Source of the DNA: a virus
DNA length: 39,497 nucleotides
Direction: 5' to 3' (one strand)
UHGV virus genome: UHGV-0087833
Shown here: piece by piece, positions 1-39,497 of the stretch
Layout: every line of letters starts with the position of its first letter
Numbering within the stretch: position 1 is the stretch's first letter
Notes under the pieces: model-generated
Databases searched by the model: none
What the model was told of the DNA's origin: nothing
Seen by the model: only the letters and a program-made list of their open reading frames with translations
Translations under genes and position numbers: made by a program

Positions 1-37
1 GTAACAGAGGGTTTTGTTCATTCATAGTGCAGGGTCA

Positions 38-54
38 AATCATTCCCACTCAAT
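38..54. repeat. att core, left copy (AATCATTCCCACTCAAT)
   Basis: Exact 17-bp match to 39444-39460; flanking bases differ on both sides. Confidence 0.8.
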
Positions 55-141
55 TATTTACGACACACATAACCAATTGACTGATAACAACTTTCTGCAA
101 CCTGATTTTCGCCGTACCGTTTTATATACCGTCACCGGAAA

Positions 142-639
142 TCAGTGCCACGATTTTTGTTTCTTCAGTGAATCGTATTGCTGTTCGCAGGATTCTCCTG
201 CAATCCGATACTTTTCAGCCTCAGCTGCTGTTGCGTTGTAAACTCGGTTGCTTTCTTCAAGCATGTCGGCGAGCACACCGATGACCTTGCTGGCTGACGT
301 GCCAGTGGGGAAAGATCCGGTATAGTGTTCGGCGAGTCGCTTGGTTTTGTCAAGCTCGGCGCGCAGGCTGTCAGCAGCGGCATTAGCATGCTCAGCATCA
401 ACACGCGCCACATCGATACGGGATTGTGCTTCACGTTCAATTTGTGTTTTCTCCTGATCACGTTGTGACCTGGCCTTATCATCAGCCTGTTTCTGATCTT
501 CCTGTGCCTGTGCATACCCGGCGTCGTACTGACGACTACCGTGTGCATTCCAGGCTACAACTCCTGATATGACCAGAACAGCAAGCATCGCCATGATAAC
601 CAACTGTTTCCAGTATGCTTTTGCGAATGCCCAGATCAT
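142..639 (-). CDS. Rz-like i-spanin
   Basis: N-terminal TM segment then charged coiled-coil-like region; last gene of lysis cassette, overlaps endolysin end. Confidence 0.7.
165..398 (-). CDS. Rz1-like o-spanin lipoprotein embedded in Rz in another frame (start approximate)
   Basis: Frame inside Rz gene encodes [12 protein letters not shown] with lipobox LTAC followed by proline-rich sequence. Confidence 0.45.
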   Translation of the reverse strand: MLSMLMPLLTACAPSLTKPSDSPNTIPDLSPLARQPARSSVCSPTCLKKATEFTTQQQLRLKSIGLQENPANSNTIH

Positions 640-1265
640 ACCGCCAGCACCTTACTGGCAGTGATGTATCGCGCGCGCCGGTCATCAATGCCGTTCCGGC
701 CACCATTGATAAGCAGAGTTACACGTGCAATATCTCCGGTATACTTCATGCAGCCTTTGCTGGAGAAGAACCACGCCGCGCTACGAGCCGCGTATTCGTC
801 CTGCGCCAACAGTTCAGGATTCTCCAGCAGGTCCACTTTCAGGCCGTTTCCGCAATCACGATAGTTATTCAAACCGGTAATCTGGATAAGTCCGCGACCC
901 CGGTAATTCCAGCCATCGCCGGGGGCATTGTTCCCCATGCGTTTGCTGTACACCAAATTTGCGATCGCACGCTGGCGCTCGAGTGGTAATGGCGGTTCAC
1001 CAGCACGGCGACCCAGTGCGTTGGCCTGTCCCTGAGTGAGACGCCCAGCCCGAACAAAGTTAGCCAGTCCGCTGACGCTGTAGTTGAAATTTTCCTGCAA
1101 CCGGGTGAAACCTCCAGACTCATGCCCGACCTGAGCAATAAACATTGCCTGATCTTCTGGTTTGCTGATACCAAACTCTTTCATCGCAGAAGTTATATGC
1201 GAGAACCAGCGTGCGGCCAGCGCCTCGCTAATACCAGCAGCTCGCTGGAATTGTTTAATCTCCAT
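636..1265 (-). CDS. Endolysin, glycoside hydrolase family 19 (chitinase-like lysozyme)
   Basis: Motifs GHESGGF and [12 protein letters not shown]; start taken at MEIKQF (ATG 1265-1263) rather than the longer ORF-track start. Confidence 0.85.
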
Positions 1266-1563
1266 GTTTAGACCTCGATACTTTGAAAATTTGAACGACG
1301 TTACCGCGCGTTTTAATAACCGCAGCGAGCATGACAGCGTTGATAATGACCTCAGATAAATCCACAGCCATTGGCGTGCGGAACCAGATTGCATAGGCAA
1401 CACGAACCGGAATACTGGCCGCAGCAACAATCAGGAAATAAGCAAGCCACCCCCCCCATCTTCGATGTTGAGATCCGTTACGCCGGAATGTGACAACACG
1501 AATTGCTATGCCAGTACAAATAACTGCATTGGTGATAAGCAAAAAAAACTCATGCGTTACCAT
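1255..1563 (-). CDS. Holin
   Basis: 102-aa protein with hydrophobic TM segments directly upstream of, and overlapping, endolysin start. Confidence 0.7.
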
Positions 1564-1954
1564 CGTCTTTTCTCCCCGGAATTAACTCGCGTGGATTATC
1601 GGAACGGTGGTAGAGCCATATACCAATACGCACAGCAACAATTGCTGACACGAATGCGCCAGCAGAGAAAACAATCCCTTTTTCAAAAGAGTCCTGCGTG
1701 ATAGTAGGGATCAGGCTGGCTATGCCGATAAGAATTGATGCTGCTGGTTTATAAAAAAGAAGGCCGCAGAGAAAGCTAAGCATCGACAAGAGTACACGAC
1801 GACGAATGGGATACTCTACCGCAGAGGTAACAAAAATTACCGCTCCAGCCAAAGCCCCCAAAGCAACCTCAGGAGGAACTCCTGCTATCACCGCCGCCAG
1901 AGAACTCATGCTAAGCCACTGATTTAAAGTTTCACTGGTTAGTTGAGCTGACAT
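1550..1954 (-). CDS. Multi-TM membrane protein, holin/antiholin-like
   Basis: Several hydrophobic helices, overlaps holin start; ATG at 1954 preceded by GGTGGA. Confidence 0.5.
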   Translation of the reverse strand: MSAQLTSETLNQWLSMSSLAAVIAGVPPEVALGALAGAVIFVTSAVEYPIRRRVLLSMLSFLCGLLFYKPAASILIGIASLIPTITQDSFEKGIVFSAGAFVSAIVAVRIGIWLYHRSDNPRELIPGRKDDGNA

Positions 1955-2174
1955 GTTTTCCACCGTTTATATGCATAACTACCTCCTGAACAGTAAAGCA
2001 TTATGCATGATAAACCATTTATGGTTTTTTGTTACTTCAACATCGTCAATCCCCTGTTTTCATGCCGATAATAAGGCTCACCTTTTACATAACACTGAAG
2101 AAACAACAGTACAGAAATGATTCAAACTATGGAGATCGGGTTGAATACCGCGCCATTTGATGGCGCGGTAGCGG

Positions 2175-2459
2175 TCAAATAGAGAAATAAATACAAAAAC
2201 AAAAAATGACAGGAACAGCAAAATCCAACAGACTTCCCACATCCCACACGCGTGGATCAAAACCTCCCCACCATGGCATGTTGATACGTTTCCCTTTCCC
2301 AAACTTTTCTATCCAGCGATATTCTGCCTGGGTGTGTTCACGCGCAATGAAGAACGTACAACCGGCTATCGCACCGTAAGCCCAGTTTCCGGTAGAAAGG
2401 CCAACCAGTATCTGCGCAATAACCGCGCATACTGCATGTGTTATTGGTGTTGTATCCAT
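2175..2459 (-). CDS. Small membrane protein directly downstream of tailspike
   Basis: 94 aa from ATG 2459 with AGGA RBS; two hydrophobic segments. Confidence 0.5.
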   Translation of the reverse strand: MDTTPITHAVCAVIAQILVGLSTGNWAYGAIAGCTFFIAREHTQAEYRWIEKFGKGKRINMPWWGGFDPRVWDVGSLLDFAVPVIFCFCIYFSI

Positions 2460-2495
2460 ATTTTTATCCTTTTTTAATTTAGCAAATTGATACAA

Positions 2496-5270
2496 TTACA
2501 CTCCTGATACTTCAATAGATAGTTGAATCTTATTTGGCATCTTGTTGCTTAAATATATGGTTGCAAAGTCAAACGAAATATTTAAGTTATTTTCATCACC
2601 ATCATTATCTGAAAGAACTCCGGTTTTCAATACAACATTTTGCTTATTAATTTCTTTTAAAGGAGAAAAATCAATTGCCTCACCACGATGAATAAGAACA
2701 CCAACTGCAATTACCCCATGAATATCAAGTATGTCGTGCATATCAAGGCGAACACATGGGACATATCCACCAACAAGGATACTTGTAGATTTGTTGGCTT
2801 CAAGTGTTATTAGATATTTTCCGTCTGGTTGAACTATTGTTCCTGCTATTCCATCTGGCGTGTTGAACATACCGCAGTATCTGTATCCTGCTCCAACAGG
2901 AACAATTCTGTTACCGCCAAGATCATGGAAATTTCGAACAATTATTGCACCAGGAACTGATGAATAAACCATTACTGCCTCTGTTTGCCCTGATACAGAG
3001 TCTGATGTTTCTGGGTTCGCCATGCATAAATTACCACCAAAATAAATATTTTGGATTAGAGGGGTGAGGCCATCATTAACCTCAAAACGTAAAAAGCCCT
3101 TGAGAACAGTCCTTGCGGTATTATTCTTAATAACAACAGGAAGTTCTTTATAGTAAGAGTTTCTGTCTGTCTGTGCCAGAGTTGTTTCAATAAAAACAAA
3201 AGGTCTGTGATTACGTTGAGTTGCATTCACAGGTTTGTACCTCAAGTTGTATGGCAAAGACATCTCAGTAAAACCATCAATATAATTACAGTTCTGAATC
3301 GTGAACCCACCACCACTATATCTTACAAAAAAAGGAGCCGGTCCGCTAAATCCCCTGGCGTTCATTCCATCATACACTTCATTTAATCCGCGTATTACAC
3401 CAGCATAATACAAATTGACTGAATTGCCGCCTGTAAAAGTTGTTTCGTATGATGGGCCGTGTCCACCGCAACATGAATTTCTTGTATCGCCATCAGGGAA
3501 AAATTTAACTCCATCATATGCAGTTCCACCACCCATCATCGTTGGATTTATAATGTTATTATACAGTGATACCATTTGAGTCCCGCTTACATCAAGCCCC
3601 CTCCTGCAAGCAAATGCTATCATATCCACGACTGTGCAATAGCTGCTATTGTATATTTCAACACCATAACCAGTGCCGTTTGTTAAATCATATGCACGGT
3701 TTGAGTATTCAATATATGGCTCTATTATTTTCGTTCTGTAGCATGACTCAAGAAAAATTCCAGTTTCTGAAAAGCCGATTAGTTTTATTCCTTCTATATG
3801 CATATCAACAGCGCCATCTATCACAAGACCACGGAACCCCAAATCACCAGGAGATGCGTTCTGCGTGACAGGTCTTTCAAAATTGAAATCACCGACAATT
3901 CTGCCGTAGCATGGTTTTCTTTTATATATATTTGCCTTTCTTGTGATTTTAAACACGTCTCCAACAGATGGTTTAAACGGGAATGGTCCCTGAGCATATT
4001 CAAATTTTGCTGTTTTAGTGTCGTAATCCCAATGAGTTATGTATCTTGATATTCCGGCGTTAGCTCCGGTGACACCTGTTACTTTTACCTGATTGTATTG
4101 TTTTGTTAATGTTGCATCATTACCAAATGAGAATTCACCTCCGGATACAGATGCTGTTACGGTCGTTGAGTAATCATTGCTCGCAGAGTAGAAAAAATAA
4201 AATGCACCTGATATCTCCGCTTTTTTTGTTGCATTATCAAAAGCAGTAACAACATGCATTTCACCTTCACAAGCCTGTCCTCTATTATCTGTCTGAATTA
4301 AGCGATTGCCATGAATCATAATTATATCGCCTGCATCAACAGAATATGCTGAGTTAATTGATATTGATGTGTCACCAGGATTTATTGTTGAATTATAGTC
4401 AATTGGCGTGGCATCTCCACCTTCGAGTCTTATGAAATAATCATCAATCCAGTTTGGGCCAAGAGGCTCTTTTGCGGTTGACTTTAAGACAACCTTGCCA
4501 TCAGCTACCCAGTCATAGTTATAATTATCCCCGCCGCATTTTATGCGGCTAATCAAATACACACCAGAATCCCACTTCAGGCGTTTTCCGTTAGATGCGC
4601 AGTAAATGATGGCATTTGTTATTGCGTCTGTATCGTCAGTAATGCCATCCCCTTTTGCACCAAAATCGCGAACATTGACGATATCCCGCATTTTATCCTG
4701 GAACGTTCGGTACACAGCCCCAGAACCATACTGAATAAACCAACCAAAACCACCAACAACCCCGGCGATTGCAGCATCGACATAATTACGCATTGAGCGA
4801 TTATTTACAGCGTCCTGCTCAAGTGATGGATCTGCAAGGTTAGAAATTTTGTTTTGCTTTGCATCGTAATATTTTGCAAGCAAAGATGGTTTCATCAATG
4901 CACGTCTGAACCACCCAAAACATCGCTGGATCAGCATCGTCAGGTAGTCAAATGCATCTTCATGAACTTCGGGGAAAAATTTTCCCTGATTGCGAAGATC
5001 AGTCTCCTGCACCACATCAAGCACACGCTCTATCGTAATTCGCCAGCCAGCAGCAAGCGGCGACGGGAGAACCACTTCACCGCCACTATAAGTGCCCGCT
5101 CCAGTTACCTTATAACCGGTATCCAGAACCAATTCTGTTACGTTCCCGTTCAGGTCAGACACCTGAACAACCAGGTCGGTTTTTTTGAAAATACGGAAGG
5201 TATACGGAAATGATGTCGTAACGCCGTTACCGGTGTATTCGTTGTGGTCAACTTCGGTTGAGACCGTCAT
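2496..5270 (-). CDS. Tailspike / tail fiber protein
   Basis: 924 aa; N-terminal tail-attachment-like domain (YTGNGVTTSFPYTF), long beta-rich body; sits between ejection proteins and lysis genes. Confidence 0.85.
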   Translation of the reverse strand: MTVSTEVDHNEYTGNGVTTSFPYTFRIFKKTDLVVQVSDLNGNVTELVLDTGYKVTGAGTYSGGEVVLPSPLAAGWRITIERVLDVVQETDLRNQGKFFPEVHEDAFDYLTMLIQRCFGWFRRALMKPSLLAKYYDAKQNKISNLADPSLEQDAVNNRSMRNYVDAAIAGVVGGFGWFIQYGSGAVYRTFQDKMRDIVNVRDFGAKGDGITDDTDAITNAIIYCASNGKRLKWDSGVYLISRIKCGGDNYNYDWVADGKVVLKSTAKEPLGPNWIDDYFIRLEGGDATPIDYNSTINPGDTSISINSAYSVDAGDIIMIHGNRLIQTDNRGQACEGEMHVVTAFDNATKKAEISGAFYFFYSASNDYSTTVTASVSGGEFSFGNDATLTKQYNQVKVTGVTGANAGISRYITHWDYDTKTAKFEYAQGPFPFKPSVGDVFKITRKANIYKRKPCYGRIVGDFNFERPVTQNASPGDLGFRGLVIDGAVDMHIEGIKLIGFSETGIFLESCYRTKIIEPYIEYSNRAYDLTNGTGYGVEIYNSSYCTVVDMIAFACRRGLDVSGTQMVSLYNNIINPTMMGGGTAYDGVKFFPDGDTRNSCCGGHGPSYETTFTGGNSVNLYYAGVIRGLNEVYDGMNARGFSGPAPFFVRYSGGGFTIQNCNYIDGFTEMSLPYNLRYKPVNATQRNHRPFVFIETTLAQTDRNSYYKELPVVIKNNTARTVLKGFLRFEVNDGLTPLIQNIYFGGNLCMANPETSDSVSGQTEAVMVYSSVPGAIIVRNFHDLGGNRIVPVGAGYRYCGMFNTPDGIAGTIVQPDGKYLITLEANKSTSILVGGYVPCVRLDMHDILDIHGVIAVGVLIHRGEAIDFSPLKEINKQNVVLKTGVLSDNDGDENNLNISFDFATIYLSNKMPNKIQLSIEVSGV

Positions 5271-5374
5271 GTTAAATCTCCAGATAGTCGCAGCACCCGT
5301 TGCGCCGCATATCTGGTTATTCTATTACCTGAAAAACCACATATGGATAGAAAGACTGTAAATACGAATAGATA

Positions 5375-5389
5375 TTACCTTTCGGGTAA
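5375..5389. promoter_or_regulatory. Operator palindrome TTACC-tttcg-GGTAA (site 1)
   Basis: Perfect 5+5 inverted repeat with 5-bp spacer between divergent tailspike and ant-operon starts. Confidence 0.6.
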
Positions 5390-5426
5390 TTTGCAAAACG
5401 TGCTGGATAGCAAACAAATTATTTGA

Positions 5427-5446
5427 TACTGTATAAATATACAGTT
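5427..5446. promoter_or_regulatory. LexA (SOS) box TACTGTATAAATATACAGTT
   Basis: CTGT-N8-ACAG with AT-rich centre, about 20 bp upstream of the first antirepressor-like gene. Confidence 0.8.
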
Positions 5447-5465
5447 ATTGCATGGAGAAGATAAG

Positions 5466-5723
5466 ATGCAGCAGTATCACTATCCACTGGAAGACGGATT
5501 TACCGAAAGGATTCACACGCCGGGAGGCGTCAGGTCACTGGTGGAGGGATCGCACTTGATGAAATTACTCCGGGATCTCGATAAGGATGGATTTAATGTC
5601 GATGGCCCACTTGCCGAACTGACTGCACTGATTAACTACGTCACCAGCTCACAGATGTCTATGCGGGATCTGCAAACACATCTCGACTATTGTGCCGAAC
5701 AATTACGAAAACAAACCAGATAA
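5466..5723 (+). CDS. Antirepressor C-terminal-domain paralog (stand-alone)
   Basis: 85 aa; clearly similar to the C-terminal 50 aa of the downstream Ant (LMKLLRDLDKDGFNVDG...DLQTHLDYC vs LMNLLNQLQEDGHDVSG...DIQTHAEYI); GGAGAA RBS. Confidence 0.65.
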   Translation: MQQYHYPLEDGFTERIHTPGGVRSLVEGSHLMKLLRDLDKDGFNVDGPLAELTALINYVTSSQMSMRDLQTHLDYCAEQLRKQTR

Positions 5724-5754
5724 GGTTTGCAATTACCAAGTAGAGTGTTTATTA

Positions 5755-5769
5755 TTACCTTTTCGGTAA
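5755..5769. promoter_or_regulatory. Operator palindrome TTACC-ttttc-GGTAA (site 2)
   Basis: Perfect inverted repeat just downstream of the Ant-C paralog stop. Confidence 0.6.
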
Positions 5770-5855
5770 ATTTACATCGCACTCCTCTTGTGCCATAGTA
5801 ATCGGGCACTGGCAAAATCCAGTGCCGGGATTGGCGTCCCGGGTTACTACAGAGG

Positions 5856-5887
5856 CACATATGCCGCATAAGCGGTTTTTTTATGTG
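5856..5887 (+). terminator. Hairpin plus T7 run inside the ant leader (intrinsic terminator/attenuator candidate)
   Basis: CACATA...CCGC-ataa-GCGG-TTTTTTT-ATGTG; upstream hairpins at about 5803-5826 and 5827-5844. Confidence 0.45.
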
Positions 5888-6035
5888 TAAAGCGCACCTA
5901 TTCTATGGTGGGCTGTGTGGGGGCACCGAAAGGTGCGCCGGGTCCTTTGTAGCCGGTTACGCCAACCCTGCACAGTTCACCACCAACCGATTGGCGTCGG
6001 TAGTGGTGATTAACCTAACTACAAAGGTGATCACT

Positions 6036-6722
6036 ATGACTGCTAACGTAACCCCATCTGTTTTTCATTTTGAATCAGAAGCCACCATTCGAGCCATTGT
6101 TATTGATGGAAATCCTTGGTTTGTTGCCAAAGACGTTATTAAAGCTCTTCAACTGACAAACCCCACTATGTCAATAAAATCTCTTGATGATGATGAAAGG
6201 GCTAAATTTAACTTAGGCCGTCAAGGTGAAACCAATATTATCAACGAGTCAGGCCTCTACACACTGATCCTCCGCTGCCGCGACGCAGTGACACCAGGCA
6301 CTATCCCCTACCGCTTTCGTAAATGGGTTACAGGTGAGGTTCTTCCTCAGATCCGCCGCACCGGAAGTTACATTAAAAACTCGCTCCCGCAGGAAGAACG
6401 CATAAAGATAGTTGCCGACCAGGTAGCCAACGCCACAGCATCAGCAGTGATGCAGGCAATGAAGATAGAGAACAAAACCTACAGTGCCCCACTGAAGCCC
6501 GGCTACCGCAGCCTGATTCATTCTCCGTCTGGTGTTCTCGGCCTGACGGAGAACTCACTGCTGATGAATCTGCTGAACCAGTTACAGGAAGACGGGCACG
6601 ACGTATCGGGCGCGGCGGCGGAGCTGACCACCATGTTCTGCTACATTGTTGGTGTGAGCAAATGCCTGCGTGATATCCAGACCCACGCGGAGTACATCAA
6701 CGACAAGGCTGGGTTCTTCTGA
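6036..6722 (+). CDS. ant: Antirepressor Ant (Bro-N domain plus Ant C-terminal domain)
   Basis: Bro-N signature (GNPWFVAKDVIKAL...LDDDE...ESGLYTLIL...FRKWVTGEVLPQIRRTGSY); start at internal ATG 6036 with AAAGG RBS. Confidence 0.85.
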   Translation: MTANVTPSVFHFESEATIRAIVIDGNPWFVAKDVIKALQLTNPTMSIKSLDDDERAKFNLGRQGETNIINESGLYTLILRCRDAVTPGTIPYRFRKWVTGEVLPQIRRTGSYIKNSLPQEERIKIVADQVANATASAVMQAMKIENKTYSAPLKPGYRSLIHSPSGVLGLTENSLLMNLLNQLQEDGHDVSGAAAELTTMFCYIVGVSKCLRDIQTHAEYINDKAGFF

Positions 6723-6794
6723 CGGGCGGCGGCACAGGGATGTGCCTTTAAATAATTCTGTACAGATTGCAGACTGTGGGTGAATAGCGTACTA

Positions 6795-6809
6795 TTACCT
6801 TAAAGGTAA
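6795..6809. promoter_or_regulatory. Operator palindrome TTACC-ttaaa-GGTAA (site 3) overlapping a sigma70-like promoter
   Basis: TTGCAG (6768-6773), 16-bp spacer, TACTAT (6790-6795), then operator and AGGAGG RBS. Confidence 0.6.
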
Positions 6810-6821
6810 AGGAGGCGCGAT

Positions 6822-6989
6822 ATGACAGCGTTGAAAAATCGTACTCAGCACAATGAACAAGCCAAGCAATGCTGGGATGTCATTGGAAAAGTTATGCTTG
6901 GCCGCGCAAGCAAAGAGCGCGACAAGGATATGGTTTACCAGACAGGAACATCTTTCAGCGACTTCAAGGCGGCATTTCGCTCCAAATAG
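6822..6989 (+). CDS. Small hypothetical protein (55 aa), first gene of accessory cassette
   Basis: ATG 6822 eight nt after AGGAGG; in-frame TAG at 6987; below the ORF-track size cut-off. Confidence 0.5.
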   Translation: MTALKNRTQHNEQAKQCWDVIGKVMLGRASKERDKDMVYQTGTSFSDFKAAFRSK

Positions 6990-7009
6990 AAGCACATCAG
7001 GAGTTTTCC

Positions 7010-7450
7010 TTGAAGTTTAACATTAGAATATCTAATAGTTTTCTACATGGGGAAAGCAACACCCCTTTCGCTGTAGACGGACCTTTCCTTACTGATGATG
7101 AAATAAAAATCATACAAAGTTTTTTAGAGGATGTTGCCAATGGAAGGGCGCTTGTTGGAAAAAACAAGCCCTCGTGGGTTGATGATAACCATGATAAAAT
7201 TCCCGGCTCAGACAATTATGAGCAAGAGAATTATTGGCATTATCATTGTGGGCCAACATGGTATCCAAACACATTTAAGAATTATACCATTAACTTAAAT
7301 TTCAACCCTGGCGGAAGGCATTCTAATGAATGCATTCATTATGCAAAAAATGATAATGAAATTGTCATTGTTGGATTTTCAAGAGAACACATACCTTTCC
7401 TTTCATCAGATGGAAACAACAATCCGCTTTTTAATGATGAAGAAGAATAG
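7010..7450 (+). CDS. Hypothetical protein in low-GC island (146 aa, TTG start proposed)
   Basis: Only in-frame start not overlapping upstream ORF is TTG 7010 with AGGAG 6 nt upstream; region visibly AT-rich relative to the rest of the phage; followed by terminator. Confidence 0.5.
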   Translation: MKFNIRISNSFLHGESNTPFAVDGPFLTDDEIKIIQSFLEDVANGRALVGKNKPSWVDDNHDKIPGSDNYEQENYWHYHCGPTWYPNTFKNYTINLNFNPGGRHSNECIHYAKNDNEIVIVGFSREHIPFLSSDGNNNPLFNDEEE

Positions 7451-7471
7451 CCCGCGCTGCGGGCTTTTTTG
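7451..7471 (+). terminator. Rho-independent terminator
   Basis: CCCGC-gct-GCGGG followed by CTTTTTTG immediately after stop. Confidence 0.75.
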
Positions 7472-7542
7472 TGGGCGAAACAAAAGTCAGTGCTACACTC
7501 ATTGACGCCACATTGAGGTGGCTTATAGATGGAAATTTCACA

Positions 7543-7704
7543 ATGAAAAAAGCATTTGCTGCACTGTTCGTTTTGTTGTCTCTGGTAGCTTCAACTCAGG
7601 CCTTTGCCGGTCGTTGTCAGCACGACAGCGACACTGCTGCTGACGGCTCCCGCTGCGGTGGGCGTTCTGCGGATTCCCGCCCGGGTGGCGGTGGCATTCG
7701 TTAA
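7543..7704 (+). CDS. Small secreted peptide (53 aa precursor with signal peptide)
   Basis: MKKAFAALFVLLSLVASTQAFA-GR...: classic n/h/c signal peptide; mature part Gly-rich with 2 Cys. Confidence 0.45.
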   Translation: MKKAFAALFVLLSLVASTQAFAGRCQHDSDTAADGSRCGGRSADSRPGGGGIR

Positions 7705-7726
7705 AAACAAGGCCGCGAAAGCGGCC
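7703..7726 (-). terminator. Rho-independent terminator for the minus-strand lipoprotein transcript
   Basis: GGCCGC-gaaa-GCGGCC hairpin followed on the minus strand by TTGTTTTT. Confidence 0.55.
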
Positions 7727-7727
7727 T

Positions 7728-7739
7728 GTGACATGTCAC
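7728..7739. repeat. Perfect palindrome GTGACATGTCAC (copy 1 of 3)
   Basis: 12-bp perfect palindrome between lipoprotein stop and terminator hairpin. Confidence 0.8.
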
Positions 7740-7742
7740 GAC

Positions 7743-8156
7743 TTATAAAGATGACTGATATTTTACAACTCTGTTCATGGCATCTTTTTTCACCGAGCTG
7801 ATATCAGTTCTTATTTTGGCTTCGTCATTACTGCTTATCATGCTATTAATTTTTTGCACTGACATGCCGTTTCTTTCAGCCATTGCACATACAGCAGCAT
7901 CGTATGAAGAACTCGCTGCGATGGATATCACCTTGTTACACTCAAACACAGCACCTTCAGCAATATCAGATGCCGATGAGGCTGGCTTGGTATAAGTCTT
8001 GACGTAGTGATCAATACAACTATCCTTCGCCGTCTTGGCAAGAGAAAAATCCATTTTAACTTTGTCGCAATATGCCTTATCAACACCGTCATAAACATCA
8101 TAGGATGTCGAGCAAGCGGATATCAAAAATACCGATAACAGCAATAATTCCTTCAT
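7743..8156 (-). CDS. Lipoprotein (low-GC accessory gene)
   Basis: Signal peptide with lipobox LISAC; AAGGA RBS; AT-rich coding sequence. Confidence 0.7.
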   Translation of the reverse strand: MKELLLLSVFLISACSTSYDVYDGVDKAYCDKVKMDFSLAKTAKDSCIDHYVKTYTKPASSASDIAEGAVFECNKVISIAASSSYDAAVCAMAERNGMSVQKINSMISSNDEAKIRTDISSVKKDAMNRVVKYQSSL

Positions 8157-8165
8157 TGTTGTTCC

Positions 8166-10640
8166 TTATTGCGGAGTGACATCCTGAGGTCGCCACCAGT
8201 ATGTCTGGTTAAACTCTTTCTTCGAACGTTGCTCCATTTTACGCAAATAGCCTGGTGAAAAATACTCCTGCATCTGATTAAAGATCATGTGATCGAGAGC
8301 CGCCTTCAAGTACCAGAGATTCGCACCAGGCATCAAACCTTTCCCAAGCTTAACCAGATCACCACCAGTCTGCTCATTCTTCCCTTCCACAGCATTTAAC
8401 GGTATGCCCTGAGCAATCTTCACTACGTCATCAACCAGACCAGCTACCGGGCCAAGCATCGACGCTAGTGCGCCGCTCCCGTACCTGGTGTGGTCAGAGA
8501 AAAGAAAATCACCATACAACCCTGCCCCACCACCTTTTAAAAATGCATTTATCCAGAATTTAACCATGTTGTCACCGGTCATTTCTTTTGGATTTCTCCC
8601 ATTAATAAGATCAGTAATCTGCATGGAAAGAGCACCAAGCATGGTTGTGCTTGCTAAAAACGTTGCTATATATGCCGCACGCCCACCAGCAGACGGCATC
8701 CCCATAGCTCTATGCCAGTGACGCATAACTACCGAGATAGGGAACGATTTAAACAGGAAAACACTTCTCGTTAATTCACCTTTCCATGTTCCACGCTGAA
8801 GACCAGACCCTACGAACATCTGTTCACGTGCGCCCGGTGTAATAACAGCCATATCAACTTCTTCAGTTACGGCACCGAGCAGTTTACGCATTGCCTCAAA
8901 TTTCACGCGTTCAGGCTCACCAAGATGTTTAACTGCTGAATCAGGGATACGCATAATGCTTTCCGGTGTCAGCATCGTATTATTACCGTTCCCCCAGTCC
9001 TCCTGTTGCGCCAGCTTCCATACGCTCCAGTCTGTGTCAGTAATCCCTTTGCTTTTCAGGATACGAAAATCAGAGTCATCGAGGCTACGAAGGTCTGGTG
9101 TCCGTGACACTACTTCTCCCAGGCTTCCCATCATGGTTACGCCATAGGCGCGCTTGTGCGCATCTGACCATGCTGTAAGCCCACTGGCACGCATTACCGC
9201 CGTTGCCGCCCAACGAGACACAGACGGCCCCATATTATCCATCGCCCAGCGGTTAACGCTGCCAAGTAGAGATTCCATCGCCAGGCCAGCGCGGCGCGCC
9301 CGCGCAAGTTCTGTACGGTTCGTTGGGTCCATAGCTTCAAGCTGGTTGCGAAATAACTGGTTCATTGGAAGGTTGGTAACCTTCGCAGACAGATACATGG
9401 TTCCAAGATCAGAGAACGATGACAGCAACGCGGATCCGAGTCTGCTGGCAACCAGCCAGTTGCGGATATTGTCAGACCATCGCGCGATGTGCGGATTCGC
9501 TACAGGCTGTGTCTTTCCGGAAATAAAGTTGTACAGATTCTCTGTGTTGTTCGCCAGCCGCTCGACTTTACCGGTTTTACTCGGGTTAGCTGTTGCCGTT
9601 TCTGCCTTAACCTGATCAAGAAGGGAGCGGAAAACATGATCGGGGTTTGGACCATATGTTTCCACCAGAGCAATATCTTTACTGATACCTTCCAGGTGAC
9701 CGACCATGATTTCCCATAGAGAGCGATCGCCATAAAGTTGTTGATATTGGAGATAGGAATCTGCATCTTTGAAATGTATCTGTCGTGATGCATTACCACG
9801 GTTAGCACGTGCGCCGGAAATTCGCATTCCGGTATCAGTAAGCTTATTCAGCCCACCAGTAGCGATCGTGTTATAAGCCTCTCCAAGAAATGCAGACAAC
9901 TCGGCATCGTTCATCAGTTGTCCATCGGCTCGGGTATAATATTTGCGATCCAGCTTACCTATAACATCGCTAACCCATTTATCTTTTGATACCGCCCCAA
10001 CCTTTTCCATAGAATGATGTTGAGGGATCCCCCAGTTTTCGAGATAGCCAATGTCCCCACCAGCATCATTAAACCGGCGGCGCAGTAGATCTGTCACTTC
10101 TCTCCACGCCTTAGCACCTTTTCTTGCTTTAGCATTGCCAGTATTTTGCCCTCGCATTTCATATACCAGGTCACGCACGCCCGCTTCATCTTCAAACAGG
10201 CCAAAAAAGCGAGGATCAACTGCTTCAAATGCCTCCTGCAATTGACTCAATGCATAATCACGAGTGGCTTTTGTTCTGGATTCAACAGAGAGGAAATTCG
10301 ATTTACCGTCTGCATTAAAAGCAATAGTACGGTTAAGAGCGCCAAGTTTCCCATCAGCCCCTTGATAGCTATTGATAAATTTATCCAATCTCTGACGTGC
10401 GGCTATAGTGAGGGCCACACGACGTTTCTTTAATGCCGCTTCTCGCTGTAATTCTTCAGATGCCAATTGTGCTGCACGATACAACCGTTCTGATTCGGAA
10501 AGTTGTCGCCACGACATAGGGTCATCACGAGCAATGGAGCGCATATTTCGATAAATGCGGTCTTCAATGTTCTGTATTTCTCGCGCCGTTAACGTGCGCT
10601 GCGCCGCCTGCTGGACCGCTTGTATACATTCCTGTCTCAT
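8166..10640 (-). CDS. Internal virion / ejection protein (T7 gp16-like position)
   Basis: 824-aa ORF, last of the run of large proteins downstream of the tail tubular genes. Confidence 0.6.
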   Translation of the reverse strand: MRQECIQAVQQAAQRTLTAREIQNIEDRIYRNMRSIARDDPMSWRQLSESERLYRAAQLASEELQREAALKKRRVALTIAARQRLDKFINSYQGADGKLGALNRTIAFNADGKSNFLSVESRTKATRDYALSQLQEAFEAVDPRFFGLFEDEAGVRDLVYEMRGQNTGNAKARKGAKAWREVTDLLRRRFNDAGGDIGYLENWGIPQHHSMEKVGAVSKDKWVSDVIGKLDRKYYTRADGQLMNDAELSAFLGEAYNTIATGGLNKLTDTGMRISGARANRGNASRQIHFKDADSYLQYQQLYGDRSLWEIMVGHLEGISKDIALVETYGPNPDHVFRSLLDQVKAETATANPSKTGKVERLANNTENLYNFISGKTQPVANPHIARWSDNIRNWLVASRLGSALLSSFSDLGTMYLSAKVTNLPMNQLFRNQLEAMDPTNRTELARARRAGLAMESLLGSVNRWAMDNMGPSVSRWAATAVMRASGLTAWSDAHKRAYGVTMMGSLGEVVSRTPDLRSLDDSDFRILKSKGITDTDWSVWKLAQQEDWGNGNNTMLTPESIMRIPDSAVKHLGEPERVKFEAMRKLLGAVTEEVDMAVITPGAREQMFVGSGLQRGTWKGELTRSVFLFKSFPISVVMRHWHRAMGMPSAGGRAAYIATFLASTTMLGALSMQITDLINGRNPKEMTGDNMVKFWINAFLKGGGAGLYGDFLFSDHTRYGSGALASMLGPVAGLVDDVVKIAQGIPLNAVEGKNEQTGGDLVKLGKGLMPGANLWYLKAALDHMIFNQMQEYFSPGYLRKMEQRSKKEFNQTYWWRPQDVTPQ

Positions 10641-10645
10641 TTAAT

Positions 10646-12448
10646 TTAACCTCTCAAGAAACACGCCACAGCGACATCAAACAGGCTGGAATCCTGTATT
10701 GCCTGCTCACTTTCCCTGTTCGCTTCATCCAGCACTTCACGCGCGCTGCGCGATTGTGGATTACCATCATCATCCAGCACGGTGATTATCATGTCAGGTG
10801 ATTCAAGCAGCGAGTCTTCAGCTATGCGCAGATCAATATCTCCTGCCTGATCCGCCATCATTTTTTGTTCTGCATGTTGCAATATTTTATCAGACTCAAA
10901 AGGAGCTACTTCGTCTGGCGTCCTGACCTCTGCTGTTTTATAGAATGAAACAGCCTGAGCATTAAGTTCACTTTCTGCCTGCTGTCTCCGAGCCAGTTCT
11001 GCTCGAGCTTCAAAAAACTGACCGCCAGGCTCATGCGGTGCCAACGCGTTACGGGAAAATTCCAGGCGTTCTTGTGCCTGCCGGATTCGTTGTTCAATAT
11101 CGCGAATTCTGGCCTGTTTATCTGATCGAGCACGAGACAAAGCTTTACCGCTACCAGTTGGCTCTTCTGCAAGAATTTGTGCACGCTGTTCAGTGAGATT
11201 TTCAATAATTCGTTGGCTATTAGCGATTTCAGACTGGTAAACCTGTCTATCTCCACGCGGCAAAAGCTGCGCGGCCTGTTCTTCAAGCAACCGATTTTCT
11301 ATAGCGCGCGCCGTTACTCCATCATCTACAGATGACAGAGCCTCATTAACTGCCTGAGACAGCAGACTCTTGCGCCCAGGAATTTCACTGAAAGATGCAG
11401 ACTCAACAATGCTGGCAACGTCTACAGGTCTCCCCTGGCTAACATCAGACATAGCTTTTCGCAGAGCCTGAATGTGAGAATTGCGCGAAAGCACGTTGAT
11501 CGGCACGCCGGGCGCAATATCAATTTCAGCATGATGAGCGGCATTCGCCGCCAGTGCAGCATCAACATCAACTGGTGAAAAATTTGGTGCGCTTGTAGAC
11601 TCGCCGCGAGAGTTAATAAATCTGCCGACTCCACCAAAAGCCACCCCAAGAACAGCATCAATAGCAATTGCCTGTCGATCCAACACATCATACTGGTTAG
11701 CCATTTCGCTATAGCCACCATCACGAAGCGTTTTTGCAGTAAGCCCGCGCTGTGCCATACCGAACGCAATATTTGTACCTGCGGCATAGGCAATATCTGG
11801 CGTTGCACGTACTGCTGTTGCCGCGGCGCGTCGCACTGAACTTTCACCCGTCCGCGCAAGCTGAGCCGCCACACCTTCCGCCAGCGCACCACCAGCACGT
11901 AACCCGAGACTCATAGGGATCAGTGTTCCGGCACCAGCAGTAATACCCTGCACTAATCCCGCTTCCTGCGCCGTCCTGAAATCAACCCCCTGCGCTGTCA
12001 GTCGTTCAAACTCAGAAAAACCCTGTAGCGAAGTTACCGCCGCAGCACCTCCGACCGGACCACCGAGCGTTGTACCGACAACAGCCTGCCCGCCCATATC
12101 GAACAACCCATAAAGAACCTGCCCTGCGGTTCCGGTTGTCGCGGCATCAGGCGTCAGCCGCTTAACCTGCTGCTCTGCTAGTTTTCTCTGCTCGGCAATG
12201 TATGAAACTGAAGTGTCATTGAGCGAGGTGTTTTCGTTAACAAACTGAGCAATCGGGGATACGATTTTATCCATCCCTGCCCATAGCAACTGATCTGGCT
12301 TTGCCACCAGCCCGGAGTACAAACCAGACAATGCCGCTCCTACAGCATTGTCGAAAAAACCAACATCGCTGTTAAAGCCAACTGGATTTGATGCTGCTTC
12401 GTCAAGCTGCTGATTCTGGTTTACTGGATTAAGGCCAAAGTAACTCAT
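10646..12448 (-). CDS. Internal virion / ejection protein
   Basis: 600-aa Ala/Gly-rich ORF within the internal-core gene block. Confidence 0.6.
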   Translation of the reverse strand: MSYFGLNPVNQNQQLDEAASNPVGFNSDVGFFDNAVGAALSGLYSGLVAKPDQLLWAGMDKIVSPIAQFVNENTSLNDTSVSYIAEQRKLAEQQVKRLTPDAATTGTAGQVLYGLFDMGGQAVVGTTLGGPVGGAAAVTSLQGFSEFERLTAQGVDFRTAQEAGLVQGITAGAGTLIPMSLGLRAGGALAEGVAAQLARTGESSVRRAAATAVRATPDIAYAAGTNIAFGMAQRGLTAKTLRDGGYSEMANQYDVLDRQAIAIDAVLGVAFGGVGRFINSRGESTSAPNFSPVDVDAALAANAAHHAEIDIAPGVPINVLSRNSHIQALRKAMSDVSQGRPVDVASIVESASFSEIPGRKSLLSQAVNEALSSVDDGVTARAIENRLLEEQAAQLLPRGDRQVYQSEIANSQRIIENLTEQRAQILAEEPTGSGKALSRARSDKQARIRDIEQRIRQAQERLEFSRNALAPHEPGGQFFEARAELARRQQAESELNAQAVSFYKTAEVRTPDEVAPFESDKILQHAEQKMMADQAGDIDLRIAEDSLLESPDMIITVLDDDGNPQSRSAREVLDEANRESEQAIQDSSLFDVAVACFLRG

Positions 12449-14958
12449 TGCGGAATATCTCCGGAGAATCTCTGACGCTTCTGTGTCAGATCAAGAACAA
12501 CGGGAGAACCATCATCTTTTAGCAGATAACCAGTACCAAGTTTCACCAGGTACTGACTATCGCCGTAACTTTGCAAACCATACTGACCAGGCGGTGTTTT
12601 TATCCCTGTGCCAACAACTTGTTCATTCCAAGCCTGATTAACCTGCTTATCGAATTGCTCTGCAGACATTCCCCACGGCAAAAGAACATTCCCCATTCCG
12701 TTATAGTCATGCACGCCACCTGTAGCTACGTTAACAGCCTGTTTCCAGATATCATTGTCAATTTCGCCTGATACCACGCCTTTTTTCGCCATCACACCAG
12801 CGTAATAGTCCTTTGCGATCTCGTATGCCATTGATGCCCCCTGAGCATCACCAGCAAATGCATCCTTCACCATGTCAGAAAACTCAAGGCGAAGATCAGC
12901 ATCTTTAGGCATCGGAATACCTTTCGCGTCATCAGTACCTTTACGAGCCGCCGCGCCAGCAAGAATTGTCTGCGCAGCGGTTTCTGGAGACACGGAAACA
13001 TCCGGATTAAACCAGTTTTTTTCTGCCAAAATACCACCTGGCTTATCCATCAGTATCCCGGCAACGGCAGCAGATGGAGCGTTGGCACTGATCTGCTGTA
13101 GTGCTGACATATACACCTGCCCACCACCAGTGCTCTGCCTGATGGTATCGAGATATGCTGCCTGTTGGGAAACGGGCGCATCACGAAAGAAAACACCGAT
13201 CTGATTGGCCTCGTCTTTGGAAAAGAACGTCAGTGGAGTGCCATATGACTTAGCAAGGTCACTGACCTGAGCAGCACGCAAGGCAACGCTCTGTCCAAAG
13301 TTATCCTTATTGCTCATGTCGATAGGCTTTGCCTGTCCGGCGGCAAGAGAGAACTGCACAGGATCCGATTGCCGCTGCTTTATCACCTGATTTGCAGCCG
13401 AAACAACGTTGTCATAAAGAGCTGCGCGTGCCGCATACCCCTCCCCTGTCTCACCAGTATCCGGGCGTAATTGCTCAACATATGCTGTAATGCTGCTTGT
13501 CGGCATGTTGCGGAAAGAGACTATATACTGTCCGGCGATCTGCGTATTCTTAAACTCGGTATATCGCAGGTTTCCTTCTCTGACTCCATAAGCTGCAATA
13601 AAATCAGCCTCACCAGGTGGGTTAGGAAATTCAACTCCACGCATATACGCAGCTGTTGCATCTCGAACCTGGCTGTCAATCATCGTTTTATATTCAGCCT
13701 GCTGCTGCCGACGCAGTTGACCAGCCTGTCGCATAAAACTTGCCTGCGCCTCAGGAGATGCCGCATCGAATGCTGCATTACCGGTATAGCGTTTGGTGTT
13801 GGTTGGAATTGTTGATAAACCAAGTGCTGCACTGACACCAGCAGTTAACTGCTGATCACTGTATGGCTGGCTACCGTTCTCATGATGGATAATGGCTGCA
13901 CAAAGCGCCTTCAGGGTATCAGGATTTGATGCATCGAGAGGCTCATCAGCAGAAACGCCAAGTTGTTCGCACACCGCTTTGATATACGACATTGTGTCAT
14001 TTTTATCAGTGGGCGGTGCCCAGCGATTAATTATCTCGCTGACGGTATCAATACCCTGCCGCTGATACGACATCAGGTTCCGCCCTAATGCACGAATCCC
14101 GTGTTCAGGTGTTTCGAATTTAGCAAATCGACCATCATCACCGGTCTGGCCTACCCACGGATTAGTTTTGCTGTATTCGAGATTTCCTGGGTTATTGTTG
14201 CGTATGCCACGGGCACGCTCGGAAGAGTCACTATCTGCTACAGCACGGCGAGCTCCAGCAGCAGTATCACTTAACTCGCCATTACTTTGGATGAATGCGG
14301 TCGCATTGTTTGCCGACCACTGGGACAATGCAGCATCAGCAACCTTCTCTTTAAACTCGATTTTCTTGGCCTGGATTTGCTCGTCACTCCAGCCATGTGC
14401 AATGCCGTAATCCTCAATTTGCTGGAAAGTTTGCTTATTAGCCAATACGTATGCGGCGTTGTCGCCATACAATGCTGCGGCATTTTTACCATTGTTCAGC
14501 AGCGTAGCCTGAAACTGGCCTTCTTCGTAGGCATTTATTTGCCCTATCTCGTGCCGCCCTGCCTGCGTAGTGAACTGAATGCGCTGCTGCTGCGCCTGCT
14601 GCATGAAAGCATTACGAGCCTGTTCATCCGGCAGCGACATAGCCAGTTGTTCGACCTGAGCATCAAACTGCTGCGTATACTCATGGCCTTTTCCAATAGC
14701 ATTTTTCCCTTTCAGGTTAAGCAATCCTGTTTCAGGATTATTCAGCAGATCACTGCTTATCTGACTGAGGTTAAGAGATGCCTCCTGAGCCAGAGCGATA
14801 TTGGCACGCTGTTTTGCCTGACCAAAAACATCAATTGCCTCTGCCCCTGCCCGAACAAAAGCATCACCAATACCTGGCTGAGAAAACGTCTGCAAGCCTG
14901 CTGACTGAACTCCACGACTCTCAACCTGACGTCCGGATACTGTTGGTACGACTGGCAT
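12445..14958 (-). CDS. Internal virion / ejection protein (gp15-like position) with conserved NNPGN-containing central domain
   Basis: Start reassigned to ATG 14958 (AGGAGG RBS, TAATG overlap with upstream stop); 837 aa. Confidence 0.6.
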   Translation of the reverse strand: MPVVPTVSGRQVESRGVQSAGLQTFSQPGIGDAFVRAGAEAIDVFGQAKQRANIALAQEASLNLSQISSDLLNNPETGLLNLKGKNAIGKGHEYTQQFDAQVEQLAMSLPDEQARNAFMQQAQQQRIQFTTQAGRHEIGQINAYEEGQFQATLLNNGKNAAALYGDNAAYVLANKQTFQQIEDYGIAHGWSDEQIQAKKIEFKEKVADAALSQWSANNATAFIQSNGELSDTAAGARRAVADSDSSERARGIRNNNPGNLEYSKTNPWVGQTGDDGRFAKFETPEHGIRALGRNLMSYQRQGIDTVSEIINRWAPPTDKNDTMSYIKAVCEQLGVSADEPLDASNPDTLKALCAAIIHHENGSQPYSDQQLTAGVSAALGLSTIPTNTKRYTGNAAFDAASPEAQASFMRQAGQLRRQQQAEYKTMIDSQVRDATAAYMRGVEFPNPPGEADFIAAYGVREGNLRYTEFKNTQIAGQYIVSFRNMPTSSITAYVEQLRPDTGETGEGYAARAALYDNVVSAANQVIKQRQSDPVQFSLAAGQAKPIDMSNKDNFGQSVALRAAQVSDLAKSYGTPLTFFSKDEANQIGVFFRDAPVSQQAAYLDTIRQSTGGGQVYMSALQQISANAPSAAVAGILMDKPGGILAEKNWFNPDVSVSPETAAQTILAGAAARKGTDDAKGIPMPKDADLRLEFSDMVKDAFAGDAQGASMAYEIAKDYYAGVMAKKGVVSGEIDNDIWKQAVNVATGGVHDYNGMGNVLLPWGMSAEQFDKQVNQAWNEQVVGTGIKTPPGQYGLQSYGDSQYLVKLGTGYLLKDDGSPVVLDLTQKRQRFSGDIPQ

Positions 14959-15503
14959 TATAATCCTCCTGGCAATCTGGTTCCTGCTGCTGCCCCGATT
15001 GGCGCAGGAGTGCTTTGAGTAAACGGACTCCACGTCCCACCAAACATCTGGTACGCACCGTATGCCTTCAGAGGCGCAGTGAGCAATGTTGTTGCTGCTC
15101 CCACATTCCCCTGTTTACGGGCTGAACTGGCTTCTGCTTTATAGTTGGCAGCCTGAACCTGATAACCGTAAGCCTCGCGTTGCGCGTTATTCACCGTCGT
15201 CAGCGAATCAAGAGCGCCAAACTGGGCAGTGTCGCCAAATATATCCAGCGCGTTACCGGTAGATAAATCGGCGCCGGTCGCCCCCATTGTCGCCGCTTGT
15301 GTACCAAGCCGCTGTCGGGTCTCTCTGCGCCGTTGCTCAGCTTCAGCGTTACCTCTGTTTATTGCATCATTTGCCTGAGCTGTGGCTATATCTGCGTTCG
15401 CTTCTGCAACCTTCGAGGCATACTTTCCCTGTTGGTACTGGGTGTATGCCTGAATGCCACTCATGGCGAGCATTGCGCCACCAGCAATAACCGGATCGCA
15501 CAT
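14958..15503 (-). CDS. Internal virion protein (gp14-like position)
   Basis: 181 aa, Ala/Gln-rich; synteny. Confidence 0.5.
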   Translation of the reverse strand: MCDPVIAGGAMLAMSGIQAYTQYQQGKYASKVAEANADIATAQANDAINRGNAEAEQRRRETRQRLGTQAATMGATGADLSTGNALDIFGDTAQFGALDSLTTVNNAQREAYGYQVQAANYKAEASSARKQGNVGAATTLLTAPLKAYGAYQMFGGTWSPFTQSTPAPIGAAAGTRLPGGL

Positions 15504-15967
15504 TATTTTCTCTCCATGTGAAATCTGTGGAAATTAAGACCAAGAGCACCATAAGGCGCGGCTTCTTCAAGCCTGAATCCAAGCCAGTGCAGCCATGCTT
15601 TGGCAACATGGTTTCGCTCGTCGACATAGTTTTCCAGGCGCGGATAAACTGCCAGCATCTGCTGCAATACAGGGCGGCAGTGGCGAAGAAATGTCTTCTG
15701 ATATTTTTCGATACGGCTGGTTCCGACCAGCCAGGGCGTACCATTGCCACCGATCATTGACGCCGGAGATACGCCAAACATGGTTACCAGTTCTCCGTTC
15801 GCGAACCCTGACCAGGCCATAGTCGCAGTGCGAAGACCAACACGCAGCGCATCTTCGGTAGTCATCAGCGATACCGCATACAGTTCGTCAATATCAGCCT
15901 GACGAACATCCGGCAAAATCATCTGAAGATGCTCTTCGGTGGCGGGAATAATTCGAACATCGATCAT
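15503..15967 (-). CDS. Virion protein (gp13-like position)
   Basis: 154 aa; tight coupling with neighbours. Confidence 0.45.
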   Translation of the reverse strand: MIDVRIIPATEEHLQMILPDVRQADIDELYAVSLMTTEDALRVGLRTATMAWSGFANGELVTMFGVSPASMIGGNGTPWLVGTSRIEKYQKTFLRHCRPVLQQMLAVYPRLENYVDERNHVAKAWLHWLGFRLEEAAPYGALGLNFHRFHMERK

Positions 15968-18438
15968 CAGAATCCCCCAACAGTAAGGCGAGGAATAACG
16001 GCAAGAACAGACAGCGGCAACGGGTCAAGCTGACGGATTCTTACACGTCCGTTTTTGCCCCAGTTACTGTCCAGTTTCACTTCTACTTTTCCGGTAGCGT
16101 CATCAACAGGATCATCGTAGAACTCGAATTCACGCTGTGGATATTCGTACCATTTACCGCCGGGCGTAGTCGCCCAGATGCCGCGGCTGGCATTCACAAC
16201 CAGAGTAACGGATGGGATCACCTGTTTTTTGTCCAGCAGCGTTTCCTGTCCGTTAATGTTGATATCCAGTGTTTCGAATTCAGCAGTTATTGGCAGGCCG
16301 ATGTGCACAACAGCCCCCGGTGATTCCAGCGTGACGGCACCTCCGGAAACCACTTTCTGTGGTTCCACGTTCGCATCAGAGAGAATGTTTACGGTCTGGC
16401 CTTCAAGATGAGACAGGCCTCCAAATGTCCGGCGCGCCATCTGCCAGTTCGTGGTGGCCACATTCCTGAGGGATGGCGGGACGTTCCTGTTAGCACGAAC
16501 CACTACAGCGGTATTGCTGGTTACAGAAATAATGTCGCAACGTAATTCTTTTGACACTTCATCGCCAGTATCAGGAACAGTTCCGGTATAAGGGAACTGT
16601 AGTTGCGCACCGACATCACTACTGGTGAAGTACGCACCACCAGAAACACTGATTGTATATTCCGCGCGGTAATCCCATTCGCCAGAACCACCAGTGATTG
16701 TCATCGTTCTGTCAGACGTATTTCTTCCATCATAGCTAAGGCCAGAATCAACAAAGAAAGCGTCTTCATCGCTGGTAAATAAACGGCTGGACAGCCGTTC
16801 GATGTATCTCACTGTTTGCCCGTTAACGGTTCGGTTAACGACGAAATACACCGCATCTTCATTGCCTTCGCTGATACTGCATGTGCTTTCATATTTTCCG
16901 GTACTGGATTGTGGTGCCCATGCAAAAACCTGCTGATCACGCAAATAGGTCATCACCAGTAATTTACCGTCATCACGAATGCAGAAGGCGCTGGAGTAAG
17001 GGACAATCGAGAAGCACCAGTCAACAATGCTGTGCTTCTGAAAAAGATGATTGGCAAGGATGGTCAGGTCGTTCCCCTGATAGCCGTCAACATCGAATGA
17101 GTAGGCCAGATCACGGACAACACTGCCTTTCTCCTGGACGAACAGAGCAATATTCGCCACGGCAATTGGTGGGACATTGCTCGAGCCATTTGATCCCTGA
17201 GAGCTGAATGCAAATGATGATGGGGTAAGCACTTTGTTCTGGTCGCCAGTGATGACGTACTCACCTCCGGAAGTCAGCGCCACCAGCGAACCAACATCAA
17301 TCAGGTGACGGATCTCATTAACCTGACGCCCGGCATAGGTGTAGATAATTCTGTCGTCATCCTGCGTAGGATTGCTTTTGCCAAAATCCTTATAATCCCC
17401 GGTACGGCTGGCCCAGATAGTCTGAGGGAACGCAGTCGATGCGGCGAAGTAAAGGCGTTGTTGATAATAAACAACAGTGCCAGGATAACCGTTAATACTG
17501 TTCCAGGCATATTTAGCCCATTTATAGCTGGCATTATCCTCGCCAACTACCTGCGAAGGGATATAGGAAATCACCTCGGCAGTTGCAGTAGTTCCATTTG
17601 CAGCAGAGATACGGGCAATGCCAAAACCACTGTGCAGATACTCCCACTCAATGCCGGTATCATCATCACCGGATCCGCCCCAGCCATCCCATGATGTGCC
17701 TTCTGTATGCGAAGGGCGCAAAGTGCCTGTTTTGCCTGCTGTAACGGCGCGATAGTAGTTACTGTCTGCACGGCGAATATCGCCAATCGACGTACTCTTA
17801 CTGGTTTCCCATACCGGCACAGAATCCACTGCAGGCTGTTCCAGATAGAACAATTTGCCTACCTGCTCCGCGCCAAAAATTGAGGCGCTTGCCGTTAACG
17901 TAATTGTCCCGGTGCTGGCGCTGGCATAAACCGTCACTGACTCGTCAATATTGATATCTTCAAATGGCCCGTTCTTCGTTACCACATCAACCAGTTGCCA
18001 GTTGTCATGCGCATAGCGGCGCAACTCTTTCGGCGGGTATGCCGGATGAACCAGCGTAAGCACGTCTGCGCTTTGCGTGAATTTAATTCGGAACAGATCG
18101 GCTTCAGTATATGGCGTGGCAATTTCATAAATAACATTGCTGCTGTTCAGCACCAACGCACCATCTTTGATAACGCGCATGTACTGGTGTCCGAACTCCA
18201 GAGCATAAGTCTGAACCGTCGAGAACTGGAACGGGATCAGGCGGCATTTCCGATTTGGGTATTTGGCGGCACCGACAAAACGCGTACCAGGTCGATTCTC
18301 AACGCCGCCATACTGCCGCACGATAAAGTTATCGCACTTGCGCAATGCCACCTGGTACTTCGCCATGTCGATACGACCGTACAACGACGGTCCAATCTCA
18401 CCACCGGCAAAGCTGGGCTGGATCCAACTGATAGCCAT
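15967..18438 (-). CDS. Tail tubular protein B-like (nozzle)
   Basis: 823 aa; size and position match T7 gp12-type tail tube protein. Confidence 0.55.
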   Translation of the reverse strand: MAISWIQPSFAGGEIGPSLYGRIDMAKYQVALRKCDNFIVRQYGGVENRPGTRFVGAAKYPNRKCRLIPFQFSTVQTYALEFGHQYMRVIKDGALVLNSSNVIYEIATPYTEADLFRIKFTQSADVLTLVHPAYPPKELRRYAHDNWQLVDVVTKNGPFEDINIDESVTVYASASTGTITLTASASIFGAEQVGKLFYLEQPAVDSVPVWETSKSTSIGDIRRADSNYYRAVTAGKTGTLRPSHTEGTSWDGWGGSGDDDTGIEWEYLHSGFGIARISAANGTTATAEVISYIPSQVVGEDNASYKWAKYAWNSINGYPGTVVYYQQRLYFAASTAFPQTIWASRTGDYKDFGKSNPTQDDDRIIYTYAGRQVNEIRHLIDVGSLVALTSGGEYVITGDQNKVLTPSSFAFSSQGSNGSSNVPPIAVANIALFVQEKGSVVRDLAYSFDVDGYQGNDLTILANHLFQKHSIVDWCFSIVPYSSAFCIRDDGKLLVMTYLRDQQVFAWAPQSSTGKYESTCSISEGNEDAVYFVVNRTVNGQTVRYIERLSSRLFTSDEDAFFVDSGLSYDGRNTSDRTMTITGGSGEWDYRAEYTISVSGGAYFTSSDVGAQLQFPYTGTVPDTGDEVSKELRCDIISVTSNTAVVVRANRNVPPSLRNVATTNWQMARRTFGGLSHLEGQTVNILSDANVEPQKVVSGGAVTLESPGAVVHIGLPITAEFETLDININGQETLLDKKQVIPSVTLVVNASRGIWATTPGGKWYEYPQREFEFYDDPVDDATGKVEVKLDSNWGKNGRVRIRQLDPLPLSVLAVIPRLTVGGF

Positions 18439-19046
18439 CAGGACAACCTCGCAATGGTAAACTCGTCAACCGGTGGCTGTGGTTCCTGTGATTCATTCTG
18501 GCTATGCGAGCCAGCACTAAGAATCACGCGATTGTACATATTGAGGGCAAACGTACCGAGGTCTGCATTCCCAGTCAGCGCCATGTTAATAGCTGCCGCA
18601 AGACGCCAGGCCAACGCCTCCATAAAAATGGCATCAAACATGTTCACATCTGAAACGCGAGAGACATACTTGAGCCATGCCTGCGGCTGGTCTGTGTAGA
18701 TCAACTTTCCTGTTCCGTCGGTGTCTGCACCAACTTCGTACTGAACGCGCATTGCTGCTGTTGGATTGCGAACACCGGGAAGCATGATTTCAGTGATGCG
18801 CAGGCAATCAGACGGGTACTGATACGCATACGCCCAGTCAGGCGGTGGATTGCTCGTATCTGCAAGCGCCACGCGTTTGGTAGCAAAGTTCCAGTCAAAA
18901 TCAGAAAGCACAGCATCACGACAGGCATCGAAATGCAGGGAACACTCCCCCGCCTCTTTGCTGGCCTCAGTCAGGCTATTGATGCTGCGACTGTTGCCGA
19001 TATTCGACAGCGCGCGGTTGCAGATCTCGACAACAGAAGCCATCAC
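18438..19046 (-). CDS. Tail tubular protein A-like / adaptor
   Basis: 202 aa directly upstream of the 823-aa tube protein. Confidence 0.45.
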   Translation of the reverse strand: MMASVVEICNRALSNIGNSRSINSLTEASKEAGECSLHFDACRDAVLSDFDWNFATKRVALADTSNPPPDWAYAYQYPSDCLRITEIMLPGVRNPTAAMRVQYEVGADTDGTGKLIYTDQPQAWLKYVSRVSDVNMFDAIFMEALAWRLAAAINMALTGNADLGTFALNMYNRVILSAGSHSQNESQEPQPPVDEFTIARLS

Positions 19047-19372
19047 TCACCCCCGTTACCGTAAAGGGTTTCAGCAGCGGATTTATCCGGCTCGCCGGTT
19101 GCAGGTGCGATCGCCATGTCGGTGATCTGCAGGTCTGCGCTACGGTTAACGCCGTCATCAGTTTCGCGGGCAGACAGTCCGCGAATTACCGCCTTAGCAG
19201 TAATCATCACTTCGGTTCCTACACCCTGCGGTTGCGCCTTGAGCTTATTCAGCGTGTCATTGTTCAACGTGATGCAAAGCCCCCATGGATATTCGTCGCG
19301 GTTTTTGGTTTCTCCGCTCTCGTCCTGGTAGCTGTCGGTGCCGATTTTGAGGTTGACCAGTTCCATATACAC
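19043..19372 (-). CDS. Hypothetical virion protein
   Basis: 109-aa ORF in structural operon. Confidence 0.4.
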   Translation of the reverse strand: MYMELVNLKIGTDSYQDESGETKNRDEYPWGLCITLNNDTLNKLKAQPQGVGTEVMITAKAVIRGLSARETDDGVNRSADLQITDMAIAPATGEPDKSAAETLYGNGGE

Positions 19373-19416
19373 TCCTGCAATAAAGGGGCCGAAGCCCCTT
19401 GTCTGATACGCGAGGC

Positions 19417-19752
19417 TTACACGCCCAGTTCTTTGCGCTTATCTGCGATTTTCTCGCGAAGCGTTTCGGCTTTGGCGTTATGGTGCGGCTTCTCGTTAAA
19501 GAGCAGTTCATACTCTTCGCGGATCTTATCCAGATCGCCATCTTCGGCTGCATCGTTGATGGGTTTGGCACTGGTTACGGTTTCTGCTGCTTTACCTGTA
19601 ACCTTTGCTTTCGCCGCCTTCGCTGCATCGTTGATGGGCTCCAGTGCACTACCTGGCTCGCCGTCGTATTCAATTTCAGAGCCCTCCGGCCACAGGTTAT
19701 TGTGGATATGAGAGAGGCGCAGAACGCGGTACTTCGGTTTCTCACCTGACAT
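19417..19752 (-). CDS. Hypothetical head-associated protein
   Basis: 111-aa ORF between capsid-proximal genes. Confidence 0.4.
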   Translation of the reverse strand: MSGEKPKYRVLRLSHIHNNLWPEGSEIEYDGEPGSALEPINDAAKAAKAKVTGKAAETVTSAKPINDAAEDGDLDKIREEYELLFNEKPHHNAKAETLREKIADKRKELGV

Positions 19753-19762
19753 CGATATCCCC

Positions 19763-20200
19763 TTAGCCGGTTACTTTGGAGCGGATCGGATACGGCGTAT
19801 TTGCATCAACATCCAGGTTAATGCCGGAAGTGAATTTGCCGGCCGTTAGTGGGCCAGTTGCGACGGAGTAGTTAACACGCAGATATCGCTGAACACCGGC
19901 AGGCACCTTTGCAGAAACAACTCGTTTACCTGCTGTCAGGGTAGCCTTTGCCAGTGCGCCACTATCATAAATAGTGGACCATGAGCTGTTATTCTCACTC
20001 GTCTGCAACTGGATGTTTACAGTTGCCTCACCACTTGCCGTGGCGGCTTCGTTAACCAGCGCCCAAAACTCAAGCGGGTAACCCACGCCGATATCGCGAC
20101 GATTTCCATCAATTGGACCGAGATCGATTACGTCAGTAGAAGCCGCGGTATCAGTTACCGCCTGTGCTTCGGAGAACATCAACAGTTTGTCGGTGATCAT
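19763..20200 (-). CDS. Hypothetical capsid-associated protein (decoration-like)
   Basis: 145 aa immediately downstream of major capsid gene. Confidence 0.4.
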   Translation of the reverse strand: MITDKLLMFSEAQAVTDTAASTDVIDLGPIDGNRRDIGVGYPLEFWALVNEAATASGEATVNIQLQTSENNSSWSTIYDSGALAKATLTAGKRVVSAKVPAGVQRYLRVNYSVATGPLTAGKFTSGINLDVDANTPYPIRSKVTG

Positions 20201-20251
20201 CTTCTTTCTCCATTAGTGGGTCTGTTACGACCCACTGGTTAATAACAGGCG

Positions 20252-21244
20252 TTACACCACACGGGCTTCTGTTTCCAGAAGCGCATCAGTTTCACGGATT
20301 GGTACACCACGGAATGAAGTCCACCACTCGCCTTCTGTCTCTTTTACGCTGATCGCCAGAGATGTTTTCTCCAGAGATTGCAGATCAAGAGCCTGGCCTA
20401 CAGTGCGGTTCATGTAGAACACCGGGCGACCCATTCCACGGTTTGGAATGCGATGCAGTGCTTTAACCATCAACTTCGCAATATTTGCGGCAGAGGAAGG
20501 TTCTGAAAGATTGCTGACATCGATGTTTGCAATGCGAACAACATAACGCCAGTCACGCAGAGCAAGTCCGTTGTCCCATTTGTAATGGGTGCGATAGCCT
20601 TCGTACTTGCCGCCATTAGCATCTTCCAGTGTCACCTGGCCTTTATCTTCCATCTGGATGCCAGCCTTCTTCCCTTTCGGGAAGATGCCATGCACGGTGT
20701 TTTCGCCCCACACCACTAACCAGATTGAGGTGTTATCTGTACCCGTGCCACCAGCATCAATGATGTTCTGAGCATTACCCGCAGACAGGCTGGAATAGCG
20801 GGAGGACAGTCCCATAAACTGCTGAGGGTTAACGCTGGAATCACCATAAAACAGTGTCTGCGCCATCTGCTGATTCATCGCTTCAATAAATGCGCGGTCT
20901 TCAGACAGGCGGAATTCGGCGGTATTACCGTTCAGATCAGCCAGTGACTTATCGACTTCAGCATAGGTTTCCAGCATGCCCACGGAATCGGTTACCTGCA
21001 CTGTGGTTGATTTGCTTGGCTGTACGCCATAGTTCAGCAAACGCCAGGTAGCTGAAGGTAAACCAGAACGAATGGTGGTTCGGTGTCCGGTAGGAAGGTT
21101 CCCTTCGACAAAAGGCATATCCTGAAGGATCGGGTTAGTTTGACCGAGAAGCTCGATAATCTTATCGACTTTCCCGTTTGGATCGACGCGCTTACCCCAG
21201 TCAGCCAGCGTTAGCGCAGTTAAGCCTTTAACAGACATTGTCAT
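20252..21244 (-). CDS. Major capsid protein
   Basis: 330 aa following scaffold-like gene and portal. Confidence 0.7.
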   Translation of the reverse strand: MTMSVKGLTALTLADWGKRVDPNGKVDKIIELLGQTNPILQDMPFVEGNLPTGHRTTIRSGLPSATWRLLNYGVQPSKSTTVQVTDSVGMLETYAEVDKSLADLNGNTAEFRLSEDRAFIEAMNQQMAQTLFYGDSSVNPQQFMGLSSRYSSLSAGNAQNIIDAGGTGTDNTSIWLVVWGENTVHGIFPKGKKAGIQMEDKGQVTLEDANGGKYEGYRTHYKWDNGLALRDWRYVVRIANIDVSNLSEPSSAANIAKLMVKALHRIPNRGMGRPVFYMNRTVGQALDLQSLEKTSLAISVKETEGEWWTSFRGVPIRETDALLETEARVV

Positions 21245-21252
21245 TTCCTCTC

Positions 21253-21954
21253 TTATTTGCCATAGAGCACTTCGGCCGCACTACGCTGGCCTTCATTACC
21301 ACCGGTGACCATGCCATCTTCAGACATCGCCTTTCCGATTTTCACGAACGTTTTGACCAGATCAGGGTGATTACCCAGCCCGGTGGTGTTCAGATATTCT
21401 TTGAGTTCAGGTGTCCCGAACTGGTCAAGCGCACGCTGTGCGGCGCTAAGGTTAGAAATCAACTTGTCGCCACCGATTTCTTTGTCAGCTTTTACATCCG
21501 CAGCCCACTGCTCGGTTGTTTTCTGCCAGGCTTCTGCCTGGCGCTGCTGAACACCTGCCAGAATCTTCGGATAAGCATCAACCAGCTTTTGCGCTTGCTC
21601 GTTGGTCAGGTTTAGTTCTCGCGCCACCGGCTCGAATTCCTTCAACGCTTCTGTATCCAGCTCTACGCCTTCGGCAGCCTGAAACTCGTACTTCTCAGGC
21701 GCACCATCTGGTTTATCGCCGTCCTTTTTTTCATCCTGCTTATCGTTTTCAGGCTTTTTGTCATCAGCAGGTTTATCGCCATCAGCAACAGGTTGTGGCT
21801 TATCACCTTCCGGTTGTGATGGATCACCAACTGGAGCAGGGTTATCACCTGCAGGCGCTGACGGTTCTGACGCAGCCGGAGCTGCTCCACCATCGACTGG
21901 TTGCTCATTGCAAAGACGGCGATACAGCAAACGCTCAAATAAATTCATGATCAC
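21253..21954 (-). CDS. Scaffolding-like protein
   Basis: 233 aa, acidic, Pro/Asp/Lys low-complexity N-terminal half, helical C-terminus; between portal and capsid. Confidence 0.5.
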   Translation of the reverse strand: MIMNLFERLLYRRLCNEQPVDGGAAPAASEPSAPAGDNPAPVGDPSQPEGDKPQPVADGDKPADDKKPENDKQDEKKDGDKPDGAPEKYEFQAAEGVELDTEALKEFEPVARELNLTNEQAQKLVDAYPKILAGVQQRQAEAWQKTTEQWAADVKADKEIGGDKLISNLSAAQRALDQFGTPELKEYLNTTGLGNHPDLVKTFVKIGKAMSEDGMVTGGNEGQRSAAEVLYGK

Positions 21955-22247
21955 TCCTGTTCACTGGCCTCTTTGGCCATCTTCAAATACTGTTCAGGGC
22001 AATGCGCCATAACGCGCTGAAACAGTTCCAGCGCCAGATTGCGTTGCCCCTCATTAAATGCCATTGCCATAGCGTCCATCGGTGAGATAGCGGAAAACAC
22101 ACGGCCTTTCTCCAGCACCGACCAGACAACGCGACGCCCCTGTTCACTGCTCATGACAAAGCGAATGTCATCAATTTCACGCTGTGCCATGTCACGTTGC
22201 TTACGGGCGTTTTCTTCTTTCAGTTGATCATCTTCGTAATCTGTCAT
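21951..22247 (-). CDS. Hypothetical head morphogenesis protein
   Basis: 98 aa, overlaps portal stop and scaffold start. Confidence 0.4.
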   Translation of the reverse strand: MTDYEDDQLKEENARKQRDMAQREIDDIRFVMSSEQGRRVVWSVLEKGRVFSAISPMDAMAMAFNEGQRNLALELFQRVMAHCPEQYLKMAKEASEQE

Positions 22248-23923
22248 TGTGATTGCCCACCCTGACCACTAACTGCATTCGCCATAGCTGACAAAACACT
22301 CGGATCCGAAGTTTTAGCTTCGCTTAGCGTCTTGGCGCCCTGTGCCGCCGCCATTCCCATCGCCATCATTTGTTGCTGCTGTTGCTGCTGTGCCCGTTGC
22401 TGGCGAGCCTGCTCAACCTGTTCCTGCGGAACAATGACGGTTGGAGACACTCCGGACATATCAGCGAATGCATCGATCGCCTGATCAACATTGAGTTTGT
22501 CGAGAGCTTCTGGTTTCGCTTGCGCAAGTTGACCAATGAAGTTGACCGTAGACGCCAGACTGGACAGGCCGATAGACTTCTGCGCCTGAGCCATGACGGA
22601 AATGTATTCGACCTTCAGGGGCATACCTTCCATCGCGTCAGGCGGTGGCGGCAGCATGTTTTTACGCACCATCATCGAGAAAGCGCGGTCAATGAGAGGA
22701 TTAAGACATTCGTCGTTCAGACGCTCCAGAACCGGCCCCAACATCAGAAGTTTTTCTTCTTTCATTTCGATCACCGCTTCAACAGGCATCGAGCGGGTAT
22801 TGATGTTCTGCAACATCATGAACAGATCGACAAAGTAGGCGCTGTTAATGATTTGACGAGTGTCCTGAATGTCTGCCACCAAATCTGCTGTACTGGGGTT
22901 AACCAGATAAGCAGGCCTGAAGCCATCCTGACCAGTAATCTGATCGATATACGTGATGTCGCCAGGAAGAAGGGAGGCGCGCTGATTCTTGAGGGAAGTC
23001 GGAGCAACCATCGGCGGATTGGTGGCTTTATCAATCAACTGCGACTTGCGCTTCTGGAGAAGCTGCAATGCCTTAACAGGTCCAAGCGCCAGCATACCCG
23101 GGCATGATGATCCATAAACATCTTCGCCGTTAACTTCCCAGCGCGGAGCCATAATTGGAAACTCATCGAATCCGGACTCACGCAACAACTTGTCGTTATC
23201 TCCACCAACCTCGTAATAAACCGATTTGAATGGCTTGTTCTTGCTATCCAGCTTCGATGTATCGCGGTCAATGTTCGGGTAAACCGAATGCATCACTTCG
23301 ATCCACTTCTCGTAGGTGCCGCTTTCCCACATGCTTTTTACGGATTCGCTGACGTTATTTAGTCCGAATTCCTGAACAAGCTGACGAACAGTCATAGAGA
23401 ACTTGCGAAAACAGGTGTCCACACTGCCACGAGGTGAGTTAGCCAGGTAGTAACTGCCTATCGGGAATGGCATTGTGCGAATGATGTCCTCGTCATCCTC
23501 CAGCACTGCCATTGCACCAGTGCTGTATGTGCCGAGGCTTCCGTATAACTGCGGAAGAGACTGGTAGAGATTCGACTTATTGAACATATCGTTCATGCGG
23601 TTCTGAACTGCCTCAAGCCACAACTTAACAGGGCCATAATCCATCATTTCAGGATCTGGCGTAGCCAGGCGAAACCACGGACGCGCAGGGCTTGTGATGC
23701 CTGACATCATGCCGCTGGCGAGAGTGCGCGCCGCCATAGTCCCGGTCGAATCAATAATGCGTGTATTGCGTCGATCGTTACGGTTGACCTCAGAAGTCAG
23801 AAAGCGGGAACCACGCGGGTTGATGTAATCACTCAACTCGCGCCAGTGCGGCTCGAACGACTGACGCTCGCTTTCAAGTTGTGCGAACTGTTTGTTCAAT
23901 CGCTCTTTAGTTGTTTCCGCCAT
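22244..23923 (-). CDS. Portal protein
   Basis: 559 aa following large terminase; poly-Gln tract near C-terminus. Confidence 0.8.
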   Translation of the reverse strand: MAETTKERLNKQFAQLESERQSFEPHWRELSDYINPRGSRFLTSEVNRNDRRNTRIIDSTGTMAARTLASGMMSGITSPARPWFRLATPDPEMMDYGPVKLWLEAVQNRMNDMFNKSNLYQSLPQLYGSLGTYSTGAMAVLEDDEDIIRTMPFPIGSYYLANSPRGSVDTCFRKFSMTVRQLVQEFGLNNVSESVKSMWESGTYEKWIEVMHSVYPNIDRDTSKLDSKNKPFKSVYYEVGGDNDKLLRESGFDEFPIMAPRWEVNGEDVYGSSCPGMLALGPVKALQLLQKRKSQLIDKATNPPMVAPTSLKNQRASLLPGDITYIDQITGQDGFRPAYLVNPSTADLVADIQDTRQIINSAYFVDLFMMLQNINTRSMPVEAVIEMKEEKLLMLGPVLERLNDECLNPLIDRAFSMMVRKNMLPPPPDAMEGMPLKVEYISVMAQAQKSIGLSSLASTVNFIGQLAQAKPEALDKLNVDQAIDAFADMSGVSPTVIVPQEQVEQARQQRAQQQQQQQMMAMGMAAAQGAKTLSEAKTSDPSVLSAMANAVSGQGGQSQ

Positions 23924-23937
23924 TTCAATGACTCCGG

Positions 23938-24144
23938 TTACTGACCAAGCAGCGTTTTACCGCTGGTATTAGCGGTTGATGTGTCGCCCTGAGAACCGGT
24001 AAGCAGCGTAGAACTACGACCAGCAGCAGCGCGACGGCGACGTGTTTCTTCGTCGCGGGCATCAACAACGGCGGCATCCTGCTCCTGTGGTGCTGCCTGA
24101 ACTTCTGGTGTTGCAGGCACTGATGGTGAGCTACCCATGCACAT
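23938..24144 (-). CDS. Small hypothetical protein upstream of portal
   Basis: 68 aa, low-complexity, GC-rich; GGAG RBS; could be non-coding. Confidence 0.3.
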   Translation of the reverse strand: MCMGSSPSVPATPEVQAAPQEQDAAVVDARDEETRRRRAAAGRSSTLLTGSQGDTSTANTSGKTLLGQ

Positions 24145-24234
24145 ATCAATGACTCCGTACGCAATTAAATCATTACCAATTTAACCACATATGATTTATT
24201 TATCGTAGAATGTTGACATTTAACGCGTGAATTA

Positions 24235-24249
24235 TTACCTTTCAGGTAA
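24235..24249. promoter_or_regulatory. Operator palindrome TTACC-tttca-GGTAA (site 4) next to TTGACA
   Basis: Perfect inverted repeat; TTGACA at 24213-24218. Confidence 0.55.
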
Positions 24250-24571
24250 CTAAAGAGCTCATTCTGGTTACTAACCTGACTGGCTTGTCGTTAAATTAAA
24301 CAGGTGGAGTGAGCTTTTATTTTGAGCAGTACGGCGTATGGCACATGCGCCGATAGCGGTCTGGATACGTTTAAGGGGCACCCTCCCTTGCTCGGGCAAA
24401 CGAACCAGGTAGCCGGAATGTGCAAGTCGAGCGGTTTTATTCCGCGCACGGGGATTCACCATCCCGGCGATTCGGTGTGACGCCTCGGAAGAGACGAGGG
24501 TACAACGATGAGAGCATTTATGGAGCCGCGACAAAGTGTGGCGCCTTAACAGGCTAAGTGCTCTCAGCGTT

Positions 24572-24648
24572 GTGGCATTAGCTCAGTCGGACAGAGCAAC
24601 CGCCTTCTAAGCGGTTGGTCGCAGGTTCGAATCCTGCATGCCACGCCA
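24572..24648 (+). tRNA. tRNA-Arg (anticodon UCU, reads AGA)
   Basis: 7-bp acceptor stem GTGGCAT/ATGCCAC, T-loop GGTTCGAATCC, anticodon loop CTTCTAA, encoded CCA. Confidence 0.9.
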
Positions 24649-24846
24649 GAATCACGCCTAAGGACCGTGATGCCAGAAGTTCCAGGGGCTTGGCGGTGAT
24701 GGTTTCCCTTGAAGGACTATCACCGCCCTTTTTACAGCAGGACGCCATTGCGATGACTTCATGCTGTAAACCCGTACAGCCACGGAAGGCATAACTCATT
24801 GCTTCCAGTTCGCCCGGTTCGCCGGGCATTTTTTTAAGGTGAGATT

Positions 24847-25218
24847 ATGAACGACAAGCAAATCGAAAAAGAAATCGTTGAGAAAGGCAAAACGGCACCG
24901 CGCGTTACGCCAGACCATATCGAAGGCATTATTGCTCAGGAGGCATATTTCACAGCAGAAGATGGTGCCTTTGGCAAAGCCATAAAAGCGAAACATACTG
25001 GCGGAGAGGTAAACTACCAGCCGCACGAATCACTTTCTCTGCTGACGTTCTGCGTCCTGGTGCTGCGCAACGGCTTCACCGTCACCGGAGAGAGCGCCTG
25101 TGCAAGCCCGGAAAACTTTGATGCAGAAATTGGTCGGAAGATTGCCCGGCAGAATGCTGTAAACAAAATCTGGATGCTCGAAGGTTACTTGCTGAAGCAG
25201 AAGCTAAGCGAGCAATAA
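24847..25218 (+). CDS. Phage protein, Gp49-like
   Basis: 123 aa with AAGGTGAG RBS; family assignment from memory. Confidence 0.5.
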   Translation: MNDKQIEKEIVEKGKTAPRVTPDHIEGIIAQEAYFTAEDGAFGKAIKAKHTGGEVNYQPHESLSLLTFCVLVLRNGFTVTGESACASPENFDAEIGRKIARQNAVNKIWMLEGYLLKQKLSEQ

Positions 25219-25222
25219 CACC

Positions 25223-25234
25223 GTGACATGTCAC
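25223..25234. repeat. Perfect palindrome GTGACATGTCAC (copy 2 of 3)
   Basis: Sits 4 bp after the Gp49-like stop and 4 bp before terminator hairpin. Confidence 0.8.
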
Positions 25235-25238
25235 AAAC

Positions 25239-25265
25239 AGCCAGCCGATGAGCTGGCTTTGTTTT
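25239..25265 (+). terminator. Rho-independent terminator of the tRNA / Gp49-like unit
   Basis: AGCCAGC-cgatga-GCTGGCT followed by TTGTTTT. Confidence 0.7.
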
Positions 25266-25308
25266 ATCCTCATCAGAGGATATCAACGACATTATCCCCA
25301 CCAGCGGA

Positions 25309-26784
25309 TTAAGCATAGGGATCGTAATCTGTGATGGCCTTGCCTTGCTGGTTCTGCTGCCCGGGAATTCGCAGACGCTTCGACACAGGGAACGCAAACG
25401 TCAGCAGTAGCGCATCGCCTTTACCAGGCGAACGCCCAAGCCGCTCCTTGATATCTTCCTTCGGTTCGATAACGATTTTACCGTCCACTCGAACTTTGTA
25501 CTCTGCCGCCGACAGATCGTCCGCTGTTTCCTGGTCATCCAGCATCCCGCCCAGCCTCAGCCATGTCTTGCATGAGTTGAACATCTCCCCACGCTTGTTG
25601 AGCATCTGCTGGTCAGTAGACGCGCCACCGAACGGAACAAGTTGCCATGTACGACCCCAGCCGTCACCGATTGACTTCAAACCGGTTCCGTAACCGAAGT
25701 CGATGAACACCGCGTCAGCCTGATACTGGTCTTCAAAGTCAGCGATACGCTTCGCCATAATCAGATCGTCGGTAGTCTTGTTGCCAGTCCACAGCACCTT
25801 ACTGTGTAGCCCCTGCCGCAGGTATATCACAGCGTCATCAACGCCGGAGTATGCCGGGTCAACGCCGATTATCACCGGAGCATGTGCAACCTGCGCAGCG
25901 GTGACCACCCGTTTCATTGCCTCGTCAGTAAGTCCGGTAGGGATAAACTGCAATTCAGATGCATCCGGGAATATGCCGCGCACACGGATTTTAACGAAGT
26001 CGCTGTCTTCCCCGTAGTCATCAACCCATTTCTGCAACTGCTGTTTGTTAGTGCCTTCCACCGTCCGGCTGTCAATCTGCGCAGTTTTCCAGCGGTGTTT
26101 ATATTTGCGGAAACATTCGCGGAAACGCCCGGTGTTACGTGTAGGGTTTCCGAACGCCACCCAGATAATCTCAGTGTCTTCGTCCGTAAGCGCACCCTCA
26201 GCAACTTCCCACACCAGATCCGCAATGTTCGACGCTTCATCGAATACCACGATGATGCGTTTGCGCTCGTTGTGTAGTCCGGCGAATGCCTCAGTGTTGT
26301 GCTCAGACCAGGGGATTGCGTCAGCTCGCCACCGCTTGTCGTGCCCAGGATCATTGCTGTACATCGCGGTAGCGGTACAGGTAAACCAGTCTTTCGTGAT
26401 AGCAAGGTTCGACCACTTGATAATTTCCGGCCAGGTCTTCGTTCGTAGCTGGTTGTCGGTGTTGGCGGTCACCACGACCTTACAATCCTCGCAAGTGGAC
26501 ATGCCCCAGTTGATCAGCATTGAGATGAATGCGGATTTACCAATACCGTGACCAGAAGCGCGTGCCAGCATAAGCGGCTGATAGCGCGTCGCTGGATTCT
26601 GCAGGTGATCACGTATCTCTCGGAACGCATCAGCCTGCCACTGACGTGGGCCGGTAGCATGTGCCAGTTCAGTCCCTTCTTCCCCCCACGGGAACGCATA
26701 GAGGGCATAGCCAAGCGGATCGTGAGTGAACCCTGCAATATCCTCGATCAACTGCTCTTCAGGAGATAACGCTGTATCTGTCAC
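25309..26784 (-). CDS. Terminase large subunit
   Basis: 491 aa; Walker A-like ASGHGIGKS; acidic nuclease-type C-terminal half. Confidence 0.9.
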   Translation of the reverse strand: MTDTALSPEEQLIEDIAGFTHDPLGYALYAFPWGEEGTELAHATGPRQWQADAFREIRDHLQNPATRYQPLMLARASGHGIGKSAFISMLINWGMSTCEDCKVVVTANTDNQLRTKTWPEIIKWSNLAITKDWFTCTATAMYSNDPGHDKRWRADAIPWSEHNTEAFAGLHNERKRIIVVFDEASNIADLVWEVAEGALTDEDTEIIWVAFGNPTRNTGRFRECFRKYKHRWKTAQIDSRTVEGTNKQQLQKWVDDYGEDSDFVKIRVRGIFPDASELQFIPTGLTDEAMKRVVTAAQVAHAPVIIGVDPAYSGVDDAVIYLRQGLHSKVLWTGNKTTDDLIMAKRIADFEDQYQADAVFIDFGYGTGLKSIGDGWGRTWQLVPFGGASTDQQMLNKRGEMFNSCKTWLRLGGMLDDQETADDLSAAEYKVRVDGKIVIEPKEDIKERLGRSPGKGDALLLTFAFPVSKRLRIPGQQNQQGKAITDYDPYA

Positions 26785-27377
26785 TGATTGCCATCCTGAC
26801 GTTCTTTCAGTCTCTTCCTGGCTGCCGCTATGCGATCAGCAATTGTCACATTCACATTAACATCCAGGCGTTCTTTGAACGCGTTGACATCAACATGCTT
26901 ACCAATCAGCTCAAGGTTCTTCACCTTGTCAGGCCATTTAATTTTTTTGAGGATTGTCTCTATCGAATCCTCGTTCATGTTCATGATGGTCGATGACAGA
27001 TCAAAGCCGCTAAGCGTAGTGCGCCAGATTTTCGGCCACTCACGGATTGGTTTAAGGCTCCCATCGTCGTTGAGGATGTCGATCACGTCCATCTGGTCGA
27101 TCTCCACCAGGCGCATGAGAACGTAATCAGCACTGACGCGCATTCGTTTGTTGCGCTCCTCCATCAACTCGGCAATCCGTTTTTGAATGCGTTCATCGCG
27201 CATCATGACACTAGCTTTAACTGCCGCTGTATTTGGAGAGAATCCTGCGTTAATCGCTGCCTGAGTCTGATTTTCAGGCGTTTTGATGTATGACTGGCAA
27301 TAAGCCTCCTGCATTGCTGTTAGTGGCTTAAATTGCGTTGATTTGCGTTTATAGGTTTTAGGTTCAGCAGGCATCAT
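26781..27377 (-). CDS. Terminase small subunit
   Basis: N-terminal LTAMQEAYCQSYIKTPENQTQAAINAGFSP motif; start at ATG 27377 (GGTGG RBS). Confidence 0.8.
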   Translation of the reverse strand: MMPAEPKTYKRKSTQFKPLTAMQEAYCQSYIKTPENQTQAAINAGFSPNTAAVKASVMMRDERIQKRIAELMEERNKRMRVSADYVLMRLVEIDQMDVIDILNDDGSLKPIREWPKIWRTTLSGFDLSSTIMNMNEDSIETILKKIKWPDKVKNLELIGKHVDVNAFKERLDVNVNVTIADRIAAARKRLKERQDGNQ

Positions 27378-27384
27378 AACCACC

Positions 27385-27416
27385 GTGGTAATAGTTACCG
27401 TTGTGGTAATAGTACC
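27385..27416. repeat. Tandem repeat GTGGTAATAGT(T)ACC x2 just upstream of terS
   Basis: Two near-identical 14-15-bp copies, each an internal GGTAA-tag-TTACC palindrome. Confidence 0.6.
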
Positions 27417-27420
27417 ATGC

Positions 27421-27446
27421 AAAATAAAGCCGCCATAGTTGGCGGC
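27421..27446 (-). terminator. Rho-independent terminator upstream of terS on the late-operon strand
   Basis: GCCGCCA-acta-TGGCGGC followed on the minus strand by TTTATTTT. Confidence 0.6.
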
Positions 27447-27487
27447 AGTATTCAAAACCCATCAAATTCATCATGCATAATCTACTC

Positions 27488-27499
27488 GTGACATGTCAC
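27488..27499. repeat. Perfect palindrome GTGACATGTCAC (copy 3 of 3)
   Basis: Overlaps stop codon of the 113-aa gene, about 40 bp before the terminator. Confidence 0.8.
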
Positions 27500-27837
27500 A
27501 CTATTAATTTCGTTTCATGCCAGCCTTTAGTCACCCAGCATTGTGAGTCACCATTACACGGACATGAATTAACTGGAACTCTCTCGCCGCACTTACCGCA
27601 ACGTTTTCTGCTGATCGATTTTATACGCCCGCGCACGCGTGCATCATCCTGGCGGATCAGTAACGCTATATACTCACCAAATTCGTAAGGCGCACGCCCG
27701 GGGCGACGCGTGGCACAGTTACGCTCCAGCATTTCAATTTCCTGAGCATCAAGCACAATTTCCAGCTTACGCACACCAGATGCAGCTTGTCTGGCTCTCT
27801 GAGCGGCTTTGCGCTCTGCTGCTGATTTAGCCATCAA
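27496..27837 (-). CDS. Cys-rich putative regulator in the Q-equivalent position
   Basis: 113 aa; basic N-terminus, C-terminal CGKCGERVPVNSCPCNGDSQCW cluster; last early gene before the late-operon terminator. Confidence 0.4.
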   Translation of the reverse strand: MMAKSAAERKAAQRARQAASGVRKLEIVLDAQEIEMLERNCATRRPGRAPYEFGEYIALLIRQDDARVRGRIKSISRKRCGKCGERVPVNSCPCNGDSQCWVTKGWHETKLIV

Positions 27838-28129
27838 TATTTACCTTTATCGCGAACACATTTACCGGTTTATCGCCGAAGTGCGGATGTGTGATTGTCT
27901 TGATTTCATACCCTTCATACGGGGCGTCTATTCTACGACTGGAATCGTCGCGCTTCGGATATCCCTTTGTGATAATCAGGCGGTCATACTTACGGTTAAC
28001 GAGGCGCTTATTCCAGTAGTCATTACACAAGCGATACTCTTCCGTTTTCTCTCCGCGAATCATGGCATCGAAGTATTCACCTTTGACTGCAAGTTGCAGG
28101 TTAGCCATTACCGCACCTCCAGTCTCCAT
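27827..28129 (-). CDS. Hypothetical protein (possible ASCH-like fold)
   Basis: 100 aa; small beta-rich protein; assignment is weak. Confidence 0.35.
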   Translation of the reverse strand: METGGAVMANLQLAVKGEYFDAMIRGEKTEEYRLCNDYWNKRLVNRKYDRLIITKGYPKRDDSSRRIDAPYEGYEIKTITHPHFGDKPVNVFAIKVNIDG

Positions 28130-28368
28130 ACCGCCTGACCAATCCGGCTGGCATAGGTATCTTTGGATACTGCTCCGTCTTTAGCCAGCTCCATAAGAAT
28201 TTTGCGCAAATCTGCCGAACGCCATTCTTCATCAGGAAATTCCTTCTCCATTGCCAACCGCAAATTCCAGGTTGCCATCCTGAATGGATATTCCCCGCCG
28301 AGAGCTTTATCTTGCAGGGCTGCCCGGGAACGCATCACCTGCAAAACCTTCTCTTTTACATCCATCAT
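28108..28368 (-). CDS. Hypothetical protein
   Basis: 86-aa ORF in early operon, overlapping neighbours. Confidence 0.4.
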   Translation of the reverse strand: MMDVKEKVLQVMRSRAALQDKALGGEYPFRMATWNLRLAMEKEFPDEEWRSADLRKILMELAKDGAVSKDTYASRIGQAVWRLEVR

Positions 28369-29177
28369 TTCGCCTCCTGCGGCGGCTCTGGTAGCGGCAT
28401 CCAGTGAGTTACGTCATCCAAGATATTTCCTGATAAATACGTGAAAGCTCTATATTTTTTGTAATCAATTGGATTTACAACCCAGTTCCAATATGCTGCC
28501 ACGATTTCACCTTGACTAAATGCCAGTAACATTTTGGTGTCTTCCGGCATTAGATCACTACAGCTTATCCAACCATCCGGAGTTACCGGATAGTTGCCAT
28601 TTACATCGAAGTTTGGCTCTGCGTCCTGAACCAGGAGGATGTAACCATTCTTGGCCGTATCAAGTTCTAACGCCTCAGTGACGGTGCCGAAATAGCGATT
28701 ACCTAAATCAGCATCACAAGTGCTTACATCAATGGAAACTTCCATGCCTTCGATTAATTCTGCCAAGTTGTAAGCTTGGCTTACAGGTTCGGCTTCCAGT
28801 TCTGCTATGCGCTTATTTGCTGCTTCCAGCTCAACACGCAGCTTCCCTACCGTTAGCGCAATTTCCTCGTTCTCCTGGTCGCGGCGTTTGATGTATTGCT
28901 GGTTTCTTTCCCGTTCATCCAGAAGCGCCAGCACAGTAGCCGGATTGGCTGCGGCGATGAATTCAGCATTGGCCTGCTGTTCAGTTTGGAAATCTTCATC
29001 GAAACCGCTTTCAGGATGCGCTCCTTCAATTCTGCAAATGGGAATATATCCAGCAACTTCACGATGAATTAGCGCATCATCACCATCAAATCGGCCCTTT
29101 CCATATTCGAGCGACCACTCACCACACGTTGCTTTTTCTGCCTTAGCACGCAGTACCTGATAGTCAATCTTGCTCAT
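28365..29177 (-). CDS. Ead/Ea22-like protein with DUF551-like C-terminus
   Basis: 270 aa; coiled-coil middle; C-terminal ...THWMPLPEPP. Confidence 0.5.
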   Translation of the reverse strand: MSKIDYQVLRAKAEKATCGEWSLEYGKGRFDGDDALIHREVAGYIPICRIEGAHPESGFDEDFQTEQQANAEFIAAANPATVLALLDERERNQQYIKRRDQENEEIALTVGKLRVELEAANKRIAELEAEPVSQAYNLAELIEGMEVSIDVSTCDADLGNRYFGTVTEALELDTAKNGYILLVQDAEPNFDVNGNYPVTPDGWISCSDLMPEDTKMLLAFSQGEIVAAYWNWVVNPIDYKKYRAFTYLSGNILDDVTHWMPLPEPPQEAK

Positions 29178-29178
29178 G

Positions 29179-29478
29179 TCACATCACCCTGAATCCATTG
29201 CATTTACGTAAAAAATCGCAGATATAGCCCTTCATTTTTTCGTGCCAATCTCGATCATTCCCATTGCACCAACCATCAGGTGGAGTCCAGTTTTCTATCA
29301 GAGCAGCCATTTTCTTTGCTTTCGCCGGAGTAGCTGTTGCGGTATCGCAGTAATGACGAGTGTCAACCAACGTATCCATACCATCGATATCAAGTACGCA
29401 AAACCATGTGTGATTCGGCATTTCAACAGATGGTATTTGTTGCCCACGTCGACGTTTATCAATAAGACATACAGTCAT
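29179..29478 (-). CDS. Hypothetical protein
   Basis: 99-aa ORF, tightly packed. Confidence 0.4.
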   Translation of the reverse strand: MTVCLIDKRRRGQQIPSVEMPNHTWFCVLDIDGMDTLVDTRHYCDTATATPAKAKKMAALIENWTPPDGWCNGNDRDWHEKMKGYICDFLRKCNGFRVM

Positions 29479-30020
29479 GGTTCCACCTTCTCTATTTGCT
29501 TAAGACCGTCTCTCACTGCATTAAGTACGCGTTCCAGATACTGGTATTTCGGGTTTGGTACCGTTGGCCAGTCGGCATACCACGGATCATCACCAAAGAG
29601 ATTCAGCAGTTTGTTACCGACGCCGAAACAACAGCAGCTTTCTTTTACGTCATCGGCGTTTTCCGCCTCGTCCCACATTTCACGAGCCAGTACGGCGTCG
29701 ATTTCTCTCTCTCTTCGTAACTTTATGATTTCTGACTTCACGAAAAGCAGATCTGCATCGTTGTCATCGTCGACCGTGCTTCGCAGTTGAGGGTCGAAAT
29801 AGCCGATTAGATACTCGTTGCTGACCCGCTTAATGAACGTCTGCACATCATCACCGCCCATAGCAAACCAAGCCGCAGTCCACGCTTTTCCGTAGCAGGT
29901 GATGGTGATTCTTCCCTTACCAGGTTCGTAGTTTTCAATAATCACTCGAACCGGATCTAGTCGCTCTGCACCGGTTATAACGAATGACAACACATCAATC
30001 TTTTCAACCGTTACACTCAC
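29475..30020 (-). CDS. Hypothetical protein
   Basis: 181-aa ORF, overlapping stops and starts. Confidence 0.4.
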   Translation of the reverse strand: MSVTVEKIDVLSFVITGAERLDPVRVIIENYEPGKGRITITCYGKAWTAAWFAMGGDDVQTFIKRVSNEYLIGYFDPQLRSTVDDDNDADLLFVKSEIIKLRREREIDAVLAREMWDEAENADDVKESCCCFGVGNKLLNLFGDDPWYADWPTVPNPKYQYLERVLNAVRDGLKQIEKVEP

Positions 30021-30637
30021 TGGTTGCCTCCTTTGCGAAGCTGGGCAGCAAAGTCAACTAACCACTCAGTCATTTCAACCTTCCCTACCAGGTCTGAACC
30101 AGGGTGCATACAGCAATCACTCTGCGCCGCTTTGAAATCCTTATACTCATATTCTTGGGCCACCAGATTTTTTGCAGCTTCTATAGCAGCATCTACCCCC
30201 TGCGCACGCACTTCAGCCAGGAAAGCGTCGGTGGCTGGGGTTTCAACACGGATGCTGTCGCGCAAGATGAAAAATGCATTGAGCATTCCTGTCTCTGGCA
30301 CTTCATCCTGATGCTTCTCATACGCATCAAGAGCCTTCATCATCTCAGCTCCGAATGGTTGAGGGTGCACAGACTTCAGCTCCGCATTCTCCGCCGCAAG
30401 CGCTGAAAACTTCTCGTGTGCCAACTTAACAGCTGCATCAGCCTGCTTAATTGACTCAATCGCTTTCTGCTGGTCTTCGGCCAGCGCATTAGCACGCACC
30501 AGTTGCACTTCCAGTTGCGTTGCCAAATCGCTGATCAGCTTTGCCACACTGCGCATATCAACGGCACCACATTCTGCTTTCAGTTCCGAAGCCATCTCAT
30601 GCCCGGCGGCAACTAACCCTTTGATATTACTTTCCAT
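30017..30637 (-). CDS. Hypothetical coiled-coil protein (Ea22-like)
   Basis: 206 aa, Ala/Glu-rich helical. Confidence 0.4.
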   Translation of the reverse strand: MESNIKGLVAAGHEMASELKAECGAVDMRSVAKLISDLATQLEVQLVRANALAEDQQKAIESIKQADAAVKLAHEKFSALAAENAELKSVHPQPFGAEMMKALDAYEKHQDEVPETGMLNAFFILRDSIRVETPATDAFLAEVRAQGVDAAIEAAKNLVAQEYEYKDFKAAQSDCCMHPGSDLVGKVEMTEWLVDFAAQLRKGGNQ

Positions 30638-30698
30638 CTTTACCCTCGCTTATCCACATAACTTATTGATTACATTGATAACTAAAAAGATCGTCGAT

Positions 30699-31043
30699 TC
30701 AGAACTCTTCGATTTTCCAGCCACCACCTGCTTTCTTTGGCTTAACCGTTACCCCGATGATTCGGAACGGATACTGATCTGCGGCGACTTTGGTTTTCAC
30801 CCTGGCGTCGTCGGTCCAGAAACCTTTCACTTCGTGCAGTTCCATCTCGCCGGTGGCGAGCATCACAGCGAAATCTGGCGTATAGAACGTGTTGTCAGCT
30901 AACCGCAGCTTGATACCCTCGAATCGATACCAGGCTATTTCCCCTGCACGTTTACGCTGCTCAAGGTGCTGGCAATACGCAGATTCTGTTTTGTTCATCT
31001 GGCCTGTTTTGAGTCGACCAAGAGCCTGTATCTGTTTTCTCAT
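30699..31043 (-). CDS. DUF1064-like putative nuclease
   Basis: 114 aa downstream of replication genes; family from memory. Confidence 0.45.
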   Translation of the reverse strand: MRKQIQALGRLKTGQMNKTESAYCQHLEQRKRAGEIAWYRFEGIKLRLADNTFYTPDFAVMLATGEMELHEVKGFWTDDARVKTKVAADQYPFRIIGVTVKPKKAGGGWKIEEF

Positions 31044-31046
31044 GAT

Positions 31047-31061
31047 TTACCTCTGAGGTAA
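31047..31061. promoter_or_regulatory. Operator palindrome TTACC-tctga-GGTAA (site 5), 3 bp from the start codon
   Basis: On the coding strand reads TTACCTCAGAGGTAAATCATG; right half coincides with the SD-like GAGGT. Confidence 0.55.
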
Positions 31062-31108
31062 TTAAAAACCACATAAGACACGAAATCAATAGAGTTTAGA
31101 ATATTTTA

Positions 31109-31123
31109 TTACCTAACAGGTAA
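31109..31123. promoter_or_regulatory. Operator palindrome TTACC-taaca-GGTAA (site 6)
   Basis: Perfect inverted repeat in the 117-bp gap between P-like and DUF1064-like genes. Confidence 0.55.
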
Positions 31124-31160
31124 TTATTGAGGCGTAAAAAAATGCGCTATCGCGCTGGTA

Positions 31161-31961
31161 TTACTTGATAAATCCTGCCGCCTTTCCCCGCCTGTATTCC
31201 TCCATCAGCCACTGCGCCGGTGTTATTCCCCCAAGGGTGGCGGCGTTAGGCATGCACCCGAAACTTCGCCCTGGTGGATGGTAAACGTCTCTCCCTGTGT
31301 CCGGAGGTGTACTCATGGGCTCTGGCTTTGCCTGTATGCTGATCACCGGATCGGGTATCTGCTGTCCGGAAGCCACCTTTTTCGCCCAATCATCGAGCAG
31401 CCTGCGTGCGTGTTTCTCAACCTCAATCTCGCTAAGCTGGCGCTGATACATTGCACGGCGGGTATCACATACGACCCAGTACATAACCGGATGCCGCCAC
31501 GGGAATCTTTCGGGACCACCAGGATATAAACTTTTTTCCTTGCTGTACCGGTGAAACTCCGCCATCACATCGTCAATGGTGACGCCAAGAACCATCTTGC
31601 TGTCTTTGCACCACTTGATAAATTGCCCTGGAGACGGCCAGAACGGAGATTCACTGGCGCGGGCGTGGCGCATACCAGCAGAAACCTGTTCACGGGTTCG
31701 GATCCCACCTTCGGCAAACGCAGCAATCCACTGCTGTTTTGCAGCGACTTCCTGCTCTGGCGTCTTCAGGTTGGTTACCACTGCCGCCGGAAACAGTTGT
31801 TTCAGCTGTTTGAAAAGGGCATCAACAAGCCTCTCTGCTGACATGTTCACCACGTTGTCATTGTTGGTGTACTGATGCTCATAACCTGACATGCGAGAAA
31901 GGGCTTCTCCGTCACGGTTTTGTATCGCGGTAAAAACGTTGTTCACAAGAAATCCTCCCAT
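31161..31961 (-). CDS. Replication protein P-like (helicase loader)
   Basis: Matches lambda P as recalled (NAGMRVAR / FLPSPGQFVAWC vs SAGMRHAR / FWPSPGQFIKWC). Confidence 0.75.
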   Translation of the reverse strand: MGGFLVNNVFTAIQNRDGEALSRMSGYEHQYTNNDNVVNMSAERLVDALFKQLKQLFPAAVVTNLKTPEQEVAAKQQWIAAFAEGGIRTREQVSAGMRHARASESPFWPSPGQFIKWCKDSKMVLGVTIDDVMAEFHRYSKEKSLYPGGPERFPWRHPVMYWVVCDTRRAMYQRQLSEIEVEKHARRLLDDWAKKVASGQQIPDPVISIQAKPEPMSTPPDTGRDVYHPPGRSFGCMPNAATLGGITPAQWLMEEYRRGKAAGFIK

Positions 31962-32758
31962 GCTTCAGGGCTGTTCCAGTGCGGAACGTTGTTATCAGGT
32001 AATGTTGATTGCTTCTGTCTGCTAATCTGCAGCCGCCTTGCCAGCTTCTGCTCCCACTGTGCCTGATGGTATGCCTTACCCTCAGCCATCCAGTAAATTC
32101 TGAACTCTGCAAGTTCCTGTGCCGTTGGCAGACTGTCCAGGTAGATCCCCTGCAATGAGCTTTTCCGAAGAAAGTCATCTGATGGCTGCCATTGTTCATG
32201 CATGACAAATTTGCCTAATTGCCCTGGCCCACCAGGAGGAACAAAGTTATTCATCACGGCGTTGTTTGCGCTGGGGTCATGATGCACAGAATCCCCGTTT
32301 TTTGTCCTGCTCTCCCTCTCTTGGTTAAATGACTGGTTATATGACTGGTTCTGGATCCCGTTTTTGGGATCATTCAACATCCCGTTTTTGGGATCATTCA
32401 ACATCCCGTTTTTGGGTATATTCCCGTTTTCGGTAACATTACCGTTTTCGGGTTCATTGCCCCCCTCCCGGTTGCCTTTAATGTTCCCGTTTTTGGTTAT
32501 ATTAAGAGAGAAAACCCGCACTCTTTTCGTCGCTCCCTTTCTCTCTCCGGTATCTGAAATAAGCCCCATTTTCATGAGCGATATAAGCCCGGCCTGTACG
32601 GTTTTTTTATTCAGGCAAGTGTCTTTAACGAGGCGTTCTATGCTGGGATAGCAGAGGTTATATTCATCGGCTCTGTCAGCCATCGAAAGCAGTATGAGCT
32701 TTAATGACGAGCTACCTGGATCTGTCTCCCAGGCCCAATCTGTTGCATGTCTGCTCAT
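31943..32758 (-). CDS. Replication initiator, O-like (N-terminal winged-helix, internal iteron-encoded repeats)
   Basis: Repetitive peptide (NGN.. / KNGMLNDP x2) encoded by DNA iterons; upstream of P-like gene. Confidence 0.7.
   Translation of the reverse strand: MSRHATDWAWETDPGSSSLKLILLSMADRADEYNLCYPSIERLVKDTCLNKKTVQAGLISLMKMGLISDTGERKGATKRVRVFSLNITKNGNIKGNREGGNEPENGNVTENGNIPKNGMLNDPKNGMLNDPKNGIQNQSYNQSFNQERESRTKNGDSVHHDPSANNAVMNNFVPPGGPGQLGKFVMHEQWQPSDDFLRKSSLQGIYLDSLPTAQELAEFRIYWMAEGKAYHQAQWEQKLARRLQISRQKQSTLPDNNVPHWNSPEAWEDFL
32355..32503. repeat. Replication origin iterons (about 6-7 copies of ATCCCGTTTTTGGGATCATTCAAC-like unit)
   Basis: Two perfect 24-bp copies then degenerate copies; GATCCC-N6-GGGATC internal symmetry; inside O-like gene. 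Confidence 0.7.
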
Positions 32759-32773
32759 GATTAATCTCCGCTA

Positions 32774-32974
32774 TCAGCTTGAATGTTGTGGGGAGGAATT
32801 AATCATGATCTGCTTAATCTCTGCCCTGATGCGACGGTTTGATTCCATGGTGCACTCAACGCAGTGTCCGTTGTAAACCCAGCGTTCACTGTCATGTCCG
32901 TGCTTACATGGTTTTCCGGTGTAGTAGCGTTTAAGTCCGCGCTTTGCGGCATCAATACGTGTAATGATTTCCAT
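32774..32974 (-). CDS. Small Cys/His protein (putative zinc-binding), start uncertain
   Basis: YTGKPCKHGHDSERWVYNGHCVECT motif; ATG 32974 has AGGG RBS; ORF could extend to 33037. Confidence 0.45.
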   Translation of the reverse strand: MEIITRIDAAKRGLKRYYTGKPCKHGHDSERWVYNGHCVECTMESNRRIRAEIKQIMINSSPQHSS

Positions 32975-33054
32975 GGTAAGCCCTGTTATTAGTATTGGGA
33001 TTACGGTCATTTTGTGCTGACACAAAAAAAAGATCAACCAGATTTGGTTTTTTA

Positions 33055-33069
33055 TTACCTTTGAGGTGC
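33055..33069. promoter_or_regulatory. Imperfect operator TTACC-tttga-GGTGC (site 7)
   Basis: One half-site degenerate; between Cro-like gene and next early gene. Confidence 0.4.
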
Positions 33070-33083
33070 GAATAGATATGAAA

Positions 33084-33103
33084 AGACCGCCGGATGGCGG
33101 TCT
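33084..33103 (-). terminator. Hairpin after the Cro-like gene (tR1-like candidate, weak T tract)
   Basis: AGACCGCC-ggat-GGCGGTCT; on the minus strand followed only by TTTCAT. Confidence 0.35.
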
Positions 33104-33124
33104 ACAGAGGGTTGCGGCTGGATA

Positions 33125-33355
33125 TCATGAGTAGAAGAAGTATGCCAGTTCTGCTTTTGAGCGCAGCCATTGTCTTGATTTACAGGCTTTAAAAAGCCCA
33201 TTCATCAATACCTTACCTGGCATTTTGCGCTTACCTGTTAAGTGAGTCTGGATATAGTGACTCGTCGTTCCGGCTTCCTGTGCGAAGGCTTCACGCTCAT
33301 CCGGAGTAAGTGCAAGCCAGTGCTTTTTGAAATCGAAATGTCCGTTATCGCTCAT
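33125..33355 (-). CDS. Cro-like HTH protein, first gene of rightward lytic operon
   Basis: 76 aa; HTH-like AFAQEAGTTSHYIQTHL; divergent from repressor across the operator cluster. Confidence 0.55.
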   Translation of the reverse strand: MSDNGHFDFKKHWLALTPDEREAFAQEAGTTSHYIQTHLTGKRKMPGKVLMNGLFKACKSRQWLRSKAELAYFFYS

Positions 33356-33391
33356 AGCTATTGCCTGATATTTATTTCAGATAATAAATAT

Positions 33392-33406
33392 TCACCTATA
33401 AGGTAA
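33392..33406. promoter_or_regulatory. Operator TCACC-tataa-GGTAA (site 8, OR-like cluster)
   Basis: Near-perfect palindrome in the divergent intergenic region. Confidence 0.55.
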
Positions 33407-33422
33407 CAAAAATCAAGGATAG

Positions 33423-33437
33423 TTACCCATGAGGTGC
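33423..33437. promoter_or_regulatory. Operator TTACC-catga-GGTGC (site 9, OR-like cluster)
   Basis: Imperfect palindrome 17 bp from site 10. Confidence 0.5.
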
Positions 33438-33439
33438 AT

Positions 33440-33454
33440 TTACCTGTTGGGTAA
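33440..33454. promoter_or_regulatory. Operator TTACC-tgttg-GGTAA (site 10, OR-like cluster)
   Basis: Perfect palindrome about 55 bp upstream of the repressor start. Confidence 0.6.
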
Positions 33455-33509
33455 TATTGCTTTAAATTGAATCATCTTCTGATTCAGATATGAGGCGATT
33501 TTCCAGAAA

Positions 33510-34094
33510 ATGAAAAGTATCCAGGACGTCCGCAGGCAAAATCTCAACGACTTGATCGACCGTGAATTCAATGGTGTTCAGACGCGGATGGCTGAAAAAC
33601 TTGGAACTCAGGCAAATCTGGTAAACCGCTGGGCTCTTGGCAAGAAGGTTATCGGCGACCAGGTTGCGCGAAAAATTGAAGCTGCCGCCAATAAACCCCG
33701 TAACTGGCTTGATATCGATCGCTCGCTTTCTCAGGAAGGTTTTCAGCCTGTCGGACCAAGCGACATTGGTCAACTGGCGGCTCACAACCTGGAACGCTGG
33801 ATGAGCGAAAGCCGCGACCTTTCAACGCAGGGAAAACTTCACCGCGCATCCGGCGTCGCCCAGGTAACAATCAGCCGCCTGTTAAACAATGAGGTCAGCG
33901 TTTCCATTTCCACCCTGGAGAATGTTGCATCCGCATTTGGGCGTCACGGATATGAATTACTGATTCACCCGCACGACCCCGCGACTATCAACTATGACCG
34001 CTCGCGCTACGCATTGTTACCTGAAACAGAGAAGGCAAAGATCGAAAGTTACATTGAATTTGTCATCAACCAGAACGAAAAAAATAAACAATAA
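33510..34094 (+). CDS. Prophage repressor candidate, tandem HTH_XRE domains, no S24 peptidase domain
   Basis: Two HTH-like segments (QTRMAEKLGTQANLVNRW and HRASGVAQVTISRLL); no Ser/Lys autocleavage module; position equals lambda cI. Confidence 0.6.
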   Translation: MKSIQDVRRQNLNDLIDREFNGVQTRMAEKLGTQANLVNRWALGKKVIGDQVARKIEAAANKPRNWLDIDRSLSQEGFQPVGPSDIGQLAAHNLERWMSESRDLSTQGKLHRASGVAQVTISRLLNNEVSVSISTLENVASAFGRHGYELLIHPHDPATINYDRSRYALLPETEKAKIESYIEFVINQNEKNKQ

Positions 34095-34116
34095 AATCAT
34101 ATTTTTCAGTAAGTAA

Positions 34117-34138
34117 GCCGCCTTCTGGCGGCTTTTTT
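34117..34138 (+). terminator. Rho-independent terminator after the repressor gene
   Basis: GCCGCC-ttct-GGCGGC followed by TTTTTT. Confidence 0.8.
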
Positions 34139-34151
34139 ATTGCTTATTTGA

Positions 34152-34166
34152 TTACCTAACGGGTAA
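34152..34166. promoter_or_regulatory. Operator TTACC-taacg-GGTAA (site 11, OL-like)
   Basis: Perfect palindrome upstream of TTGACA at 34186-34191. Confidence 0.6.
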
Positions 34167-34213
34167 TTTTTTTAACTCATATCTATTGACATCAAACCAA
34201 ATACGCATAATCA

Positions 34214-34228
34214 TTACCTCAACGGTAA
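34214..34228. promoter_or_regulatory. Operator TTACC-tcaac-GGTAA (site 12, OL-like) at the leftward-operon promoter
   Basis: Perfect palindrome downstream of TTGACA; extra GGTAA half-site at 34237. Confidence 0.6.
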
Positions 34229-34247
34229 CAGACCGAGGTAACAAGTT

Positions 34248-34400
34248 ATGCAGTGGAAAATCATCAACGGTTGGTACTGCGTTACTGCATGCGGATTCAT
34301 GAGCTGGAAGTTCCGCACCTTACAGGAAGGCATCAAGTGGGCTTTCGTCAGCAAAGAAGCTCGCGATGTGGCCAACGATAACGAGATATGGGAGGGCTGA
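34248..34400 (+). CDS. Small hypothetical protein, first ORF of the leftward-type operon
   Basis: 50 aa; GAGGT 8 nt before ATG; below ORF-track cut-off. Confidence 0.3.
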   Translation: MQWKIINGWYCVTACGFMSWKFRTLQEGIKWAFVSKEARDVANDNEIWEG

Positions 34401-34402
34401 TA

Positions 34403-34702
34403 ATGAACGTTAATCAGCAGAAAAATCTTCAAAAAATCATGCTGGCATTCGACAAGGACTACCGCCTGTCAGAACAGCTATATGACCGACAAGTTGAACT
34501 GATTGAGAGCATCCGACTTCATCAACTGTCCTCAACTTTCGACGTTGTAACAGGCAAAGGCGTTCGTCAGGAAGTACTGGAGGCTGCTAAAGACAGCCCT
34601 GAGTTCGAAGAACTGATGGATGCCTATCGGCGAGAGGCAATGGCAATTATCGCCCGCTGGGATCTGGCGGATCAGCTTGATGGACAGAGGGACGCGGCAT
34701 GA
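34403..34702 (+). CDS. Hypothetical protein upstream of exonuclease
   Basis: 99 aa from ATG 34403 (GGAGGG RBS); stop overlaps exonuclease start (ATGA). Confidence 0.5.
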   Translation: MNVNQQKNLQKIMLAFDKDYRLSEQLYDRQVELIESIRLHQLSSTFDVVTGKGVRQEVLEAAKDSPEFEELMDAYRREAMAIIARWDLADQLDGQRDAA

Positions 34703-35520
34703 AACCGGGAATTTATTTCGACATCAGCAACGAAGACTACCACGCCGGTGACGGCGTGAGTAAGTCGCAACTGGACATGGTTGCCAAGAATCCGGCGCTT
34801 CTTAAATGGGTTCAGGCAGCACCAGAAGACGAAGAGAAAAAGTCTGCACTGGATATGGGAACCGCATTGCACTGTCTGCTTCTGGAGCCTGGAGAGTTCG
34901 ACAAACGCTTCATTGTTTCACCGAAATTCGATCGTCGGACGAAACAAGGTAAAGCTGACGAAGAGGCATTTCTTCGTGATGTGGCGGATATGGGGATTAC
35001 GGTACTTGATGCCGAGCAGTGGCGGAAACTGGAGCTGATGCGTGATAGCGCAATGGCTCATCCGGCGGCACGCTGGATGTTGGAAGCACCTGGTTACTGC
35101 GAAGCATCAATGTACTGGAACGATGAAGAGACGGGTGAGTTGTGCCGAATTCGTCCAGACAAATGGCTGAACGAGCACAACGTGATCGTCGACGTGAAAA
35201 AGGTTGCAGATATGGACCGTTTTGCACGCCACATCGAGGAATTCCGCTACCACGTGCAGGACGCAATGTACCGCGAAGGCGCAATGAGGGTTACTGGTCA
35301 GCCGCATGGTTTTTTCTTTCTTGCCGTGAGCGAAAGCATTGATTGTGGTCGCTATCCGGTACGCGTGTTCGAGCTGGATGCGCAGGATGTCGATGCCGGG
35401 CACGCTCTGTTCCGCCGGGATCTGAATACCTATCACGAATGCCGCATCAATGATGAATGGGGCGGTGTGGAAATCATTAAACGCCATGAGTGGGCACGCA
35501 AACAGGATATGTACATATGA
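34699..35520 (+). CDS. PD-(D/E)XK-type recombination exonuclease (partner of RecT)
   Basis: 273 aa, translationally coupled to RecT-like gene; family from motif recall. Confidence 0.65.
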   Translation: MKPGIYFDISNEDYHAGDGVSKSQLDMVAKNPALLKWVQAAPEDEEKKSALDMGTALHCLLLEPGEFDKRFIVSPKFDRRTKQGKADEEAFLRDVADMGITVLDAEQWRKLELMRDSAMAHPAARWMLEAPGYCEASMYWNDEETGELCRIRPDKWLNEHNVIVDVKKVADMDRFARHIEEFRYHVQDAMYREGAMRVTGQPHGFFFLAVSESIDCGRYPVRVFELDAQDVDAGHALFRRDLNTYHECRINDEWGGVEIIKRHEWARKQDMYI

Positions 35521-36458
35521 GCAACGACATCGTAAACATCAACGCACCAGTAGACACAGCAATCGCTGGAACTGCTGCAACTATTTTCAGCCCAGACGGC
35601 TTGAACCAACTGATGAAATTCGCCGAGGTAATGGCGCAAAGCCGCGTAACGGTACCGGCGCACCTCGCCGGGAAACCAGCTGATTGCATGGCCGTGGCAA
35701 TGCAGGCTGCGCAGTGGGGAATGAACCCGTTTGCCGTGGCTCAGAAAACCCATGTTGTGAACGGCACGCTAGGTTATGAAGCCCAATTAGTAAACGCAGT
35801 TATCTCAACGATGTCGCCAACAAAAGATCGCATCAACTACGAGTGGTTCGGGCCGTGGGAACGCGTGATCGGTAAGTTTGTTGAGAAAACATCCAAAAAC
35901 GGCAATCCATATATCGCACCAGGCTGGACTCTAAAAGACGAAGAAGGCTGCGGTGTTCGCGTATGGGCAACCATGAAGGGCGAGGATCAACCTCGAGTGC
36001 TTGAGTTAATGCTGTCTCAAGCACAGGTAAGAAACTCCACACTTTGGGCCAGTGATCCGAAACAACAACTCGCATACCTTGCGACAAAACGCTGGTCTCG
36101 CTTGCACTGTCCTGACGTAATCATGGGCGTCTACACACCAGACGAATTACAGGAAACGGCACCGCGCGTTGAGCGAGACATTACTCCGCAAACGACCACT
36201 GCTGCGGGAATGAACAGTCTGATCAACGCTAAACCAGTGAAAAAGCCTGATGAGCAAACGCGTAAAGCGGATAGCCGTGATCCAGAAGAAATGCTGATGG
36301 CCTTTACCAGCGCAGCGATGAATTACAGCACTGTCTCCGAACTGGATAAGGCTTACAAATACATTGCACAAAAACTTTCAGATGATGACGAACTGCTGGC
36401 AAAAGCCACCGACGTTTACAGCGTTCGTCGGGAAGAATTAAACGAAACATCTATGTAA
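35517..36458 (+). CDS. recT: RecT-family single-strand annealing protein
   Basis: 313 aa from ATG 35517 (ATGA overlap with exonuclease stop). Confidence 0.7.
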   Translation: MSNDIVNINAPVDTAIAGTAATIFSPDGLNQLMKFAEVMAQSRVTVPAHLAGKPADCMAVAMQAAQWGMNPFAVAQKTHVVNGTLGYEAQLVNAVISTMSPTKDRINYEWFGPWERVIGKFVEKTSKNGNPYIAPGWTLKDEEGCGVRVWATMKGEDQPRVLELMLSQAQVRNSTLWASDPKQQLAYLATKRWSRLHCPDVIMGVYTPDELQETAPRVERDITPQTTTAAGMNSLINAKPVKKPDEQTRKADSRDPEEMLMAFTSAAMNYSTVSELDKAYKYIAQKLSDDDELLAKATDVYSVRREELNETSM

Positions 36459-36507
36459 CCACCACCGCGGCGCCACGCGCGCCGCACTGCAACCAAGAGA
36501 GGTATTT

Positions 36508-36756
36508 ATGAAAGGTGCATTAGGTAAGAAGGAACTCCTGGCGGTGGTGCCACTGTCATGGAGCACTATCGACCGTATGGAGCGCGCAGGGGAATTTCCT
36601 AAACGCTGGTATATCACCGATAAACGCTGCGCATGGAACCGTGATGAAGTTGAGCGTTGGCTTGATGAACGTCAGGCAGCAAGCCCGGCAGAGTTCCAGG
36701 GTAAAAAACCTCCTGTTCAGCAACGTGTATATCGTCCTGTGAGCAACGCTGCATGA
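36508..36756 (+). CDS. AlpA-family HTH protein, excisionase candidate
   Basis: STIDRMERAGEFPKRWYITDKRCAWNRDEVERWL matches AlpA/Xis-type HTH; GAGAGG RBS. Confidence 0.6.
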   Translation: MKGALGKKELLAVVPLSWSTIDRMERAGEFPKRWYITDKRCAWNRDEVERWLDERQAASPAEFQGKKPPVQQRVYRPVSNAA

Positions 36757-36865
36757 GTGCGCTGCTAAGGCACTGGAGCAAATGGTCAGGATGGTACTTA
36801 TTCCTGGCCTCTGTTTCAGCATGGCTTTATCTGCTGGCATTAATTTTCAGATAGGGTTGGATTAA

Positions 36866-37165
36866 GTGAGAAAGTTAAGCCGACTTGAAAAATATCACAT
36901 GAACAAGGTTTCAATGCGCAGCCCTTCAAAGGTTGTTGCCGTTACTCCTGCGGCGATAGAGATCGAAAAACGCGCGATTGAAAGAGAGAAAAAAGGGCAG
37001 TTCCGCATTGCCGCCCACCTTTGGCTTCAGTGTATGGATGTTGCTTCTGGTGATGTTGAGCGTGCAAGGATCGCGGTTCGCAGGGACCAATGTATCACAA
37101 AAGGTAACGGCCTTCGCCGTGGCGACTATAGCGGCATAGGATGTTGTGGGGTGGTTTATGACTAA
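36866..37165 (+). CDS. Hypothetical protein
   Basis: 99-aa ORF overlapping methyltransferase start; start codon uncertain. Confidence 0.3.
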   Translation: MRKLSRLEKYHMNKVSMRSPSKVVAVTPAAIEIEKRAIEREKKGQFRIAAHLWLQCMDVASGDVERARIAVRRDQCITKGNGLRRGDYSGIGCCGVVYD

Positions 37166-37808
37166 GAAATACACACTAATCTATGCAGATCCACCCTGGG
37201 TATACCGGGACAAAGCCGCAGATGGTAATCGCGGTGCCGGTTTTAAATATCCGGTTATGAGTGTGCTGGATATCTGCCGCCTTCCTGTGTGGGATTTGGC
37301 CGATGAAAACTGTCTGTTGGCCATGTGGTGGGTGCCAACACAACCACTCGAAGCACTAAAAGTTGTTGAAGCCTGGGGATTCCGTCTGATGACCATGAAG
37401 GGCTTCACGTGGATAAAATGTGGTAGTCGACAACCAGATAAACTGGTTATGGGTATGGGACACATGACTCGCGCCAATAGTGAAGATTGCCTGTTTGCAG
37501 TAAAGGGAAAACTACCTACGCGCATTAATGCAGGGATCGTTCAGTCATTTACCGCACCGCGGCTTGAGCATTCAAGAAAACCAGATATTGTTCGTGAAAA
37601 ACTTGTGCAATTGTTAGGCGATGTTTCTCGCATTGAACTGTTCGCCCGCCAGACGTCTCATGGCTTCGATGTTTGGGGTAATCAGTGCGAAGACCCGGCA
37701 GTGCAACTACACCCTGGATACGCGTTGGATATTGCCGGATTAACAAATGCATTCAGCAATGCTCCGCTGTCACCAACAGACAACCAGGGGCGGGAGCGTG
37801 CAGCATGA
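37158..37808 (+). CDS. MT-A70-family N6-adenine DNA methyltransferase (orphan)
   Basis: DPPW motif (LIYADPPWVY); no adjacent restriction gene. Confidence 0.75.
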   Translation: MTKKYTLIYADPPWVYRDKAADGNRGAGFKYPVMSVLDICRLPVWDLADENCLLAMWWVPTQPLEALKVVEAWGFRLMTMKGFTWIKCGSRQPDKLVMGMGHMTRANSEDCLFAVKGKLPTRINAGIVQSFTAPRLEHSRKPDIVREKLVQLLGDVSRIELFARQTSHGFDVWGNQCEDPAVQLHPGYALDIAGLTNAFSNAPLSPTDNQGRERAA

Positions 37809-37999
37809 ACAGGGCATCGCCAGCAGATTTAAGGAAATGCCTTGAAACTGCAAACATGCTTGCACACAGCGGGATCAGGTTTGTTCCAATTCCCGCTGTC
37901 ACTGATGCTGAATTTGCAACGCTGTCAGCAATATTCGCAGACAAAATTGAATCACTGGCAGCAGAAGCCGAGATGGAAGAAAATCAGCAGAACTATTAA
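37805..37999 (+). CDS. Small hypothetical protein
   Basis: 64 aa; ATGA overlap with methyltransferase stop; convergent with int. Confidence 0.4.
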   Translation: MNRASPADLRKCLETANMLAHSGIRFVPIPAVTDAEFATLSAIFADKIESLAAEAEMEENQQNY

Positions 38000-38002
38000 A
38001 CG

Positions 38003-39253
38003 TTATTCTCCCGCCATCCACTTCTCAAACTTCGACGGGGAGAACGGAATCAGATCCGTATGCTCCCCGTCAATCCAGGAATCAATCATATCGGCCCACT
38101 GCTGCAACATGTAGGCGCGCTGTCTGGCGTATTCCGCTTTGTTATATACGGCGCGCACACCTTTCTGCTCATGTGCCAGAGCCTTTTCAATCCAGTCTGA
38201 AGGATAACCAGCCTCATGCAACAACGTACTGGCTGTACGGCGCATATCATGTACGGTGAAGTCCTGAATATGCTCACCATCTTCATTTATTATTTTCACC
38301 GTTCTGTCGATCAGAGAGTTCAGCGCGGCATTAGATAATGGCTTCCGGAAATTGTAACGACCAGGAACCAGATATTCACTTCCACCAGCGCACATCTGCA
38401 ACCCAACCAATATATCCTGTGCCTGTTTAGGCAGGTAAATAACGTGCGCCCGGCTTCCCTTCATGCGGTCTGAAGGAATTGTCCATGTCCATTTTTTAAA
38501 ATCTATTTCATCCCACGTTGCATTGGTGAATTCGCCTTTACGAACCATAGTGATAAGCACCAGCTTTAAAGCCATTTTCATAGTGCCCATAGCACCAATG
38601 GCATCCAGCGTGCGGAAGAACAGGCCAATTTCTTCTGGTGTCAGTGTTCGCTCTCGTGGTTTAAATATGGCGATAGACGAAGGTTTAATGTCAGCCGCAG
38701 GATTAAACAAACCATGACCACGGTCATTGGCGTGACGGTATACGCTGCTGATGATCTCCCTGGCCTGTACTGCTGTTGCCCGACCACCGCGTTCGACAAT
38801 CCGGTCACACAAATCACGAACCATCGATGTGGTAATTTCAGCCATCATTTTGTTGCCAAGAACCGGAAGTATGTCACGGTCGATCACCGCCTGCTTCATT
38901 GCGCGGGTACTGTCAGCCAGGATGACGTGTTTCATATAACTGTCGGTATGTACCGCAAACGTCTCGGCACCACGAATCTTTTTGATACCGTCACGTTTAG
39001 CCGCAGCCGGTGACTGGCCTGCTTTAAGCAGCTTCTTTGCAGCAATCAGTTCTTCTCGCGCTTCTGCCAGGCTGATACCGTCACGCCCATACTGCCCGAT
39101 TACCAGTGTTTCGCGGCGACCGTTGATACGGTAGTCATAGCGAAACGAGACCGTGCCTGACGTAAGCACAGCTACATACAGCCCGTCACGATCGGAGACC
39201 TTGTACAGTTTGTCCTGCGGCTTGAGGTTTTTTAATTTTGTATCGGTAAGCAC
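38003..39253 (-). CDS. int: Tyrosine integrase
   Basis: 416 aa; C-terminal catalytic region (HDMRRTASTLLHEAGY...); GTG start with upstream in-frame stop; next to att core. Confidence 0.9.
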   Translation of the reverse strand: MLTDTKLKNLKPQDKLYKVSDRDGLYVAVLTSGTVSFRYDYRINGRRETLVIGQYGRDGISLAEAREELIAAKKLLKAGQSPAAAKRDGIKKIRGAETFAVHTDSYMKHVILADSTRAMKQAVIDRDILPVLGNKMMAEITTSMVRDLCDRIVERGGRATAVQAREIISSVYRHANDRGHGLFNPAADIKPSSIAIFKPRERTLTPEEIGLFFRTLDAIGAMGTMKMALKLVLITMVRKGEFTNATWDEIDFKKWTWTIPSDRMKGSRAHVIYLPKQAQDILVGLQMCAGGSEYLVPGRYNFRKPLSNAALNSLIDRTVKIINEDGEHIQDFTVHDMRRTASTLLHEAGYPSDWIEKALAHEQKGVRAVYNKAEYARQRAYMLQQWADMIDSWIDGEHTDLIPFSPSKFEKWMAGE

Positions 39254-39295
39254 AATTCACCCATATAGAAACCATTTTCATGACGGTATGAGAGT

Positions 39296-39310
39296 ATACC
39301 TTTAAGGTAA
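39296..39310. promoter_or_regulatory. Operator-like ATACC-tttaa-GGTAA (site 13) upstream of int, nested in a larger palindrome
   Basis: About 45 bp upstream of int start; flanked by GACGGTAT (39282-39289) and ATACCGTC (39310-39317). Confidence 0.45.
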
Positions 39311-39366
39311 TACCGTCACCTGTACCGCCGAAAAATATGGTGTAGAGTGAATAGAAATGAATACAT

Positions 39367-39397
39367 AAAAACAAAAACCCTCTGCAAAAACAGAGGG
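39367..39397 (-). terminator. Phage-supplied rho-independent terminator for host guaA
   Basis: CCCTCTG-caaaaa-CAGAGGG followed on the minus strand by TTTTTGTTTT; lies downstream of guaA stop and upstream of int. Confidence 0.7.
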
Positions 39398-39443
39398 TTG
39401 AGTTGGCATCTGAATAGGAATGATTTGCTATGAGTTAGCTGTT

Positions 39444-39460
39444 AATCATTCCCACTCAAT
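39444..39460. repeat. att core, right copy (AATCATTCCCACTCAAT), overlaps guaA stop codon
   Basis: Exact 17-bp match to 38-54; lies next to integrase gene. Confidence 0.8.
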
Positions 39461-39497
39461 AGTCGCTGGTGGCTTGCCGCTGATGTCATACACCACG
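39446..39497 (-). CDS. guaA: GMP synthase 3' end (partial, host gene)
   Basis: Reverse-complement translation gives ...VVYDISGKPPATIEWE-stop, matching the GuaA C-terminus as I recall it; stop TGA at 39446-39448. Confidence 0.75.
   Translation of the reverse strand, partial: VVYDISGKPPATIEWE

Follow-up and report, generated by a model that had tools for sequence, protein, structure and literature searches.

The DNA analysed here, referred to as the window, is a stretch of 39,497 nucleotides from virus genome UHGV-0087833 and belongs to a phage of the epsilon15/phiV10 type. The region of interest is read on its minus strand, from the last gene of the early-right operon, an open reading frame call for a protein of 113 amino acids (27496..27837), to the terminase genes. 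The gene for the terminase small subunit, terS (26781..27377), was identified by Pfam Terminase_2 (E 1e-29) and phrog_51, and that for the large subunit, terL (25309..26784), which is annotated in relatives, by phrog_2. By annotation, TerL is of the P1 PacB/Sf6 type. Between the early gene and terS are found a 12-bp palindrome, GTGACATGTCAC (27488..27499), a spacer, ATGCATGATGAATTTGATGGGTTTTGA (27452..27478), a hairpin with a T-tract (27420..27446), a perfect direct repeat of 11 nt, spaced 18 nt apart (27413-27403 and 27395-27385), and a Shine-Dalgarno sequence, GGTGG (27380..27384; GGTGG or GGCGG in relatives), after which terS begins with ATGATG. The first-pass annotation had described these features as a basic protein with a C-terminal Cys cluster, a stop codon overlapping a palindrome, a terminator about 40 bp further on, a tandem repeat and the terS ribosome-binding site, and had interpreted them as an antitermination switch. 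All of the features exist, on the minus strand; the interpretation is considered below.

The listed start of the 113-aa reading frame (27837..27496) is a TTG. The true start is probably the ATG at 27834, which would give a protein of 112 amino acids, matching the database homologs. The 113-aa protein is basic, with a computed pI of 9.78, 23 Lys and Arg residues and 13 Asp and Glu residues. Its cysteines are located at positions 41, 80, 83, 92, 94 and 100. In addition to a C-terminal Cys cluster, the protein possesses a ribbon-helix-helix (RHH) beta-alpha-alpha core of the Arc/MetJ/CopG type, followed by a long helix in a MatP-like arrangement. It is most likely a DNA-binding protein of the RHH type, the binding being predicted from the sequence. 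The protein has no match in Pfam or NCBIfam, and family and profile searches found no homology to Q, N or other antiterminators. Specifically, no sequence or fold homology to the Q family (Q-lambda, Q82, Q21) was found, and none to RinA (no Pfam/NCBIfam match; the fold is RHH). The protein belongs to the phrog_536 family, for which a word-index search returned 625 homologs and which comprises about 154 clusters at 50% identity. The family profile gives weak matches to TraR and YbiI (E 0.025-0.04) through the half that contains the Cys cluster. No family member matches Pfam zf-dskA_traR, and the Cys spacing of the family, CxxC...C...C, is unlike the CxxC-x17-CxxC of the DksA/TraR C4 zinc fingers. 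A PerC-family activator is also encoded in the window and could be the late regulator.

The hairpin downstream of this gene (stem 27446-27429, T-tract 27428-27421) reads GCCGCCA-ACTA-TGGCGGC followed by TTTATTTT, with a folding energy of -14.5 kcal/mol. Its 7-bp stem with six GC pairs, its 4-nt loop and its U-tract mark it as the intrinsic terminator of the early-right operon, and the counterpart is annotated as a rho-independent terminator in the epsilon15 and phiV10 records. In other phage backbones, unrelated hairpins take its place. The terminator begins 41 nt beyond the palindrome. The spacer between them is what is left of the 3' end of a gene that relatives have in this place, where it ends ...YDEFDGL* (L009-type loci), and this remnant explains a palindrome-to-terminator spacing of 41 nt as against 22 nt; the overall range is 19-44 nt, with about 60 nt in a Yersinia phage. 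A role as leader peptide or attenuator for the mini-ORF before the terminator (MHDEFDGF*) was rejected, because the mini-ORF is the C-terminal relic of the deleted gene. The only match to a pR'-like promoter, GTGACA-N18-CATGAT, also lies inside the relic spacer. It is absent from L106, in which no -10-like element could be read from the sequence, and it counts as a deletion artefact. 

Immunity operators and the candidate terS promoter

The core of the direct repeat before terS is a 15-bp sequence, TTACCACAACGGTAA (27395..27409, read on the minus strand), of the form TTACC-N5-GGTAA. This motif is present in 10 copies in the window, compared with a mean of 0.04 in 300 shuffles, and all ten are intergenic. 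Two copies (34152-34166 and 34214-34228) bracket TTGACA...CATAAT, the promoter-like sequence that serves the leftward early operon. Another (33440..33454) is found in the repressor/cro-like divergent region. Together, these three flank the gene for a Rep-type prophage repressor (33510..34094, plus strand), whose product matches the SPC32H Rep (PDB 5d50, E 4e-42). Within the early-right operon, two further copies (31047-31061 and 31109-31123) precede the resolvase gene. One more (24235..24249) is upstream of the portal/structural operon, and another (5375..5389) lies between the tailspike gene on the minus strand and a LexA-box/ant-like gene on the plus strand. The copy at 5755..5769 abuts the promoter-like TTGCAA-17-TATTAT from which an antirepressor gene of the Ant type (5883..6722) would be transcribed, and the copy at 6795..6809 directly precedes the Shine-Dalgarno sequence and ATG of the gene at 6869..7450.

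Operator copies occupy homologous places in relatives, with 10 here, 11 in epsilon15 and 10 in SPC32H. In the epsilon15 record, a protein_bind feature labelled 'repressor' at 12..27 is the counterpart of the terS operator, and the annotated repressor sites at 35906, 2931 and 19895 are the counterparts of the resolvase, portal and tailspike/ant-like operators. Based on this annotation and on the motif statistics, TTACC-N5-GGTAA is very likely the site bound by Rep. The Rep/operator immunity system is an already known part of this group. With a clear Rep homolog and sites that match the epsilon15 repressor annotations, including the one before terS, the window differs in nothing essential from the epsilon15/SPC32H system.

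On the 5' side of the terS operator lies an extended -10 motif, TGGTACTAT (27409..27417, minus strand), whose predicted transcription start is close to 27402, some 25 nt ahead of the ATG. Epsilon15, SPC32H, L102, L103, L107 and 66FD all have the motif, TGnTA(c/g)TAT, and directly 5' of the operator it is conserved in seven diverged relatives although the sequence on either side has drifted. It is retained in L100, where the terminator has been lost, and Samsonia has TGGTATGAT at the -10 position without either the palindrome or a terminator. The -10 and operator at terS stand in the register that is also seen at 5755 and 6795, the geometry matches that of the operator-linked promoter of the Ant-type gene, and the left flank GTACTA immediately before TTACC is common to the 6795 and terS operators. 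As a promoter, the candidate has a 4/6 match at the -10 plus TGn, and no -35. Overall, these features argue that a promoter is probably present between the terminator and terS.

The outer arms of the direct repeat, by comparison, drift in epsilon15, SPC32H and other relatives (GGTA to GTTA; TTACCAC to TTACTTC). While the tandem repeat described earlier does exist as an exact 11-nt repeat, the conserved unit is TGnTA(c/g)TA directly followed by TTACC-N5-GGTAA, that is, an extended -10 abutting an immunity operator. A binding array for the 113-aa protein was rejected on the same grounds, the repeat being an operator copy and a -10 motif with unconserved outer arms. The earlier argument that a terminator directly in front of terS makes read-through necessary is not supported, because the conserved candidate promoter and operator lie after the terminator and would make read-through unnecessary.

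The comparison with relatives also shows that the boundary is composed of two separable modules, one containing the early gene and the palindrome, and the other the terminator, the promoter/operator and terS-terL. Insertions in relatives separate the two, and whole genes are found between palindrome and terminator. The distance from the palindrome to the predicted start is about 92 bp here and about 74 bp in epsilon15, and reaches several hundred bp where genes are inserted.

The palindrome and the phrog_536 family

The palindrome GTGACATGTCAC is present in three copies in the 39.5 kb of the window, with about 0.002 expected. Copy 1 contains the TGA stop codon of the 113-aa gene. Copy 2 (25223..25234) is located at the convergent junction of terL on the minus strand and a cargo gene on the plus strand, beside a hairpin terminator (25239..25258, plus strand; AGCCAGCCGATGAGCTGGCT, then TTGTTTTATC; -11.6 kcal/mol) whose stem shows compensatory changes in SPC32H. 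In relatives, this copy is found 4-5 nt from the end of at least five different cargo genes. Copy 3 (7728..7739) lies at the end of the structural-gene operon, which is convergent with a small plus-strand ORF, and is directly abutted by an intrinsic terminator (7710..7727, minus strand; -13.3 kcal/mol). The same three places are occupied in epsilon15 and SPC32H. The counterparts of copy 2 are at 2142 in epsilon15 and 2145 in SPC32H, and those of copy 3 at 19517 in epsilon15, where the palindrome contains the gp18 stop, at 19634 in SPC32H and at 18526 in BUCT711.

The linkage between the palindrome and the stop codon extends well beyond this group. The register G+TGA+8 nt is kept in epsilon15, SPC32H, BUCT711, Omnitron, N15, the Yersinia phage and prophages of 9 of 14 species. 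In N15, Yersinia, lambdoid prophages, Chlobot and prophages of 11 of 14 species, GTGAC-NN-GTCAC either coincides with the stop codon or is no more than 8 nt away from it. Homolog and palindrome are shared by Uetakevirus, N15-like, P2-like and lambdoid phages, and the stop-linked palindrome is conserved in at least five phage backbones. The Yersinia and N15 homologs share 42 and 35% identity with the 113-aa protein, respectively, and the register is retained down to the latter value. The GTGAC and GTCAC arms are invariant and the central dinucleotide varies (AT, TG, GC, AC, CT, AG). Most carriers outside Uetakevirus have a single copy; in the P2-like Yersinia phage, the sole exact GTGAC-NN-GTCAC is the one at the homolog's own stop codon. 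A full-text search for the 12-mer in the literature collection used for the analysis found no paper.

Based on this invariant linkage, we consider it likely that the palindrome is the binding site of the 113-aa protein. A role as an RNA hairpin was rejected, since a 5-bp stem with a 2-nt loop is unfeasible and the arms are fixed while the center varies. The beta-strand residues of the homologs were also considered as predictors of palindrome presence or absence and rejected, as no sorting was seen. The SPC32H homolog is missing the conserved basic N-terminal arm, though all three palindromes are kept in that phage. Among the Uetakevirus relatives examined for co-absence, none without the 113-aa gene was found.

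Transcription of terS and comparison with known switches

For the working of the boundary, the most likely reading, to which we give about an even chance, is a terminator followed by a separate promoter under repressor control, rather than read-through in the style of lambda Q. Early-right transcription would end at the terminator at 27420..27446, and the packaging genes terS-terL would be transcribed from their own -35-less extended -10 promoter (TGgTACTAT). The 15-bp operator would cover the start region, and in the lysogen a Rep-type repressor bound there would shut the terS promoter. After derepression, this weak promoter would fire, perhaps with help from the RHH protein situated about 90 bp upstream, in a RinA-like manner. 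The RHH protein would also mark two other operon ends, at palindrome copies 2 and 3. The suggestion that the 113-aa protein acts positively on terS transcription is tentative, and we regard it as doubtful. Activation from the palindrome leaves unexplained copies 2 and 3, near which no plausible promoter was seen, as well as N15 gene 47 and the L009-type loci, in which the site is directly followed by the Shine-Dalgarno sequence of the next gene. A class-I activator at a fixed helical phase was rejected, as the palindrome lies about 74, 92 and 96 bp from the start in different cases, distances that share no consistent phase.

Among known systems, the nearest parallel is the RinA type of late activation in staphylococcal and other Gram-positive phages. 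In that system a regulator gene is followed by a terminator and by an activator-dependent promoter 23-24 nt before terS, no antitermination is involved, and the binding determinants are well upstream, close to the 3' end of the regulator's own gene (PMC3152322). Here as well, the last early gene encodes a small putative regulator upstream of terS with a terminator between them, a separate promoter is predicted from TGnTAYTAT to start about 25 nt before the terS ATG, so that both systems fall at about 23-25 nt, and the presumed DNA site is well upstream, close to the 3' end of the protein's own gene. In contrast, the protein of the window combines an RHH fold with a Cys cluster and no sequence relation to RinA was found, the candidate promoter is additionally covered by the immunity operator, and the presumed site recurs at two other operon ends.

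The likeness to lambda Q and pR'-tR' consists of a regulator at the end of the early operon, a strong terminator before the late genes and a presumed DNA site upstream of it. The window differs from lambda in lacking a convincing constitutive promoter that contains a binding site and a pause element, and in having its late genes in several units, every one of them with a separate operator. P2 Ogr and P4 Delta are also small, basic phage regulators with a Cys4 motif that recognize an inverted repeat, as is presumed here, but their Cys spacing and fold are different. Each late promoter has an Ogr site (TGT-N12-ACA) in front of it, at -55, while the only exact palindrome of the Yersinia phage is at the homolog's stop.

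Alternative readings and significance

Unlikely, though less so than the other alternatives, is a block to transcription, in which the palindrome-bound protein stops RNA polymerase or helps to stop it at operon ends, reinforcing terminators and making one-directional hairpins effective both ways at convergent junctions; in mid-operon it would throttle the downstream genes. This would fit all of the site contexts without a nearby promoter. Copies 2 and 3 are exactly at convergent junctions beside a single shared hairpin with a U-tract on one side only, and the N15 and L009-type sites are themselves transcribed and have the next gene immediately behind them. Nevertheless, such a block would be redundant with terminators of -11.6 to -14.5 kcal/mol, and where it covers the stop codon of the 113-aa gene it would cut short the mRNA from which the protein is made. 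Furthermore, the operon of the gene is repressed in the lysogen, when insulation of cargo genes would matter most. We also consider unlikely a new type of boundary factor tethered to DNA, in which the RHH and zinc-cluster protein of phrog_536 would occupy the matS-like 12-bp palindrome at operon ends and govern RNA polymerase at the neighboring intrinsic terminator, by loading onto the polymerase for timed read-through or by imposing a stop in both directions. Such a factor would move among unrelated phage types as a self-contained cassette of gene and site.

Antitermination, in which the palindrome-bound 113-aa protein would make RNA polymerase terminator-resistant for read-through from the early promoter into terS-terL and, late in infection, past the terminators at copies 2 and 3, is less likely than the repressible promoter and appears improbable on its own account. 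Copies 1 and 3 do precede strong terminators in the direction of the ending gene, as copy 2 does on the plus strand, and palindrome and terminator are paired repeatedly, the terminator being any of four unrelated hairpins in different backbones. Variable spacing and inserted genes would be no obstacle to a processive mechanism. The cassette of lambdoid carriers is at a tR2-like position ahead of the nin genes and Q, and the weak profile matches to TraR and YbiI are to proteins that both bind the secondary channel of RNA polymerase. The absence of any Q, N or other antiterminator homology in the searches stands against this, and the conserved promoter/operator after the terminator would make read-through superfluous. 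At copy 2, the strong-terminator direction is that of the cargo gene, and a polymerase that read through would transcribe terL in antisense. The order of palindrome and hairpin is flipped relative to the strong direction in BUCT711, and N15, Chlobot and many E. coli relatives lack a terminator behind the palindrome. Homologs also coexist with other late regulators: N15 has an annotated Q gene (Q-like gene 40) with its own late promoter and terminator, the ORFs downstream of the Omnitron homolog read ninB...rusA...Q...holin by inspection of gene order, and the P2-like Yersinia phage has a regulator gene in the Ogr position. RHH proteins are not known to act as antiterminators. The placement of the 113-aa protein as an equivalent of Q is not supported. 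What survives of the proposed switch is a plausible regulatory coupling at the boundary, given that the stop-linked palindrome is conserved across the backbones and a strong terminator follows it in many of them; the read-through requirement and the Q role are not supported.

An architectural function, in which a MatP-like protein would bridge or mark sites for phage DNA organization or interference with SMC/MukBEF, or in which host MatP would bind the palindrome, is quite improbable. The GTGAC/GTCAC arms are identical to those of the 13-bp matS consensus GTGACRNYGTCAC (PMC6907758, PMC3603311), and the RHH core with its long helix resembles MatP. Three dispersed copies are conserved in Uetakeviruses, and the absence of true matS from 500 prophages makes a conserved near-matS site notable. 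However, profile comparison to MatP by hhalign gave a probability below 1%, and the phage protein is too short for the N-terminal four-helix bundle of MatP and has a C-terminal Cys cluster in place of the coiled coil. The phage sites are always 12 bp, with no true matS in the window or in SPC32H, which makes binding by host MatP doubtful, and in the single-copy carriers outside Uetakevirus there would be nothing to bridge.

Very improbable is the reading of the palindrome as a recombination joint, a module-boundary sequence unrelated to the protein and linked to it only through cassette movement. All three copies are at module borders, and the edge of the palindrome is precisely where mosaic breakpoints are seen: some 25 loci part from one another immediately after GTGACATGTCACGA, and the various cargo genes at copy 2 number at least five. 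Fixed arms with a varying center, however, fit recognition by a protein and not identity-driven recombination, the stop-codon register has been kept down to 35% protein identity, and 12 bp is too short for homologous exchange. A physical genome end (cos/pac) at the palindrome was rejected, as the end of the phiV10 record there seems to reflect how records are numbered: the epsilon15 record ends after the terminator, and TerL is annotated as P1 PacB/Sf6 type. That the intergenic elements are part of a pac site recognized by the terminase for packaging is extremely unlikely, even though they are immediately upstream of terS, copies 1 and 2 bracket terS-terL and the phiV10 and epsilon15 records are numbered from here, for the 'repeat' is one of ten genome-wide operator copies, the palindrome-gene pair is far from the packaging genes in N15 and lambdoid phages, and record starts just after the gene's stop or the terminator look more like a choice of numbering than an end that was mapped.

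The epsilon15/phiV10 group of temperate podoviruses includes serotype-converting phages and phages that serve as reporters for E. coli O157, and no established account of how its late genes are switched on was found in the literature searched. The map that results from this analysis has a repressor operator heading each transcription unit, a candidate promoter for terS and a second, previously undescribed cis element. The pairing of this palindrome with phrog_536, a widespread and unnamed family, is new here and is the more general result, with a site whose arms imitate those of matS, which prophages otherwise avoid. Should the protein act on termination or on the chromosome-organizing machinery, it would represent a new phage regulatory device. 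If it is merely an activator or repressor, the pairing would still name a large family of 'hypothetical proteins' and its operator.

Genome layout and the boundary in front of terS

The window (39.5 kb) represents a nearly complete temperate podovirus of the epsilon15/phiV10 type, genus Uetakevirus, and PAS61, phiv142-3, ZX5, TL-2011b, and phiV10 share 97-98% identity with it over most of its length. On the minus strand, the early-right operon extends from about 33.4 kb, in the immunity region, to the gene for a 113-aa protein (27837..27496). Downstream on the same strand lie terS (27377..26781; Terminase_2, E 1e-29) and terL (26784..25309); next come a plus-strand cargo insertion and, after it, the genes for portal and structural proteins. 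The insertion is formed by a tRNA-Arg(tct) (24572-24648, +) and an N4 gp49/Sf6 gp66-family gene (24847-25218, +). In a Samsonia erythrinae prophage, the terL homolog (3940-5577 of its locus, L111) carries a large intein-like insertion right behind the Walker A motif (GHGIGK).

The sequence features named in the first-pass annotation are all present on the minus strand, while the reading of the parts has changed. The 113-aa ORF is indeed basic (pI 9.78) with a C-terminal Cys cluster, and its stop TGA lies inside the palindrome GTGACATGTCAC (27499-27488). After 41 nt a canonical intrinsic terminator begins (stem 27446-27429, then TTTATTTT; -14.5 kcal/mol), followed by an exact 11-nt direct repeat, GGTGG, and the terS ATG.

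The 113-aa protein was assigned to no Pfam family. It is a member of phrog_536, which is labeled 'transcriptional regulator', and nearly all of its homologs in databases carry the name 'hypothetical protein'. The AlphaFold model of this ribbon-helix-helix (RHH) protein, built from a 57-sequence alignment, is confident (pLDDT 93.7). The family profile over residues 49-110, comprising the C-terminal helix and Cys cluster, gave marginal matches to TraR and YbiI (E 0.025-0.04) with different Cys spacing, and no family member matched the Pfam model of DksA/TraR zinc fingers. TraR and YbiI are DksA/TraR zinc-finger proteins, which bind the secondary channel of RNA polymerase. The resemblance is only a lead.

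A probable immunity operator and a candidate terS promoter

The direct repeat had been read as a tandem unit. Instead, it consists of an operator and a -10 motif, and its outer arms drift among relatives. In epsilon15, the GenBank record places a 'repressor' binding site in exactly the corresponding interval, after the terminator and before terS (12..27); this site, TTACCAAAACGGTAAT, is an inverted repeat across the junction of both repeat copies. The window has 10 copies of the form TTACC-N5-GGTAA, where 300 shuffles gave 0.04 on average, and epsilon15 (11 copies) and SPC32H (10 copies) have it at homologous positions. Three of the window's copies lie around the gene for a 194-aa protein with clear homology to Rep, the repressor of SPC32H (PDB 5d50, E 4e-42). 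The remaining copies head transcription units, namely terS, the portal operon, the tailspike gene, two Ant-type (antirepressor) genes, and the resolvase gene, the last being internal to the early operon. Several lie where a textbook operator would: at 34214 the copy immediately follows a TTGACA...CATAAT promoter, and at 5755 it abuts TTGCAA-17-TATTAT before an Ant-type gene. TTACC-N5-GGTAA is therefore very probably the Rep operator, a system already known from the epsilon15 annotation. In Uetakevirus, the late region is made up of several units, and each unit has an operator of its own.

At terS, an extended -10 motif, TGGTACTAT, runs into the operator and shares one base with it: the final T of the motif is the T with which the operator begins. 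This register recurs at 5755 and 6795. The arrangement TGnTA(c/g)TA running directly into TTACC-N5-GGTAA is kept in epsilon15, SPC32H, 66FD, and prophages of Citrobacter, Superficieibacter, and Klebsiella. A Pseudocitrobacter prophage has lost the terminator and retained the motif, and the Samsonia prophage is without terminator and palindrome, yet the motif is present as TGGTATGAT. From this conserved pairing of -10 motif and operator, we infer a putative repressor-controlled terS promoter starting ~25 nt before the ATG.

YCWTATGTGGTTWWW is a third motif that recurs. It is found on the minus strand at 5335-5342, 24183-24190, and 31067-31074, each time 35-55 nt downstream from an operator copy, and precedes the tailspike gene, portal operon, and resolvase gene. 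In epsilon15 it occurs at 2991 and 24754, and there also before the lysis genes. This motif is a late-promoter candidate, separate from the terS promoter. A canonical LexA box, CTGTATAAATATACAG (5429-5444), precedes a small ant-like ORF (5448-5723, +; phrog_450/1760), and a larger, second Ant-type antirepressor gene (5883-6722, +) lies behind the operator-covered TTGCAA-17-TATTAT promoter. Judging from these sequences, induction appears to proceed through SOS-controlled antirepression, as reportedly occurs in SPC32H.

A palindrome linked to the 113-aa gene

The palindrome GTGACATGTCAC is a second genome-wide element, independent of the operator, with three copies in the window (27488, 25223, and 7728) against ~0.002 expected. 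The second copy is 4 nt from a hairpin between terL and the convergent cargo gene, and the third, also at a convergent junction, abuts the terminator ending the structural operon. A small ORF (about 7543-7704, +) with a signal-peptide-like N-terminus (MKKAFAALFVLLSLVASTQAFA...) converges on the third copy, where it shares the hairpin with the structural operon. Among relatives, the cargo slot between terL and the portal operon holds at least five different genes, each ending 4-5 nt from the second copy. The count is exactly three in both epsilon15 and SPC32H, at places homologous to those in the window; BUCT711 has two at the shared places and a third that is intragenic. Among these phages the 12-mer is invariant, while its flanks and the neighboring hairpins have diverged, with compensatory stem changes.

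The palindrome moves with the 113-aa gene rather than with the Uetakevirus backbone. In N15, the stop codon of gene 46 (35% identity) lies inside GTGACTGGTCAC in identical register (G+TGA+8 nt), and in a Yersinia P2-like phage TTGTGACGCGTCACAA covers the homolog's stop. Citrobacter phage Omnitron has GTGACATGTCAC at the stop but lacks TTACC-N5-GGTAA operators. In 11 of 14 prophages from different species, GTGAC-NN-GTCAC is at the stop or within 7 nt of it. The arms are fixed and the center is AT, TG, GC, AC, CT, or AG, the signature of a dimeric protein-binding site. Given the linkage and the fold, the RHH protein probably binds the palindrome. The SPC32H/SPN1S-type homolog (SPC32H 38396-38632) is without the conserved basic N-terminal arm (RK..QR.R) and all three palindromes are kept; either binding does without the arm, or mis-annotation or a frameshift affects the start. 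Beyond the copy at the gene 46 stop, N15 has GTGAC-NN-GTCAC twice more (28550-28561 and 33237-33248); gene 33 borders one of these, with the terminator ahead of the antirepressor operon on the other side, and the second is inside repA. The arms also resemble matS, the site of MatP. This conserved near-matS is noteworthy because 500 enterobacterial prophages contained no true matS (Bobay et al.).

The boundary comprises two modules, the 113-aa gene with its palindrome, and the terminator, -10 motif, and operator with terS. About 25 of 80 close relatives have another gene starting 9 nt after the palindrome. There the palindrome remains next to the 113-aa gene, and the terminator, -10 motif, and operator remain next to terS; a Citrobacter prophage carrying a cargo gene under LexA control shows this as well. 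The inserted gene of the close relatives encodes the C-terminus ...YDEFDGL*, and the 41-nt spacer of the window (ATGCATGATGAATTTGATGGGTTTTGA) is a relic of its 3' end, which explains the spacing of 41 nt here versus 22 nt in epsilon15. The leader-peptide-like mini-ORF MHDEFDGF* before the terminator (27452-27478, -) was rejected as a relic of that C-terminus. The sole pR'-like promoter match (GTGACA-N18-CATGAT) was likewise rejected, having arisen at a deletion junction.

Models of late-operon entry

Late-operon entry would occur through a terminator-insulated, Rep-repressible, -35-less terS promoter, and we consider the promoter itself reasonably likely. The terminator had been taken to imply read-through, which it does not by itself. 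In the RinA system of staphylococcal phages, a regulator gene and a terminator come first, then a promoter that depends on the activator and lies 23-24 nt upstream of terS; the DNA determinants of the regulator are situated far upstream (PMC3152322). The boundary architecture of the window closely matches that system. The leading reading, still tentative, is that here the RHH protein activates the weak terS promoter. Activation leaves the second and third palindromes unaccounted for, as well as contexts where the ribosome-binding site of the next gene directly follows the palindrome. A boundary or roadblock function of the RHH protein accounts for all palindrome contexts but looks redundant beside terminators, and is rather unlikely; there is a modest chance that a novel sort of DNA-tethered factor, acting in termination or at boundaries, is at work here. 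Another candidate late regulator could be the PerC-family transcriptional activator of the leftward early operon (36866..37165, +; PF06069, 30.1 bits; phrog_868).

Of the switch proposed in the first-pass annotation, the DNA-binding regulator encoded with a cis site at the boundary stands, and the Q-like antitermination at its core is the less likely reading. The palindrome is recurrently paired with strong terminators, on four unrelated hairpins, as antitermination would have it. However, the 113-aa protein is not a Q homolog. N15 has an annotated Q gene besides its homolog of the protein, and the Yersinia phage a regulator gene at the Ogr position. Inspection of ORF order in Omnitron and a further compared locus (L104) puts the cassette ahead of nin-type genes, a Q-type gene, and a holin, a tR2-like position. 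Antitermination is thus improbable. An architectural, MatP-like or other role ranks last and is also improbable.

Within the papers covered, a full-text search for the 12-mer returned nothing. As far as we can tell, the association of a phrog_536 protein with a stop-codon-embedded GTGAC-NN-GTCAC is undescribed, as are the extra copies at operon ends and the matS-like arms. The whole would be a phage regulator and its cognate site at the terS boundary.

What the first reader, a model, noticed from the sequence alone, without database searches (positions are those of the whole stretch)
33392..34228. One 15-bp palindrome (TTACC-N5-GGTAA) recurs at 13 intergenic sites across the prophage
I found 10 perfect and 3 one-half-degenerate copies of TTACC-N5-GGTAA (often extended to TATTACC...GGTAAT), all intergenic: three in tandem between the divergent Cro-like and repressor genes (33392-33454), two flanking a TTGACA promoter at the head of the recombination operon (34152-34228), and others at 5375, 5755, 6795, 24235, 31047, 31109, 33055 and 39296 (upstream of int). 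A perfect 5+5 palindrome with fixed spacer is expected about 0.04 times by chance in 39.5 kb. The simplest reading is a single dimeric repressor that directly controls not only the immunity region but also int, the antirepressor, the accessory cassette and the tRNA unit. Degenerate half-sites read CACC/GGTG, echoing the lambda TATCACC half-site.
Basis: seen in the sequence. Interest (0 to 1): 0.8.

Follow-up and report, generated by a model that had tools for sequence, protein, structure and literature searches.

The report
Repressor operator sites of a phiV10-like prophage
The repeated 15-bp palindrome is real and is most likely the binding site of this phiV10/epsilon15-type prophage's repressor, placed in front of most of its gene blocks. 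The same sites are already annotated as repressor-binding sites in phage epsilon15, so this is a sound but largely known feature.

Summary
TTACC-N5-GGTAA occurs 10 times perfectly in the window (0.01 expected). All ten lie in the 7.9% of sequence that is non-coding, and none occurs in 100 kb of E. coli K-12. Five degenerate copies are supported by position.

The window is a prophage about 98% identical to phage phiV10 (genus Uetakevirus). The same palindrome sits at equivalent places in phiV10, epsilon15, SPC32H, Tyrion, a Klebsiella phage and six enterobacterial prophages. The epsilon15 GenBank record already labels seven such sites "protein_bind: repressor".

The 194-aa repressor is a full-length homologue of SPC32H Rep (PDB 5D50). 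Papers citing the structural work describe Rep as a tetramer that is inactivated by a small antirepressor, not cleaved. That antirepressor, with a LexA box, is also present here. The recognition helix NLVNRW is invariant wherever the motif occurs. Distant homologues with other helices lack the motif.

So the operator reading holds, but "dimeric", "tRNA unit" and the lambda echo do not.

Possibly new details: operator pairs 61–63 bp apart (nearly always 62) bracket two promoters in all 12 genomes and loci examined, and one operator abuts an isrK/C4-RNA antirepressor module. Binding was not tested here.

The parts
33440..33454 (.). Operator in the rep-cro intergenic region, rep-proximal, perfect. 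Its left half could serve as the -35 of a rep promoter (TTACCT-17-TAAATT; inferred).
   Evidence: half-sites invariant in the five-genome alignment A6
33423..33437 (.). Middle operator of the rep-cro region. Two mismatches, both in one half (GGTGC). It lies 17 bp from 33440.
   Evidence: the equivalent site is perfect in epsilon15, SPC32H and BUCT711 with the same 17-bp spacing
33392..33406 (.). Cro-proximal operator, one mismatch (TCACC). It lies between the -35 and -10 of the predicted cro promoter.
   Evidence: promoter TTGTTA-17-TATTAT on the - strand at 33409-33381; this site is imperfect in all five genomes
34152..34166 (.). Distal operator of the leftward-type early promoter, upstream of the -35.
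   Evidence: invariant half-sites in alignment A4
34214..34228 (.). Proximal operator of the same promoter. It starts at the last base of the -10, 62 bp from the distal operator.
34186..34214 (+). Predicted sigma-70 promoter TTGACA-17-AATCAT for the recombination operon.
   Evidence: CTATTGAC invariant in alignment A4
31109..31123 (.). Distal operator after the terminator that ends the replication genes.
31047..31061 (.). Proximal operator, 62 bp from 31109. Its spacer carries the ribosome-binding site (GAGG) of the gene starting at 31043.
   Evidence: invariant half-sites in alignment A5
33055..33069 (.). Degenerate operator (two mismatches) after the cro terminator, ahead of the p42-DnaT-P replication genes.
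   Evidence: one-mismatch counterparts at the same place in phiV10, Tyrion and BUCT711
27395..27409 (.).
   Evidence: annotated as a repressor-binding site at the same place in epsilon15 (12-27)
27377..27391 (.). One-mismatch operator 18 bp from 27395, overlapping the terS ribosome-binding site and start codon.
   Evidence: the same 18-bp pair occurs in phiV10, epsilon15 and Tyrion
24235..24249 (.). Perfect operator 91 bp upstream of the first head-operon gene (start 24144, - strand).
   Evidence: annotated repressor site in epsilon15 (2931-2947); kept in genomes without the tRNA
5375..5389 (.). Perfect operator in the divergent region between the tailspike gene (- strand) and the small antirepressor gene (+ strand).
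   Evidence: annotated repressor site in epsilon15 (19895-19911); invariant in alignment A7
5755..5769 (.). Perfect operator abutting the -35 of the predicted promoter of the isrK / C4-RNA / Bro-N antirepressor module.
   Evidence: syntenic in phiV10, Tyrion and BUCT711
6795..6809 (.). Perfect operator 13 bp before the start of a small accessory gene (6822-6989). No counterpart was seen at this position in the five phage genomes scanned in full.
39296..39310 (.). One-mismatch operator (GGTAT) 43 bp upstream of int. The mismatch creates a possible -10, TATACT.
   Evidence: the same one-mismatch site occurs in all relatives, but the whole att-int region is conserved, so this is weak evidence
33510..34094 (+). 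Repressor (Rep), 194 aa.
   Evidence: PDB 5D50 chain A, E 4e-42 over residues 1-190; 100% identical to the repressor of phages phiV10 and ZX5
33125..33355 (-). Cro-like protein, 76 aa, probable second reader of the operators.
   Evidence: phrog_35 'transcriptional repressor', E 9e-13; conserved helix-turn-helix AGTTSHYIQTHLT
5466..5723 (+). Small antirepressor (Ant), 85 aa.
   Evidence: PDB 5D50 chain E, E 1.4e-46; 86% identical to SPC32H Ant
5429..5444 (.). LexA box CTGTATAAATATACAG, 22 bp before the ant start codon.
   Evidence: conserved in alignment A7

Best explanation
The palindrome (consensus ATTACC-N5-GGTAAT) is the operator recognised by the N-terminal helix-turn-helix domains of the prophage repressor Rep (33510-34094). 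It is probably also recognised by the divergently encoded Cro-like protein.

One half-site pair spans one helical turn, as expected for a pair of HTH domains. By homology with SPC32H Rep, the protein is a tetramer carrying two such DNA-binding pairs.

Operators sit on or next to promoters, or between a terminator and the next gene. They occur at almost every transcription unit:
- the rep/cro switch (three sites);
- the early recombination operon (two sites, 62 bp apart, bracketing TTGACA-17-AATCAT);
- the replication genes;
- the block after the replication genes (two sites, 62 bp apart);
- terS and terL;
- the head operon;
- the tailspike/ant region;
- the isrK-C4-Bro-N module;
- an accessory gene;
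- int.

In a lysogen, Rep would therefore silence the units directly rather than only through a cascade. Induction does not work by repressor cleavage. DNA damage removes LexA from the ant promoter, and Ant then takes Rep tetramers off the DNA.

What is shown here: the motif statistics, the positions, conservation across 12 genomes and loci, the protein homologies, and the match between motif and recognition helix.

What is inferred: physical binding, the regulatory effect of each dispersed site, and bridging of paired sites by one tetramer.
For: Statistics: 10 perfect sites against 0.01 expected. All are non-coding. None occurs in 100 kb of host DNA. It is the only over-represented 5+5 palindrome.

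Prior annotation: epsilon15 record AY150271.2 marks the same palindrome at seven equivalent places as protein_bind 'repressor / lysogeny'.

Synteny: the same positions recur in phiV10, epsilon15, SPC32H, Tyrion and BUCT711 and in six enterobacterial prophage loci.

Footprints: the half-sites and the -35 are invariant while the surrounding intergenic DNA diverges.

Protein: Rep matches SPC32H Rep. The helix N36-L-V-N-R-W41 is invariant although overall identity falls to 43%. Five distant homologues with other helices carry no copy of the motif.

Repressor role: a repressor 100% identical to this one, overexpressed in phage ZX5, abolished free phage and cut endolysin and holin transcripts by more than 99.9% (PMC9782041).

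Induction route: Ant and its LexA box are present.

Oligomer state: Rep is described as a tetramer binding palindromic sites in PMC9638917 and PMC9986798.
Against: No binding data exist for this phage, and I could not read the primary papers (Kropinski 2007; Kim and Ryu 2013; Kim et al. 2016).

Rep and the Cro-like protein are both conserved, so sequence alone cannot say which one reads a given site.

The consensus promoter scan found no sigma-70 promoter at the head-operon, terS or int sites. The effect of Rep there is therefore unproven.

The int site lies in a region that is conserved as a whole.

The window has no operator ahead of its lysis genes, unlike epsilon15. "Every unit" is therefore an overstatement for this prophage.
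Confidence: 0.85

Rival explanations
1. Only the sites in the immunity region (rep-cro and the early promoter) are working operators. The dispersed single sites are weak or silent decoys with no effect on transcription.
For: No consensus promoter was found at the head-operon, terS or int sites. Site 6795 was not seen in the other phages scanned in full. Site 33055 has decayed by one more mismatch than in phiV10.
Against: The single sites keep their positions across phages of four host genera, although their repressors are only 43-78% identical to this one and the flanking DNA differs. All of them are non-coding.
Confidence: 0.12
2. The palindrome is mainly the site of the Cro-like protein or another phage regulator, not of Rep.
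For: The Cro-like protein has an equally conserved helix-turn-helix and matches a transcriptional-repressor family.
Against: In switches of this type, both proteins usually read the same operators. The epsilon15 annotators assigned the sites to the repressor. Motif presence tracks the Rep recognition helix.
Confidence: 0.08
3. The sites act as RNA hairpins, for example attenuators or masks of ribosome-binding sites, rather than as DNA sites.
For: Several sites lie in short leaders and contain or abut the ribosome-binding site. The predicted hairpins have energies of -3.5 to -6.3 kcal/mol.
Against: The stems are short and A/U-rich and are not followed by U-runs. The stem letters never vary and show no compensatory changes, while the loop varies freely. 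That pattern fits a protein-read DNA site. Some sites lie upstream of promoters, where they would not be transcribed from those promoters.
Confidence: 0.03
4. A host DNA-binding protein recognises the motif.
For: None found.
Against: The motif has 0 copies in 100 kb of E. coli K-12. It travels with the phage repressor across host genera.
Confidence: 0.02

Closest known systems
Repressor-binding sites annotated in Salmonella phage epsilon15 (GenBank AY150271.2)
   Same: Same palindrome (ATTACC-N5-GGTAAT) at equivalent positions: before terS, before the head operon, in the ant/tailspike region, at the early promoter, and after the replication genes.
   Different: The repressors are only 43% identical overall. 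The epsilon15 record marks 7 sites and omits the rep-cro triplet and others that my scan finds there (11 perfect sites). This prophage adds sites at 5755 and 6795 and lacks the site before the lysis genes.
Rep-Ant switch of Salmonella phage SPC32H (PDB 5D50, 5D4Z)
   Same: Full-length Rep homologue, an Ant that is 86% identical, and a LexA box before ant. The same operators and spacings occur in the SPC32H genome.
   Different: Rep is 43% identical. The tetramer-interface residue Phe187 of SPC32H is Tyr here, and Phe190 is kept (PMC9986798). I could not read the primary papers, so I do not know which operators were tested there.
Phage P1 C1 repressor with operators dispersed over the genome, and its immI region (c4 RNA, ant). 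From my own knowledge; not checked here.
   Same: One repressor with many scattered operators. An antirepressor module carrying a C4-type antisense RNA sits behind a repressor-controlled promoter (for the C4 RNA).
   Different: P1 operators are asymmetric 17-bp sites, and C1 was not shown here to be related to Rep. Here the sites are palindromes.
Mycobacteriophage L5/L1 repressor with multiple asymmetric sites ('stoperators')
   Same: Many repressor sites across the genome, including the late regions (PMC1934351 abstract, for multiple asymmetric operators).
   Different: Those sites are asymmetric and act in one orientation inside transcription units. Here the sites are symmetric and sit at the heads of units.
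Lambda CI/Cro switch
   Same: Divergent repressor and cro genes with three operators between them, plus a second operator set at the leftward early promoter.
   Different: Rep has no detectable autocleavage domain. Induction is by an antirepressor. The operators also extend to late and accessory units. The supposed echo of the lambda half-site is not supported.

Membership tests
Uetakevirus (epsilon15 / SPC32H) Rep-Ant immunity system | Repressor homologous over its full length to SPC32H Rep (N-terminal DNA-binding domain, middle dimerisation domain, C-terminal tetramerisation domain) | tested here: met
   PDB 5D50_A, E 4e-42, residues 1-190 aligned
Uetakevirus (epsilon15 / SPC32H) Rep-Ant immunity system | Small antirepressor homologous to SPC32H Ant, with a LexA box at its promoter | tested here: met
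   PDB 5D50_E, E 1.4e-46; CTGTATAAATATACAG at 5429-5444
Uetakevirus (epsilon15 / SPC32H) Rep-Ant immunity system | Palindrome ATTACC-N5-GGTAAT at the positions annotated as repressor-binding sites in epsilon15 | tested here: met
Uetakevirus (epsilon15 / SPC32H) Rep-Ant immunity system | Rep physically binds these sites as a tetramer | not testable with these tools
   Inferred only. The tetramer-interface positions are conserved (Tyr181 and Phe184 here against Phe187 and Phe190 in SPC32H).
Lambda-type CI repressor | Three operators between divergent repressor and cro genes | tested here: met
   33392, 33423, 33440
Lambda-type CI repressor | C-terminal S24 peptidase domain for RecA-stimulated self-cleavage | tested here: not met
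   Pfam finds only helix-turn-helix families in Rep.
Stoperator-type repression (mycobacteriophage L5) | Asymmetric sites inside transcription units, acting in one orientation | tested here: not met
   The sites are symmetric. In the window, spacer position 6 is T in 12 of 15 sites, but epsilon15 does not share this bias. The sites lie at the heads of units.
P1 immI-type antirepressor module | C4 antisense RNA upstream of an antirepressor gene | tested here: met
   Rfam C4 (79.5 bits) at 5901-5987 and isrK (74.7 bits) at 5806-5882, before the Bro-N/Ant gene at 6036-6722. This concerns a neighbouring module, not the palindrome itself.

The most novel reading that the evidence does not exclude
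The repressor tetramer uses its two DNA-binding pairs to clamp promoters between operators held a fixed 62 bp apart (about six helical turns). It may also link the scattered single operators. One protein would then switch off nearly all transcription units directly, without a late-gene cascade. In addition, the whole genus, across E. coli, Salmonella, Klebsiella and Enterobacter phages, would share a single immunity specificity, because both the recognition helix and the operator are invariant.
Probability: 0.3. Interest if true: 0.5.

Novelty: already known. Interest (0 to 1): 0.28.

Why it matters
The finding gives a coherent regulatory map of a common E. coli prophage type: one operator sequence, about 15 sites, and an induction route through LexA and an antirepressor.

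The basic facts are already in the epsilon15 annotation and in the SPC32H structural work. The value added here is threefold:
- the near-fixed spacing (61–63 bp, nearly always 62) of operator pairs around two promoters, in all 12 genomes and loci examined;
- the invariance of operator and recognition helix across the genus;
- a repressor site at an RNA-controlled second antirepressor module.

A 2023 paper states that how SPC32H Rep represses has not been extensively characterised (PMC9986798). These sites would be natural substrates for that work.

Tried and rejected
Papers I could not read. The epsilon15 genome paper, the phiV10 paper and both SPC32H papers are not held in the library. Text searches for the motif and for operator descriptions in this phage group found nothing relevant.

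Ideas rejected:
- Asymmetry of the site. T at spacer position 6 is frequent in the window but not in epsilon15, so I dropped it.
- Terminator or RNA-structure reading. The hairpins are weak and the stems show no covariation.
- Host-factor reading. There are no copies in 100 kb of K-12.
- Control of the tRNA.
- The one-mismatch site at 1816. It is inside a gene and absent from the relatives, so it is probably chance.

Limit of one test. The genome scan for Rep relatives used the recognition helix itself as one of its search patterns. It therefore cannot count as an unbiased covariation test. Only the five distant hits found through the N-terminal pattern are informative.

Unresolved side lead. 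The shared word AAACCAAAT near two early operators is not more frequent than chance.

Full report
WHAT THE WINDOW IS

The 2.8 kb around the finding is 98.4% identical to Escherichia phage phiV10, genus Uetakevirus, the epsilon15-like podoviruses. Nearly all phiV10 genes map onto the window in reverse order. The attachment core attgagtgggaatgatt, reported for phiV10, epsilon15 and ZX5 at the 3' end of guaA (PMC9782041), lies at about 39441-39457. The window is therefore essentially one integrated prophage.

THE OBSERVATION

TTACC-N5-GGTAA occurs 10 times perfectly. Dinucleotide-preserving shuffles give a mean of 0.01. With one mismatch or fewer there are 14 sites against 0.62 expected.

The perfect sites are 5375, 5755, 6795, 24235, 27395, 31047, 31109, 33440, 34152 and 34214. 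The one-mismatch sites are 33392, 39296, 27377 and 1816. Site 1816 is inside a gene, is absent from the relatives, and is probably chance. Two-mismatch matches are frequent in the window (28), so those two rest on position only.

It omits the perfect site at 27395 and its neighbour at 27377. These two lie after a terminator (27446-27429) and just before an in-frame ATG at 27377. That ATG gives a 198-aa terS, the length annotated in epsilon15, so they too are non-coding.

With a gene list built from the phiV10 mapping, 7.9% of the window is non-coding, and all ten perfect sites fall there (P about 1e-11). No other 5+5 palindrome at any spacer from 0 to 12 exceeds three copies, apart from nested versions of these same sites. 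The motif has no copy in two 50-kb pieces of E. coli K-12.

THE SAME SITES IN RELATIVES, AND PRIOR ANNOTATION

The epsilon15 GenBank record carries seven protein_bind features labelled "repressor / lysogeny". Their sequences are this palindrome: ATTACCTAAAAGGTAAT, ATTACCTGTAAGGTAAT and so on. They lie before terS, before the first head gene, between gp19 (the Ant homologue) and the tailspike gene, at the early promoter next to the repressor gene, and after the replication genes. Window sites 27395, 24235, 5375, 34152/34214 and 31109 occupy the same places.

Scans of phiV10, epsilon15 and SPC32H, Enterobacter phage Tyrion and Klebsiella phage BUCT711 give 8 to 11 perfect copies each, at syntenic positions. 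Six enterobacterial prophage loci found with the repressor show the same pattern around the repressor gene. They come from Superficieibacter, Erwinia, Klebsiella, Scandinavium and two Citrobacter species.

In alignments of four intergenic regions, the half-sites and the -35 hexamers are invariant. Overall column identity is 56-78%.

THE PROTEINS

The 194-aa product of 33510-34094 aligns over residues 1-190 with the repressor of Salmonella phage SPC32H (PDB 5D50, E 4e-42). Pfam sees only helix-turn-helix families and no self-cleavage domain.

Papers citing the 2016 structural study describe SPC32H Rep as follows. It binds palindromic DNA as a tetramer. The DNA-binding pairs are formed by domains from different dimers. 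A tetrameric antirepressor, Ant, disassembles it (PMC9638917). A 2023 paper adds that its C-terminal domain resembles the p53 tetramerisation domain, that the two pairs of middle domains lie about 100 Å apart, and that its repression mechanism "has not been extensively characterized" (PMC9986798).

Across five phages, the N-terminal segment N36-L-V-N-R-W41 is invariant, although overall identity drops to 43%. Five distant homologues of the N-terminal domain have other sequences at that helix and carry no copy of the palindrome in about 6 kb each. They come from Hydrogenovibrio, Thiomicrospira and Paraburkholderia. The motif therefore tracks the helix. The test is limited because the search patterns included the helix itself.

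A repressor 100% identical to this one is encoded by phage ZX5. When overexpressed there, it abolished free phage and cut endolysin and holin transcripts by more than 99.9% (PMC9782041).

The divergent 76-aa gene (33125-33355) matches a transcriptional-repressor family and has a conserved helix-turn-helix. It is the likely Cro analogue and probably reads the same sites.

The 85-aa gene at 5466-5723 is 86% identical to SPC32H Ant. It is preceded by a LexA box at 5429-5444.

ANATOMY OF THE SITES

- The rep-cro region has three sites, with spacings of 31 and 17 bp. The cro-proximal site lies inside the predicted cro promoter and is imperfect in all five genomes.
- The early promoter TTGACA-17-AATCAT (34186-34214) is bracketed. 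One operator begins at the last base of the -10. The other lies 62 bp away, upstream of the -35.
- The same plan recurs after the replication genes, read on the - strand. The order is a terminator, a distal operator, an invariant TATTGA that I read as a -35, and then a proximal operator 62 bp on. The spacer of the proximal operator contains the ribosome-binding site of the next gene.
- Every such pair I could measure is 61-63 bp apart, almost always 62, across 12 genomes and loci.
- Single sites follow the cro terminator (33055), precede terS (27395/27377) and precede the head operon (24235).
- Further single sites lie in the tailspike/ant region (5375), 13 bp before a small accessory gene (6795), and 43 bp before int (39296).
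- Site 5755 abuts the -35 of a predicted promoter (5771-5799). Its expected start coincides with an Rfam isrK RNA (5806-5882). A C4 antisense RNA (5901-5987) and a Bro-N antirepressor gene follow.
- This prophage has no operator before its lysis genes, where epsilon15 has one.

MECHANISM

The most likely reading (confidence 0.85) is that these are Rep operators, and probably Cro operators as well. In the lysogen, Rep directly blocks most transcription units. It acts by promoter occlusion at the three promoters that are recognisable. At the others it may act by occlusion or as a roadblock.

Induction runs through LexA, then Ant, then removal of Rep tetramers from DNA, not through cleavage.

Binding, the effect at each dispersed site, and bridging of the 62-bp pairs by one tetramer are all inferences.

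RIVALS

- An RNA-hairpin role is unlikely. Energies are -3.5 to -6.3 kcal/mol. The stem letters are invariant with no compensatory changes, while the loops vary.
- A host factor is unlikely.
- Some dispersed sites may be silent. The consensus scan found no sigma-70 promoter at the head-operon, terS or int sites.

The operator idea and the broad regulon are supported. The following are not:
- "Dimeric" conflicts with what is reported for the homologue.
- The antirepressor with a characterised homologue is the small LexA-controlled gene, not the Bro-N gene.
- Site 24235 is not about the tRNA, because epsilon15 and Tyrion keep the site without a tRNA.
- The lambda comparison has no support.

NOVELTY

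The motif, its assignment to the repressor and its dispersed placement are already recorded for epsilon15. The repressor family has solved structures. I therefore rate the finding as already known, with modest interest.

Three details may be new, but I could not check them against the closed-access primary papers:
- the near-invariant spacing (61–63 bp, almost always 62) of paired operators;
- the genus-wide invariance of operator and recognition helix;
- the operator at the isrK/C4 antirepressor module.

Noticed in passing
window 5806-5987 (+), with gene 6036-6722: Rfam finds an isrK RNA (5806-5882, 74.7 bits) and a C4 antisense RNA (5901-5987, 79.5 bits) directly upstream of a Bro-N/Ant-type antirepressor gene. 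This resembles the P1 immI and Gifsy isrK modules. It means the prophage carries two different antirepressor systems.
   Followed up: partly
window 5335-5344, 24183-24192, 31067-31076 (all on the - strand): A second conserved word, ATATGTGGTT (TTATGTGGTT at the third site), is followed after 5 bp by GGTAA or TTACC. It occurs exactly three times per genome, at the same three places in the window, phiV10, epsilon15 and SPC32H: upstream of the tailspike gene, the head operon and the gene after the replication block. It lies 50-62 bp from a full operator. It may be a middle or late promoter element, or the site of another regulator. Unexplained.
   Followed up: partly
window 5429-5444 and 5466-5723: A LexA box lies 22 bp before an 85-aa gene that is 86% identical to the SPC32H antirepressor. 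Induction is therefore probably by antirepression rather than by repressor cleavage.
   Followed up: yes
window 27377-27455: The phiV10-style terS start (TTG at 27455) runs through a terminator and two operators. The in-frame ATG at 27377 gives the 198-aa length annotated in epsilon15 and is the more likely start.
   Followed up: partly
window 24572-24648 (+) and 24578-24829 (-): A tRNA-Arg(TCT) gene overlaps the ORF that corresponds to phiV10 gene p04, which is therefore probably not a real gene. The tRNA is present in phiV10, SPC32H and BUCT711 but absent from epsilon15 and Tyrion.
   Followed up: partly
window 32322-32458: An array of repeats lies inside the DnaT-like replication gene. It contains a perfect 24-bp unit (2.6 copies) holding the small palindrome ATCCCGTTTTTGGGAT, followed by degenerate 18-bp units. 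It looks like origin iterons, as in the lambda O gene.
   Followed up: partly
window 34699-36458: phiV10 annotates one fused recET gene (1761 bp). The window has two overlapping ORFs instead (34699-35520 and 35490-36458), as in epsilon15, where the exonuclease and RecT are separate genes.
   Followed up: no
L014 2659-3001 (Paraburkholderia contig): A distant repressor with a different recognition helix and a long C-terminal extension (the ORF runs about 240 aa from the conserved MKSI start; not scanned against Pfam) is paired with a divergent homologue of the Cro-like protein. Their intergenic region contains a different repeat (TACAAC / GTTGTA). This hints that operator and helix change together. 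It is a single case.
   Followed up: no
window 2230-2459 and 6822-8156: This prophage lacks the O-acetyltransferase gene that phiV10 has, and its tailspike is similar to phiV10's only at the N-terminus. It carries several small genes of unknown function instead (phrog_1443, 8607, 5954, 8691). None matches a known defence system.
   Followed up: partly

Follow-up and report, generated by a model that had tools for sequence, protein, structure and literature searches.

The gene at 33510-34094 of the window, a stretch of 39,497 nucleotides of viral DNA analysed here at its full length, raises the question of how a repressor carrying two helix-turn-helix (HTH) motifs in one polypeptide recognizes its operators. 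According to the original prediction, the protein is an immunity repressor with a tandem pair of XRE-type HTH segments about 100 residues apart and with no oligomerisation or peptidase domain, so that a single chain with two reading heads could contact both halves of a 15-bp palindrome or bridge adjacent operators. The gene and the domains assigned to its product are the following:

33510..34094, + strand, stop codon included: rep, immunity repressor of 194 aa (open reading frame with ATG start; identity and homology matches)
33510..33695, + strand: N-terminal DNA-binding domain, aa 1-62, with predicted HTH helices at aa 24-31 and 35-43 (YdaS/Cro-like HTH, AlphaFold2 helices, homology to SPC32H Rep)
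33696..33761, + strand: flexible linker, aa 63-84 (low pLDDT, poor conservation)
33762..33965, + strand: second XRE-HTH fold, putative equivalent of the middle dimerisation domain (MDD) of SPC32H Rep, aa 85-152 (Pfam HTH_3, 5d4z match, role according to PMC9986798)
33966..34091, + strand: putative C-terminal tetramerisation and Ant-binding domain (CAD, 'TetDloop'), aa 153-194 (homology to the C-terminus of SPC32H Rep, role according to PMC9986798)

The assignment as an immunity repressor is well founded. The protein, Rep, is 100% identical to p40 of Escherichia phage phiV10 and to ORF21 of vB_EcoP_ZX5, and it is found unchanged in about a dozen E. coli phages; the DNA of the rep region is 98.6% identical to that of phiV10 and other Uetakevirus (epsilon15-like) podoviruses. 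Overexpression of ORF21 in the ZX5 study abolished free phage and reduced the endolysin and holin mRNA by 99.97-99.99%, showing that the identical protein blocks lytic growth (PMC9782041). The phiV10 GenBank record describes p40 as a 'putative transcriptional repressor; two helix-turn-helix motifs (PF01381)', and the ZX5 paper assigns DNA binding to the C-terminal HTH of ORF21, from a conserved-domain match only (PMC9782041). At the protein level there is no difference between these two products and Rep, and the roles of the domains are not analysed in those reports. Judged from its sequence, Rep is the SPC32H-type immunity repressor of the epsilon15/phiV10-like podoviruses (genus Uetakevirus), agreeing with that type in every feature open to comparison. 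All of this, from the protein with its pair of HTH motifs to its activity as a repressor and the mechanism of its family, is already known, and the question that the locus poses concerns the division of labour between the two HTH folds.

Both folds are present, as predicted. They are of the XRE type and lie at aa 24-43 and aa 107-125, although the distance between them is about 83 residues rather than 100. Two stretches of Rep match Pfam HTH_3, the stronger being aa 106-147 (E=1.2e-9, 38.5 bits, cut-off 23); at aa 21-61 a Cro/YdaS-like HTH is recognized (E=3e-4), which with 21 bits against a cut-off of 30 for YdaS_toxin remains sub-threshold. The AlphaFold2 (AF2) model of a single chain, built from 40 homologues with a pLDDT of 74 and a pTM of 0.39, consists of two distinct bundles of four to five helices (4-19/24-31/35-43/50-59 and 85-100/107-114/118-125/133-142/147-151), separated by a disordered linker with pLDDT below 50 at aa 63-82. 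Behind the second bundle, the C-terminus is extended at 152-163 and continues in a short helix (164-168) and a long one (172-193); as a monomer, the model carries no information on assembly. In the Foldseek search, 5d50 and 5d4z rank first (TM 0.73 to 5d4z, C-terminal half), followed by XRE HTH proteins, and 3vk0, SinR and ClgR are among the fold neighbours. The N-terminal domain has a net charge of +5 and residues N36, R40 and W41 that are invariant in the 40 homologues, and the net charge of the middle domain is 0. The two HTH domains are not tandem in the sense of a repeat: a tandem duplication was rejected because BLASTP gives no alignment between domain 1 and domain 2. Their helix-3 sequences differ as well.

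The oligomerisation domains that had been thought absent become apparent from the comparison with the repressor of phage SPC32H. Rep aa 1-190 match residues 2-197 of 5d50_A, the 'Repressor' chain in the Rep-Ant complex of SPC32H, over the full length (phmmer, E=4e-42), and SPC32H Rep(92-198), 5d4z, is matched with E=4e-20. The identity amounts to 41.8% over 98% of the query in tblastn, divided into 53% for the N-terminal, 34% (22/64) for the middle and 45% (18/40) for the C-terminal part, and the least conserved segment is the linker (4/16 identical), which in Rep is six residues shorter. The order of the three domains is the same in both proteins. The structures 5D4Z and 5D50 are reportedly the work of Kim et al. 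in PNAS, 2016. In the crystal, the C-terminal half of SPC32H Rep is a homotetramer. PMC9986798 distinguishes in RepSPC32H an N-terminal DNA-binding domain (DBD), the MDD and the C-terminal CAD, a 'TetDloop' that forms tetramers and binds the antirepressor Ant. According to PMC9638917, SPC32H Rep binds DNA as a tetramer, binding by the dimer being weak; the pair of N-terminal domains on one palindrome comes from different Rep dimers, and the Ant tetramer binds two Rep dimers and disrupts the Rep tetramer. The domain roles in SPC32H are taken from the PDB entries and from these two secondary descriptions (PMC9986798, PMC9638917).

A p53-like TetDloop is composed of a short beta-strand, a kinked connection and an alpha-helix, which assemble into a four-chain bundle, and the extended segment and helices at the C-terminus of the monomer model of Rep agree with the description given for RepSPC32H (PMC9986798). 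By homology, domain 2 of Rep (aa ~85-152) is the counterpart of the MDD, and aa 153-194 correspond to the tail for tetramerisation and Ant binding, so the earlier view of a repressor devoid of oligomerisation domains cannot be kept for either stretch. The oligomeric state and the Ant binding of Rep would be those of a protein with which it shares 42% identity, and 22 of 64 residues in the middle domain. A dimeric protein with a single functional HTH had been named in the original prediction as the outcome that would speak against it, and this is in essence what the SPC32H homologue is. RepSPC32H is also explicitly grouped with Rco of the Bacillus plasmid pLS20 in PMC9986798. Rco resembles Rep in its N-terminal HTH DBD and in two features that are putative in Rep, a C-terminal strand-helix tetramerisation domain (p53-type, 'TetDloop') and the control of its activity by a protein antagonist; in contrast to Rep, it has no middle HTH-fold dimerisation domain, and no sequence match was detected between the two.

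The sites that Rep would have to read, and the elements around them, are arranged in the window as follows:

33392..33406, unstranded: operator OR-1 (TCACCTATAAGGTAA), lying in the leftward promoter predicted for the cro-like gene, position conserved in five phages
33423..33437, unstranded: operator OR-2 (TTACCCATGAGGTGC), with two mismatches, where SPC32H and epsilon15 have a perfect site
33440..33454, unstranded: operator OR-3 (TTACCTGTTGGGTAA), 17 bp from OR-2
33125..33355, - strand: cro-like gene, 76 aa, divergent from rep (PHROG 35 'transcriptional repressor', E=9e-13; syntenic with phiV10p41 and SPC32H_042)
34115..34144, + strand: intrinsic terminator after rep, with an 8-bp stem, 6 GC pairs and a T-run (annotated terminator in phiV10)
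34152..34228, unstranded: OL-type control region with two operators (34152-34166, 34214-34228) at a distance of 62 bp, which flank the promoter TTGACA-17-AATCAT (34186-34214, + strand)
31047..31123, unstranded: second operator pair with 62-bp spacing (31047-31061, 31109-31123), on either side of the leftward promoter-like TTGATT-17-TTTAAT
5375..5389, unstranded: Rep-type operator, with the tailspike gene on one side and the ant promoter on the other (syntenic site in SPC32H at 20013-20027)

The 15-bp palindromes noticed earlier, including the 17-bp-spaced pair at 33423-33454, are real. With at most one mismatch allowed, the window contains 14 copies of TTACC-N5-GGTAA where shuffles predict 0.62, and of the ten perfect ones, nine are situated outside open reading frames of at least 100 aa. 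The consensus, aTTACCt-N3-aGGTAAt, is a perfect dyad with half-sites 10 bp, or one helical turn, apart. Further sites are located at 5755 and 6795, which together with 5375 stand beside the ant/tailspike promoters, at 24235 and 39296, and at 27377/27395, at the 5' end of the terS open reading frame. The positions of the three OR sites are conserved across five phages, and the equivalent OL sites are annotated as 'protein_bind repressor' in the epsilon15 record. SPC32H possesses 18 such operators (0.52 expected) in the same 3+2/3 layout, with rep divergent from a cro-like gene at the same genomic position. The 17- and 62-bp spacings recur in SPC32H (62-bp pair at 35972/36034), epsilon15, Tyrion and BUCT711; this genome-wide set of operators with conserved pair spacings is possibly worth a follow-up of its own. 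To the left of the cro-like gene lie DnaT/HTH_36 and lambda-P-like replication genes, and to the right of rep the terminator is followed by small genes, a PD-(D/E)XK exonuclease and RecT.

The relatives of the second domain bear directly on the choice of the reading head. A search with Rep aa 86-194 against 1.84 billion representative proteins returned 241 relatives. Among the best 150 of these, about 14 are matched at approximately aa 85-195 of a protein of about 195 aa, while in most the match falls N-terminally in a protein of 100-220 aa with one HTH and a CAD-like tail. Three of the single-HTH proteins (P0095, P0103 and P0106) occupy the immunity position of prophages, next to a divergent small gene; replication genes lie to one side, and in contigs of sufficient length the other side carries small genes and a PDDEXK exonuclease. 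Perfect TTACC-N5-GGTAA sites flank rep in nine of nine close double-HTH loci (including phiV10, SPC32H, Tyrion, BUCT711, epsilon15, P0088 and P0092), and none was found in the seven loci of single-HTH relatives, which carry the second-domain type only; other repeated motifs were seen there by eye. One divergent double-HTH relative in another context and without TTACC sites (P0100) was excluded from this presence/absence argument. As the distant double-HTH relatives P0088 and P0092 retain the motif, co-variation between recognition helix and operator is not informative. The specificity for TTACC thus travels with the N-terminal head, since the motif accompanies the double-HTH loci and is absent from the single-HTH loci; moreover, a perfect dyad calls for two identical heads and not for the two unrelated HTH of one chain. 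It appears from these comparisons that only the first HTH domain of Rep reads DNA, the second acting as a dimerisation module.

The probable means of induction are encoded elsewhere in the window, by the following elements:

5429..5444, unstranded: LexA box CTGTATAAATATACAG, perfect, upstream of ant (SPC32H equivalent CTGTATGTTTATACAG)
5466..5723, + strand: ant, antirepressor, 85 aa (PDB 5d50_E 'Anti-repressor protein', E=1.4e-46; 86.7% identical to SPC32H Ant)
6036..6722, + strand: second antirepressor-like gene, 228 aa, with Bro-N and an Ant-like C-terminal domain (Bro-N E=5e-20; aa 147-223 against 5d50_E, E=1e-13)

The start of ant lies 22 bp downstream of the LexA box, an arrangement alike in SPC32H, where the LexA-controlled ant likewise has the structural genes on one side and the tailspike on the other. 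Both Rep and Ant are found in one shared set of ~35 phage records. Compared with SPC32H, this phage has E. coli as its host and an additional Bro-N/Ant-like gene downstream of ant; since it is built around Bro-N and the ZX5 record gives two Ant-like matches, the gene at 6036-6722 is taken to be the probable counterpart of the ZX5 anti-repressor ORF4. Overexpression of this Bro-N 'anti-repressor' resulted in less lysogeny (PMC9782041). Between the E. coli and the Salmonella phages, Ant is 83-87% identical and Rep 42%; that Ant should be so much more conserved than Rep is unexpected and would count against a tightly co-evolving Rep-Ant pair.

Several alternatives to a repressor with one reading head per chain have to be weighed. 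Were both HTH of a single chain to act as reading heads, on the halves of a palindrome or on adjacent operators and without oligomerisation, this would draw on the two genuine XRE-type folds joined by a flexible linker and on the lack of an S24 or cI-type C-terminal domain. Such a chain is very improbable: the operators are inverted repeats of perfect symmetry whose half-sites stand 10 bp from each other, the two domains have no detectable similarity and differ in helix 3, the second domain is neutral against +5 for the first, and the TTACC motif is missing from the loci of relatives possessing only the second domain. In addition, oligomerisation modules are present, and in the homologue the C-terminal half is a homotetramer in the crystal and the tetramer binds DNA. 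The idea of two heads on one chain is consequently not supported; what survives of the proposed bridging is that a multivalent repressor probably engages more than one operator. The classic position of cI, with a divergent cro-like gene and three operators, might also suggest a lambda-cI/LexA-type repressor inactivated by RecA-stimulated autocleavage. The probability of this is negligible, as Rep fails the test that defines cI/LexA proteins (S24 domain, Ser-Lys dyad, Ala-Gly site): in agreement with what had been noted earlier for the peptidase, the Pfam search gave no Peptidase_S24 match at E<=1, the Rep sequence contains no Ala-Gly or Cys-Gly site (AG or CG dipeptide), and a dedicated LexA-controlled antirepressor is present.

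A further alternative accepts that a Rep tetramer reads TTACC-N5-GGTAA by its N-terminal heads, and adds a contact with DNA by the dimers of the middle domain. This contact would be non-specific or would involve a second, unrecognised site, for instance in the DNA between the operators spaced by 62 bp, and would assist in wrapping or clamping promoters. XRE domains commonly dimerise while binding DNA, and the HTH_3 signature of the middle domain is intact. The middle domain and the tail are, besides, homologous to whole single-HTH prophage repressors, the ancestor of which presumably bound DNA, and the 9-mer AACCACATA occurs only three times in the window, always adjoining an operator. This 9-mer is absent from OR and OL, however, and a k-mer search of the operator-bearing intergenic regions for a second motif, attributable to the middle domain, detected none common to OR and OL. 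The middle domain also lacks a net positive charge, and its helix 3, nearly unchanged in relatives whose loci are without TTACC-N5-GGTAA, is not likely to be a specificity determinant. With its SPC32H counterpart moreover named a dimerisation domain in PMC9986798, a DNA contact by the middle domain is considered unlikely. The account of an N-terminal reader, an MDD, a tetramerising tail and induction through Ant and LexA is, as a whole, regarded as highly probable.

In the mechanism that we propose on this basis, the N-terminal Cro/YdaS-like HTH (aa ~1-62) would be the DNA reader, with two copies from two chains on each TTACC-N5-GGTAA dyad. The second XRE-fold domain (aa ~85-152) would dimerise Rep, and the last ~40 residues would join dimers into tetramers and at the same time provide the docking site of the antirepressor. 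Such a tetramer would hold two pairs of heads on flexible linkers of ~20 residues, allowing two operators to be occupied together, namely the OR pair with its 17-bp spacing or, around early promoters, the pairs spaced by 62 bp. In this way the operons for cro/replication and for recombination would be shut off, along with others. Upon DNA damage, LexA would leave the ant box and Ant would be made, with no RecA-stimulated self-cleavage of the repressor involved; Ant, and probably also the Bro-N/Ant-like protein, would then bind the C-terminal domains of Rep and strip it from DNA. For this particular Rep, tetramer formation, the identity of the reading head and the joint occupancy of paired operators are what we infer from its homologue and from the operator layout. 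The homology, the folds of the domains, the operators and ant with its LexA box come from the sequence analysis itself. The repressor activity is taken from literature on an identical protein, and the oligomeric state and the Ant mechanism would follow those of a homologue that is 42% identical.

The beginning of the rep transcript was considered separately. In accordance with what had been noticed before, no Shine-Dalgarno (SD) sequence is present 5-10 nt before the ATG of rep, the sole GAGG ending 14 nt upstream, and the A-rich leader without SD is common to Tyrion, BUCT711, epsilon15 and SPC32H. The sigma-70 scan of the + strand upstream of rep found no promoter. Two weak candidates were noted by eye, TTGAAT-16-TATGAG at 33467-33494 and GATTTT at 33497-33502, the latter of which would make the transcript leaderless; in the alignment of five phages, neither of them is conserved throughout. 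The rep mRNA may be leaderless.

The same relatives that argue for a single reading head point to the possible origin of Rep. In the prophage repressors with a single HTH and a CAD (P0095, which lies in a complete bacterial chromosome, CP010536.1, as well as P0103 and P0106), the N-terminal ~110 residues align along the whole of Rep aa 85-194 at 40-49% identity. In contrast to Rep, these proteins have no Cro/YdaS-like head and often bear a basic C-terminal tail. The alignment suggests that Rep is a Cro-like head fused onto a complete single-HTH/CAD repressor (aa 85-194), an origin that may deserve further attention. On this view, an enterobacterial lineage would have fused the head onto a widespread type of prophage repressor and thereby acquired the new TTACC specificity. 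A more elaborate form of this scenario, with the ancestral HTH still contacting DNA, for instance between the 62-bp-spaced operators, and two classes of heads clamping promoters, is speculative and unlikely. No description of a fusion origin of Rep was found in the secondary literature on the family that was examined.

The switch formed by these elements resembles those of lambda cI and P22 C2 in that three operators separate the repressor gene from a divergent cro-like gene and in an induction that would likewise depend on SOS. It differs from them in the construction of the repressor, since cI and C2 have an S24 peptidase and a cI C-terminal domain, whereas Rep would rely for its oligomerisation on an XRE fold and a strand-helix tail. 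The Gifsy repressors, in work attributed to Lemire et al. (2011), are said to be induced through a LexA-controlled antirepressor, as would be the case with Rep. For genome annotation, the locus gives reason for caution: the number of HTH motifs in a protein is not the number of its reading heads, as an XRE fold may be recruited as an oligomerisation module. The phages of the phiV10 type serve as typing and reporter phages for E. coli O157, and it is therefore of practical relevance that their lysogeny would be governed by a Rep/Ant/LexA circuit and not by a cleavable cI.

Operators of the type assigned to the immunity repressor Rep (15-bp sites) extend beyond the immunity region and occupy intergenic positions throughout the genome. 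A total of 14 have been identified in the window against 0.62 expected, and 18 in the Salmonella phage SPC32H (L003) against 0.52 expected. Both the 17-bp and the 62-bp spacing of operator pairs are conserved, and the pairs spaced by 62 bp bracket promoter-like sequences. A 9-mer, AACCACATA, accompanies some of these operators; it is present in three copies in the whole window (0.23 expected), each intergenic and no more than about 50 bp from a Rep operator, and in two copies in SPC32H. This 9-mer could be part of a promoter element in common.

Rep-type operators, window starts: 5375, 5755, 6795, 24235, 27377, 27395, 31047, 31109, 33392, 33440, 34152, 34214, 39296
Copies of the 9-mer: 5335-5343, 24183-24191, 31067-31075

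Several genes lie beside these sites or elsewhere in the window.

6036-6722 (+), second antirepressor-like gene, fusion of a Bro-N domain and a diverged Ant-fold copy
24572-24648 (+), tRNA-Arg, anticodon TCT
26781-27455 (-), terS ORF, 224 aa as in the phiV10 annotation
34699-35520 (+), PD-(D/E)XK exonuclease
35490-36458 (+), RecT

The second antirepressor-like gene is located downstream of the antirepressor gene ant. Operator 5755 lies ahead of it, as does a terminator-like hairpin (5863-5876), and the diverged Ant-fold copy spans residues 147-223 of its product. The homologue in phiV10 is p23, whose C-terminus is shorter and different. Ant itself is conserved at 83-87% among phages whose Reps share only 42% identity. 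Upstream of the tRNA-Arg gene is the operator/promoter-like region at 24235; SPC32H, too, has a tRNA-Arg in the syntenic position. In the window the exonuclease and RecT are encoded by two distinct, overlapping ORFs. The phiV10 annotation gives one 586-aa “recET fusion”, and in SPC32H an inserted HNH endonuclease gene separates the two.

Two adjoining operators (27377-27409) fall inside the terS ORF, within ~80 bp of its annotated start. SPC32H has a shorter terS (197 aa), with the operator upstream of it; the real terS start in the window may be a downstream ATG near 27375.

A LexA-like sequence separates the predicted -10 of the leftward promoter from the cro-like gene's start:

33365-33380, CTG-N10-CAG, CTGATATTTATTTCAG

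It is kept in Tyrion as CTGATATTTATGTCAG but is conserved in neither SPC32H nor epsilon15. Each half has CTGA in place of CTGT, and the sequence is therefore probably weak or fortuitous.

The relatives of Rep P0095-P0114 (loci L007-L013) form a large family of prophage proteins of 100-220 aa, composed of one XRE HTH, a CAD-like tail, “INYDxxxYxxLPxxEKxxVExFI”, and, in many cases, a basic low-complexity C-terminus. In prophages (CP010536.1 is one example) their genes occupy the repressor position, and these proteins look like the single-headed form ancestral to Rep's C-terminal two-thirds.

Follow-up and report, generated by a model that had tools for sequence, protein, structure and literature searches.

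Architecture of the guaA-side attachment site and integrase leader of a phiV10/epsilon15-like prophage

The end of the virus genome UHGV-0087833 that adjoins guaA raises the question of how a temperate phage can insert at the 3' end of a host gene without spoiling it, and of what governs the integrase gene (int) that then stands immediately downstream. We examined the whole 39,497-nucleotide stretch of DNA (hereafter the window), with particular attention to the segment between guaA and int. Working from the letters alone, the first-pass annotation had proposed integration at the guaA 3' end, a stop codon and a terminator supplied by the phage, and a repressor-type site before an int gene with a GTG start. 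All of the sequence features that it listed were found in the window, with their coordinates slightly adjusted.

The prophage and its junction with guaA

The window is a complete phiV10/epsilon15-like (Uetakevirus) prophage. Its homology to virion genomes is nearly full-length and is limited by the two copies of the att core, with the first homologous base at exactly 38 and the last at exactly 39460, which assigns the element to Uetakevirus. Most of the window was collinear with phiV10 at 96-98% identity, with block 8163-27495 at 97% and block 30480-39460 at 98%. The int region was 98-99% identical to sequenced phage genomes (phiV10, TL-2011b, vB_EcoP_ZX5 and others), and the int-attP segments of phiV10 and ZX5 were 98% identical to that of the window. 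The differences from phiV10 fall in the tail fibre and O-antigen region and in part of the early region, whereas nothing of substance differs in the int-attP region. An identical 17-bp core, the same terminator, the arm sites and the GTG start are shared with phiV10, epsilon15 and vB_EcoP_ZX5. We consider it highly probable that a temperate podovirus of the phiV10/epsilon15 type has integrated at the last codons of E. coli guaA, and that the region under study is its integrase-side junction, made up of the core and the P' arm of attP.

Positions 39446..39497 on the minus strand hold the last 16 codons of host guaA and its TGA stop (39448..39446). They translate to VVYDISGKPPATIEWE*, the C-terminus of the GMP synthase GuaA, and are annotated as guaA in E. 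coli genomes. The 17-bp core AATCATTCCCACTCAAT lies across this gene end as the int-proximal copy (39444..39460), up to which the phage genomes match, and is duplicated at the other end of the prophage as the int-distal copy (38..54), where phage homology begins; the bases adjoining the two copies are unlike on either side. On the guaA strand the right-hand core reads ATT GAG TGG GAA TGA TT, which is the codons I-E-W-E, the stop and two further nucleotides. Since the integrase recombines a core that is common to phage and host, guaA retains its last four codons and its stop, and the phage replaces everything 3' of that stop, terminator included. The proposal of a phage-supplied stop was thus right in placing the stop within the right att copy, but the stop belongs to the 17 bp that phage and host have in common and is not specific to the phage.

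Joining positions 1-54 to 39461-39497 reconstructed an empty site of 91 nt with 100% identity to E. coli genomes. Of 5426 complete E. coli genomes, 4566 contain it over 80% or more of its length, and another 547 genomes have the int-guaA junction of the window. The core attgagtgggaatgatt stands at both ends of the prophage, and attB is uninterrupted in prophage-free strains. Positions 1..37 (minus strand), identical to the empty-site sequence TGACCCTGCACTATGAATGAACAAAACCCTCTGTTAC, are host DNA. In the empty site this segment follows guaA and contributes the 5' half of the native guaA terminator; in the lysogen it stands downstream of the phage Rz gene. Comparison with an uninterrupted guaA locus, which the first-pass annotation had suggested, bore out integration at the guaA 3' end: the empty site shows exactly the predicted junction and the C-terminal peptide is that of GuaA, so that neither of the outcomes named as fatal to the proposal, a mismatched junction or a peptide foreign to GuaA, was encountered.

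This site has been described before. In the description of vB_EcoP_ZX5, 190 bp separate the core attgagtgggaatgatt from the 5' end of int on the phage genome, and the host copy sits at the 3' end of guaA; its authors established attB, attL and attR by PCR and Sanger sequencing, and stated that the same sequence had already been proven to be the attP of phiV10 and epsilon15 (PMC9782041). The guaA integration site, the terminator and the GTG start of int are correct, and they are already published or annotated.

The int gene (38003..39253, minus strand) encodes a P4/SXT-type tyrosine integrase of the epsilon15 (guaA-targeting) cluster, whose members target the guaA 3' flank (PMC8138268; Smyshlyaev et al. 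2021). We examined 39 integrase relatives from gamma-, beta- and alpha-proteobacteria, and in 29 of them a guaA gene of the same orientation ends 191-360 nt upstream of the integrase gene. The window has this arrangement as well, with int following the end of guaA in the same direction across a gap of 192 nt. At the guaA 3' end, GAGTGGGA is also the insertion point of the island GIsul2 (PMC9376610), and the epsilon15 integrase cluster, CMGI-3 included, has the same target, GAGTGGGA within the guaA end. Unlike the phage in the window, the members of that cluster are mostly genomic islands or ICE-like elements; the arm layout seen in the 29 relatives nevertheless matches that of the window (terminator hairpin, GACGGTA repeats, int).

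An in-frame TGA two codons upstream of the int GTG makes an earlier start impossible, and the same start is given in the phiV10 record and by PGAP, in agreement with the GTG start first proposed. Among 11 epsilon15-like elements the int start codon was GTG in ten and TTG in one. The GTG is preceded by a weak Shine-Dalgarno-like GGGTG (39258..39262, minus strand) that was invariant in the alignment of epsilon15-like elements. Both features are consistent with low translation of int, which the combination of a weak ribosome-binding site and a non-ATG start would hold down.

The terminator between guaA and int

A rho-independent terminator, phage-borne and annotated in both phiV10 and epsilon15, occupies 39366..39399 on the minus strand and consists of the stem AACCCTCTG/CAGAGGGTT, a loop and a T-run. 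Its hairpin, at 39399..39376 on the guaA/int strand, has a GC-rich stem of 9-10 bp and is followed by the tail TTTGTTTTT. The predicted fold was strong (-16.6 kcal/mol, z = -4.7), and none of 200 shuffled sequences folded as well. The element sits inside the prophage and is oriented with guaA towards int, as the first-pass annotation had it.

The hairpin is phage DNA. That it might be native host DNA was ruled out, as it occurs in virion genomes and the empty site has a terminator of its own at a different offset, the native one 25 nt and the phage one 45 nt from the core. The native guaA terminator, AAAACCCTCTG TTACTA CAGAGGGTTTTTT, shares its 9-bp stem with the phage terminator. Outside this hairpin, where 24 of 27 nt agree, the host flank and the phage arm showed no similarity; a longer captured host segment downstream of the core, which we also considered, was unsupported.

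Once the phage genome is circular, this strand reads holin, endolysin, Rz/Rz1, att core, terminator and int (phiV10, epsilon15), and from this order the terminator would also end the lysis operon. In the window Rz ends at 142, and half of the native guaA terminator is visible at 1-25. Integration would therefore swap the terminators, with guaA receiving that of the phage and the lysis operon that of native guaA, and in the lysogen the predicted phage terminator would halt guaBA read-through before it reached int.

Comparison with related loci bears on what the hairpin is for. In 23 of 29 loci, distant beta-proteobacterial elements among them, a hairpin and T-run begin 43-49 nt past the guaA stop, with at least 12 unrelated stems, each complementary; the element in the window thus combines a GC-rich stem-loop and a T-run with conservation of structure rather than of sequence. 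Because structure and position are kept while the stem sequence varies, there is good evidence, drawn from these alignments, that the hairpin is functional and positioned relative to guaA. It could be argued instead that the hairpin solely ends the phage lysis (late) operon and that the insulation of int from guaA is an accidental by-product of where the core lies. The gene order of phiV10 and epsilon15 does put the hairpin where late transcription would end before int in the replicating phage, but an accident of core position sits poorly with a constant offset from the guaA stop in elements whose stems are unrelated. Moreover, the identity of phage and native guaA stems in E. coli suggests that the phage hairpin either arose from a replacement guaA terminator or was favored as one, and the two roles are compatible with each other. 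We consider the exclusive lysis-operon role unlikely and favor a hairpin that serves guaA as well.

Putative arm-type sites in the integrase leader

Between the terminator and int lies the inverted repeat that had been reported with 8-bp arms and a nested operator-like palindrome. Repeat and inner palindrome are present, but the arms, TGACGGTAT at 39281-39289 and ATACCGTCA at 39310-39318, are perfect over 9 bp rather than 8. Only the inner palindrome is repressor-like, matching 10 of 12 consensus positions; the outer arms are copies of GTGACGGTAT, a repeat of the integrase arm type.

Five exact copies of GTGACGGTAT are present, at 126-135, 38732-38741, 38985-38994, 39075-39084 and 39310-39319, and a sixth, near-exact copy at 39280-39289 differs at one position; the chance expectation is about 0.08 exact copies (about 79,000 two-strand positions divided by 4^10). 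In the circular phage all six fall in the two arms, no more than about 800 bp away from the att core. The copy at 39310..39319 (minus strand) forms the right-hand arm of the inverted repeat, and its equivalent is annotated 'integrase' in epsilon15. The left-hand arm, recognised by sequence match, is an inverted arm-type site, ATGACGGTAT (39280..39289, plus strand), and most relatives have an inverted TACCGTC at the matching position. Three further copies fall inside the 5' part of int, at 39075-39084 and 38985-38994 on the minus strand and at 38732-38741 on the plus strand, and one is on the Rz side of attP (126..135, minus strand), where the equivalent is again annotated in epsilon15. The epsilon15 record marks this same 10-mer as 'integrase; integration' sites. 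A degenerate repeat, GGCGGTA, lies upstream (39322..39331, minus strand; the motif itself at 39323-39329), 12 nt before the next repeat; it is a decayed form of the upstream direct copy, and a perfect GACGGTA stands there in distant relatives and in a Klebsiella element.

The repeat is not peculiar to this phage. Over the 29 guaA-linked relatives, which span three proteobacterial classes, GACGGTA/TACCGTC occurred at 14.0 per kb in the guaA-int gap and at 0.30 per kb elsewhere, a 47-fold enrichment. In many relatives a direct pair of copies spaced by 11-12 nt precedes an inverted one, even in cases where the sequence in between is unrelated. The pattern characteristic of the epsilon15 cluster, arm-type repeats on both sides of the core, was thus present at the level of sequence, and the repeats are putative Int sites. 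The outer inverted repeat is best read as a pair of integrase arm-type sites and not as an operator.

The epsilon15 GenBank record suggests a different role, as the equivalent 39 nt are marked there 'RNaseIII; mRNA processing', and the inverted repeat with its nested palindrome could form an RNA stem-loop, in int transcripts or in read-through ones, whose cleavage by RNase III controls the stability of int mRNA. The predicted RNA fold (-18.7 kcal/mol, z = -2.7) was equalled by 4 of 200 shuffles, and the few 3'-arm substitutions in relatives are A-to-G changes that would keep G-U pairs. The helix is, however, only about 9 + 4 bp long and interrupted, short of a helix of roughly 20 bp; typical RNase III substrates offer roughly two helical turns of helix. 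Four further copies of the arm sequence, distributed over both sides of the core and the int gene, are without a pairing partner, and relatives with unrelated intervening sequence still conserve GACGGTA, the core of the arm, as a motif. The alignment of relatives had no compensatory covariation, its columns being nearly invariant. If transcription starts after TATACT, the int mRNA would in any case lack the 5' arm of the hairpin. An RNase III site is quite improbable on this evidence, since the helix is short and interrupted, the arm motif recurs partnerless and compensatory changes are absent. An Rfam scan of 39100-39497 returned sub-threshold chance matches only.

Other elements of the arm were found on either side of the terminator. 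An inverted-repeat search recovered an imperfect inverted copy of the core, TGAATAGGAATGATT (39411..39425), which includes one CTATTCA repeat at 39411-39417 and is predicted to form with the core a 15-bp RNA stem (-21.2 kcal/mol, z = -4.4). A second CTATTCA lies on the int side of the terminator (39348..39354, minus strand) and is nearly invariant in the alignment of relatives, with six of its seven columns invariant and the seventh at least 90% conserved; it stands at conserved offsets in distant relatives. The direct repeat D11 (2178-2205 versus 39350-39377) is an A-rich run beside an unrelated hairpin and was judged to be chance. No match to the IHF consensus with up to one mismatch was found in the int-side arm. 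Three IHF-like sites lie at 48-86 in the other arm, and the window-wide count was not above chance.

Read from guaA towards int, the phage arm thus presents the inverted core copy, the terminator, the arm-type sites, a weak operator-like site, a weak ribosome-binding site and the GTG. The arm cluster comprises two direct copies one helical turn apart and one inverted copy, with the operator-like site between the last two.

The inner palindrome and the control of int

A perfect 13-bp palindrome, TACCTTTAAGGTA at 39297-39309, is nested in the inverted repeat. The repressor-operator-like site around it (39295..39311) reads ATTACC TTAAA GGTATA on the int strand; it shares 2 bp with an arm site and also overlaps the -10-like hexamer TATACT (39298..39293). 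The window has 12 occurrences of the motif TACCN5GGTA, where 0.18 would be expected, and 11 of ATTACC-N5-GGTAAT with up to one mismatch. A PWM was built from these 11 strong sites, which score 15.3-27.2 bits. Against it the int-proximal site scored 14.7 bits and ranked 13th in the window, a weak singleton. Hits of this quality are expected 0.165 times per shuffled window and about 5e-4 times in the 120-nt int leader.

The strong sites, mapped through phiV10, lie in the rep-cro gap, downstream of rep flanking the TTGACA early-left (PL) promoter, before the DUF1064 gene block (between the replication and late genes), at the terS start, before the portal operon, before the tail-fibre gene and before the antirepressor region. 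In the epsilon15 record the ATTACC-N5-GGTAAT consensus is annotated as 'repressor; lysogeny' sites. The proposed binder is the phage repressor Rep (33510..34094, plus strand), identified through the SPC32H repressor structure 5D50 (E = 4e-42). The half-sites and 5-bp spacer of the SPC32H and epsilon15 Rep operators match the site in the window, which encodes a Rep homologue; these statements on Rep operators draw on the epsilon15 GenBank annotation and on second-hand descriptions. The int-proximal site departs from them in having GGTATA where Rep operators have the GGTAAT half, and in being unpaired, whereas the operators of PL and those preceding the DUF1064 gene are paired at a spacing of 62 bp. 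A search for a partner 62 bp from the int site found only the half-site CTTACC (int codons 2-3), 61 bp away, which is unconvincing. The same int-proximal palindrome site is present in SPC32H. The palindrome was found only in epsilon15-like elements, and was absent from distant relatives that keep the arm sites.

No canonical sigma-70 promoter was predicted in the int leader of either the window or epsilon15. The sole candidate under relaxed spacing was GTGACG-15-TATACT (39319..39293), whose 15-bp spacer is suboptimal; its -35-like GTGACG is part of the arm site at 39310..39319, and its -10 and spacer lie inside the operator-like palindrome. The -10-like hexamer is TATAAT in epsilon15. A likely excisionase of the AlpA family (36508..36756, plus strand), named from the annotation of its phiV10 and epsilon15 homologues, belongs to the early-left operon. 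Because int converges on that operon, it must have a promoter of its own or rely on read-through, and the 'int promoter region' of the first-pass annotation was a reasonable inference. We propose that int would be transcribed from a weak promoter whose -35-like element is an arm site and whose -10-like TATACT lies inside the operator. With this overlap, Int itself could block the promoter, as KplE1 IntS and P4 Int do, and in the lysogen Rep probably could as well.

In KplE1 and P4 the integrase promoter lies in an att arm, where arm sites overlap it and Int and the excisionase repress it (PMC2951348). The att-overlapping integrase promoters of KplE1 (IntS/TorI) and P4 (Int/Vis) are negatively autoregulated (Panis et al. 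2010; Piazzolla et al. 2006). As in those elements, int in the window adjoins the core and points away from it, arm-type sites overlap the putative -35/-10, and the gene of the RDF (AlpA family) stands apart from int, outside its transcript. Unlike them, the target is a protein-coding gene and not a tRNA gene, and an additional repressor-type site lies between the arm sites. By analogy, the most likely and best-supported mechanism is a guaA-targeting attP architecture combined with the KplE1/P4 paradigm.

The inner palindrome may have no function as a repressor site, with int under Int and an AlpA-type excisionase only, as in KplE1/P4, and with the conservation of TACC...GGTA reflecting the -10 hexamer and the packing of arm sites. 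The site is a weak singleton with two mismatches to the consensus, and it is the deviant half, GGTATA, that gives rise to the -10-like hexamer (TATACT here, TATAAT in epsilon15). The epsilon15, phiV10 and SPC32H records do not annotate the int-proximal site as a repressor site, and Int/RDF autoregulation is enough for att-overlapping integrase promoters (Panis et al., PMC2951348). Set against this, the half-sites (ATTACC, GGTA) were invariant and four of the five spacer bases variable across 11 epsilon15-like elements from 8 genera, the signature of a dimeric DNA-binding site, and the low chance expectation for the int leader also argues against coincidence. Furthermore, int converges on the PL operon and would need an induction-responsive control of its own if Int rises on induction. 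On balance we regard a palindrome without repressor function as somewhat unlikely. That the inner palindrome is a repressor site is plausible from its conservation and its resemblance to Rep operators, and such a site would probably add a layer that couples int expression to the immunity state.

A more elaborate proposal is that in Uetakevirus lysogens Rep binds this weak operator wedged among the P'-arm sites, shuts the int promoter, competes with Int for the arm and so blocks assembly of the excision complex until Rep is dismantled by the antirepressor. We put it forward as a speculation with little likelihood of being correct; if true, immunity and the direction of recombination would be coupled on the DNA itself.

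The junction finding is correct but ordinary, as the attachment site is already published, and its value is mainly that of a positive control, in which a prophage end, an att core, a preserved gene end and a terminator were recognised from raw sequence alone. The only point perhaps not yet in the records is the conserved repressor-operator-like site between the integrase arm sites before int, a modest hypothesis. For the host, guaBA is essential and highly expressed, and the locus illustrates how an element inserts there without harm, by duplicating the last codons and stop and bringing its own copy of the terminator. The comparison of 29 relatives indicates that this layout is general for guaA-targeting integrases.

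Sequence elements around the att core

We analyzed the 17-bp att core and its surroundings at both ends of the prophage. Three overlapping matches to the IHF consensus, each with one mismatch, adjoin the int-distal core at 48-86, where the matches cluster at the position of the IHF sites annotated in the epsilon15 record; the window-wide count of such matches was not above chance. The same search, allowing at most one mismatch, found no match on the int side of att.

The terminator hairpin between the int-side core and int is flanked by direct repeats of CTATYS(A), located on the minus strand at 39411-39417 and 39348-39354 and resembling the left half of the att core (ACTATTGAG). Relatives among the gamma-, beta- and alpha-proteobacteria carry these repeats on either side of the terminator at identical offsets, +21, +31, +84 and +94 nt past the guaA stop in the compared loci L021, L024-L026, L030, L032, L035 and L044. 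On the forward strand, the density of the motif was 6.5 per kb, compared to a background of 1.3 per kb. The repeats resemble a second type of protein-binding site within the guaA-targeting attP family, possibly one for the AlpA-type excisionase.

At 39411-39425 the att core recurs in imperfect, inverted form, separated by 18 nt from its partner core segment at 39444-39458. The pair is predicted to fold into a 15-bp RNA stem around the guaA stop codon (-21.2 kcal/mol, z = -4.4), and the inverted copy is kept in part among the epsilon15-like relatives. This copy could be a core-type site, a site for an accessory protein or a 3' structure of the mRNA.

The guaA-int gap contains an identical 100-nt arm in L016 (Citrobacter sedlakii) and in L019 (Edwardsiella piscicida), elements whose hosts belong to separate genera, and guaA ends in GAA TAA rather than GAA TGA in both. 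The stop codon of this pair is outside the shared core and truly element-supplied.

Paired repressor operators

Pairs of repressor operators (ATTACC-N5-GGTAAT) at an exact spacing of 62 bp are present in both the window phage (34151-34167/34213-34229 and 31046-31062/31108-31124) and epsilon15 (L005; 32554/32616 and 35908/35970). A TTGACA -35 hexamer sits between the two operators of the pair at PL, the early-left operon promoter. The 62-bp pairing is consistent with a tetrameric repressor that would contact two sites.

Candidate origin, palindrome and differences from phiV10

Six iteron-like repeats (TCCCGTTTTTGGG...), each about 19 nt long and spaced 18-24 nt apart, lie at 32355-32503 within the ORF at 31943-32758; the array is probably a replication origin inside the replication-protein gene. 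The perfect 14-bp palindrome CGTGACATGTCACA is present in two exact copies and one close variant (25222-25235, 27487-27500 and 7727-7740), one of which coincides with the point where the linear phiV10 record begins and ends (position 27495 corresponds to phiV10 position 1).

phiV10 has no counterpart of segments 1978-5147 and 6733-8163, which span the tail-fibre/host-range and serotype-conversion regions and part of the antirepressor region, so the receptor or moron module of the window phage differs from that of phiV10.
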